A stretch of DNA of 64,000 nucleotides, from NCBI GenBank assembly GCA_964016885.1, contig OZ024741.1, positions 99,076,001-99,140,000 on the forward strand, written 5' to 3'. Position 1 is the stretch's first letter. Each line of letters opens with the position of its first letter. The position numbers were made by a program, and so were the translations under genes. The notes under the pieces were generated by a model. That model made no database searches, was not told the DNA's origin, and was given only the letters and a program-made list of their open reading frames with translations. Origin of the DNA: Eledone cirrhosa. Taxonomy: Eukaryota. Positions 1 through 64,000 of the stretch are shown here, in pieces.

Positions 1-451
1 GTGTTAACAGAAGGAATTACTATTAAATATTTCCAGTTTTTAATACTATTAAATATTAAAAACTATCGCTGTAGTATAAGAATCATCCGTACCTTAAATC
101 AAGGCTATCCACATAGGTCACTTGGTTGCGCATCAACCTCTTCCAGCTTAAAATGTGGAAATATCTACAGTAGCAACATATTTCTTTATTATTGTCACAA
201 TCATTTTCGGTGTTGAAAATAAACAGAACCAATACTGTAATCTATATTTGAATCAATTGCCTTTCCTTAGGTGGTGAAATATTAAGAACAAAAGCTATCG
301 CTATAGTGAAACCATTGTCAGTAGATTTCATCAGTTAGCCATCAAACCCGAAATGTTAAAACTATGGAACTTACTATATGTCACTGGTGCAAGTACCTAT
401 TTTATAAAAACAATTAAGACAGCAGAATAACTACCGCAAAATTTCTGGTGT

Positions 452-720
452 CCTTGGCCCTAGGACTACCTACCTACTTACCACCATAGGTGCTGAGCTG
501 TCTAAACGCATGTGTGAGCCTCGCGAGATACAATGGCTCTTCCAGCGCAGCTCCCTAACCATCCTCCGGGGAAATGCCTTCTCCATTCTGTCCGCCGGGC
601 TGTGGGACGCCCAGCAAGTGGGACCCCATTCGCTCATAATACAGAGAGATGGGAAGAGCGAGAGAGGTGGAGGCGATGACAGTGGGAGTTCGACACTTCC
701 GTGTTCGAACACATTTATCA
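452..720 (+). mobile_element. 5'-truncated CRE-like non-LTR retrotransposon fragment (C-terminus of restriction-like endonuclease region plus 3' UTR)
   Basis: Translates LGPRTTYLLTTIGAELSKRMCEPREIQWLFQRSSLTILRGNAFSILSA, matching the 'WLFQRLS.AI.RGNA.SIL' motif of CRE-type elements; second copy at ~29730-30070. Confidence 0.65.
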
Positions 721-1095
721 ATTCTATGTTGCTGTTGATAATTACGAACGAATAAACTATCTTATTATCACGACAATATTATTCGCTAATGCGAGAAATG
801 TAAATTTCACCAAATAGAACATACACTACACATCGCTTATGAGAATTACACGGACGGAACTGAAATGGAACCTCACAAATACCAGCAATATCAGTAGTAA
901 GTAAACACTATGATGTGTTCTATCTATGGATAAGAAGTCAAACTAAAAAAATATTTCATATCCGTAATTCGAAATATGTGACTGATATATCCCATCATAT
1001 CTGAAAATATGAAGTCTTATTGTTAACTACGCCTGACTAGTCTATCTCGTGTTGTCAGAAAATAAAGAGTGTAAGTGACAACTAGAATATTGTCC

Positions 1096-1187
1096 GCCCG
1101 CATAGCCCAGTTGGTAGAGCATCAGACGTTTATAACATATATTGTGAAGGTATCTGAGGGTCGCGGTTTCAAGTCCCTCTGCGGGCG
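1096..1187 (+). pseudogene. Intron-containing tRNA-Lys(TTT), probable pseudogene, inverted relative to most of the cluster
   Basis: GCCCGCATAGCCCAGTTGGTAGAGCATCAGACGTTTA-[TAACATATATTGTGAAGGT]-ATCTGAGGGTCGCGGTTTCAAGTCCCTCTGCGGGCG; U12C, U33G and G53U changes; long oligo-T downstream. Confidence 0.8.
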
Positions 1188-1420
1188 CAGATTTTTTTTT
1201 TTTTTTTTTTTCGTGTGAGGCTTCGTGGAAATATGTTTCATATATCCCAATAAATTTAGCTTTTGTTGTTTAACGTTGTTTCACTGATATTTTAATCAAT
1301 CTATTAATAACCTATTCCTATTTAACGTTATAGTGTTACATTTAAATTTATAGTGTTACAAGTATTACAGTTCCAATGACCTGAACTAGAAGAGGTAATC
1401 GAAATCATAATTATAATGAA

Positions 1421-1778
1421 ATAATTGTTTCTACTTTTAGCAGGAGGCCGCAATTATCCCAGTACATTGTACTTTATTTTATCGACCCCATATGGATGAA
1501 AGGCAAAGTTAACGTCGTCAGGATTTGAAATCAGACGGAAAAGGGGCGTAACTCTATGCTACAAAGCATGGCGTCCGGCCCTCTGTCGATACTCCCAATC
1601 CACCGCCCTTATAATGAAAAACATTGTTTCTACTTTTGGCACAAGGCCAGCAATTATCCCAGTGAGGATGAAAGGCAAACTTAACCTCGGCGGGATTTGA
1701 CTCAGACCATAAAGGGCCGTAACTCTTTGCTGCAAAGGATGGTGTCCGACCCTCTACTGATACTGCCAATCCACCACC
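1421..1778 (-). mobile_element. Two tandem tRNA-derived SINE copies
   Basis: Reverse complement of GGTGGATTGGCAGTATC...GAGTCAAATCCCGCCGAGGTTAA...GCCTTTCATCC...GTAGAAACAAT, twice (~1421-1608 and ~1615-1778). Confidence 0.85.
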
Positions 1779-2055
1779 AAAGATATACTAGGCGGACAAA
1801 CTTGAATTATGTTTAAATAAGTCAACAAGAATAGTTTATTTACAAAATATATAGGAAAATATATAGGAAAATATTTTCTTCGGGTCTTGAAAGCGATTCC
1901 TCACAAACTGTAACGACATTGAAATGAATGCGTACACCGATCATATTTTATAACACAATATTAGGATAACTGTGAATAGATCATACTTTACAATTCACAC
2001 AATGAGGTTATATATATGATTACATGTAGTAGCAAATCGTTGCAGAGTAAGCTTC

Positions 2056-2135
2056 ATCATGTATCTCAGTCGATAGAGGATGAACCTTCTACAGCTTGAT
2101 TTTTTGAGATATCTTTAGCCGGTGCAGTTCTATTG
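2056..2135 (+). pseudogene. Heavily decayed relic of the intron-containing tRNA-Lys
   Basis: tcatgtatctcagtcgatagaggatgaaccttctacagc...gatatc...gcagttc aligns loosely to gcatagctcagtcggtagagcatcagacttttacag...gtatc...gggttc. Confidence 0.45.
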
Positions 2136-2344
2136 TTATAAAATTTATGAAATAAATATTTTCGGATAGTTTCCCTATCTATTTAATTTAATATAGTGTT
2201 AACTTCTGTTAACACTATATTAAATATTGTATTATAAAATATGATCGGTGTACGCATTCATTTCAATGTCGTTACAGTTTGTTAACAGAAGTTAAATATT
2301 AAAAGCTATCACTGTAGTCTAAACTTCGTGTATGTCTTTCATCA

Positions 2345-2930
2345 ACGATCTGAGTTCAAATCCCGCCGAGGTTGACTTTGCCTTTCATCCTTACGGGGTC
2401 GATAAAATAAAGTACCAGTAATGCACTGGGTAATTGCTGGCCTTGTGCCTAAAGCAGAAACAATTATTATTTTGTTTGCCTTGTGCCAAAAGTAGAAACA
2501 ATTATTTACTTTCACAGGGGCGGTGGATTGGCAGTATCAGTAGAGGGTCGGACGCCATGCTTTGCAGTATAGAGTTACAGCCCTTTATGATTTGAGTTCA
2601 AATCCTGCCGAGGTTAACTTTGCCTTTCACCCTACGGGGTCGATAAAATAAAGTACCAGTCACGCACTGGGGTCGATTTTAATCGACTTTCCCCCTCCTC
2701 CAGAATTGCTGGCCTTGTGCCTATATAAGAAGCCATTATTATTGGATTGGCAGTATCAGTAGAGAGTCGGACACCATGCTTTGAAGCATAGAGTTACGTC
2801 CCTTTATGATCTGAGTTCATATCCCGCCGAGGTTAACTTTGCCTTTCATTCTTACGGGGTCGATAAAATAAAGTACCAGTAATGTACTGGGTAATTGCTG
2901 GCCTTGTACCAAAAGTAGAAACAATTATTA
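2345..2930 (+). mobile_element. Head-to-tail cluster of three SINEs plus a tail fragment (includes a full-length long-form copy, 2517-2742)
   Basis: A box TGGCAGTATCAG, B box GAGTTCAAATCC, central GCCTTTCATCCTTACGGGGTCGATAAAATAAAGTACCAG (Deu/Nin-like domain), (ATT)n tail. Confidence 0.85.
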
Positions 2931-3099
2931 CTGTTTGTCACCACATATGTTCGAGTGTTGCACTTCACCACGGGACGTCTAGATTAAGGAAGATGTGAAA
3001 TAACATTCAAGCCATTAGAAATTTAAGATAAGATATGTATTTTATACATAATTACGAATAACTGTCAAAATAAGTTTTCATAGATGAAGAGAATAGATT

Positions 3100-3188
3100 C
3101 ACACACAGAGGACATGAAACCACAACCCTCAGATACCATCACAATTGAATCCAAAAAAGTCTGATGCTCTACCGACTGAGATGCGGGC
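3100..3188 (-). pseudogene. tRNA-Lys pseudogene
   Basis: 5' half recognisable (GCCCGCAT..CTCAGTCGGTAGAGCATCAGACTTTT); T arm and acceptor 3' strand degenerate. Confidence 0.75.
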
Positions 3189-3559
3189 GGGCTAGTTATG
3201 TGAATATCATAAATGAAGAAGAAAAACCGTGAAGTCCACTCTATCGGATGTTAGATGAGATTTATTCGTCACATTCGAAAACTAATACGACAGTGACAAT
3301 AACATAGTTATATTATTATTCTGTTTATCACAACATATGTTCAAGTGCTACATTTCACCATGGAACGTTCAGCTTAAGAGTGATGTACAATGATGTTAAA
3401 TAAAAACTGAAGCTATGAGAAATTTCGCGTGTAAAATGTGATTTTTATACATATTTACAACATCCAGTCCTAAATAAATGAGGTCGTCTAGGTGTCACGA
3501 CAAGAAAACACAGTCCACGGTGTAATGTGGCCGTGTAGGTAACCGTGTAGGTAACACGG

Positions 3560-3730
3560 TAACCTCCCAGTCCACACTGTAAACGTGGTTGGTGTTAGGA
3601 AGGGAATCCAGCCGTAGAAAACCCGCCATACAGTCCTATACGAGCAAGACAACCAATCTTGCCTCACGTGGGACAATTCCCGTCTAAACCCATGCTAGCG
3701 TGGAAGATAGACGTTAAACGACGATGATGA
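3560..3730 (+). mobile_element. Fragment of a second SINE/RTE-tail-type repeat family
   Basis: GTGGTTGGTGTTAGGAAGGGAATCCAGCCGTAGAAAC...CCCATGCTAGCGTGGAA...GACGTTAAACGACGATGATGA with a (GAT)n tail; recalled as a common cephalopod repeat. Confidence 0.55.
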
Positions 3731-4341
3731 AATATCAAAAGAGTTTTCCATGAATAAAAAAATACGGATTCGTTATATTATTCTGTTTGTCACCACACAT
3801 GTTTACGTGTTGCAATTCCCCATGGAACGTCCATATTAAAATGATGTACAGCAATGTTAAATAGAAAAACTTAAGCTATCAGAGATTTGTCATATAAAAT
3901 GTAATAGATTAAAAATAAAATTCCATAAATAAATTTAAAAAAAAACAGTTTCGCCCGCCTGAGAGACTATATCTTCTAATGGTCGTAATATATAACTTTA
4001 CAATAACTAAAATAACTGTATAATACATAAAATAAATGGTGAAACTATCAGTAAATTAACATATAAAATACGCAATCTAGGAATAATTTCATAAATAATA
4101 CAGTTAAATAAGGACACGCTTAACTAAGTCCAGATGCTGAGATGTAAATAATTTCTCATACATATTAACAGTATATTACACAATAATTTCTCATACATAT
4201 TGTACATAAACTAAAGATGTATAAAACGTAGATCATATATACATACGAAGAACCGTCAAAACCACATTAGTTGATGTTAGATGAGATATATTCACATTTG
4301 ACATGAAATATTACAGTGACAATAATATAGTTATATTATTA

Positions 4342-4527
4342 TTGGCAGAACCGGTAGAGGGTCGGACGCCATGCTTTGCAGCATAGAGTTACGGCCCTTT
4401 ATGATCTGAGTTCAAATACCGCCGAGGTTAACTTTGCCTTTCATCCTTACGGGGTTGATAAAATAAAGTACCAGTGATGCACTGAGATAATTGCTAGCCT
4501 TGTGCCAAAAGTAGAAACAATTATTAT
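4342..4527 (+). mobile_element. Plus-strand SINE of the array unit (first copy; recurs at each period, e.g. 5632-5817)
   Basis: TTGGCAGAACCGGTAGAGGGTCGGAC...GAGTTCAAATACC...GTAGAAACAATTATT; empty site at ~26150. Confidence 0.9.
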
Positions 4528-4706
4528 TCTCTTTATCACATCATATATTTAAGTGTTGCACTTCACCATGGAACCTCTAGATTACGAATGATGTACAGCA
4601 ATGTTAAATCAAAAAAACTTAAGCTACAAGAAATTTGTCATGTAAAATTTGATGTTCGTAGATTAAAAATAACTTTCCATAAATAAATTTTTCAAAAATG
4701 CAAATT

Positions 4707-4798
4707 CGCCCACAGAGGGACTTGAACCCGCGACCCTCAGATACCTTCATAGTATATGCTATAAAAGTCTGATGCTCTACCGACTTAGCTATGCAGGC
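4707..4798 (-). tRNA. tRNA-Lys(TTT), 19-nt intron, array copy 1 (C13A D-stem mismatch)
   Basis: GCCTGCATAGCTAAGTCGGTAGAGCATCAGACTTTTA-[TAGCATATACTATGAAGGT]-ATCTGAGGGTCGCGGGTTCAAGTCCCTCTGTGGGCG; T5 terminator 8 nt downstream. Confidence 0.75.
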
Positions 4799-5208
4799 GG
4801 ACATATTTCAAGTGACAATTTTTTAGATATAATGACAAATTACTTTTCAGTGATAAATTACTTTTCAAATAAGATGGGATATCGGTTATGTATTTCGCAC
4901 TATGGAGATTTAACCTTGGTATATTTTGACTTATCCAGAGTAACTAACTGTCTGGAGTAACATCAAGTAATCAAGTTACAGAGTAACATCAAGTAATTAG
5001 TGAAACTATACTATATAGTTGACCACTGTAGAGACTACACTATTATATAAGGAACAGCATCATAAGCCAGAGAGACTAGTTCTTCTAATGGTTGTTATAT
5101 ATAACTTTACAATAACTAAAATAACTGTATATTACATAAAATAAATGGTGAAACTATCAGTAAATTAACATATAAAATACGCAATCTAGGAATAATTTCA
5201 TAAATAAT

Positions 5209-5382
5209 TGTTTCTACTTTAGGCACAAGGCCAGCAATTACCCAGTGTATTACTGGTACTTTATTTTATCGACCCCGTAAGGATGAAAGGCAAAGTCAAT
5301 CTCGGCGGGATTTGAACTCAGATCGTAAAGGGACGTAACTATGCTGGAAAGCATGGCGTCCGACCCTCTACCGATACTGCCA
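5209..5382 (-). mobile_element. Minus-strand SINE of the array unit (first copy; recurs at each period to ~24.7 kb)
   Basis: Flanked by AAATAAT direct repeats (5202-5208, 5383-5389); single AAATAAT at the empty site 4093-4099. Confidence 0.9.
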
Positions 5383-5996
5383 AAATAATACAGTTAAATA
5401 AGGACACGCTTAACTAAGTCCAGATGCTGAGATGTAAATAATTTCTCATACATATTAACAGTATATTACACAATAATTTCTCATACATATTGTACATAAA
5501 CTAAAGATGTATAAAACGTAGATCATATATACATACGAAGAACCGTCAAAACCACATTAGTTGATGTTAGATGAGATATATTCACATTTGACATGAAATA
5601 TTACAGTGACAATAATATAGTTATATTATTATTGGCAGAACCGGTAGAGGGTCGGACGCCATGCTATGCAGCATAGAGTTACGGCCCTTTATGATCTGAG
5701 TTCAAATACCGCTGAGGTTAACTTTGCCTTTCATACTTACGGGGTTGATAAAATAAAGTACCAGTAATGCACTGAGATAATTGCTAGCCTTGTGCCAAAA
5801 GTAGAAACAATTATTATTCTCTTTGTCACATCATATATTTAAGTGTTGCACTTCACCATGGAACCTCTAGATTAAGAATGGTGTACAGCAATGTTAAATC
5901 AAAAAAACTTAAGCTACAAGAAATTTGTCATGTAAAATTTGATGTTTGTAGATTAAAAATAACTTTCCATAAATAAATTTTTCAAAAATGCAAATT

Positions 5997-6088
5997 CGCC
6001 CACAGAGGGACTTGAACCCGCGACCCTCAGATACCTTCATAGTATATGCTATAAAAGTCTGATGCTCTACCGACTGAGCTATGCAGGC
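5997..6088 (-). tRNA. tRNA-Lys(TTT), 19-nt intron, array copy 2 (consensus)
   Basis: Full cloverleaf, A box TAGCTCAGTCGG, B box GGTTCAAGTCC, anticodon loop CT-TTT-A^A, oligo-T terminator. Confidence 0.88.
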
Positions 6089-7286
6089 GGACATATTTCA
6101 AGTGACAATTTTTTAGATATAATGACAAATTACTTTTCAGTGATAAATTACTTTTCAAATAAGATGGGATATCGGTTATGTATTTCGCACTATGGAGATT
6201 TAACCTTGGTATATTTTGACTTATCCAGAGTAACTAACTGTCTGGAGTAACATCAAGTAATCAAGTTACAGAGTAACATCAAGTAATTAGTGAAACTATA
6301 CTATATAGTTGACCACTGTAGAGACTACACTATTATATAAGGAACAGCATCATAAGCCAGAGAGACTAGTTCTTCTAATGGTTGTTATATATAACTTTAC
6401 AATAACTAAAATAACTGTATAATACATAAAATAAATGGTGAAACTATCAGTAAATTAACATATAAAATACGCAATCTAGGAATAATTTCATAAATAATTG
6501 TTTCTACTTTAGGCACAAGGCCAGCAATTACCCAGTGTATTACTGGTACTTTATTTTATCGACCCCGTAAGGATGAAAGGCAAAGTCAACCTCGGCGGGA
6601 TTTGAACTCAGATCGTAAAGGGACGTAACTATGCTGGAAAGCATGGCGTCCGACCCTCTACCGATACTGCCAAAATAATACAGTTAAATAAGGACACGCT
6701 TAACTAAGTCCAGATGCTGAGATGTAAATAATTTCTCATACATATTAACAGTATATTACACAATAATTTCTCATACATATTGTACATAAACTAAAGATGT
6801 ATAAAACGTAGATCATATATACATACGAAGAACCGTCAAAACCACATTAGTTGATGTTAGATGAGATATATTCACATTTGACATGAAATATTACAGTGAC
6901 AATAATATAGTTATATTATTATTGGCAGAACCGGTAGAGGGTCGGACGCCATGCTATGCAGCATAGAGTTACGGCCCTTTATGATCTGAGTTCAAATACC
7001 GCCGAGGTTAACTTTGCCTTTCATCCTTACGGGGTTGATAAAATAAAGTACCAGTAATGCACTGAGATAATTGCTAGCCTTGTGCCAAAAGTAGAAACAA
7101 TTATTATTCTCTTTGTCACATCATATATTTAAGTGTTGCACTTCACCATGGAACCTCTAGATTAAGAATGGTGTACAGCAATGTTAAATCAAAAAAACTT
7201 AAGCTACAAGAAATTTGTCATGTAAAATTTGATGTTTGTAGATTAAAAATAACTTTCCATAAATAAATTTTTCAAAAATGCAAATT

Positions 7287-7378
7287 CGCCCACAGAGGGA
7301 CTTGAACCCGCGACCCTCAGATACCTTCATAGTATATGCTATAAAAGTCTGATGCTCTACCGACTGAGCTATGCAGGC
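7287..7378 (-). tRNA. tRNA-Lys(TTT), 19-nt intron, array copy 3 (consensus)
   Basis: Identical to copy 2. Confidence 0.88.
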
Positions 7379-8576
7379 GGACATATTTCAAGTGACAATT
7401 TTTTAGATATAATGACAAATTACTTTTCAGTGATAAATTACTTTTCAAATAAGATGGGATATCGGTTATGTATTTCGCACTATGGAGATTTAACCTTGGT
7501 ATATTTTGACTTATCCAGAGTAACTAACTGTCTGGAGTAACATCAAGTAATCAAGTTACAGAGTAACATCAAGTAATTAGTGAAACTATACTATATAGTT
7601 GACCACTGTAGAGACTACACTATTATATAAGGAACAGCATCATAAGCCAGAGAGACTAGTTCTTCTAATGGTTGTTATATATAACTTTACAATAACTAAA
7701 ATAACTGTATAATACATAAAATAAATGGTGAAACTATCAGTAAATTAACATATAAAATACGCAATCTAGGAATAATTTCATAAATAATTGTTTCTACTTT
7801 AGGCACAAGGCCAGCAATTACCCAGTGTATTACTGGTACTTTATTTTATCGACCCCGTAAGGATGAAAGGCAAAGTCAATCTCGGCGGGATTTGAACTCA
7901 GATCGTAAAGGGACGTAACTATGCTGGAAAGCATGGCGTCCGACCCTCTACCGATACTGCCAAAATAATACAGTTAAATAAGGACACGCTTAACTAAGTC
8001 CAGATGCTGAGATGTAAATAATTTCTCATACATATTAACAGTATATTACACAATAATTTCTCATACATATTGTACATAAACTAAAGATGTATAAAACGTA
8101 GATCATATATACATACGAAGAACCGTCAAAACCACATTAGTTGATGTTAGATGAGATATATTCACATTTGACATGAAATATTACAGTGACAATAATATAG
8201 TTATATTATTATTGGCAGAACCGGTAGAGGGTCGGACGCCATGCTATGCAGCATAGAGTTACGGCCCTTTATGATCTGAGTTCAAATACCGCCGAGGTTA
8301 ACTTTGCCTTTCATCCTTACGGGGTTGATAAAATAAAGTACCAGTAATGCACTGAGATAATTGCTAGCCTTGTGCCAAAAGTAGAAACAATTATTATTCT
8401 CTTTGTCACATCATATATTTAAGTGTTGCACTTCACCATGGAACCTCTAGATTAAGAATGGTGTACAGCAATGTTAAATCAAAAAAACTTAAGCTACAAG
8501 AAATTTGTCATGTAAAATTTGATGTTTGTAGATTAAAAATAACTTTCCATAAATAAATTTTTCAAAAATGCAAATT

Positions 8577-8668
8577 CGCCCACAGAGGGACTTGAACCCG
8601 CGACCCTCAGATACCTTCATATTATATGCTATAAAAGTCTGATGCTCTACCGACTGAGCTATGCAGGC
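8577..8668 (-). tRNA. tRNA-Lys(TTT), 19-nt intron, array copy 4 (intron SNP only)
   Basis: Exons match consensus; intron TAGCATATAATATGAAGGT. Confidence 0.88.
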
Positions 8669-9866
8669 GGACATATTTCAAGTGACAATTTTTTAGATAT
8701 AATGACAAATTACTTTTCAGTGATAAATTACTTTTCAAATAAGATGGGATATCGGTTATGTATTTCGCACTATGGAGATTTAACCTTGGTATATTTTGAC
8801 TTATCCAGAGTAACTAACTGTCTGGAGTAACATCAAGTAATCAAGTTACAGAGTAACATCAAGTAATTAGTGAAACTATACTATATAGTTGACCACTGTA
8901 GAGACTACACTATTATATAAGGAACAGCATCATAAGCCAGAGAGACTAGTTCTTCTAATGGTTGTTATATATAACTTTGCAATAACTAAAATAACTGTAT
9001 AATACATAAAATAAATGGTGAAACTATCAGTAAATTAACATATAAAATACGCAATCTAGGAATAATTTCATAAATAATTGTTTCTACTTTAGGCACAAGG
9101 CCAGCAATTACCCAGTGTATTACTGGTACTTTATTTTATCGACCCCGTAAGGATGAAAGGCAAAGTCAATCTCGGCGGGATTTGAACTCAGATCGTAAAG
9201 GGACGTAACTATGCTGGAAAGCATGGCGTCCGACCCTCTACCGATACTGCCAAAATAATACAGTTAAATAAGGACACGCTTAACTAAGTCCAGATGCTGA
9301 GATGTAAATAATTTCTCATACATATTAACAGTATATTACACAATAATTTCTCATACATATTGTACATAAACTAAAGATGTATAAAACGTAGATCATATAT
9401 ACATACGAAGAACCGTCAAAACCACATTAGTTGATGTTAGATGAGATATATTCACATTTGACATGAAATATTACAGTGACAATAATATAGTTATATTATT
9501 ATTGGCAGAACCGGTAGAGGGTCGGACGCCATGCTATGCAGCATAGAGTTACGGCCCTTTATGATCTGAGTTCAAATACCGCCGAGGTTAACTTTGCCTT
9601 TCATCCTTACGGGGTTGATAAAATAAAGTACCAGTAATGCACTGAGATAATTGCTAGCCTTGTGCCAAAAGTAGAAACAATTATTATTCTCTTTGTCACA
9701 TCATATATTTAAGTGTTGCACTTCACCATGGAACCTCTAGATTAAGAATGGTGTACAGCAATGTTAAATCAAAAAAACTTAAGCTACAAGAAATTTGTCA
9801 TGTAAAATTTGATGTTTGTAGATTAAAAATAACTTTCCATAAATAAATTTTTCAAAAATGCAAATT

Positions 9867-9958
9867 CGCCCACAGAGGGACTTGAACCCGCGCCCCTCAG
9901 ATACCTTCATATTATATGCTATAAAAATCTGATGCTCTACCGACTGAGCTATGCAGGC
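9867..9958 (-). tRNA. tRNA-Lys(TTT), array copy 5 (C32U, U47G variant)
   Basis: Plus strand reads cgcccctcag...ataaaaatctga. Confidence 0.75.
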
Positions 9959-11156
9959 GGACATATTTCAAGTGACAATTTTTTAGATATAATGACAAAT
10001 TACTTTTCAGTGATAAATTACTTTTCAAATAAGATGGGATATCGGTTATGTATTTCGCACTATGGAGATTTAACCTTGGTATATTTTGACTTATCCAGAG
10101 TAACTAACTGTCTGGAGTAACATCAAGTAATCAAGTTACAGAGTAACATCAAGTAATTAGTGAAACTATACTATATAGTTGACCACTGTAGAGACTACAC
10201 TATTATATAAGGAACAGCATCATAAGCCAGAGAGACTAGTTCTTCTAATGGTTGTTATATATAACTTTGCAATAACTAAAATAACTGTATAATACATAAA
10301 ATAAATGGTGAAACTATCAGTAAATTAACATATAAAATACGCAATCTAGGAATAATTTCATAAATAATTGTTTCTACTTTAGGCACAAGGCCAGCAATTA
10401 CCCAGTGTATTACTGGTACTTTATTTTATCGACCCCGTAAGGATGAAAGGCAAAGTCAATCTCGGCGGGATTTGAACTCAGATCGTAAAGGGACGTAACT
10501 ATGCTGGAAAGCATGGCGTCCGACCCTCTACCGATACTGCCAAAATAATACAGTTAAATAAGGACACGCTTAACTAAGTCCAGATGCTGAGATGTAAATA
10601 ATTTCTCATACATATTAACAGTATATTACACAATAATTTCTCATACATATTGTACATAAACTAAAGATGTATAAAACGTAGATCATATATACATACGAAG
10701 AACCGTCAAAACCACATTAGTTGATGTTAGATGAGATATATTCACATTTGACATGAAATATTACAGTGACAATAATATAGTTATATTATTATTGGCAGAA
10801 CCGGTAGAGGGTCGGACGCCATGCTATGCAGCATAGAGTTACGGCCCTTTATGATCTGAGTTCAAATACCGCCGAGGTTAACTTTGCCTTTCATCCTTAC
10901 GGGGTTGATAAAATAAAGTACCAGTAATGCACTGAGATAATTGCTAGCCTTGTGCCAAAAGTAGAAACAATTATTATTCTCTTTGTCACATCATATATTT
11001 AAGTGTTGCACTTCACCATGGAACCTCTAGATTAAGAATGGTGTACAGCAATGTTAAATCAAAAAAACTTAAGCTACAAGAAATTTGTCATGTAAAATTT
11101 GATGTTTGTAGATTAAAAATAACTTTCCATAAATAAATTTTTCAAAAATGCAAATT

Positions 11157-11248
11157 CGCCCACAGAGGGACTTGAACCCGCGACCCTCAGATACCTTCAT
11201 AGTATATGCTATAAAAGTCTGATGCTCTACCGACTGAGCTATGCAGGC
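11157..11248 (-). tRNA. tRNA-Lys(TTT), array copy 6 (consensus)
   Basis: Identical to copy 2. Confidence 0.88.
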
Positions 11249-12445
11249 GGACATATTACAAGTGACAATTTTTTAGATATAATGACAAATTACTTTTCAG
11301 TGATAAATTACTTTTCAAATAAGATGGGATATCGGTTATGTATTTCGCACTATGGAGATTTAACCTTGGTATATTTTGCTTATCCAGAGTAACTAACTGT
11401 CTGGAGTAACATCAAGTAATCAAGTTACAGAGTAACATCAAGTAATTAGTGAAACTATACTATATAGTTGACCACTGTAGAGACTACACTATTATATAAG
11501 GAACAGCATCATAAGCCAGAGAGACTAGTTCTTCTAATGGTTGTTATATATAACTTTACAATAACTAAAATAACTGTATAATACATAAAATAAATGATGA
11601 AACTATCAGTAAATTAACATATAAAATACGCAATCTAGGAATAATTTCATAAATAATTGTTTCTACTTTAGGCACAAGGCCAGCAATTACCCAGTGTATT
11701 ACTGGTACTTTATTTTATCGACCCCGTAAGGATGAAAGGCAAAGTCAATCTCGGCGGGATTTGAACTCAGATCGTAAAGGGACGTAACTATGCTGGAAAG
11801 CATGGCGTCCGACCCTCTACCGATACTGCCAAAATAATACAGTTAAATAAGGACACGCTTAACTAAGTCCAGATGCTGAGATGTAAATAATTTCTCATAC
11901 ATATTAACAGTATATTACACAATAATTTCTCATACATATTGTACATAAACTAAAGATGTATAAAACGTAGATCATATATACATACGAAGAACCGTCAAAA
12001 CCACATTAGTTGATGTTAGATGAGATATATTCACATTTGACATGAAATATTACAGTGACAATAATATAGTTATATTATTATTGGCAGAACCGGTAGAGGG
12101 TCGGACGCCATGCTATGCAGCATAGAGTTACGGCCCTTTATGATCTGAGTTCAAATACCGCCGAGGTTAACTTTGCCTTTCATCCTTACGGGGTTGATAA
12201 AATAAAGTACCAGTAATGCACTGAGATAATTGCTAGCCTTGTGCCAAAAGTAGAAACAATTATTATTCTCTTTGTCACATCATATATTTAAGTGTTGCAC
12301 TTCACCATGGAACCTCTAGATTAAGAATGGTGTACAGCAATGTTAAATCAAAAAAACTTAAGCTACAAGAAATTTGTCATGTAAAATTTGATGTTTGTAG
12401 ATTAAAAATAACTTTCCATAAATAAATTTTTCAAAAATGCAAATT

Positions 12446-12537
12446 CGCCCACAGAGGGACTTGAACCCGCGCCCCTCAGATACCTTCATATTATATGCTA
12501 TAAAAATCTGATGCTCTACCGACTGAGCTATGCAGGC
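12446..12537 (-). tRNA. tRNA-Lys(TTT), array copy 7 (C32U, U47G variant)
   Basis: Same variants as copy 5. Confidence 0.75.
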
Positions 12538-13735
12538 GGACATATTTCAAGTGACAATTTTTTAGATATAATGACAAATTACTTTTCAGTGATAAATTAC
12601 TTTTCAAATAAGATGGGATATCGGTTATGTATTTCGCACTATGGAGATTTAACCTTGGTATATTTTGACTTATCCAGAGTAACTAACTGTCTGGAGTAAC
12701 ATCAAGTAATCAAGTTACAGAGTAACATCAAGTAATTAGTGAAACTATACTATATAGTTGACCACTGTAGAGACTACACTATTATATAAGGAACAGCATC
12801 ATAAGCCAGAGAGACTAGTTCTTCTAATGGTTGTTATATATAACTTTGCAATAACTAAAATAACTGTATAATACATAAAATAAATGGTGAAACTATCAGT
12901 AAATTAACATATAAAATACGCAATCTAGGAATAATTTCATAAATAATTGTTTCTACTTTAGGCACAAGGCCAGCAATTACCCAGTGTATTACTGGTACTT
13001 TATTTTATCGACCCCGTAAGGATGAAAGGCAAAGTCAATCTCGGCGGGATTTGAACTCAGATCGTAAAGGGACGTAACTATGCTGGAAAGCATGGCGTCC
13101 GACCCTCTACCGATACTGCCAAAATAATACAGTTAAATAAGGACACGCTTAACTAAGTCCAGATGCTGAGATGTAAATAATTTCTCATACATATTAACAG
13201 TATATTACACAATAATTTCTCATACATATTGTACATAAACTAAAGATGTATAAAACGTAGATCATATATACATACGAAGAACCGTCAAAACCACATTAGT
13301 TGATGTTAGATGAGATATATTCACATTTGACATGAAATATTACAGTGACAATAATATAGTTATATTATTATTGGCAGAACCGGTAGAGGGTCGGACGCCA
13401 TGCTATGCAGCATAGAGTTACGGCCCTTTATGATCTGAGTTCAAATACCGCCGAGGTTAACTTTGCCTTTCATCCTTACGGGGTTGATAAAATAAAGTAC
13501 CAGTAATGCACTGAGATAATTGCTAGCCTTGTGCCAAAAGTAGAAACAATTATTATTCTCTTTGTCACATCATATATTTAAGTGTTGCACTTCACCATGG
13601 AACCTCTAGATTAAGAATGGTGTACAGCAATGTTAAATCAAAAAAACTTAAGCTACAAGAAATTTGTCATGTAAAATTTGATGTTTGTAGATTAAAAATA
13701 ACTTTCCATAAATAAATTTTTCAAAAATGCAAATT

Positions 13736-13827
13736 CGCCCACAGAGGGACTTGAACCCGCGACCCTCAGATACCTTCATAGTATATGCTATAAAAGTCTG
13801 ATGCTCTACCGACTGAGCTATGCAGGC
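13736..13827 (-). tRNA. tRNA-Lys(TTT), array copy 8 (consensus)
   Basis: Identical to copy 2. Confidence 0.88.
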
Positions 13828-15024
13828 GGACATATTACAAGTGACAATTTTTTAGATATAATGACAAATTACTTTTCAGTGATAAATTACTTTTCAAATA
13901 AGATGGGATATCGGTTATGTATTTCGCACTATGGAGATTTAACCTTGGTATATTTTGCTTATCCAGAGTAACTAACTGTCTGGAGTAACATCAAGTAATC
14001 AAGTTACAGAGTAACATCAAGTAATTAGTGAAACTATACTATATAGTTGACCACTGTAGAGACTACACTATTATATAAGGAACAGCATCATAAGCCAGAG
14101 AGACTAGTTCTTCTAATGGTTGTTATATATAACTTTACAATAACTAAAATAACTGTATAATACATAAAATAAATGATGAAACTATCAGTAAATTAACATA
14201 TAAAATACGCAATCTAGGAATAATTTCATAAATAATTGTTTCTACTTTAGGCACAAGGCCAGCAATTACCCAGTGTATTACTGGTACTTTATTTTATCGA
14301 CCCCGTAAGGATGAAAGGCAAAGTCAATCTCGGCGGGATTTGAACTCAGATCGTAAAGGGACGTAACTATGCTGGAAAGCATGGCGTCCGACCCTCTACC
14401 GATACTGCCAAAATAATACAGTTAAATAAGGACACGCTTAACTAAGTCCAGATGCTGAGATGTAAATAATTTCTCATACATATTAACAGTATATTACACA
14501 ATAATTTCTCATACATATTGTACATAAACTAAAGATGTATAAAACGTAGATCATATATACATACGAAGAACCGTCAAAACCACATTAGTTGATGTTAGAT
14601 GAGATATATTCACATTTGACATGAAATATTACAGTGACAATAATATAGTTATATTATTATTGGCAGAACCGGTAGAGGGTCGGACGCCATGCTATGCAGC
14701 ATAGAGTTACGGCCCTTTATGATCTGAGTTCAAATACCGCCGAGGTTAACTTTGCCTTTCATCCTTACGGGGTTGATAAAATAAAGTACCAGTAATGCAC
14801 TGAGATAATTGCTAGCCTTGTGCCAAAAGTAGAAACAATTATTATTCTCTCTGTCACATCATATATTTAAGTGTTGCACTTCACCATGGAACCTCTAGAT
14901 TAAGAATGGTGTACAGCAATGTTAAATCAAAAAAACTTAAGCTACAAGAAATTTGTCATGTAAAATTTGATGTTTGTAGATTAAAAATAACTTTCCATAA
15001 ATAAATTTTTCAAAAATGCAAATT

Positions 15025-15116
15025 CGCCCACAGAGGGACTTGAACCCGCGACCCTCAGATACCTTCATAGTATATGCTATAAAAGTCTGATGCTCTACCG
15101 ACTGAGCTATGCAGGC
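15025..15116 (-). tRNA. tRNA-Lys(TTT), array copy 9 (consensus)
   Basis: Identical to copy 2. Confidence 0.88.
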
Positions 15117-16314
15117 GGACATATTTCAAGTGACAATTTTTTAGATATAATGACAAATTACTTTTCAGTGATAAATTACTTTTCAAATAAGATGGGATAT
15201 CGGTTATGTATTTCGCACTATGGAGATTTAACCTTGGTATATTTTGACTTATCCAGAGTAACTAACTGTCTGGAGTAACATCAAGTAATCAAGTTACAGA
15301 GTAACATCAAGTAATTAGTGAAACTATACTATATAGTTGACCACTGTAGAGACTACACTATTATATAAGGAACAGCATCATAAGCCAGAGAGACTAGTTC
15401 TTCTAATGGTTGTTATATATAACTTTACAATAACTAAAATAACTGTATAATACATAAAATAAATGGTGAAACTATCAGTAAATTAACATATAAAATACGC
15501 AATCTAGGAATAATTTCATAAATAATTGTTTCTACTTTAGGCACAAGGCCAGCAATTACCCAGTGTATTACTGGTACTTTATTTTATCGACCCCGTAAGG
15601 ATGAAAGGCAAAGTCAATCTCGGCGGGATTTGAACTCAGATCGTAAAGGGACGTAACTATGCTGGAAAGCATGGCGTCCGACCCTCTACCGATACTGCCA
15701 AAATAATACAGTTAAATAAGGACACGCTTAACTAAGTCCAGATGCTGAGATGTAAATAATTTCTCATACATATTAACAGTATATTACACAATAATTTCTC
15801 ATACATATTGTACATAAACTAAAGATGTATAAAACGTAGATCATATATACATACGAAGAACCGTCAAAACCACATTAGTTGATGTTAGATGAGATATATT
15901 CACATTTGACATGAAATATTACAGTGACAATAATATAGTTATATTATTATTGGCAGAACCGGTAGAGGGTCGGACGCCATGCTATGCAGCATAGAGTTAC
16001 GGCCCTTTATGATCTGAGTTCAAATACCGCCGAGGTTAACTTTGCCTTTCATCCTTACGGGGTTGATAAAATAAAGTACCAGTAATGCACTGAGATAATT
16101 GCTAGCCTTGTGCCAAAAGTAGAAACAATTATTATTCTCTTTGTCACATCATATATTTAAGTGTTGCACTTCACCATGGAACCTCTAGATTAAGAATGGT
16201 GTACAGCAATGTTAAATCAAAAAAACTTAAGCTACAAGAAATTTGTCATGTAAAATTTGATGTTTGTAGATTAAAAATAACTTTCCATAAATAAATTTTT
16301 CAAAAATGCAAATT

Positions 16315-16406
16315 CGCCCACAGAGGGACTTGAACCCGCGACCCTCAGATACCTTCATAGTATATGCTATAAAAGTCTGATACTCTACAGACTGAGGTAT
16401 GCAGGC
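16315..16406 (-). pseudogene. tRNA-Lys(TTT) array copy 10, D-arm triple mutant (G10C, G18U, C25U)
   Basis: Plus strand tactctacagactgaggtat versus consensus tgctctaccgactgagctat; A box and D stem damaged. Confidence 0.75.
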
Positions 16407-17604
16407 GGACATATTTCAAGTGACAATTTTTTAGATATAATGACAAATTACTTTTCAGTGATAAATTACTTTTCAAATAAGATGGGATATCGGTTATGTA
16501 TTTCGCACTATGGAGATTTAACCTTGGTATATTTTGACTTATCCAGAGTAACTAACTGTCTGGAGTAACATCAAGTAATCAAGTTACAGAGTAACATCAA
16601 GTAATTAGTGAAACTATACTATATAGTTGACCACTGTAGAGACTACACTATTATATAAGGAACAGCATCATAAGCCAGAGAGACTAGTTCTTCTAATGGT
16701 TGTTATATATAACTTTGCAATAACTAAAATAACTGTATAATACATAAAATAAATGGTGAAACTATCAGTAAATTAACATATAAAATACGCAATCTAGGAA
16801 TAATTTCATAAATAATTGTTTCTACTTTAGGCACAAGGCCAGCAATTACCCAGTGTATTACTGGTACTTTATTTTATCGACCCCGTAAGGATGAAAGGCA
16901 AAGTCAATCTCGGCGGGATTTGAACTCAGATCGTAAAGGGACGTAACTATGCTGGAAAGCATGGCGTCCGACCCTCTACCGATACTGCCAAAATAATACA
17001 GTTAAATAAGGACACGCTTAACTAAGTCCAGATGCTGAGATGTAAATAATTTCTCATACATATTAACAGTATATTACACAATAATTTCTCGTACGTATTG
17101 TACATAAACTAAAGATGTATAAAACGTAGATCATATATACATACGAAGAACCGTCAAAACCACATTAGTTGATGTTAGATGAGATATATTCACATTTGAC
17201 ATGAAATATTACAGTGACAATAATATAGTTATATTATTATTGGCAGAACCGGTAGAGGGTCGGACGCCATGCTATGCAGCATAGAGTTACGGCCCTTTAT
17301 GATCTGAGTTCAAATACCGCCGAGGTTAACTTTGCCTTTCATCCTTACGGGGTTGATAAAATAAAGTACCAGTAATGCACTGAGATAATTGCTAGCCTTG
17401 TGCCAAAAGTAGAAACAATTATTATTCTCTTTGTCACATCATATATTTAAGTGTTGCACTTCACCATGGAACCTCTAGATTAAGAATGGTGTACAGCAAT
17501 GTTAAATCAAAAAAACTTAAGCTACAAGAAATTTGTCATGTAAAATTTGATGTTTGTAGATTAAAAATAACTTTCCATAAATAAATTTTTCAAAAATGCA
17601 AATT

Positions 17605-17696
17605 CGCCCACAGAGGGACTTGAACCCGCGACCCTCAGATACCTTCATAGTATATGCTATAAAAGTCTGATGCTCTACCGACTGAGCTATGCAGGC
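17605..17696 (-). tRNA. tRNA-Lys(TTT), array copy 11 (consensus)
   Basis: Identical to copy 2. Confidence 0.88.
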
Positions 17697-18894
17697 GGAC
17701 ATATTTCAAGTGACAATTTTTTAGATATAATGACAAATTACTTTTCAGTGATAAATTACTTTTCAAATAAGATGGGATATCGGTTATGTATTTCGCACTA
17801 TGGAGATTTAACCTTGGTATATTTTGACTTATCCAGAGTAACTAACTGTCTGGAGTAACATCAAGTAATCAAGTTACAGAGTAACATCAAGTAATTAGTG
17901 AAACTATACTATATAGTTGACCACTGTAGAGACTACACTATTATATAAGGAACAGCATCATAAGCCAGAGAGACTAGTTCTTCTAATGGTTGTTATATAT
18001 AACTTTACAATAACTAAAATAACTGTATAATACATAAAATAAATGGTGAAACTATCAGTAAATTAACATATAAAATACGCAATCTAGGAATAATTTCATA
18101 AATAATTGTTTCTACTTTAGGCACAAGGCCAGCAATTACCCAGTGTATTACTGGTACTTTATTTTATCGACCCCGTAAGGATGAAAGGCAAAGTCAATCT
18201 CGGCGGGATTTGAACTCAGATCGTAAAGGGACGTAACTATGCTGGAAAGCATGGCGTCCGACCCTCTACCGATACTGCCAAAATAATACAGTTAAATAAG
18301 GACACGCTTAACTAAGTCCAGATGCTGAGATGTAAATAATTTCTCATACATATTAACAGTATATTACACAATAATTTCTCATACATATTGTACATAAACT
18401 AAAGATGTATAAAACGTAGATCATATATACATACGAAGAACCGTCAAAACCACATTAGTTGATGTTAGATGAGATATATTCACATTTGACATGAAATATT
18501 ACAGTGACAATAATATAGTTATATTATTATTGGCAGAACCGGTAGAGGGTCGGACGCCATGCTATGCAGCATAGAGTTACGGCCCTTTATGATCTGAGTT
18601 CAAATACCGCCGAGGTTAACTTTGCCTTTCATCCTTACGGGGTTGATAAAATAAAGTACCAGTAATGCACTGAGATAATTGCTAGCCTTGTGCCAAAAGT
18701 AGAAACAATTATTATTCTCTCTGTCACATCATATATTTAAGTGTTGCACTTCACCATGGAACCTCTAGATTAAGAATGGTGTACAGCAATGTTAAATCAA
18801 AAAAACTTAAGCTACAAGAAATTTGTCATGTAAAATTTGATGTTTGTAGATTAAAAATAACTTTCCATAAATAAATTTTTCAAAAATGCAAATT

Positions 18895-18986
18895 CGCCCA
18901 CAGAGGGACTTGAACCCGCGACCCTCAGATACCTTCATAGTATATGCTATAAAAGTCTGATACTCTACAGACTGAGGTATGCAGGC
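18895..18986 (-). pseudogene. tRNA-Lys(TTT) array copy 12, D-arm triple mutant
   Basis: Same three substitutions as copy 10. Confidence 0.75.
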
Positions 18987-20184
18987 GGACATATTTCAAG
19001 TGACAATTTTTTAGATATAATGACAAATTACTTTTCAGTGATAAATTACTTTTCAAATAAGATGGGATATCGGTTATGTATTTCGCACTATGGAGATTTA
19101 ACCTTGGTATATTTTGACTTATCCAGAGTAACTAACTGTCTGGAGTAACATCAAGTAATCAAGTTACAGAGTAACATCAAGTAATTAGTGAAACTATACT
19201 ATATAGTTGACCACTGTAGAGACTACACTATTATATAAGGAACAGCATCATAAGCCAGAGAGACTAGTTCTTCTAATGGTTGTTATATATAACTTTGCAA
19301 TAACTAAAATAACTGTATAATACATAAAATAAATGGTGAAACTATCAGTAAATTAACATATAAAATACGCAATCTAGGAATAATTTCATAAATAATTGTT
19401 TCTACTTTAGGCACAAGGCCAGCAATTACCCAGTGTATTACTGGTACTTTATTTTATCGACCCCGTAAGGATGAAAGGCAAAGTCAATCTCGGCGGGATT
19501 TGAACTCAGATCGTAAAGGGACGTAACTATGCTGGAAAGCATGGCGTCCGACCCTCTACCGATACTGCCAAAATAATACAGTTAAATAAGGACACGCTTA
19601 ACTAAGTCCAGATGCTGAGATGTAAATAATTTCTCATACATATTAACAGTATATTACACAATAATTTCTCGTACATATTGTACATAAACTAAAGATGTAT
19701 AAAACGTAGATCATATATACATACGAAGAACCGTCAAAACCACATTAGTTGATGTTAGATGAGATATATTCACATTTGACATGAAATATTACAGTGACAA
19801 TAATATAGTTATATTATTATTGGCAGAACCGGTAGAGGGTCGGACGCCATGCTATGCAGCATAGAGTTACGGCCCTTTATGATCTGAGTTCAAATACCGC
19901 CGAGGTTAACTTTGCCTTTCATCCTTACGGGGTTGATAAAATAAAGTACCAGTAATGCACTGAGATAATTGCTAGCCTTGTGCCAAAAGTAGAAACAATT
20001 ATTATTCTCTTTGTCACATCATATATTTAAGTGTTGCACTTCACCATGGAACCTCTAGATTAAGAATGGTGTACAGCAATGTTAAATCAAAAAAACTTAA
20101 GCTACAAGAAATTTGTCATGTAAAATTTGATGTTTGTAGATTAAAAATAACTTTCCATAAATAAATTTTTCAAAAATGCAAATT

Positions 20185-20276
20185 CGCCCACAGAGGGACT
20201 TGAACCCGCGACCCTCAGATACCTTCATAGTATATGCTATAAAAGTCTGATGCTCTACCGACTGAGCTATGCAGGC
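20185..20276 (-). tRNA. tRNA-Lys(TTT), array copy 13 (consensus)
   Basis: Identical to copy 2. Confidence 0.88.
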
Positions 20277-21474
20277 GGACATATTTCAAGTGACAATTTT
20301 TTAGATATAATGACAAATTACTTTTCAGTGATAAATTACTTTTCAAATAAGATGGGATATCGGTTATGTATTTCGCACTATGGAGATTTAACCTTGGTAT
20401 ATTTTGACTTATCCAGAGTAACTAACTGTCTGGAGTAACATCAAGTAATCAAGTTACAGAGTAACATCAAGTAATTAGTGAAACTATACTATATAGTTGA
20501 CCACTGTAGAGACTACACTATTATATAAGGAACAGCATCATAAGCCAGAGAGACTAGTTCTTCTAATGGTTGTTATATATAACTTTACAATAACTAAAAT
20601 AACTGTATAATACATAAAATAAATGGTGAAACTATCAGTAAATTAACATATAAAATACGCAATCTAGGAATAATTTCATAAATAATTGTTTCTACTTTAG
20701 GCACAAGGCCAGCAATTACCCAGTGTATTACTGGTACTTTATTTTATCGACCCCGTAAGGATGAAAGGCAAAGTCAATCTCGGCGGGATTTGAACTCAGA
20801 TCGTAAAGGGACGTAACTATGCTGGAAAGCATGGCGTCCGACCCTCTACCGATACTGCCAAAATAATACAGTTAAATAAGGACACGCTTAACTAAGTCCA
20901 GATGCTGAGATGTAAATAATTTCTCATACATATTAACAGTATATTACACAATAATTTCTCATACATATTGTACATAAACTAAAGATGTATAAAACGTAGA
21001 TCATATATACATACGAAGAACCGTCAAAACCACATTAGTTGATGTTAGATGAGATATATTCACATTTGACATGAAATATTACAGTGACAATAATATAGTT
21101 ATATTATTATTGGCAGAACCGGTAGAGGGTCGGACGCCATGCTATGCAGCATAGAGTTACGGCCCTTTATGATCTGAGTTCAAATACCGCCGAGGTTAAC
21201 TTTGCCTTTCATCCTTACGGGGTTGATAAAATAAAGTACCAGTAATGCACTGAGATAATTGCTAGCCTTGTGCCAAAAGTAGAAACAATTATTATTCTCT
21301 TTGTCACATCATATATTTAAGTGTTGCACTTCACCATGGAACCTCTAGATTAAGAATGGTGTACAGCAATGTTAAATCAAAAAAACTTAAGCTACAAGAA
21401 ATTTGTCATGTAAAATTTGATGTTAGTAGATTAAAAATAACTTTCCATAAATAAATTTTTCAAAAATGCAAATT

Positions 21475-21566
21475 CGCCCACAGAGGGACTTGAACCCGCG
21501 ACCCTCAGATACCTTCATAGTATATGCTATAAAAGTCTGATGCTCTACCGACTGAGCTATGCAGGC
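21475..21566 (-). tRNA. tRNA-Lys(TTT), array copy 14 (consensus)
   Basis: Identical to copy 2. Confidence 0.88.
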
Positions 21567-22764
21567 GGACATATTTCAAGTGACAATTTTTTAGATATAA
21601 TGACAAATTACTTTTCAGTGATAAATTACTTTTCAAATAAGATGGGATATCGGTTATGTATTTCGCACTATGGAGATTTAACCTTGGTATATTTTGACTT
21701 ATCCAGAGTAACTAACTGTCTGGAGTAACATCAAGTAATCAAGTTACAGAGTAACATCAAGTAATTAGTGAAACTATACTATATAGTTGACCACTGTAGA
21801 GACTACACTATTATATAAGGAACAGCATCATAAGCCAGAGAGACTAGTTCTTCTAATGGTTGTTATATATAACTTTGCAATAACTAAAATAACTGTATAA
21901 TACATAAAATAAATGGTGAAACTATCAGTAAATTAACATATAAAATACGCAATCTAGGAATAATTTCATAAATAATTGTTTCTACTTTAGGCACAAGGCC
22001 AGCAATTACCCAGTGTATTACTGGTACTTTATTTTATCGACCCCGTAAGGATGAAAGGCAAAGTCAATCTCGGCGGGATTTGAACTCAGATCGTAAAGGG
22101 ACGTAACTATGCTGGAAAGCATGGCGTCCGACCCTCTACCGATACTGCCAAAATAATACAGTTAAATAAGGACACGCTTAACTAAGTCCAGATGCTGAGA
22201 TGTAAATAATTTCTCATACATATTAACAGTATATTACACAATAATTTCTCATACATATTGTACATAAACTAAAGATGTATAAAACGTAGATCATATATAC
22301 ATACGAAGAACCGTCAAAACCACATTAGTTGATGTTAGATGAGATATATTCACATTTGACATGAAATATTACAGTGACAATAATATAGTTATATTATTAT
22401 TGGCAGAACCGGTAGAGGGTCGGACGCCATGCTATGCAGCATAGAGTTACGGCCCTTTATGATCTGAGTTCAAATACCGCCGAGGTTAACTTTGCCTTTC
22501 ATCCTTACGGGGTTGATAAAATAAAGTACCAGTAATGCACTGAGATAATTGCTAGCCTTGTGCCAAAAGTAGAAACAATTATTATTCTCTTTGTCACATC
22601 ATATATTTAAGTGTTGCACTTCACCATGGAACCTCTAGATTAAGAATGGTGTACAGCAATGTTAAATCAAAAAAACTTAAGCTACAAGAAATTTGTCATG
22701 TAAAATTTGATGTTTGTAGATTAAAAATAACTTTCCATAAATAAATTTTTCAAAAATGCAAATT

Positions 22765-22856
22765 CGCCCACAGAGGGACTTGAACCCGCGACCCTCAGAT
22801 ACCTTCATCGTATATGCTATAAAAGTCTGATGCTCTACCGACTGAGCTATGCAGGC
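22765..22856 (-). tRNA. tRNA-Lys(TTT), array copy 15 (intron SNP only)
   Basis: Exons match consensus; plus strand accttcatcgtatatgcta in the intron. Confidence 0.88.
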
Positions 22857-24054
22857 GGACATATTTCAAGAGACAATTTTTTAGATATAATGACAAATTA
22901 CTTTTCAGTGATAAATTACTTTTCAAATAAGATGGGATATCGGTTATGTATTTCGCACTATGGAGATTTAACCTTGGTATATTTTGACTTATCCAGAGTA
23001 ACTAACTGTCTGGAGTAACATCAAGTAATCAAGTTACAGAGTAACATCAAGTAATTAGTGAAACTATACTATATAGTTGACCACTGTAGAGACTACACTA
23101 TTATATAAGGAACAGCATCATAAGCCAGAGAGACTAGTTCTTCTAATGGTTGTTATATATAACTTTACAATAACTAAAATAACTGTATAATACATAAAAT
23201 AAATGGTGAAACTATCAGTAAATTAACATATAAAATACGCAATCTAGGAATAATTTCATAAATAATTGTTTCTACTTTAGGCACAAGGCCAGCAATTACC
23301 CAGTGTATTACTGGTACTTTATTTTATCGACCCCGTAAGGATGAAAGGCAAAGTCAATCTCGGCGGGATTTGAACTCAGATCGTAAAGGGACGTAACTAT
23401 GCTGGAAAGCATGGCGTCCGACCCTCTACCGATACTGCCAAAATAATACAGTTAAATAAGGACACGCTTAACTAAGTCCAGATGCTGAGATGTAAATAAT
23501 TTCTCATACATATTAACAGTATATTACACAATAATTTCTCATACATATTGTACATAAACTAAAGATGTATAAAACGTAGATCATATATACATACGAAGAA
23601 CCGTCAAAACCACATTAGTTGATGTTAGATGAGATATATTCACATTTGACATGAAATATTACAGTGACAATAATATAGTTATATTATTATTGGCAGAACC
23701 GGTAGAGGGTCGGACGCCATGCTATGCAGCATAGAGTTACGGCCCTTTATGATCTGAGTTCAAATACCGCCGAGGTTAACTTTGCCTTTCATCCTTACGG
23801 GGTTGATAAAATAAAGTACCAGTAATGCACTGAGATAATTGCTAGCCTTGTGCCAAAAGTAGAAACAATTATTATTCTCTCTGTCACATCATATATTTAA
23901 GTGTTGCACTTCACCATGGAACCTCTAGATTAAGAATGGTGTACAGCAATGTTAAATCAAAAAAACTTAAGCTACAAGAAATTTGTCATGTAAAATTTGA
24001 TGTTTGTAGATTAAAAATAACTTTCCATAAATAAATTTTTCAAAAATGCAAATT

Positions 24055-24146
24055 CGCCCACAGAGGGACTTGAACCCGCGACCCTCAGATACCTTCATAG
24101 TATATGCTATAAAAGTCTGATGCTCTACCGACTGAGCTATGCAGGC
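24055..24146 (-). tRNA. tRNA-Lys(TTT), array copy 16 (consensus)
   Basis: Identical to copy 2. Confidence 0.88.
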
Positions 24147-25344
24147 GGACATATTTCAAGTGACAATTTTTTAGATATAATGACAAATTACTTTTCAGTG
24201 ATAAATTACTTTTCAAATAAGATGGGATATCGGTTATGTATTTCGCACTATGGAGATTTAACCTTGGTATATTTTGACTTATCCAGAGTAACTAACTGTC
24301 TGGAGTAACATCAAGTAATCAAGTTACAGAGTAACATCAAGTAATTAGTGAAACTATACTATATAGTTGACCACTGTAGAGACTACACTATTATATAAGG
24401 AACAGCATCATAAGCCAGAGAGACTAGTTCTTCTAATGGTTGTTATATATAACTTTACAATAACTAAAATAACTGTATAATACATAAAATAAATGGTGAA
24501 ACTATCAGTAAATTAACATATAAAATACGCAATCTAGGAATAATTTCATAAATAATTGTTTCTACTTTAGGCACAAGGCCAGCAATTACCCAGTGTATTA
24601 CTGGTACTTTATTTTATCGACACCGTAAGGATGAAAGGCAAAGTCAACCTCGGCGGGATTTGAACTCAGATCGTAAAGGGACGTAACTATGCTGGAAAGC
24701 ATGGCGTCCGACCCTCTACCGATACTGCCAAAATAATACAGTTAAATAAGGACACGCTTAACTAAGTCCAGATGCTGAGATGTAAATAATTTCTCATACA
24801 TATTAACAGTATATTACACAATAATTTCTCATACATATTGTACATAAACTAAAGATGTATAAAACGTAGATCATATATACATACGAAGAACCGTCAAAAC
24901 CACATTAGTTGATGTTAGATGAGATATATTCACATTTGACATGAAATATTACAGTGACAATAATATAGTTATATTATTATTGGCAGAACCGGTAGAGGGT
25001 CGGACGCCATGCTATGCAGCATAGAGTTACGGCCCTTTATGATCTGAGTTCAAATACCGCCGAGGTTAACTTTGCCTTTCATCCTTACGGGGTTGATAAA
25101 ATAAAGTACCAGTAATGCACTGAGATAATTGCTAGCCTTGTGCCAAAAGTAGAAACAATTATTATTCTCTTTGTCACATCATATATTTAAGTGTTGCACT
25201 TCACCATGGAACCTCTAGATTAAGAATGGTGTACAGCAATGTTAAATCAAAAAAACTTAAGCTACAAGAAATTTGTCATGTAAAATTTGATGTTTGTAGA
25301 TTAAAAATAACTTTCCATAAATAAATTTTTCAAAAATGCGAATT

Positions 25345-25436
25345 CGCCCACAGAGGGACTTGAACCCGCGACCCTCAGATACCTTCATAGTATATGCTAT
25401 AAAAGTCTGATACTCTACAGACTGAGGTATGCAGGC
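25345..25436 (-). pseudogene. tRNA-Lys(TTT) array copy 17, D-arm triple mutant
   Basis: Same three substitutions as copies 10 and 12. Confidence 0.75.
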
Positions 25437-26397
25437 GGACATATTTCAAGTGACAATTTTTTAGATATAATGACAAATTACTTTTCAGTGATAAATTACT
25501 TTTCAAATAAGATGGGATATCGGTTATGTATTTCGCACTATGGAGATTTAACCTTGGTATATTTTGACTTATCCAGAGTAACTAACTGTCTGGAGTAACA
25601 TCAAGTAATCAAGTTACAGAGTAACATCAAGTAATTAGTGAAACTATACTATATAGTTGACCACTGTAGAGACTACACTATTATATAAGGAACAGCATCA
25701 TAAGCCAGAGAGACTAGTTCTTCTAATGGTTGTTATATATAACTTTACAATAACTAAAATAACTGTATAATACATAAAATAAATGGTGAAACTATCAGTA
25801 AATTAACATAAAAATACGCAATCTAGGAATAATTTCATAAATAATAGTTAAATAAGGACACGCTTAACTAAGTCCAGATGCTGAGATGTAAATAATTTCT
25901 CATACATATTGACAATATGTTAGACAATAATTTCTCATACATATTAACAGTATATTACACAACAATTTCTCATACATATTGTACATAAACTAATGTATAA
26001 AATATTGTACATAAACTAATGTATAAACTAATGTATAAAATGTAGATCATATATACATACGAAGAACCGTCAAAACCACATTAGTTGATGTTAGATGAGA
26101 TATATTCACATTTGACATGAAATATTACAGTGACAATAATATAGTTATAATATTATTCTCTTTGTCACAACATATATTTAAGTGTTGTACTTGAACATGG
26201 AACGTCCAAAGTAAAAATGATGTGCAATAATGTTCAATAAAAACTTAAGCTACCAACAACGTAACGTGTAAAATATGATTTTAATAGATTACAAATAACT
26301 GTCCAAAATATTTTTCCTTAAATAAGAAATCTTATAATGTAATATATTTGTCATGAACTCACGGGCTCTTAGAAAGATGGTGAAAAGAAAACAGATT

Positions 26398-26489
26398 CGC
26401 TCGCAGAGGCACTTGAACCCGCGACCCTCAGATACTTTCACAGTACATGCTATAAAAGTCTGATGCTCTACCGACTGAGCTACGCGGGC
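26398..26489 (-). pseudogene. Intron-containing tRNA-Lys(TTT), probable pseudogene
   Basis: C61G in the B box/T stem, G70A in the acceptor stem; intron ends AAAGT (G at -3 lost). Confidence 0.75.
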
Positions 26490-26873
26490 GGACACATCCT
26501 GGGACAGTTGTTCAGATAAGATGACAAATTACTTTTCAGTGACAAATTACTTTCAGCCACGTATTTCGCACTATGGAGATTAAACTTTAGTGTATTTTGA
26601 CTTATCCTGTGTAATTTCATGTAACTGCATGTCTACAGTAACATCAAGTAATCAAGTTACAGAGTAACATCAAGTAATTAGAGAAACTATACTATATAGT
26701 TCACCATTGTAGAGACTCTACACTATTAGATAAGGAACAGCTTCATAAGCCAGAGAGACTAGGCATTGTAATGCTCGTTATATATAACTTTACAATAACT
26801 AAAATAACTCTATAATACTTTAAGCAAATGGTTAAACTATCAGTAAATTAGCATATAAAATACGTATTTTTAG

Positions 26874-26949
26874 TGAACCCACGACCCTCAGATACCTTTA
26901 CATCCGAATCTGTAAAAGTCTGCTGCTCTACCGGCTGAGCAATGCGGGT
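26874..26949 (-). pseudogene. 3'-truncated tRNA-Lys pseudogene
   Basis: 5' exon plus intron CAGATTCGGATGTAAAGGT; breaks off inside the T loop. Confidence 0.8.
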
Positions 26950-27236
26950 GGGGTACTTTTGCGAATAAGAAGAACCATCAAGACCACTCTAGATTTATTC
27001 GTCACATTAGATAAGAAATATTACTGTGACTATAACATAGTTATAATATTACTCTGTATGTCACCACAAATGTTCGAGTGTAACATTTCAACATAGAACA
27101 TTCAGATTATGTAAGATGTACAATAATGTTAAATAAAAACTGAAGTCATCAGAAATTTAACACATAAAATATGCATTTTATACATAATTTCGTACAACTG
27201 TCAAATTATTTTTCCATAAATCAAAAAAAATAGATA

Positions 27237-27328
27237 AGCCCGCTGAGGGACTTGAACCCGCGACCCTCAGATACCTTGAAAGTATTTGCTATAAAAGTCT
27301 GATGCTCTACCGACTGAGCTATGCGGGC
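27237..27328 (-). tRNA. Intron-containing tRNA-Lys(TTT) variant (A7.A66 mismatch, U73)
   Basis: GCCCGCATAGCTCAGTCGG...intron TAGCAAATACTTTCAAGGT...GGTTCAAGTCCCTCAGCGGGCT. Confidence 0.65.
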
Positions 27329-27699
27329 GGATACTTGTGTCGGTATCAATTATACTGTATATTTTCAGATAATATGGGATATATCAGTCACACATTTTAT
27401 ATTTTATCCATAAGTTGTGTTTAATTACTAATCGTAAAAATAAACGTTTCGTGGTTCCGTCTTAGTTTCGTCCGGGTAATTCTCACAAGCCATGTGTAAT
27501 GTATGTTATTTTTTGTCACATGTAAATTTCTCGCCTAAGCGAATAATATTGTTGTTATAATAGTTATATGATAAAATTGTGTGGTAGTTATCCTGATCTC
27601 TTAATTGTTTTTATACCTAAAGTTATTAAAATAAAGTGTAAGATAGATATATCTTGAATGATTGTGTCTCAAAATATCTCATAATAAATAATATTTCTT

Positions 27700-27787
27700 A
27701 CGTAGAGAGTTGAACTCACGTCTCCTAGAAACTTAATGAGAACAAATTGTAAAATTTTGATTCTCTTCTGACTAAAATATGTTGGTG
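27700..27787 (-). pseudogene. Heavily decayed tRNA-Lys relic (partial paralogue at ~33110-33179)
   Basis: Plus strand gttgaactcacgtctcctagaa...tgtaaaattttgattctcttctgactaaaatatg retains the spacing of the intron-containing gene. Confidence 0.5.
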
Positions 27788-29285
27788 ACGATTGTAGAGG
27801 CTCTAACCCATTATTTAAACAACATATGTAGAGAGACTAGATCTCGTAATGGTAGTCATATATAACTGTATAAAGACTAAAATAACTCGTAATGGTAGTC
27901 ATATATAACTGTATAATGACTTAAATAACTATATAATACATTAAATAAATGGTGAAATTATAAGTACATTAACATGTAAAATTATTACATAATTTATCAA
28001 GGTTTTTATGAATAAAAGAATTACTTTGAAACAAGAGGGACATAACTGTTCCGGTATGATGTTCAATTGATGAAAGCTACTGACATAGATTTTGTTCTTA
28101 ATATTTCATCTTGTATGGAAACTCAATTGTTTTCAATATAGAATAGAATATTGGTTGTGTTTATTTTCAGATACGGTGGGATATATCAGTCACGTATTTA
28201 GCACTACGGAGTTTTAAATGTTGATCTATTCACTTACCCACAGTACTAGAAGAGTAACCTCTTTCGGGTTCCACTTGAATTTCGTTGGTGTAATTCACAC
28301 TGACGATGCTTAATATATTTGAGAAGACGATAATTTCTCGTGGTAGCGAAAAATATTGTTTTCATAATATATTGTGAAATATAACTATATCTTTATGACT
28401 CGCTTAATTAAGTCCAGGTACTGAGATATATATTTTCTGATACAGTTTGCGCGTAAACTATTCTTATCGAAGGCATATTTTTGCTCAGTGCATGCTTGAC
28501 TCCTAGTATAGTATTGTGAATGTATTCATCATTCTATTATGTTTAAGATTTTCCTTACGCCTTCTATTTTGTTTCATAGTTCAAGTAGTAATTGAAAGTA
28601 TAAGAGTATAACATGTTAAGTATAACATGTTAAATTTTGTTAAAGATTTTGTATAAATAATATGATCAACAAATCTCTGAAGTAACCTTTAAAAGAAGTT
28701 CAAAATATTAGAAAATTATAATTTGATAATGAATACTAACTACCTTCATGGCACCTCCCTCCCACCACTACCCAAACATTCTCTTCGTACATTGAGTGAC
28801 TTGAACATGCAACAGATTTCTGATACAATTCTTGACGAAAATATCAGGAATTTAGGATATATAAAACCTATTTCATAAATGAATGTGAACAAGGTTTAAC
28901 ACACCATCCCATATAAAAAAAAACTTTTCTCTTTGTCCGTGGAGTCAATACTTTCCGATATACAATACAGTCTGGTAAATACTTTCTGTTTGTAGGACTA
29001 AATATGTTTGTGTTGTATTTGAGGATTGTGGTTTAAAATCTCACTAAGAATCTGTTATGTTTTATTTTAGGTGAGATTTATTCGTTACAAAGGAAAATAT
29101 TGCAGTGACAATAACATAAATATAATATTATTCTGATTGTCAGCATATATGTTCAAGTATTACACTTCACCAAGGAAGGTTCACATTAAGAATGATGTTA
29201 AATGAAAACTGAAGATATCAGAAATTGTACAGTTTATAATGACGAACAACGAATAAATAAGAAAAAAAAAAAATAATAAAGCGTT

Positions 29286-29377
29286 CGCCCACAGAGGGAC
29301 TTGAACCCGCGACCCTCAGATATCTTCTAAGATTACTCTGTAAAAGTCTGATGCTCTACCGACTGAGCTATGCAGGC
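29286..29377 (-). tRNA. tRNA-Lys(TTT), exons identical to the array consensus, different 19-nt intron
   Basis: Intron CAGAGTAATCTTAGAAGAT; long oligo-T terminator downstream. Confidence 0.88.
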
Positions 29378-29729
29378 AGACAAAGAAAGTGCTGTCAAAT
29401 TGAGTCTATATTGTCAAATAAGATGGGATATCTATCACGTATATTGTACAATGTAGATTTAACGTTAGTATATTTTTACTTATCTAAAGTAACTTTATGT
29501 CTAGAATAACATCAAGTAATTAGTGAAACTATGCTATATATTTGACAATTGTAGAGACTCTACACTATTAGATAAAGTACAGTCGCTTAAGCAGAGGGAT
29601 TAGGTATTGTAGTGGTCGTTATATATAACATTACAATAACTAAAATAACTCTATAATACATAAAGTAAATGGTGAAACTACTACTAAATTAACATGTAAA
29701 ATACGTATTTTATGAATAATTTCATAAAT

Positions 29730-30070
29730 AGTGGAGACATCTGCTGACTTTGGCCCTAGAGCCACCTTTCTACTCACCACTATCGAAACAGTGTTGGCTA
29801 CCCGCAGGTGTGAGCCTCGCGAACTGGAATGACTCTTCCACTGTCTCCTTCGCCATCCTCCGGGGAAATGCCTTCTCTATCCTGTCCGCCTGCGCCGCGG
29901 AGCGGCCTGCAGGTGGACACCCATTTCCTCATAATAGTGAGAGATGTGGAGAGAGGGAAAGACTGAGGCAGTGACAGTAGGTGTTTGGCTCCTTTGCGTT
30001 CAGACCTGGTATTTATGTATATTTGTCACGGATACACAATCACGTTAGACACTAACAATTATACCAGAAG
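29730..30070 (+). mobile_element. Second CRE-like retrotransposon 3' fragment
   Basis: DNA similarity to 452-720; encodes ...VSFAILRGNAFSILSA with frameshifts. Confidence 0.65.
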
Positions 30071-30086
30071 TATATAGTTAAATAAC

Positions 30087-30266
30087 TGTTTCTACTTTAG
30101 GCACAAGGCCAGCAATTACCCAGTGCATTACTGGTACTTTATTTTATCGACCCCGTAAGGATGAAAGGCAAAGTCAATCTCGGCGAGATTTGAACTCAGA
30201 TCGTAAAGGGACGTAACTATGCTGGAAAGCATGGCGTCCGACCCTCTACCGATACTGCCAATCCAC
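30087..30266 (-). mobile_element. SINE with 11-bp target-site duplication
   Basis: AGTTAAATAAC at 30076-30086 and 30267-30277; body almost identical to the minus-strand array SINE. Confidence 0.9.
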
Positions 30267-30441
30267 AGTTAAATAACGACACGCCTAATTAAGTCCAGAT
30301 GCTGAGATGTAAATAATTTCACCACCACCCTCACCTCACCACATTAAATAAAAAATTAAATAAAAAATTAAGCAATCAGAAATTTAATATATAAAATATA
30401 TAACTGTCAAAATAATTTCCCATGAATAAAGAAAATAGCTT

Positions 30442-30533
30442 CGCCCGCAGATGGTCTTGAAACCGCCATACTCAGATGCCTTCACTGTATAGGCTATAAA
30501 AGTCTGATGCTCTACTAACTGAGCTACGCGGGC
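30442..30533 (-). pseudogene. tRNA-Lys pseudogene
   Basis: D loop and T arm mutated (GCGGTTTCAAGACCATC); intron TAGCCTATACAGTGAAGGC. Confidence 0.8.
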
Positions 30534-31260
30534 GGACATCTGCTCAGCGACAATTTTTTTAGATATGATGACACATTACATTGCAGAGACGAATTACTTT
30601 TCAAATATGGTGGGATATATATCTGCCACATATTTCGCACTATGGAGATTTAACCTTGGTATATTTTGACTTAACCAGAGTAACTTAAAATCTGGAATAA
30701 CATCAAGTAATCAAGTTACAGAGTAACATCAAGTAATCAAGTTACAGAGTAACATCAAGTAATCAAGTGACAGAGTAACATCAAGTAATTAGTGAAACTA
30801 TACTATATAGTTCACCATTGTAGAGACTATTAGATAAATAACAGCTTCATAAGCAAGAGAGACTAGGTCTTGTAATGGTTGTTATAACTTTACAATAACT
30901 AAAATAACTGTATAATATATAAAGTAAATGGTGAAACTATCAGTAAATTATGATATAAAATAGGTATTTCACATTGGACATGAAATATTACAATGACAAT
31001 AATATAGTTATAATATTATTCTCTTTGTCACAACATATGTTTAAGTGTTGTACTTGAACATGGAACGTCCAAAGTAAAAATGATGTGCAATAATGTTCAA
31101 TAAAAACTTAAGCTACCAACAACGTAACGTGTAAAATATGATTTTAATAGATTTCAAATAACTGTCCAAAATATTTTTCCTTAAATAAGAAATCTTATAA
31201 TGTAATATATTTGTCATGAACTCACGGGCTCTTAGAAAGATGGTGAAAAGAAAACAGATT

Positions 31261-31352
31261 CGCCCGCAGAGTGACTTGAACCCGCGCCCCTCAGATACCT
31301 TCACAGTACATGCTATAAAAGTCTGATACTCTACCGACTGAGCTACGCGGGC
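31261..31352 (-). pseudogene. Intron-containing tRNA-Lys(TTT) variant, probable pseudogene
   Basis: C62A in the T stem, U47G, C25U; intron TAGCATGTACTGTGAAGGT. Confidence 0.7.
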
Positions 31353-31736
31353 GGACACATCCTGGGACAGTTGTTCAGATAAGATGACAAATTTCTTTTC
31401 AGTGACAAATTACTTTCAGCCACGTATTTCGCACTATGGAGATTAAACTTTAATGTATTTTGACTTATCCTGTGTAATTTCATGTAACTGCATGTCTACA
31501 GTAACATCAAGTAATCAAGTTACAGAGTAACATCAAGTAATTAGAGAAACTATACTATATAGTTCACCATTGTAGAGACTCTACACTATTAGATAAGGAA
31601 CAGCTTCATAAGCCAGAGAGACTAGGCATTGTAATGCTCGTTATATATAACTTTACAATAACTAAAATAACTCTATAATACTTTAAGCAAAGGGTTAAAC
31701 TATCAGTAAATTAGCATATAAAATACGTATTTTTAG

Positions 31737-31812
31737 TGAACCCACGACCCTCAGATACCTTTACATCCGAATCTGTAAAAGTCTGCTGCTCTACCGGCTG
31801 AGCAATGCGGTT
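31737..31812 (-). pseudogene. 3'-truncated tRNA-Lys pseudogene (duplicate of 26874-26949)
   Basis: Same truncation point and intron. Confidence 0.8.
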
Positions 31813-32100
31813 GGGGATACTTTTGCGAATAAGAAGAACCATCAAGACCACTCTAGATTTATTCGTCACATTAGATAAGAAATATTACTGTGACTATAAC
31901 ATAGTTATAATATTACTCTGTATGTCACCACAAATGTTCGAGTGTAACATTTCAACATAGAACATTCAGATTATGTAAGATGTACAATAATGTTAAATAA
32001 AAACTGAAGTCATCAGAAATTTAACACATAAAATATGCATTTTATACATAATTTCGTACAACTGTCAAATTATTTTTCCACAAATCAAAAAAAATAGATA

Positions 32101-32192
32101 AGCCCGCAGAGGGACTTGAACCCGCGACCCTCAGATACCTTGAAAGTATATGCTATAAAAGTCTGATGCTCTACCGACTGAGCTATGCGGGC
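32101..32192 (-). tRNA. Intron-containing tRNA-Lys(TTT), perfect acceptor stem but U73 discriminator
   Basis: GCCCGCA/TGCGGGC stem followed by T; intron TAGCATATACTTTCAAGGT; oligo-T downstream. Confidence 0.78.
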
Positions 32193-32545
32193 GGATACTT
32201 GTGTCGGTATCAATTATACTGTATATTTTCAGATAATATGGGATATATCAGTCACATATTTCGAAATATGGATATCTAATATTTTATATTTTGACTTCTT
32301 ATCCATAGGTTGTGTTTAATTTACTAATTGTATGAATAAACGTTTCGTGGTTCTGTCTTAGTTTCGTCCGGGTAATTATCACGTGTAATGTGTAATGTAT
32401 GTTATCTTTTGTCACATGTAAATTTCTCGCCTAAGCGAATAATATTGTTGTGATAAAAGTTATATGATAAAATGGAGTGGTAGTTATTCTGATCTCTTAA
32501 TTGTTTTTATACCTAAAGTTATTAAAATAAAGTGTAAGATAGATA

Positions 32546-33059
32546 TCTAAACTATAATAAAGGGAGGAGCGCGGGACTGCGTACGGTTTATAATGTTTTA
32601 TCCCATTAGTAAAATAAGTTGGATTACTTTGAATAAATAAGGAATGAATATTACTTAATTTATCTACTAAATTTCGTGGCTGTTGATTAAATATATTTTG
32701 TTTATTTAAAGATACACTTCTTTCAAATTTCTGAAATGTCAACACTTCCGGTTGGCGATCGCTTGAATAAACATACTAATTTTCTGTCACTAATTTTTTC
32801 CTAATGCAGTTTATATATAATATCGTCTTTTTTTTAATGTATCATAGATTACTTTACTGATTACATAAAACAGTGTAACACAGTCTTTACTGATTACATA
32901 AAACAGTGTAACACAGTCTTCGTTCAATTTCTGTGTATATTGTCAATTACTATTTTATTTGATGTATCATATCTACATGTGCATATACTTGCGTATAATA
33001 TCAATATACACACTACACATGCTAGCAGAAAACCACCCGAAAGGTGATTTTTCTGTTAG
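32546..33059 (+). mobile_element. Non-autonomous Helitron
   Basis: Starts TCTAAACTATAATAAAG; ends with hairpin CAGAAAACCACC-CGAAA-GGTGATTTTTCTG then TTAG; inserted between A and T with no TSD; absent from the paralogous site at ~27647. Confidence 0.8.
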
Positions 33060-33726
33060 TATTTTTAATGATTGTGTCTCAAAATATCTCATAATAAATA
33101 ATATTTCTTACGTCTCCTAGAAACTTAATCAGAATAAACTGTAAAATGTTGATTCTCTTCTGACTAAACTATGCTGGTGACGATTGTAAAGGCTCTAACC
33201 CATTATTTAAACAACATATGTAGAGAGACTAGATCTCGTAATGGTAGTCATATATAACTGTATAATGACTAAAATACATTAAGTAAATGGTGAAACTATA
33301 AGTACATTAACATGAAAAATACATAATTTATCAATGTTTTTATGATTAAAAGAATTACTTCGAAAAAAAAGGGACACTTAGATATTTCCATAACTGTTCC
33401 CGTATGATGTTCAATTGATGACAGCTACTGACATAGTTTTCACTACAGCCATAGATTTTGTTCTTAATATTTCATCTTTCGTTGAAAGTCAATTGTTTTA
33501 AATATAGAATACAATATTGGTTGTGTTTATTTTCAGATACAATGGGATAGATCAGTCACGTATTTTGCACATAAACTATTCTTATCGAGGGCATATCTAT
33601 GCACAGTGCATGTGGAACGGCTAGTATTGTGAATATATTTATCAATTTATTGTTTAAGATTTTTTTATTATGTATTATATTTTGTTTCATATTTCAAGTC
33701 ATTGAAAGTGTAACGGTTGTACATGT

Positions 33727-33779
33727 TTCACATCCGAATCTGTAAAAGTCTGATGCTCTACCGACTGAACTATGCGGGC
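33727..33779 (-). pseudogene. tRNA-Lys 5'-half fragment
   Basis: GCCCGCATAGTTCAGTCGGTAGAGCATCAGACTTTTACAGATTCGGATGTGAA, then truncated. Confidence 0.8.
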
Positions 33780-34094
33780 GGGCTTTTTTTGCGTCTATCA
33801 TAATGAATACGAAGAATTGTCAAGACCGGTCTAGTGTATATTAGATATAGATTTAATCGTCACATTGGATAAGAATATTACAGTAGCAATAACATAATTA
33901 TAATAATATTCTGTTTGTCACCACATATGTTCAAGTGTTACACTTCACCATGAAATGTCCAGATTAAGAATGATGTGCAGTAATGTTAAATAAAAAAAAC
34001 TTCATCTATCAGAAGTTTATCATGTGAAATTGCCATTTTATCCATAATTACGAATAACCAGCAAAATATTTTCCAATAAATTTTAAAATGCGTT

Positions 34095-34186
34095 CGCCCG
34101 CAGAAGGACTTGAACCCGCGACCCTTAGATACCTTCACATTTGAATCCGTAAAAGTCTGATGCTCTACCGACTGAGCTATGCGGGC
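34095..34186 (-). tRNA. Intron-containing tRNA-Lys(TTT) variant (C28.A42 mismatch, G51.U63)
   Basis: Full-length; intron CGGATTCAAATGTGAAGGT. Confidence 0.65.
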
Positions 34187-34331
34187 GGGTTATTATCGCT
34201 CGCTAAATTAGACTTTATACAAATAAGACTGGGTGGGGGCTTAATTTCGGGTCGAAATAAGCTCTGCATGTATGTTCCTGTGTGAGAGAGATATAGTGAG
34301 AAGTACTGACTTGTGATGTCATATAGAACGC

Positions 34332-36081
34332 TGGTGGATTGGCAGTATCGGTAAAGGGTCGGAAGCCATGATTTGCAGCATAGAGTTATGGCTCTTTACT
34401 GTCTGAGTTCAAATTCTGCCCAGGTTAGCTTTGCCTTTCATCCTTACGAGGTCGATAAAATAAAGCACCAATAATGCACTGGGATAATTGCTGGCCTTGT
34501 GCCAAATGTAGAAACAATATAGAACGGCTGTTGTTATGTGTATGGCGGAGGTGAGTGTCAGCTATGAAACTCATAAGTATTTACTGCCATCTTCCATTGG
34601 TTTGGAAAAGCACGCAGTTTTCCTTTCCCCGGTGAATATGGCGAAACAGGTTGAGTAACTAAAAGTATTCTTTTCTTTAGCCAAGCCCTCATCAATTATT
34701 TCAAGTTCCGATTAGAATCGAATGTAAAGGTATAGAAGGAGGTGCTGCCTTTCAATAGGTTTATCGAAAGGTGGTGTGTAAAGATGTGTAGTCCTGCACT
34801 GAAGGGTCTCTTTCACGTAGTTTTGTACTCCGTCTATAATATCACTCTTCATTTATTTAATTTTAATATAACCACCACCCATGATATTTGTAACCTTTCT
34901 CTGTAACATTAACGTATCCCATCATCATCCTCGTAGTGGTAGATTAGCAGAATGGTTAGAGTGTTGGGCAAATGCTTTGTGGTATTTGTTACGGCGCTTT
35001 ACCTTCTGAGTTCCAATCTCGCCGAGGTTAGCTTTGTCTTACATCCTTACGGGGTCGATAAAATAAAGTACTACTAAAGCACTGGGTTCGATTTAATCGA
35101 CTTTCCTTTCCTCCATATTTGCTGGCCTTGTGTCTAAATAAGAAACATTGTTTATGAATTTATTCATAAAATACCTATTTCATATCATAATTTATTGATA
35201 GTTTAACTTTTTAGTTATATTATACAGTTATTATAGTTATTGCAAAGTTATATATAACGACCGTTACAAGATGTAGTATTATAAGATGTAGTATTACAAG
35301 ATGTAGTATTACAAGATGTAGTATTATGAAGGTGTTCCTTATCTAATAGTGTAGAGTCTCTACCTTCTGAGTTCCAATCCCGCGGAGGTTAGCTTTGCCT
35401 TTCATCCTTACGGGGTCGATAAAATAAAGAACTAGTAAAGTACTGGGGTCGATCTAATCGACTTCCACCCCAACAGACACACAAACTCGTTGATCTTGTG
35501 CCTCGACGAATTGGCAGTATCAGTAGAACGTCAGACACCATATTTTGCAGCACAGAGTTATGGCCCTTTACGTTATGAGTTCAAATCCCGCTGAGTCCTT
35601 ACAGGGTCGATTATAATGCACCAGTAATGCACTGGAGTAATTGCTAGCCTTGTGCCAAAACGTAGAAACAATTATTATTAATATTAATGAAAATAATTGT
35701 TTCTACTTTTGGCACAAGGCCAGCAATTATCCCAGTGAATTACTGGTACTTTATTTTATCGACCCCGTAAGGATGAAAGCCAAAGTTAACCTCGGCGGGA
35801 TTTGAACTCAGATTGCAAAGGGTCGTAACTCTATGCTGCAAGCATGGCGTCCGACCCTCTACCGAGACTGCCAATCCCCTGCCCTTAATAACTGTTTCTA
35901 CTTTGGGCACAAGGCCAGCAATTATCCCAGTGCATTACTGGTACTTTATTTTATCGACCTCGTCAGGATGAAAGGCAAAGTTAACCTCAGTGGGATTTGA
36001 AATCAGAATGGCAAGGGCCGTAACTCTATGCGTCAAGGCATGGCGTCCGAGCCTCTACCGATACTGCCAATCCACCGCCCT
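34332..36081. mobile_element. Cluster of ~6 SINE copies (plus strand ~34332-34519, 34935-35150, 35361-35505, 35510-35680; minus strand ~35692-35885, 35887-36081)
   Basis: Same head, B box, central domain and tail as the other copies. Confidence 0.85.
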
Positions 36082-36164
36082 ATATTAATGATAATATACG
36101 TTTACTTTAATTTTTATTATCATTAATGATAATAATGATAATAAAAATTAATGTAAACGTAATG

Positions 36165-36253
36165 AGAAGAAGAAGAAGAAGAAGAAGAAGAAGAAGAAGA
36201 AGAAGAAGAAGAAGAAGAAGAAGAAGAAGAAGAAGAAGAAGAAGAAGAAGAAG
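36165..36253 (+). repeat. (GAA)n microsatellite
   Basis: Direct reading. Confidence 0.95.
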
Positions 36254-36719
36254 GCCTAAGCTGATTTTAAATATCGGGTTAAAATTCTGTCTTACTCTCT
36301 TTCTATCATATGTGCCTATTAATCCTACATAGATATCCTATAAAGAATAAAAAGAAAAGACAAAAGATATAGAGGCCAAAATCATCAGTAAGAAGTTTAT
36401 ATGACTCACTGTTATAAAATAGATTTTTCAGTGACCAGCTGCATTTCCTAAGCTTTCTTCTGTTTTCTCCATCCGGAGTGTGTTGTTATCAAAATAAACA
36501 GTGTTCTCTCCACTAGAAACTTACAGTCGTTTGACTTATACCAGCCTGAGGAACAAGCATGACCTTTACTCATAACATCTCTCCCTAGTATTTACCACGT
36601 GTTTTCGTTCAGTATATTTTGTCAAACTGCTGGAAAGAAATGTTCTGTAATATTAGACAGAGGGGGAAAGTGTGACGAGGGACTCAAAGTACGTGAAGTG
36701 GATATAGCAACACATGTAG

Positions 36720-36735
36720 GTAGATAGATAGATAG

Positions 36736-36819
<84 letters not shown>

Positions 36820-36879
36820 ATAAACATTCAGAAATAGGCAGATAGGCAGACAGGGTAGCTAGCAGCCAGATAGATATAT

Positions 36880-36948
<69 letters not shown>

Positions 36949-37010
36949 AAGAGAGGGGTTTCGTTATTTGCCACAAGATAGATAGGTAGATAGATAGATA
37001 GATAGATAGA
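36720..37010 (+). repeat. Compound (GATA)n/(GA)n/(TA)n microsatellite
   Basis: Direct reading. Confidence 0.9.
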
Positions 37011-37089
37011 TAAGGGTCGTAATTTTCTAAGGACGTGACAAAATCTCCGAAATGTATAGAAGTAACTTCGTATGTTTTTAGGTTTTTAG

Positions 37090-40000
37090 ATAGATATATT
37101 TCTTTATAGCCACAAGGGTGCACAAGAAAAGGGGACAAAACAAGGACACATGCCGGGGATTTTACATACGATCGTGTAAAAATATGAAACAAACAAATAT
37201 AACAATCCAAATCCCCAATAGGGGGGTGCGCCACAAATGGGTTGTTTAATACCCCGTATACAACTTCAGGAGCGTGTTGTGCAAGTGCTCCTTTCTACCT
37301 TTTGCTCTCTTCTTCAACCTACAGGTTTATATACAGAGAAGGCCCAATCACTCGGACTATTTTTGCCACATTCACCCACCTTTCAGTAAATTTACTGGGG
37401 TGCAGTGCCTCTCTCTCCACTCTGATTCTCCTAAAGTGGTACCTAAAGAAGGGAATGAGTTGTTGTCCGGAGAGAAAGGCATCTGTCCTCTCAATCTCGT
37501 CCACCATATAACCTCTTTCCCCATAGCCACTATACAGAAGAAAACCGCCTCTCTTTCGTTTATTAAAGAAGTTGGTGGTTTGATCCTTACTATGGACTCG
37601 GCAGTCAACTGGATTTGTCTCATACGCGACAGTAGTTGTTCTGCGTAGTTCCACGGGTCGATTACACCCGGGCAGTGTACAATTGCGTTTCAATGTCCTG
37701 CCCGTATCTTGGACACGTCCTCTTGGAAGGATCGCTGCCTGTAGATCTTGTCACGAACTGGTAGAGTTCCTCTGTAGCACTGCCAGGCCAAGGACCTCTG
37801 GAAGTTGTCCATAGGTCCCGGGTGGAAAGTCCTACCAAACAGACTGGTGAGTTCGTCGTCTTCGACGCCCAGAGTCTCTCCGAGCACGTCGTTGGCCTTG
37901 TGACGTACTAACCCTCTATAGAATGTCGAAGTGGAGTCTCCACTGATTGCTGTGCCCACTTGACAGAGGACTGTGAGCGCCTGAGCGCATTAAATGTGCC
38001 AGAACTGCAGCTCCGTCAGCGAGACAAGTTGCTGGAAGGCCTGTCTCACAAACGGTACCCACACCGGTTGGGGGTCGGTGAGGAATACCTGTAGATGCCG
38101 TAGCGTCAGCGCATGTTTGCGCATCATCAGCCACGGCATTCCCAGCCCTCGGTTGAAAGGGTGCTGACAGCAGACGGATCTCCTCACTAGTGGAGCCTGC
38201 TTCTTCCAAAGGAACTGGAAGAGCATGCGTTCCATCTTGGTGAGGTGTTCACGGGGACAAAGCACGACGATCAAGCGGTAGTAGATGACGGACGTTATGA
38301 AAGTGTTCGCCACCTCCGCTCGACCTTTCAATGATAGTTTGCACTCTGCCCACTTCTGGGTGAGCGCAAATACCTTGGCCGTGACCTCGTTCCAGTTTTT
38401 CTCCACCTGGAAGTCCGGACCGAACCAGACCCCGAGCAATTTCACCGGTCCGTCCGTCCAGCGTCCGACGACGCTGGCAGACGGCATCGGTTTGCCTCTC
38501 CACGTTCCGAGTTGCAAACCGACAGACTTGTCTGGGTTCAGTTTTGTTCCTGTGAGCCTTTCCTATTCTTGCTATAAGTTGCATTACTGTCACGTCGTCG
38601 GCATAAGCCGACGCCGCTTTCCGCAGTCCTGGTTCCAACGGGATGCCCTGCAGCAGCACCAACTTTCGCAGTAGTGGCTCTAGAGTCAGTACGTAGAGAA
38701 TGGAGGAGAGAGTGCATCCCTGTCGGATGGAACGCGTGATTGCGAACGGTTCCGATAGGTAGCCATTCACCTTGACCATCGAGCAGATGCTGGTGTGCAT
38801 TGCAGCGATCCAGTCCCTGAAGACGTGTCCGAAACCGGCCGCCTTGAGAACCGCTTCTAAGTATTGATGGTCGACCCAATCGAATGCCTTAGACTGATCT
38901 AAATTGATCAGATCCCCACAGAATCCGGGTTTACACCACACCCTCTCTATGATGTATCGCATGAGGTGGAGGTTGTCGTGTATGAACCTGGTCGGGATTG
39001 CACACGTTTGCGCTTTCCCTACCAGGTCTTCGACGACAAGCGCCAACCTCGTTGCCAACACCTTGGCCAAAATCTTTAACTCTGTGTTGAGCAGAGTTAT
39101 GGGCCTAAAGTTGCTTAGTTCGTCCCCATTGTTCTCGTCTTTCCTGATCAGCATTACTACGCCCCTGCCTGCAGAACTGGGAATTCTCCCGTTCTGCTGC
39201 CAGTTGCAGTAGACGGCTTTGAGGACGCCAGAGAACAAGCCCGGCATGCCTATGTAAAACTCATAGGGTAGACCATCTAGACCGGGTGATTTGCGTTTCC
39301 CGCAGCGGCCCAGAGCCTCCCGTATCTCAGTGGCTGTGATCGGTCTTTCGCAGAACTCAGCGTCCATGCTCGAGAGACGCGGCAGGCCGTTGAGGTATGA
39401 ACCGAAGTCCATTGCCCATTCGACGCACCACCACTCTGCTCGAACAGTTGCGCAAAGTGCGGCTGAAAGGCGGCGCACATCCGCCTGGGGTCAAGTAGCA
39501 TGCGTCCGTTTTGGTCTTTCAAAGACTGAATCGTGGACTTGTTGCCACTTTTCGCCTCTAACACTCGGGCCCAGCTAACAGCTTTTGCTCCCTCGTTTCC
39601 TAGAGCACGTGATTTACTTCTGACCACGCAGCCTTCGTGTTTCGCGTCGAAGAACTGGTCCAGTGCCGTTCTCGTTGCTAGCACTCTAACTACGTTACCA
39701 CTCCTAAGCGCCTCCTCTACCTTGGCTACTAGTTCTGTTTCTGTTTAGTTTTTCTCTAAGGCTAATTCTCTGCCAAAGTCTATCGACTCTACTCTAATTG
39801 CTCTCTTGAGGGAGTACCACCATCTGATGTTGACGATGGCTCCCGTCAACTGTTTCTTAACTAATCTACTTATCCGTTCACTGTAGGCTTTACGTGTCGG
39901 TAGCGACACGTTCAGCTTCCAGTATCCGGGTCCTTGTTTATGTATTATATCACGGTTGACTATGCAGATGACTAGTTTGTGGTCTGAATAGGCAACCATG

Positions 40001-41150
40001 TGCATTTGTCGACAGCTCAACATCTTCTTGTCTCTCTCTTTCTCTCTCTAATAAAGAACCTGTCTAAATACGATCTAGATTTCCCGCTGCGGTTTGCCCA
40101 CGTCCACTGTGGTGCAATCGGGAGATCTAGTCGATATCTATTGGCCGATTAGATTTTTGAGGCTGTTGCACCCCCCACCCCCCTCTACTGGGACATGATC
40201 ATACATAGTCCCATCGTGGGTCTAGGATACCATTCCAGTCCCCCACTAAAAGCAAGGAGCGAGACGTTCCCAGAAATGACTCTAGACGTCTAAAGAAGTC
40301 TGGTCGTGATTGCCCACTCTGAAGGCTCCACTTCCAAGACTGTTCACGTCTAGGACTACCAGTCTACCCTCCGGGTCTAAGTGTACTTGATGTATTTCGA
40401 GGTCCAGGGTTTCCGAAACATGACAGCCACTCCCCCTCCACCTCCTGGCTGACAGAGAGATGCGTAGATCTCAAAGTCATTGAAGATGGGGGTTAGTTGT
40501 TGCCTGTTGTGGATCATGGACTCGGTGATGGCTATTACATCTATACCGTGTGACCTAAGGTCGTTTAAAAGTTGGCCCTGTTTCCAGGGCATCCCTAGGC
40601 CACGCACATTCACACTTCCAACTCGTAACTTAGTCATGTTGGTGAAGAAGAGTTGGCGAAAATATGCACTTACCTTTTCGTTTCCTGGAGATCGGGTTTT
40701 TCAATCTCCATTTGGGTGCTGGTGGGGGTGTTGAGTGGAGTGGGGAAACATTTTAATAGGACGCGGTTAATGGGCTTTTGACAGGGTTTGCCAACCTCCT
40801 GTGAAAATTGTTCTTTAAATTTCTGATAGGTTTCTATCGAAACCCTTATCAGTTTTAGGTGAGGTTGAGAGTCTGCCTTGACAAAAGTTTTCCCCTCAGT
40901 TTCTACTTAAGGGTCTTGGGAGATGACCTCCATTAGGTTTTTGTTGTTTGTGTTAATGTATGGTTGTTTGTTTGTTTGTTTTTGTTGTGTTGTTTTGGTT
41001 TGTTGTTCATTTTGTAGTTTTCTTTTTATGGTGGGCAATTGTGTTTGGGGTGGTGTTGATGTTTGTTTTGCTGGTAGGGGGGGTTCATTGTGATGGTGTT
41101 TGATTTGTAGTTTGTGTTGGTGGTTGTGTGTTCGTGTGATAGACAAACAT
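37090..41150 (-). mobile_element. Decayed L1/Tx1-clade LINE: end of ORF1, frameshifted ORF2 (APE endonuclease and RT) and 3' UTR
   Basis: APE start MTKLRVGSVNVRGL (40637), YSDHKLV and GPGYWKLN, RT motifs KSPGLDGLPYEFY, NFRPITLLNTELKILAKVLA, DQSKAFD, IRQG, AYADD; LSLKGRAEV; 3' end CCCTTGTGGCTATAAAGAAATA. Confidence 0.9.
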
Positions 41151-41344
41151 AAGGGTCGTAATTTTCTGATGAGGTGACAAACATCTCTGAAATATATAGA
41201 AGTAACCACCTATGTTTTTTTCTTTTTACCGGGGATTAGAGGAGTGTTTGGATCTGATTATTTTTACAGTGAATGATTCTAATTTCAAAAACTGAAGATA
41301 TATGTATATTTAGTTTACTTAATATTTTCTAATATATTGTGTGT

Positions 41345-42541
41345 TCTAACACACAACGCATACATACACATACATTTACAAACACACATTCAAACATACA
41401 AACATACACACATTCAAACATACACATACATACTCATATACATACACATACACACATACACACATAAGTACGTACGTCGACTCACATACATACATACACA
41501 CACATACATACACATATACATACATATATACTCACACATACACACGCATACATACACACATAAGTACGTACATAGACACACACAATATAGACACTACACA
41601 CCCCACCACACATACATACACATATACATACATACATATATACTCACACAAACACAAACATACGCATATCCACACATAAGAACATACATAGACTCACACA
41701 TACAGATACATACACATATACATACATATATAGTCACACAAACACAAACATACACATATCCACACACAAGTACGTACATAGACTCACACATACAGATACA
41801 TACACATACACATATATACATATATACTCACACAAACACAAACATACACATATCCACACATAAGTACGTACATAGACTCACACATACAGATACATACACA
41901 TACATACATATATACTCACAGAAACACAAACATACACATATCCACACATAAGTACGTACATAGACTCACACATACAGATACATACACATATACATACATA
42001 CATATATATTCACACAAACACAAACATACACATATCCACACATAAGTACGTACATAGACTCACACATACAGATACATACACATACACATACATACATATA
42101 TACTCACACAAACATACACATATCCACACATAAGTACATACATAGACTCACACATACAGATACATACACATATACATACATACATATATAATCACACAAA
42201 CACAAACATACACATATCCACACATAAGTACGTACATAGAGTCACACATACAGATACATACACATATACATACATATATGCCCACACAAACACAAACATT
42301 CACATATCCACACATAAGTACATACATAGACTCACACATACAGATACATACACATACATACATATATACTCACACAAACACAAACGTACACATATCCACA
42401 CATAAGTACATACATAGACTCACACATACAGATACATACACATACAAACATATATACTCACACAAACACAAACGTACACATATCCACACATAAGTACGTA
42501 CATAGACACACATATACAATACACACCCTACATATCCCACC

Positions 42542-42585
<44 letters not shown>
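41345..42585 (+). repeat. CA-rich minisatellite (~90-bp unit containing ATCCACACATAAGTACGTACATAGACTC) ending in (CA)n
   Basis: Direct reading. Confidence 0.85.
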
Positions 42586-42587
<2 letters not shown>

Positions 42588-42849
42588 CTTATATACCCTT
42601 ATTACATATATACAATGCATCCATTGATAAAATATGTATGTACACATGGCTTATAACAAGAATTCTGTGTGAGTTTATGGAAGTGTACACTGGAATCATC
42701 TGGAATCATCCGGTATCTTCTGGTATCTTCATTATATTCTGTACGTGTCAAATAGCTTCTGCAGCTGAAATCCGCCACTGTTTCCAGTAGGCCTGCAGCT
42801 TGATCTTCGTTTGCAACTCTTATCACAGTCGAAATCATCATAACCATTA

Positions 42850-43652
42850 TCATTGAAGAAAATGGTGATGATAATAAGGATAATCATGACTATCATCACC
42901 ATCAGCATCATCATCATCATCACCATCATCATCATCGCGGTCAACATCAACATCATCATCATCATCATCGTCGTCATAATCATCATCATCACCATCATCA
43001 TCAACGTCATCATCAACATCATCATCATCGTCACCATCGTCGTCATAATCATCATCATCATCATCATCGTCGTTGTCACCATCATCATCGTCGTCGTCAT
43101 AATCATCAACATCATCAACATCATCATCATTGTCGTCATAATCATCATCATCACCACCATCATCATCAACATCATAAACATCATCACCATCATTATCATC
43201 ATCACCACCATCACCATCATCATCATCATCACCATCATCACCATCACCATCATCATCATTATCATCATCATCACCATCATCATCACCATCATCACCATCA
43301 TCACCATCATCACCATCATCATCATTATCATCATCATCATCGTCATCATCGTCGTCGTCGTTGTCGTCTTCATCGGTGTTATTATCATCATTGTAATCTC
43401 CATCAAATCTCTCTTATCATCAACCGTTATCACCAATCGCCAACATCAGAATACATGTCGACGTTGTCTTCATCTTCCTCTTCCTCATCCTCCCCATCAT
43501 CATCATCATCATCAGCAGCAGCAACAGCATCCTCATCATCATCTTCGTCACCACCATCGTCATTTTCATTACCGTTATCATTACAATAACGTCTATCATC
43601 ATAATAATAATAATAAAAAACATGCTTCTACTTATTCTCTGCAATAGTAGTT

Positions 43653-43716
<64 letters not shown>
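42850..43716 (+). repeat. Degenerate (CAT)n then (CAA)n microsatellites
   Basis: Direct reading. Confidence 0.9.
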
Positions 43717-44384
43717 CTATTATTTCTAGTAAATGCAGAAATGGTGAGAGGGGATTCCAGTACTTTATTTTTTCGAGCCTAAATTACCAAAGTCAAAGTT
43801 GAGCCATTGTGAAACATGTATTAAAAGATTTCACTACGTCCACAAAACCTTTTGTCCGACCCTCTACCGATTACTGTCAATCCAACCTTTATAATTATAA
43901 TAGTTATTACAATTATCTAGCTTCAGCTAATAGTTAATAAGTTCGCATCAAAAGTATAAGCTAGAAACATTGTTCCTACCGTACGGGGTCTTAAGCAAGT
44001 ATCTTTAAACGTAGTCCTGGATCAATCCAAGCTGTTATGGATGAAACGGAGTAGATGGAAACTTGTGTGGAAGCCTGTCCTATAGATTCTACTTGTTATT
44101 CAAAGGTTCAGCCTTATCACATATTGTGTCACACACATTCGATGTTAGTATTACGTTAAGAATACAAATATATATTGAATACTCAGCCACTTACACGTTA
44201 ATTATTGAGTTGCTAGTTCAGTTGATCGAACAACGAAATGTTCACAGTCGAAACTGGCGGGTCAATATCAATACTAACGTTCTTATCATCACCATCGTCA
44301 ACATCATCAGCGCAATTACAATTATCATAACCGTTGTCGTCGACGTCATCATCATAACCATCATCATCCTCATCATCATTACCA

Positions 44385-44586
44385 CAGAGCGCCGAACACC
44401 ATGCTTTGCGGCATAGTGTTACTGCCCTTTCCGTTCTGAGTTCAAATCCCGTCGAAGTTAGCTTTGCCTTTCATCCTTACGGGGTCGATAAAATAAAGTG
44501 CCCCTCATGCACTGAGGTCGATTTATTCGACTTTCCTCTCCCTAGAATTGTTAACCTTGTGTCTAAGTCAGAAACCATTATTATTA
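44385..44586 (+). mobile_element. SINE copy (long form)
   Basis: GAGTTCAAATCCCGTCGAAGTTAGCTTTGCCTTTCATCCTTACGGGGTCGATAAAATAAAG and (ATT)n tail. Confidence 0.8.
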
Positions 44587-44589
44587 TCC

Positions 44590-45368
44590 AATCTCTTCGG
44601 AAGAACTTTCGGGCCGGGACCTATGGGCAATTTCCAGAAATCCCTGGCCTGGCAGTGCTACCGAGGAGCTTTGCCAGTTCGGGATTAACTCTACAGGCAT
44701 GGAAGTGCCGTCAGCCGGGCATGTCCGAGATGCGCGCAGGGCGACGAAACCGTCCAGCTCGCACGCGTCCAGTGTCCCAACGTTGCTGACTTGTGGGTTT
44801 ATGTCGAACACCTGCTCCTGCGTGTAGAACGAATCCGACTATCAGCTGAGTCCATCGTGAGGATTACCCCGCCCTCTTCCTTTAGCCGGGAAGGGCAGGT
44901 AGTTTTTATCTGTCTGGTGGCCATGGCGAAAGAGATAGTATGGTGGACGCGTCCGAAAAGGCTGAAGACGAGCACTGACCTCTTCGGTGATGCCCTGATT
45001 AACTTTTTCAAATTTCATTTGAAAAAGAAAATCAGGGTAGAGAGAGAAGTGCTCTCTTCCCAGCATTTTGTTGAAAGATGGATGAGAGAGGCAAGAATGG
45101 CCCGAGTTAATGGGCCTACTATGAGTATGTGCCTGTAAACTGAAGGTGGAAAACTGGGAGAGGGCACTTGCCCTGGTGGTCAGGGTCACCGTGGCTTTTT
45201 TTAATGGGATTTCTCCTCGGAAGTCATTGTTATTTTTTTGTTACATCCTCTGTTTTTGTTTTTTTACACGCAGAGATGCCCATTTGTACCGTCCTGTATT
45301 GTCCTGTATTGTCCTTAATGTCTACTTTATGTAAACCCTTGTGGTTAATAAAGAAAGCATTATTATTA
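44590..45368 (+). mobile_element. 5'-truncated Tx1-type LINE 3' fragment
   Basis: SAESIVRITPPSSF..EGQVVFICLVAMAKEIVWWTR is homologous to the 37372-37623 frame; 3' end CCCTTGTGGTTAATAAAGAAA. Confidence 0.8.
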
Positions 45369-45377
45369 TTACCCTTG

Positions 45378-45495
45378 CCATTCTGAGTTCAAATCCCGCC
45401 GAGGTTAACTTTGCCTTTCATCCTTACGGGGTCAATAAAATAAAGTACCAGTAATACACTGGGTAATTGCTGGCCTTGTGCCAAAAGTAGAAACA

Positions 45496-45526
<31 letters not shown>

Positions 45527-45835
45527 TCTCTGCCATTATATTTCCTGATAGTTCAAATCCCGCCGAGATTAGCTTTGCGTTTCATCCTTACGGGGTCGAT
45601 AAAATAAAGTACCAGTAATGCACTGGGGAAGATTTAATCAACTTTCCCCTCCCTAAAAAATGTTACCTTGTGCCTAAATCAGAAACAATTATTAGATTTC
45701 CTGCTCTTTACGTTCTGTTTTCAAATTCCGCCGAGGTCAACTTTACCTTTCATCCTTCCGGCATCAATCAAGTAAAAAAACTGGGTTCGATATAATGGGC
45801 TTTCCCCAGGCCCCTAATTACTGGCTAAATTACTA
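45378..45835 (+). mobile_element. Three tandem 5'-truncated SINE copies
   Basis: Repeated TTCAAAT(C/T)CCGCCGAG...TTTCATCCTT motif. Confidence 0.8.
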
Positions 45836-46767
45836 GTATCTAATGTAGAAATCATTATAGCTAATAAAGAAGCCAATATTAAACCTTCACATTGTTGTAA
45901 TCTGTCCTTGTAATGTCCCTTTATTCGTTGCCCTTGTGACAGGAAGGTTAACATTATTAACACCACCACTACCACAACTTCCGTCCTCCTCATCAGCATC
46001 GTCATCGTCGTCATAGTCGTTACCATCATCCTTATCATCGTTATCATAAATGTTATTATTTCCGTCAACCCGTAGCGTTTTAAGTTGAAGTGATCATGAA
46101 TATTTCCGGTTCGTCTTTGGCTGTCGGCGATATAATATACGATAAGGTGGGAGGTGAAAAAGTGAGAATCTGTGTAGTGTTGTGTTGTAGTAGGAGGAAT
46201 ATGGCAGGGGTTTGTGAGGTGTTGGGGGTGTAAGGGCAGCAGAAACAAACACACACACAAAAATAAATATAAAGGTTTAATTTATTGCTGTTATTGCTGT
46301 TAGAGAAAGTTATTTCTCCAACTCAAGATATTTCGCGCGCCTTTTCGACAAAAACAACAAAAAAACAAAAGAAATAAAATATATATTTATTATATTTCTC
46401 TACGAGGAAGAAGGGAAGACGGAAAAGACAGCAAGACTCACAGACAGAAACACCGATTGAAAACTGTTTGTTTGTTTGTTTGTTTTATTGCTGTTGCTGT
46501 TTTGTTTTGTTTTATATTTTTCTAGAATAGTGGGAATAGGTGGTGCTGAATTTTAGCAGAAAATGATAATTGTGGATTTAATAAGGAGGAGGATGGATAC
46601 AGAAGGAAAAAAGGAAAGAAATTGAAATATGAAATGCTGTAATGATGAAATTCTAGAACCGTCTAGAGGAAATAGAAATCGCTGCAACCATTATATCATC
46701 ATTCAAACTTGCTCATTACTTATCGCTAATATGCAACGTCATTTCATAATGGTAATCATCACATCGG

Positions 46768-46827
<60 letters not shown>

Positions 46828-46925
46828 GGTGGTGGTAGAAGTATCTTTCAGTGAAGAGCTACTAGAATGCCACAATCTTCAATGTTGACGGGGTCGACGC
46901 CAATAATTATAATGATGATGATGAG

Positions 46926-46973
<48 letters not shown>

Positions 46974-47149
46974 AACGTTCACGTCGAGGAGGAGGAGGAT
47001 TTCTTAATTCGGCTTGAGAGAAACTCATCAGACAAGAGAACAGTAAAACACATCATCAGAATATTACAATAACATAGCATACAAATAAACACATAATATT
47101 GAAATATGGAAGCTGTTACAGTAAGGCAGAGATGTAGAATCTGCTGCAC

Positions 47150-47620
47150 TAAGGTACCAGCGTCAACACTCCGTCATCAGAAGAAGGGAAGTATGTAGAA
47201 AAGTCAAACTCGCTATTTTCTTTTCAATATTCTTACTTGCCCTTACCTATGGTTGTGGATCTCGAGTAATCACTGAAAGAATGCGATCGCGAATACATGC
47301 TGACGAAATGGTGCTTCTGTGTAGAGTCCCTGGAGGAACGGTACTCGATAGAGTGCGTAGCTTGGCGATCATAGAATTGCTTCAGGTAGAGCCGCTACAT
47401 CTCTGCTCTGGTGCTAAGGACATGGATTTAGAATAATAAAAAAAAAAGAATCGACAGGATGTATAGAGGTAGACCACGAGCAAGATGGTTAAATAACAAA
47501 TAGCATCTATGGATTGGTTGGTCTTGGTTGGGGATTCTGCCGGATCATTTGGGGACGATTACTTCTGATAGGATCCTCTGGTCCGTGTGATTGAGGACTC
47601 TGCCTCCATCTCAGAAATAA
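47150..47620 (+). mobile_element. Decayed RTE-type LINE 3' fragment ending at (GAA)n
   Basis: Translates KVKLAIFFSIFLLALTYGCGS.VITERMRSRIHADEMVLL, typical of the RTE post-RT region. Confidence 0.6.
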
Positions 47621-47628
47621 GTGAACGG

Positions 47629-47757
47629 AGAAGAAGAAGAAGAAGAAGAAGAAGAAGAAGAAGAAGAAGAAGAAGAAGAAGAAGAAGAAGAAGAAGAAGA
47701 AGAAGAAGAAGAAGAAGAAGAAGAAGAAGAAGAAGAAGAAGAAGAAGAAGAAGAAGA
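47629..47757 (+). repeat. (GAA)n microsatellite
   Basis: Direct reading. Confidence 0.95.
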
Positions 47758-49330
47758 TATGATGATGAAAAAAATATTAGAAAGGAATACTATAGACTTG
47801 TCATGGGCACATTTTTTCGAGAATTGAGCCGCATGTGGTATGGCTCATCATCAGGCGGGCCGGAAGCGCTAATTTACATTCGTGCCCACATTAAAGAAAA
47901 AGGGTGGTAGCTCAGGTTGTTTTGATTTATTTCTCCAAAATTCGTACACGTTGTTTTCCTCGATCGTAAATATGATAGAAAGATAAATTATGACTGAAAA
48001 GTTGGGGTAAAAAAATCAGAAAGAATTCACTTAGGTGTCTTAGGCGAGCCATTCAGAAAGCTTCGCGGACCGCAGGTTGCCCATGACTGCTATAGACGGA
48101 TGATATTACTACTTAAGACAGAACTAAATGCGAAGAATAAGGTAATAGGCATTAATATTCTTGTGAATCCAGTAATAAGATGCAGCTTATGAACTGGTCA
48201 CTGAAAGAATTATCAAGACTAGATAGTAGAAAGAAGAAAAATAATGACTGCATTTAGAATATATCACAAACAAAAATCAGATGTAAAAACATTACACCTA
48301 CCACGAACAGAGAGAAAAAGAGGCTCTATGCAACTAGAAATCTATTATAAAATAACCATTGTAGGTCTACAAAAATATCTAATGCAGAGTTAAAACAAAT
48401 AGCCATGAAATATGATCAAAACAAAAAACAGTTTTCTGTCTTCAGGGAAGCCAACAAATTCAAAACAGAAGTTGAATTCACAGATAATTATGAGGTAAAG
48501 AAAAACAACAACAGAAAGCAGATCCCCAGAATGCCGTGTTAAAACCACGACGAGAAAAAAAACCCATACGACTAATACCTGAAAAGGCTGAATCGGGAGG
48601 AAGGAAACAAGCAAACCTCACAAAACTGGTTAAACTCGACTAAAAGTCGGGTCTGAAGGATTTCTAATTACAACACAAAATCAAAACCTCCACATGAAAA
48701 CCTCCCATAATAAAGCAGAACACAGAAACTACAGAATTTCTGAATGTGAGGAAGAAACAATTGACCACATTGTCTCTGGCTACCCAGTCTGAGCCAAAAA
48801 GGAATACATCAACAGACATGATAGAGTTAGGATTTACATACACTGGAAGTTATGCCAACACTACGAAATACCAATAGATAAATATGATATAAACATACCC
48901 CAGAAAAGACGCCATTACACACAGACAAAGAGATCAAAGCCAAAAGACCACAAAGAATAAAAAAGAATGACTTTTAATTGATGTATTTATCCACACCGGC
49001 AAAAATATATCTATTAGAGAAATGAAAAAGTTATCAAATATAAAAATATGTAGATAGGAATAACCCGAATGTAGATGAAAACAGAAACAATGACTATAAT
49101 AATAGGGGCTCTGAAAGTGATAGAAAAAGGAGCACAGACACATAGCCAACATCCTGAAGATATCACTGAAAATAACATTACTGTGCACTGCACACATATT
49201 ACGGAAAATACTTTCAATAAAATAGAAACAACGACAACAAAACAGCACTGCACATAACCAAGGTGTGCAGAGTTGTGCTCCGTAATCCAGTGACGACACG
49301 CAATAAGGAAAAGACTAATATTAAATAATA
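47758..49330 (+). mobile_element. Decayed R4/Dong-like non-LTR retrotransposon 3' portion
   Basis: Fragments IRKEYYR|RMILLLKTELNAKNKVIGIN, KSDVKTLHLPRTE, EETIDHIVSG..KKEYINRHDRV..IHWKLCQHY, TMTIIIGAL. Confidence 0.75.
47798..48089. mobile_element. hAT-type MITE nested in the R4-like element
   Basis: 8-bp TSD CTATAGAC (47790-47797, 48090-48097); imperfect TIRs TTGTCATGGGCAC / GTTGCCCATGACTG. Confidence 0.85.
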
Positions 49331-49331
49331 A

Positions 49332-49785
49332 TTGAATTGACAGTATCGGTAGAGCGTTGGACAACATGCTTTGCTGCATATAGTTACGTCCCTTTACGTT
49401 ATGAGTTCAAATCCCGCCGAGGTTAGGTTTGCCTTTCATCTTTACGGGCTCGATAAAATAAAGAACCAATAAAACACTGGGGTCGAATCGACTTGCCTTT
49501 CCTTAAAAAAACTGTTGACCTTGTGTCTAAATCAGAAACCATTATTAATGTCGTTGCTGTTATTAGGGTGGTGGATTGGCAGAATCGGTAGAGTATCGTG
49601 AAACATGCTTTGCGGCATATAGTTACGGCCCTTTACGGTCTGAGTTCAAAACCTGCCGAGGTTAGCTTTGCCTTTCATCTTAACGAGGTTGATAAAATAA
49701 AGTAGCAGTAACGCACTGGGGTTGATTTAATCCACTTTCCTTCCCTTCAAAAATCTGTTGGCCTTGTGACTAAATCATAAAACAT
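49332..49785 (+). mobile_element. Two tandem SINE copies (long form)
   Basis: Head, B box and central domain twice. Confidence 0.85.
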
Positions 49786-49805
49786 TAGAAATGTTGTTGT
49801 TGTTG

Positions 49806-49853
<48 letters not shown>

Positions 49854-50139
49854 TTCGAACTAAACTTTATCCTCGGGGTACGCTCGGTAAAGAGTCCTTC
49901 AACTCTGGCTTATCCACATATACTGTAAACTAGTCAGAGTATTGTGGCTGGGTTTGACGAACGCGTATTTAGACAGTTCCGAGTGTATTCGCTGTTTTCT
50001 GTTACGTTTTCATTTTGTTGTTGTTTTTAATTTCTGATACACCTGATATGCCTTTGATCATACAGCTGTTCAAATCCGGTTTGACCTGGGGTTAAACAAC
50101 ACCGACAACTTACGAACTACAAACTAAATCCCACCTCAA

Positions 50140-53510
<3,371 letters not shown>

Positions 53511-53845
53511 TGTGAGGGAAGGTAGCGTATTTGGTAGAGATGACCTTGATAGAGTGACGATGGGGATATACGCCAATGGTGATGATGGTAGTTGTGGCTG
53601 TGATGATGGAAATGATGCTAGAGGTGGTGGAGGTGGTGGTGTGGCGGGACATTTACCACTGGAATTGTTGAGTGGTTCTCCTCATGTAACCAGTTTTATT
53701 TCTGCTGCAGATACTAACAGGAACATAATGGCTATAGAATTAAAGCGAAAATTAAATTATACATACATATATATATATATACATATACAGTAATACAGTA
53801 TGTGATGGTGCATATATATAAATACACACACACACACACACACAC

Positions 53846-53879
<34 letters not shown>

Positions 53880-53960
53880 GCATACATACATATATGTATA
53901 TATGTATGTGTGTGTGTGCTCGTAAATACATTATCATTATTAGCCCATACACACACATAC

Positions 53961-54007
<47 letters not shown>

Positions 54008-54034
54008 ATATATATATATGTGTGTATGTGCGTG

Positions 54035-54082
<48 letters not shown>

Positions 54083-55586
54083 CGCACACACACACAAACA
54101 CACATAAAGTAGAGAAATCGCAACAATATCAATAACAACAAGAACGATAATCTGACTACTTGATCTTGTAATATTGTGACCCCGGACACCGGATATTATC
54201 AGAAATTGTATGAAGAGGATTAAAGCCTTAGTAACAAAAATCTTTGCTGTAAATTATATGCACAATGAAGTTGTTTAGCCCTAAGTCAGCCTTTAATATG
54301 CGGACATTATAATCCAACAGTGACTTTTCTCTGTTTCCTTCAGACATATAATGTCTAAGATATATTTTATCCAGACATAGTATATCTATCTAGATAGCTA
54401 GTCTGTTCTTTCTTTCATTAATTCGGCAGTGTGTGGTTTGAGTGCGATTTAGCTGCTATTTCTAGCAGATTGAATTGTCACACTTTAGGTGGCTGAAGAT
54501 GTTTTGTATAATTATTGACGAGTATTTTGCTAACGCGCAGGGATGAACTTGGAAACCTTACAGTGAAAAATATCAGTGGCGATAAAATGAGGTGTTAAAA
54601 CGGAAGAGCACGAAAGGATGAAACTTTTGAGTGTCAGTATACTCAAGTGTGTTGTGTGAGATTTATTATTCATCAAATCAGTCAAAACTCATTTTAGCTG
54701 TCATTCATAATGACAAATACATTGAGGATAAAAGCTAGCCTAGTAGCATCTGAGGGTCATCTTAATACACCTCATCAGTGATAAAACTATATCAAGACAG
54801 TAACAACTATTCACATTCTGAATAGTTTTCGATCAATTAAAAACAAATAAATGGTCTTATAACTCTTTTATTATATTTCTACTGAAATACACTGCCTGTA
54901 ATTTTCAAATCATTTTATAAATGTTCAAGAATTTGAAAGGATAACTAACATAACTAACTTTCTCATTGTTAGCTGGTGTTTGGAACAGGACAAAAGTCCT
55001 TTTATATACAAAGCGATAAAAGGTTTTCAAATAAATATAAACACTTTAAAAGAAATAGTTTTGTACCATAAAACCAAAGGTGGATTCAGGCAGTTTAATA
55101 TAAATATGGTTTTGAAATCCGAAACGATATGATATAGGGACATTTATTCTTTTATTCTTTTATTATTCTACTGGTTTCGCACTTTAGTCTGCGGTCATGC
55201 TGGAGCACTATATTCAAGGGTTATAGTCAATTGTACTGACCCCTGTATTTATTTCAGTCTAGTATTTATTTTATAGAATTACTGAAGGTATACAACATAA
55301 ACAACGTTGGTTTTAGACCAATGTAAATATAAATACAGAGATGGCTACAGATACACACATACACACACATACATACACACATACACAGAGAGAGAGAGAT
55401 AGGAGGGGGGGGGCAGAGAAATAGGATTTAGCTTCAAGCATAGTTGTACACAGATATGTATAGTCATTTCGTATTTCTAAAGAAACACGGTATGTTTACA
55501 GGATAAACATTTAGGAAGCCGTGTTTATGCAAAAAACACCAAGGCTAACGTCCTCTGGTGGTGTCCAGCAGAAGCAGGGAGGATAA

Positions 55587-55628
55587 CCGTCAATGCATTT
55601 CAGGCTTGACTGGCCTTCATCAGGACGG
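55587..55628 (-). ncRNA. Minimal type I hammerhead-ribozyme-like motif (Penelope-type)
   Basis: CCGTC-CTGATGA-AGGC-CAGTCAA-GCCT-GAA-ATGCAT-T-GACGG: stem I, stem II and palindromic stem III. Confidence 0.65.
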
Positions 55629-55702
55629 TACCTCCCAATATATATATATGTATATATATTATATATATATGTGTGTGTATATATATACATATATATATAT
55701 GC

Positions 55703-55754
<52 letters not shown>

Positions 55755-55762
55755 ATATATAT

Positions 55763-55905
<143 letters not shown>

Positions 55906-56211
55906 GTTTTTGTTGTTGTTGGACCCGCAACCAGTTTGAAATTGGTTGAAGAACAATATCTCCAGGGGCTGCAAAAAGTTAGCTTTCTTATTGCCGAGGT
56001 GAGTTGTCCTCCATATACTAGTTGTATTCCTTATCGTGTCCCGTTGTAACGGGGTGTTGCCCTATCGAAGATTTCGCTGTCGTACGTTTCCATTTTGAAA
56101 TACGTATTTTTAATAAATATTATGTGCGTTTTGTGTGGTTACTAAATATTGTCTCTCAAAACATATGTGGCCCTTTCTCTCTCTCTCTATATATATATAA
56201 ATAGGGCGAGT

Positions 56212-56560
56212 AAAATTCCCGAGATCCATGGACGAGTTCTCTCCAGCGGTCTCTGTCCCTCATTATCGCTGCCATGTCCTGCGTCTCCAAATGACCAGCG
56301 TCTGTCCTTAGGGCATCAACATATGTTAACCTTGGTCTTCATCTTCCAGTGTGTCCATGTAGGGGCTCCCACAGGAGCACTGAGTGCAATGTTAACTCTG
56401 GATGTGGGTGAGCATGTCCAGCTAACCTCAGTCTCCTCTGTGTCACTTTTGAGCTGACTTTTGGGAGGCTCCCGTACAGCTCTGTGTTTTTCATCCTCAG
56501 TGTATACTGATCAATGTTCAGAGCCATCCTCAGCATTCTCGTGTAGCATCCACCATCTGG
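56212..56560 (-). mobile_element. RTE-type LINE 3' fragment
   Basis: DGGCYTRMLRMALNI...LYGSLPKVSSKVTQRRLRLAGH...VLLWEPLHGH. Confidence 0.75.
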
Positions 56561-56675
56561 TATATATATATATATATATATATGTAGGAGGTGAGTTTTA
56601 TTGTAGTACAATAAAGCAATGCAGATATCGTATAAGAAGCACTCTACAGTTTGTAGGACTGGAGTATACATAATA

Positions 56676-56878
56676 TATAAGAACAAAAGATGGTTAATTT
56701 AATATGATGGTTAATTTAATATGTTGATTTAAAACTGCACTATCCACAAGTGTTTTTTAACCTTCATATCATGTCTTTCTGTTTTATCTGATGAAAACAC
56801 AAATATTATTGCATGATGATATTTGTTTTTGAAATGCGCATAATAAAATACATGGAACTCTTTTAACCATCTTTTGTT

Positions 56879-56884
<6 letters not shown>
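56676..56884 (+). mobile_element. Short foldback element containing a hammerhead-like motif (56782-56848)
   Basis: 22-bp inverted ends TATAAGAACAAAAGATGGTTAA / TTAACCATCTTTTGTTCTTATA; internal TTTTAT-CTGATGA-stem-GAA-ATGCGCAT-A-ATAAAA. Confidence 0.65.
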
Positions 56885-56919
<35 letters not shown>

Positions 56920-56926
<7 letters not shown>

Positions 56927-57032
56927 TAACAGATTAAAGTTTAAGCAAAGAATCGCTGCTTTCACTCTTAGCGGGATCTTCTAAGGGTGAAAGCAGCGAT
57001 TCTTGGCTTAAACTTTAGTCTGTTATTTTAAT
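56920..57032. repeat. Near-perfect hairpin, ~50-bp arms
   Basis: TTAAAATAACAGATTAAAGTTTAAGC.AAGAATCGCTGCTTTCAC.CTTAG and its reverse complement. Confidence 0.85.
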
Positions 57033-57254
57033 AAATATTTACTCTACGGTTCTTATATATTTGATATATATTTATCCTTATCGAGCCCTCTTTGGATTTT
57101 AGTCTTCAAATTTATTACTATATATATATATAGTTGTTATATAGTAAGGTGCATTATTGGTTGTGTAAAATGGTCCAATAACTTTATGTTAGCAATATTA
57201 TGTTCACCGCGCGTTTGTATATCTCCAATTCCATTCAAGGGAACAGCGTATAGG

Positions 57255-57467
57255 TATCAAAATGAAAATCCGAAGGCAAGGTAAAATTCCAATCATTTAA
57301 TCCCGACACATGTTTCAATAAGAGATAGATCGATTGTGAAGACAATTCATTTTCACCTGATGAGATCAGTGATAATCGATCATGGCTTCATAATCGATCT
57401 ATCTCTTATTGAAACATGTGTCGTGACTAAATGATTGGAATTTTACCTTGCCTTCGGATTTTCATTT

Positions 57468-57472
<5 letters not shown>
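57255..57472. repeat. Foldback element, ~85-bp arms, Penelope-like
   Basis: Arms TATCAAAATGAAAATCCGAAGGCAAGG... inverted; internal TCAC-CTGATGA...GAAACATGTGTC-GTGA. Confidence 0.75.
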
Positions 57473-57503
<31 letters not shown>

Positions 57504-57603
57504 TTGAATTAATTATGCTCTGGACAAATGTCCATTGAGCTTTTCTGATGAGAATCACAAATATCCTACATCATACATATTATGTTCTGAAACCTTATAT
57601 TTG

Positions 57604-57625
<22 letters not shown>

Positions 57626-57634
<9 letters not shown>

Positions 57635-57964
57635 ATAATTTAACAATGAAAATAATAACAACAAAGTCGAGTTATTTTACCTATTCATATCATTGTTTTT
57701 TACGATCGTTTCGGAGGGTTGATCATATTAACATATTGTCTGATCTATAGCAGACCGTCTTCTTCGGAAACAATATTTCCCAAGAAGAAGGTCTGATCGA
57801 ACCTATATATGAGGTCTGATAGTGTACAGTTATATAACTGCTATAGATCAGACAATATGTCAATATGATCAACCCTCCGAAACGATCGTAAAAACAATGA
57901 TATGAATAGGTAAAATAACTGGACTTTGTTGTTTTTATTTTCATTGTTAAATTAATACCTTATA
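57626..57964. repeat. Foldback element, ~125-bp arms, Penelope-like
   Basis: Long inverted arms, each containing CCGAAACGATCGTAAAAA. Confidence 0.8.
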
Positions 57965-58699
57965 TCTGACTCTGTATCTAAGGAATTAACTCAGCAGAAC
58001 ACGGAACCTTTCTATGGATTTCACTGGATTACTCGCCCTCAGATTACATTGAGTTCTATCTATGATACGGACCCTACCAACAAGGGTAGACCACACTGAA
58101 ATACACAATAGTTTCGCAGTCTGATATGATGAGTGGGAAAAGATGTGGCTAGCCTCACAATTTAATGTCGTTCCTTTTCGTTATTTCGCAAACCAACACC
58201 TTCTAGATACAATTTTCCTCCCGCAGTTCGGTTTGGAAGTTTTAGTTGGACGTTGTTAGTACTGTGAACTTCGGGGAAGAAATGTGCTTCTTTGCCTCTG
58301 GTGTCTTCCGGGGGGAGGGGTGGAATACCCTCACCTGTTTTGCATGCCTTCTCTCTGGTGTTGGATTTTTAATTCTTTGAGATGGGTTTTCTTTTTTCTT
58401 TCCTACTCTTTGAACAGTCTCCGACAATTTACCAAAGTAAAATAACACAAACGAAAACAACTCACAACAAAAATTCGCCATCACCACCACAAAAAAATAC
58501 GAGAAGAAAAACAATATAAACCATTAAAATAGACCTAGCACATGTAAAACTAATAAAATAAATAATAAAACTAGCAAATGAAAGCCTCCAACACCTCCAG
58601 TATATGCTAAGTAACACTAACGAAAATACAAATAAAATGGAATATGAGAACTATCTAAGAATAGTAAGTTCTAAAGGTGGAACTCTTTAATATGACAGT

Positions 58700-58834
58700 A
58701 ATGTAAAAGAGGAGTTAATTAAACATTCTAGAAATAAAGATATCCAGAATGTAGGGATTGAAAATAGAATGATTCCCTGTAATAATAGGTGCCTTGGGAA
58801 TGTTTCAAAAAATGCAGACAAATACATAACAAAT

Positions 58835-58869
<35 letters not shown>

Positions 58870-59045
58870 TATAGATCATACGAAAATAACACTACGGCAC
58901 TACTAGGCACTGCACACACATTACGTAAAGTACTTTCAACAAAATACGAGAACAAAGTAAAAGATTGCACGTAAACCAGATGCACAGAGCTGTGCTCAGT
59001 CATGCAGTGAAAACACACAATGAAAATAAGACTACTGAAAAAAAT
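58700..59045 (+). mobile_element. R4-like retrotransposon extreme 3' fragment, split by (TA)n
   Basis: PVIIGALG...TALLGTAHTLRKVLS; 3' UTR similar to 49250-49320. Confidence 0.7.
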
Positions 59046-59164
59046 AATTATGAATCCTCATTATATGATTTCTAAAAAATCTACTATACCTTTGGGAAAG
59101 GTACGAGCGCCACAGTTCTTGTTTCCTCTCCCCTAGAATACATAGCCTCTATTATTATTATCAT

Positions 59165-59195
<31 letters not shown>

Positions 59196-60392
59196 AGCAG
59201 CAGTAGCAGCAGCATCATCATCATCATCATCAGCATCATCATTTGCAGAGATATTTAAGTTCACTCGCTTTGAAACGTTAATTGGAACCTGCATCTATTA
59301 ACTTAACATCCAGACACAGTGAAAAAGTATCACACTCTTGAGAGGAAATACTTCTCTAGCAAATGAAATTATATTCTGAAACTAAAACTTGTAATCACTT
59401 AAGTGACTGACAACAATTTTTTCCGAAAAAAAAAAATTATAACCGTTAAAATAAAGAAAAATTTAATTAGAAATATCTGCTAGTAAAATTGAAATTCTTG
59501 CGAAAGCAGCAAAGGAAACATGAGAAACATCGACCTAAAACCTAAAGTATTGCATTTCATTTTTCAGGCAAAAACTCCCCTCATCAGAACCGGGTATGAT
59601 AGTATCGAGCAGATGGCTTTCTACTGATTGGTATATGATACTCTACTGCTTAAGTTCTTATTCCTCTTCTTATTATAAATTATCCTGGGGCTCTGTCTGC
59701 CGCTGTGATCAGCACTTCTGGTACGAATGAACCTAACAAAACGCTCGTCAGCAATGCGACAAAGCAATTTTTCATGTAACCTAGAGGAACAAACAATCAA
59801 TTGAATCGACACCAATATAATTTTATGTTTTTATTTATGTTTGTATTTCATACCCAGATGTGGGTATGAAGACACGCTAAACGAACTCCAATATGATTTG
59901 AACTGCAGTACTACTAATGAAGATTTATGATTTAAGCACATAGCCAGCAATTTGGAGAGGAGTAAGTATTGACCCTAGTACTTAACTGATACTTTATTCT
60001 ATCGTCTCCGGTGGAATGAAAGTTGACCCAGGTGAGAGTTGAACTCAGAGCTCAGATGGAATAAATATAAAGTGAAATGCAAAGATATTACCGTAAAGAA
60101 CATTTTGTGCTACGTTTCTACCAATTGTGAATGGTCGACTTAATCTGTTTGACGCCACCACCGAACACTTTAGAGAAGTCCACTCTGTTGTAAGAATTTG
60201 GTCCCAAGTCCCTATAAAACAGAAAATCGCAATTTAAGGCAAAGTATTCAATGTATTCTCTTGAGTGAAAATATTTTTCCATTTTTTTCTTTTTTAGAAT
60301 TCGTCGATTTCAGACGAATGCTAAAAGAGAAGAAAACAAAACCAATTCTATAATTCATTACCATAATAAATGAAAATATTCTAATATATTGT

Positions 60393-60479
<87 letters not shown>

Positions 60480-60539
60480 ATAATTATGAGTGAAATTATG
60501 TTATAAGTCTAAATTGGTTATTCACTCTTAATTTACTAT

Positions 60540-60570
<31 letters not shown>

Positions 60571-60611
60571 CAACCCGCCCGTCCCCTCAATCTATCTTAT
60601 TTCTCACTCTT

Positions 60612-60648
60612 TCTTCTGGTGAAGGACTAGCAGTCCGAAACGTTAAGA
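60612..60648 (+). ncRNA. Minimal hammerhead-like motif with a core substitution
   Basis: TCTT-CTGGTGA-A-GGACT-AGC-AGTCC-GAA-ACGT-T-AAGA. Confidence 0.5.
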
Positions 60649-60732
60649 CCCTCTTCCTGCTATATCAAGCGTTAACCTAATATATCCCTTCATACTGTAT
60701 CGATTGTGTTGTTATTTCTATTTACCTTTCAT

Positions 60733-60787
<55 letters not shown>

Positions 60788-61236
60788 GCTTTTAAGGTAA
60801 ACATAAGGTAGATACAACTACCGCTTTCATAAACTCTGAAGTGTAAAACCGTTCAATTATAACTATATAAGTATGTATGTATGTGTTTACTTATCGTTTC
60901 AGATGAACGTACGGACTAATAACAAGGCATGAATCTTTAGATACACTCATACTTATGTGCGAATAGTTACACCTAGGGAGATAACATTCAGTTAGTTAAA
61001 TTACGCTTAGAATGTAGTAAGAAACGATAGTGAAAGCAATACATTGGTCTCCCATTTCTTTTAGCCCCGAGTCAACAACATCAAAGGATGATGCAATTAC
61101 ATATAATCAGAGGTAACAACAACGAAACAAAGATAATACAAAATATGTTTATAGAGATCAAAATAAACTATAAACAAGATGTTTTAGAGATAAAAATAAA
61201 CTATTTTTTTTATAAATGTGTACGTGCGTGTACCTA

Positions 61237-61388
<152 letters not shown>

Positions 61389-61740
61389 ACGTCTGCTCAA
61401 AGAAATTTGCAAATTCGTTTCGACTTAACCATGTAACCAAGATCAAATTTAACGAATACTGGCTTACAATGGTTTCTATTTTTTTTTTTTCGTGTGTGTA
61501 GGGGGATTAAAACTCCACTAATTGACTGCTTCTATATTTTAACGGTGCCGAAAAGATGATATGCAAAGTTGACTTTACAATGAGGGAAACATACTGCAAA
61601 GCATTTTTTTTTTCGACACTAACGATTACCATCAATCCTGTGTCATCGTTACCAATTCTTTCAATACAAGCGGACCGTGTATCTACATGGGTGTGTGTGT
61701 GTTTAAAAATGAGGTGTATGCGTCTAAGAGTATGTACATA

Positions 61741-61840
61741 CAGGGTGTCCCCAAAATATGTATACTCACTTCAACACCATTCTACTAAATGTTCTGTACA
61801 AGTAATCAAAGTGTGTATACCTTTTTTGAGGGACACCCTG
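61741..61840. mobile_element. Tc1/mariner-type MITE, 100 bp
   Basis: TA|CAGGGTGTCCC...GGGACACCCTG|TA; imperfect TIRs of ~30 bp. Confidence 0.8.
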
Positions 61841-62134
61841 TATATATATATATATATATATATATATGTTTGTGTGTGTGTGTCTAATGGTAGCTAAGAT
61901 GCTTTCATGGGCGGTATGCCGGTTGAGCACTCTATGCTCCTACGGAGCAGAGTATGATAGAATGAAAGAGGATATGCTCCGAAATCAATAGACGTGTCCG
62001 AGGAACCTGCGAGACCAGAGTCGGGTCGATCCACACGCAGATCGCACCTCGTGCTGTTCGCCGGGGAAACAATTGTAACACACAATAAATTAAGTTCCGA
62101 TGCATCACAGATTTTTCGTTTTCCATTCTATATA

Positions 62135-62296
<162 letters not shown>

Positions 62297-63451
62297 TGTG
62301 CGTGTGTGTGCGTGTGTGTGTGCTAATTTGTTTTGGCGTTATTTGTATGAGATGTTGCTGGCATATAATTTTACAATAGTTATGAGTCTTGGGGAGATGA
62401 GTGTTATGATATTTCCATGGCTTCTGAAATAAGTGGGAAGCAAGTGGGAAGTTATCCTCAGATCGGCGATCTGGTGCTAATGCTTGCAGCAAATTATACT
62501 CACACTAATGGACCCGAGGGCTTGGTTGCCGTGTTAAACCAGAGAACAGATTATGTTTACCACACAAACCGAAATGCTTCCACATAGTATCCATGTAACG
62601 AATTTCACTCACTCAGCTTTGCTTGATCCGGGGCTATGGTAGGAGATATTTGCTTAAGCTTATTATTGGTATCAATAATAAGGCTGAATACAACACCTGA
62701 GCGGAGCGTTCTTCAAGCTGAACAAGCAAATAATAGAGTCTCACATATGGAATATAATTTATTGAAAAAAATGCGATTATCTAAAAGTATCTATCCAATT
62801 AGAAGACGACAAAACCTCCCCCGAGAAAGTTTTTAAAATCTGAACCAATAAGCAAGAGAAATAATTCTAATAATTAAGCTCGTCCAATATATATATATAT
62901 TTTTTTAAATAAAGAACGTTCCCTGTATTGCTGATATTCATAATCAGAGTTACTGTATTCCCTATTTCTATATATACTGATCAGTCGAAAGTCTAACTGA
63001 GCTGAATATGCTTCACTGGTGAGTTCTCACAAGTTCGAAACACGCTTGCTATATTCACCAGTAAATTGAATGATACATGAATGATCCTAACTTCATTTAC
63101 TTTATTTTCTTAAAATTAAGATTAGCTGATGTTATTGGAATTATCTCTGTTGAATATTTAGACCTTAAACATCTCAGGAAGTTTTTTCTTCCAAATGAAG
63201 GGTGGAAATCAGTAAATCGAATTCTTACAACGCATTTTATTACTTTGGTGAGACTATTGTATGTGGAGTCAGCAGACAACTCACCTGGCGTATTTTCCCT
63301 CGGCGTTTATATATGTATATATATAAATACACACTTACTACTTACCTACGTTTATACAAACATTCATACACATAAACACACATACACACATATATATATA
63401 TATATATATACATATAAATATATATGTATATATACATATATATATATCATG

Positions 63452-63529
<78 letters not shown>

Positions 63530-63705
63530 AGATAAGCAGAACAAGTAAAATTCAACCAATTTTTCAAAATAAATCAAAATTAATATACAATTAAAATTAA
63601 TCAAAATTAAAAAATATAATATAAATATTTACCTATTCAAATGGCCCTAACTGTACAGTTTCACGTTGCAAAACATTAGATATCACGTGGATATTAATGG
63701 AAAAG

Positions 63706-63770
<65 letters not shown>

Positions 63771-63775
<5 letters not shown>

Positions 63776-63986
63776 AAAAGAGTCACGACCCCGACGGCTG
63801 AGCTCCGGCCGTTTCGACAGCTAGATCTGAACTAAGCCAGCAGTATTAGGGTCGATTGTGTGTTTACACATGGTGGGTATTATTCAAGTAGGGAACTGGA
63901 GCTTGATAGTATTGTCGGGATTTAGTTCGGATCTAGCTGTCGAAACGGCCGGAGCTCAGCCGTCGGGGTCCTGACTCTTTTCCTAT
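63771..63986. repeat. Foldback element, ~64-bp arms, adjoining (TA)n
   Basis: ATAGGAAAAGAGTCACGACCCCGACGGCTGAGCTCCGGCCGTTTCGACAGCTAGATC.GAACTAA and its reverse complement. Confidence 0.85.
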
Positions 63987-64000
63987 TACCCACTCTACTA

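What the first reader, a model, noticed from the sequence alone, without database searches (positions are those of the whole stretch)
3961..26160. Young 17-copy tandem amplification of an intron-containing tRNA-Lys(UUU) gene
Seen: 1290-bp units differ by only a handful of SNPs. Each has one tRNA-Lys(TTT) with A/B boxes and a T5 terminator; 11 of 17 have consensus exons. The array lies inside an older cluster of 10 or more diverged paralogues and relics. Inference: recent single-isodecoder dosage amplification (birth-and-death plus concerted evolution). It could relate to AAA-codon demand in an AT-rich genome, to tissue- or oocyte-specific tDNA, or to a chromatin role. It is likely to vary in copy number between individuals.
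Basis: partly seen in the sequence, partly recalled or inferred. Interest (0 to 1): 0.75.

Follow-up and report, generated by a model that had tools for sequence, protein, structure and literature searches.

The report
Young lysine tRNA gene tandem array
This is a run of 17 near-identical lysine tRNA genes, 6 of them already mutated, in an animal genome that also arrays other tRNA genes; it likely grew by ordinary unequal crossing-over, and its excess of mutations right at the genes suggests that the copies are transcribed.

Summary
Observation confirmed. There are 17 minus-strand tRNA-Lys(UUU) genes with a 19-nt intron, in 16 units of 1289-1290 bp plus a 1109-bp edge unit. Units differ by 0.38% on average, and 11 of 17 genes have consensus exons. 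The array is the newest of many duplications in an 89-kb Lys(UUU) cluster (65 gene or relic hits). Dimer periodicity and recombinant units point to unequal crossing-over. A copy with a broken A box has spread to 3 units, so no per-copy purifying selection is visible. AAA-codon dosage is not supported: the genome has 61 Lys(UUU) and 53 Lys(CUU) exact half-gene matches, and Lys(CUU) and Met have their own arrays. The intron is the norm here (76 of 76 near-intact genes), and a 1995 paper title reports it in molluscs. The array's tRNA has two acceptor-stem wobble pairs made by recurrent CpG decay. One useful extra: variable sites are about 10-fold denser in the intron and inner flanks than in the spacer (5/49 vs 12/1168), as expected from transcription-associated mutagenesis. 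Expression itself is untested. The scan has noted Met, Val, Pro and Thr arrays on other DNA of this genome. Verdict: ordinary, a new member of a known kind.

The parts
3961..5069 (.). Left edge unit (1109 bp); lacks SINE-A; left part 10 differences in 746 bp from the array consensus, part upstream of the gene 0 in 271 bp
5070..25707 (.). 16 full units of 1289-1290 bp, 22 variable columns, mean pairwise difference 0.38%, dimer substructure
25708..26160 (.). Partial right edge unit; empty sites for both SINEs; no tRNA gene
4707..4798 (-). tRNA-Lys(UUU) copy 1, C13A (breaks D-stem pair 13-22)
5997..6088 (-). tRNA-Lys(UUU) copy 2, consensus exons; example gene: exon 1 37 nt, 19-nt intron after position 37, exon 2 36 nt; U4.G69 and G5.U68 wobbles, C50.U64 mismatch. 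Other consensus copies: 7287, 8577, 11157, 13736, 15025, 17605, 20185, 21475, 22765, 24055 (left ends)
9867..9958 (-). Variant copy C32U + U47G (same variant at 12446-12537); cloverleaf intact, intron pair at 32 becomes U.G
16315..16406 (-). Damaged copy G10C + G18U + C25U, A box broken (same haplotype at 18895-18986 and 25345-25436); likely pseudogene
5984..5988 (-). T5 run, +9 to +13 after the gene, present in 17 of 17 units (example unit); predicted Pol III terminator
5205..5382 (-). SINE-A (example unit), present in the 16 full units; empty site in both edge units, short AT-rich target duplication; subfamily has 33,881 exact 30-mer matches in the genome
5633..5811 (+). SINE-B (example unit), same family in the opposite orientation, present in 17 units, absent from the right partial unit
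1096..1187 (+). Older Lys(UUU) paralogue with 4 exon changes
3097..3188 (-). Decayed Lys(UUU) relic
26398..34186 (-). Ten older paralogues and relics (5' ends at 26489, 26949, 27328, 29377, 30533, 31352, 31812, 32192, 33779, 34186); 26105-27650 and 30968-32546 are a 95.8% identical duplication

Best explanation
This is a 22-kb head-to-tail array of 17 intron-containing tRNA-Lys(UUU) genes, the newest duplication in an 89-kb Lys(UUU) cluster, that likely grew by selectively near-neutral unequal crossing-over and is likely still transcribed by RNA polymerase III. Steps: (1) shown: the cluster holds duplications of all ages, from about 70% to 99.5% identity; (2) shown: a unit gained a young SINE that both edge units lack; inferred: that unit then expanded by unequal exchange, partly as two-unit blocks; (3) shown: gene, promoter boxes, T5 run and splice geometry are intact in 11 units; inferred: these give a chargeable tRNA-Lys with a weaker acceptor stem; (4) shown: variable sites concentrate at the gene; inferred: transcription-associated mutagenesis in the germ line; (5) shown: damaged copies spread too; inferred: about 30 other good copies make each unit dispensable, so the array is decaying by birth-and-death.
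For: Lag-2 units are closer than chance (3.6 vs 4.9 differences, permutation P=0.0016; lag 1 P=0.64), and 13 site pairs among 13 informative sites fail the four-gamete test. Edge units are more diverged than the core. Nested duplications fill the cluster. The broken-A-box haplotype sits in 3 of 17 units, and exon variation (5/73) is above spacer level (12/1168), not below it. Intron plus inner flanks, with boundaries taken from PMC6130373 (passages seen): 5/49 vs 12/1168, ratio 9.9, Fisher P=4e-4; the paper gives 7-10-fold and a peak 10-15 nt upstream, and the two 5' changes lie 10 and 15 nt upstream. The excess repeats in two Met sub-arrays (4/52 vs 14/718, P=0.03; 9/52 vs 7/698, P=1.5e-7) and in the Lys(CUU) array (14/30 vs 195/705, P=0.02). 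Other tRNA types are arrayed in the same genome: 25 Met genes in 30 kb; Lys(CUU) 26 and 41 copies; five Lys(UUU) copies, four beside an Ile(UAU)-like gene, on C1. 31 non-array genes have exons that differ from the array's only at positions 4 or 68.
Against: Transcription is inferred, not measured. The mutation excess was not significant in the pooled older duplicates (six families, 15/294 vs 81/2487, P=0.076). The near-gene changes are mostly transversions (7 of 10), whereas PMC6130373 reports C>T and G>A as the commonest classes. I noticed the excess before I chose the test, and three D-arm changes may be one event (collapsed count 7/122 vs 12/1168, P=0.001). Neutrality rests on few sites; weak selection on total dosage is not excluded.
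Confidence: 0.72

Rival explanations
1. Adaptive dosage or stage-specific tDNA: the array was selected to supply more Lys(UUU), or this wobble-stem isodecoder, in oocytes or another tissue.
For: The array holds 11 of the 16 genes with U4.G69/G5.U68 and 11 of 42 genes with otherwise standard exons. In Drosophila a young Lys-TTT duplicate is ovary-biased as precursor and has a selection signal (PMC12704002, passages seen).
Against: UUU and CUU counts are similar with or without the array (61 or 50 vs 53). Arrays exist for other anticodons. 6 of 17 copies carry exon changes and a damaged haplotype spread. Both stem changes are CpG-to-TpG transitions and recur on unrelated intron backgrounds; the array's nearest relatives have the Watson-Crick stem.
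Confidence: 0.12
2. Silent tRNA-containing minisatellite: the unit is amplified as repeat DNA and is not transcribed; the wobble stem marks a dying gene.
For: No purifying selection on exons. The cloverleaf is 4.8 kcal/mol weaker than the Watson-Crick type (-21.8 vs -26.6). Each unit carries two SINEs. No dispersed exact copy of the array's gene turned up among the 40 best of 123 candidates.
Against: The mutation excess is confined to the gene and its inner flanks, with 0/50 in the outer flanks. Promoter boxes, T5 run and the C32-intron pair are intact in most units. The same mature sequence occurs in five other genes with four different introns. Human LysRS reads mainly the anticodon and accepts the acceptor minihelix without sequence specificity (PMC9976931, passages seen).
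Confidence: 0.12
3. Assembly artefact: few real copies were expanded by the assembler.
For: Units are nearly identical, and two are fully identical. The only well-covering run may be the assembled sample.
Against: 13 of 22 variable sites are shared by 2-6 units in nested, periodic patterns, and 21 of 22 are substitutions. Contigs across the internal SINE junctions have depth 236-258, like the rest of the spacer, while the shallowest listed contigs have 9-24.
Confidence: 0.03

Closest known systems
Mollusc intron-containing tRNA-Lys(UUU) genes (Matsuo, Abe, Saruta et al. 1995, Gene 165:249-253; only the title seen, as reference 78 of bioRxiv 10.64898/2026.09.27.754811)
   Same: Same anticodon with an intron. 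From recall, not from a call: that paper covered squid and octopus, found no intron in Lys(CUU), and saw tandem 2.1-kb units with a gene and a pseudogene in squid. Here Lys(CUU) genes also lack introns.
   Different: Here the unit is 1.29 kb with one gene and two SINEs, and the array is fully assembled, so its variants can be read.
Human 1q23.3 tDNA VNTR (PMC4041453; abstract and outline seen)
   Same: Tandem units with tRNA genes, similar copy range (9-43 units per allele).
   Different: The human unit is 7.3 kb, GC-rich, holds several tRNAs, binds CTCF and is conserved in mouse. This unit is 1.29 kb, 33% GC, holds one gene, and is very young; variation between individuals is untested.
Arabidopsis chromosome 1 array of 81 tRNA genes in 27 units (PMC2886086; search listing and start of abstract seen)
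   Same: Local tandem duplication of tRNA gene units.
   Different: Three genes per unit there; one here.
Transcription-associated mutagenesis at tRNA loci (PMC6130373, passages seen; PMC13010820, abstract seen)
   Same: About 10-fold excess of variation in intron and inner flanks, with 5' changes 10-15 nt upstream.
   Different: Read here from paralogous units of one haplotype, not from populations; exons are not purged; spectrum is transversion-rich.

Membership tests
Eukaryotic nuclear tRNA-Lys(UUU) gene | Cloverleaf with UUU anticodon scoring above the Rfam tRNA threshold | tested here: met
   17 of 17 above 29 bits (43.7-54.8). Consensus copy: all stems pair except C50.U64, a mismatch shared with the genome's other Lys(UUU) genes.
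Eukaryotic nuclear tRNA-Lys(UUU) gene | Internal A and B boxes and a downstream T-run | tested here: met
   A box consensus in 14 of 17, B box identical in 17 of 17, T5 at +9 in 17 of 17; consensus patterns recalled.
Eukaryotic nuclear tRNA-Lys(UUU) gene | Transcribed, spliced and charged with lysine | not testable with these tools
   Only indirect: mutation excess at the gene.
Canonical eukaryotic tRNA intron | Position 37/38, with base 32 pairing to the third-last intron base | tested here: met
   19-nt intron after A37; C32 and intron G(-3) in 15 of 17, U32.G in 2 of 17; the precursor folds with an extended anticodon-intron helix. Rule recalled.
Tandem tDNA array under unequal crossing-over | Head-to-tail units, homogenised core, diverged edges, recombinant units | tested here: met
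tDNA VNTR (as human 1q23.3) | Unit number varies between alleles | not testable with these tools
   Two RAD-seq runs of other samples show only 0-9 reads on the spacer; no copy number can be read.
Birth-and-death multigene family | Intact genes, pseudogenes and relics of graded age in one cluster | tested here: met
   65 hits from intact to half-gene relics; duplications of about 70-99.5% identity.
Oocyte- or tissue-specific tDNA | Expression restricted to one tissue or stage | not testable with these tools
   No expression data could be examined.
Alanine-mischargeable tRNA (G3.U70 or G4.U69) | G3.U70 or G4.U69 wobble in the acceptor stem | tested here: not met
   The array's wobbles are U4.G69 (reverse orientation) and G5.U68; G4.U69 as the mischarging pair from PMC9976931.

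The most novel reading that the evidence does not exclude
The array is a germ-line- or stage-specific amplification of a distinct, loosened-stem Lys(UUU) isodecoder (U4.G69, G5.U68) that has arisen several times and has its own role, such as faster turnover or a source of tRNA fragments. Separately, young tRNA arrays would record germ-line Pol III activity as a mutation footprint readable from a single assembled genome.
Probability: 0.1. Interest if true: 0.55.

Novelty: new member of a known kind. Interest (0 to 1): 0.24.

Why it matters
As a locus it matters little: tandem tRNA arrays and intron-bearing mollusc Lys(UUU) genes are known, and this genome has several such arrays. Its value is as a clean natural mutation-accumulation series. 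Seventeen units of equal age show a roughly 10-fold mutation excess at the tRNA gene with no purging. If this holds, one long-read assembly can indicate which tRNA arrays are transcribed in the germ line, and how fast redundant tRNA genes decay, in animals that have no Pol III data.

Tried and rejected
AAA-codon dosage: rejected on gene counts; codon usage itself was not measured. Intron as a special feature of the array: rejected, 76 of 76 near-intact genes have one; the single intronless copy found is decayed. C50.U64 mismatch as a sign of decay: rejected, it is the genome's standard, and some distant genes have U50.C64. Alanine mischarging: wrong wobble orientation. SINE-A copied from the 98%-identical SINE at 30.08-30.27 kb: not needed, the subfamily has 33,881 exact matches and the insertion sites differ. 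Gene conversion from cluster paralogues as the source of exon variants: single alleles match (C25U and U47G in the gene at 31352, C32U in one upstream gene), but the linked paralogue intron differences are absent (judged by eye); not excluded. Replication of the mutation excess in older duplicates: not significant when pooled; the C1 Lys family alone showed it. My first Lys(CUU) motif matched only one decayed gene, so the count was redone with a motif from the fetched genes. Reads were laid on spacer only, so exon variants are not read-checked. The default tRNA tool found 2 genes because it ignores introns. The Matsuo 1995 paper is not held under the id I tried. The protein atlas gave no answer. 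A search for cephalopod tRNA gene clusters found 0 papers, and one for octopus, tRNA genes, intron and tRNA-Lys found 1 unrelated paper, so I found no description of this array in the held library; bioRxiv supplements, which list squid and Aplysia tRNA-Lys sequences, were not seen. No absolute age is given: I have no measured mutation rate.
Full report
Observation. The window holds 17 tRNA genes on the minus strand at a spacing of 1289-1290 bp, from 4707 to 25436. Rfam scores all 17 above threshold, and intron-aware ARAGORN places a 19-nt intron next to a TTT anticodon. Sixteen units are full length. The left edge unit (3961-5069) is 1109 bp, and a gene-less partial unit ends near 26160. The 16 full units have 22 variable columns and differ on average at 4.9 sites (0.38%). 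Eleven genes have consensus exons. One has C13A, two have C32U plus U47G, and three have G10C plus G18U plus C25U, which breaks the A box and a D-stem pair. All 17 have the same B box and a T5 run at +9.

Is it real? Thirteen of the 22 variable sites are shared by 2-6 units in nested patterns, and 21 are substitutions, which is not how consensus errors look. Logan contigs of run X1 cover the spacer without a difference at depth 236-258, including both junctions of SINE-A, which exists only in internal units; the shallowest listed contigs have depth 9-24. X1 may be the assembled sample, and this depth is no copy number. Two RAD-seq runs of other samples show a few reads on the spacer. The gene itself was not covered by laid reads.

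Setting. The window is G000:C2:99,076,001-99,140,000 of a 3.0-Gb genome. I infer a mollusc, likely an octopod: the Lys(UUU) intron fits, and I recall the SINE as an octopus type; no call named the organism. In 204 kb of contiguous sequence the gene hits 65 places, all within 89 kb (99,021,373-99,110,186); 17 are the array. The cluster holds duplications from about 70% to 99.5% identity, including a 4.75-kb block repeated about three times upstream and a 1.55-kb segment repeated at 26.1 and 31.0 kb. The genome has 61 exact matches to a 33-mer of the first exon and 58 to a 26-mer of the second. Of 76 near-intact genes read, 76 have introns of 16-24 nt; one decayed intronless copy and several half genes were left out of that count. 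Sixteen genes have a fully Watson-Crick acceptor stem, 7 have U68, 3 have U4, and 16 have both, 11 of them in the array.

How it grew. Both edge units have an empty site for SINE-A, and the right one also for SINE-B. The left edge unit differs from the consensus at 10 of 746 sites on its outer side and at 0 of 271 on its inner side. So an older local duplication came first, one copy took up a SINE of a very abundant subfamily (33,881 exact 30-mer matches), and that copy expanded (order inferred). Units two apart are closer than chance (P=0.0016) while neighbours are not (P=0.64), and 13 site pairs show all four gametes. This fits repeated unequal exchange, partly in two-unit blocks. The A-box-broken haplotype was copied into three units.

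The tRNA. It differs from the Watson-Crick type by C4U and C68U, both CpG-to-TpG changes, giving U4.G69 and G5.U68 and a cloverleaf 4.8 kcal/mol weaker. The same mature sequence occurs in five genes outside the array with four different introns. In a tree of 26 cluster genes built on flanks and introns, the array's closest relatives have C4 and C68 (100/99 support), and U4/U68 genes fall in separate places. C4U also recurs in 4 of 26 Lys(CUU) array copies. So it is likely a tolerated mutational hotspot, not a designed isodecoder. Lysine identity rests mainly on the anticodon, and the alanine-mischarging pair is G4.U69, not U4.G69 (PMC9976931, passages seen). The C50.U64 mismatch is standard in this genome. 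The intron sits at 37/38 with C32 opposite the third-last intron base. Surveys of animal tRNA introns name Tyr, Ile(UAU), Leu(CAA) and Arg(UCU) (PMC12168002, passages seen), but the mollusc Lys(UUU) intron was published in 1995 (title seen; content recalled).

Sign of activity. Variable sites cluster at the gene: exon 5/73, intron 2/19, inner 5' flank 2/20, inner 3' flank 1/10, outer flanks 0/50, against 12/1168 for all sequence outside the gene and inner flanks. Intron plus inner flanks give a 9.9-fold excess (P=4e-4), close to the 7-10-fold reported for active tRNA loci, whose 5' peak lies 10-15 nt upstream (PMC6130373, passages seen); the two 5' changes here lie at 10 and 15 nt. The excess repeats in both Met sub-arrays and in the Lys(CUU) array. 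It does not reach significance in six pooled families of older duplicates (P=0.076), the spectrum is transversion-rich (7 of 10), and the test followed the observation. Exons vary about as much as the neutral parts of the transcript, so no purging is visible. Seven dispersed, intron-retaining copies match genes of the upstream part of this cluster or of C1 only from about 5 nt before to 6-12 nt after the gene, mostly followed by TA repeats. They look like retroposed precursors and so suggest germ-line transcription of sister genes; none found comes from the array.

Codon demand. Lys(CUU) has 53 exact matches to the equivalent 33-mer, with a 26-copy array of about 1.9-kb period and a 41-copy cluster on C4. 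Arraying tRNA genes by type is a habit of this genome, and the UUU:CUU ratio is 1.15 with the array and 0.94 without its 11 exact copies. These are exact-match counts and include pseudogenes and retrocopies.

Verdict. A real, young tandem tDNA array of a known kind, best explained by near-neutral unequal crossing-over in a birth-and-death cluster, with copies likely transcribed (0.72). Rivals: adaptive or stage-specific dosage (0.12), silent satellite (0.12), artefact (0.03). Two literature searches found no description of this array. Interest 0.24.

Noticed in passing
G000:C4:161860245, C1:192115379, C1:264329474, C1:278670099, C14:8049841, C3:113910624, C1:299701662 (L013, L025, L027, L028, L035, L068, L030): Dispersed Lys(UUU) copies that keep the intron and match a clustered source gene only from about -5 to +6..+12, mostly followed by TA repeats: likely retroposed unspliced precursors. 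Two of them (C4 and C1:192 Mb) share about 22 nt of upstream sequence, perhaps from the mobilising element.
   Followed up: partly
G000:C1:206,117,000-206,129,000 (L026, L015): Second tandem array with about 2-kb units: five Lys(UUU) genes, four of them beside an Ile(UAU)-like gene with a 27-nt intron (my reading; ARAGORN mislabels it Ser or Tyr), 92-96% identity. It shows conserved exons with variable inner flank and intron.
   Followed up: partly
G000:C4:128.68-128.73 Mb and C4:79.56-79.62 Mb (L053-L066): Intronless Lys(CUU) arrays: 26 copies at about 1.9-kb period and a 41-copy cluster with many mutated copies.
   Followed up: partly
G000:C2:102,060,001-102,090,000 (L044-L046): tRNA-Met(CAU) array, 25 genes in 30 kb, 2.4-kb two-gene units, each gene with a 22-nt intron; noted before by this scan.
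   Followed up: partly
all Lys(UUU) genes read: Position 50:64 of the T stem is a pyrimidine mismatch: C.U in most genes and U.C in three dispersed ones, so the mismatch itself may be conserved.
   Followed up: no
window 37,300-40,000, minus strand: Frameshifted retroelement with a reverse transcriptase domain (Pfam RVT_1, E=8e-20); LINE-like by recalled motifs.
   Followed up: partly
window 50,208-53,043: An 870-bp (ACC)n tract followed by a 1.8-kb (TGG)n tract with a higher-order unit: long trinucleotide repeats in inverted orientation, 150 bp apart.
   Followed up: no
window 3,940-3,960: Just left of the array, the last few bases and T-run of another Lys(UUU) gene remain, the rest apparently deleted at the array's left boundary (read by eye).
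   Followed up: no
20 nt upstream of array genes and of Lys(CUU) genes on C4:79.6 Mb: Both gene families have a TTGTCAC motif at about -20 to -14; possibly a shared upstream promoter element.
   Followed up: no
window 6,188-6,226: A contig of another organism's run (X4) lays on this short stretch 100-140 nt upstream of the gene, and a similar motif is visible upstream of cluster paralogues; may be a conserved upstream block.
   Followed up: no
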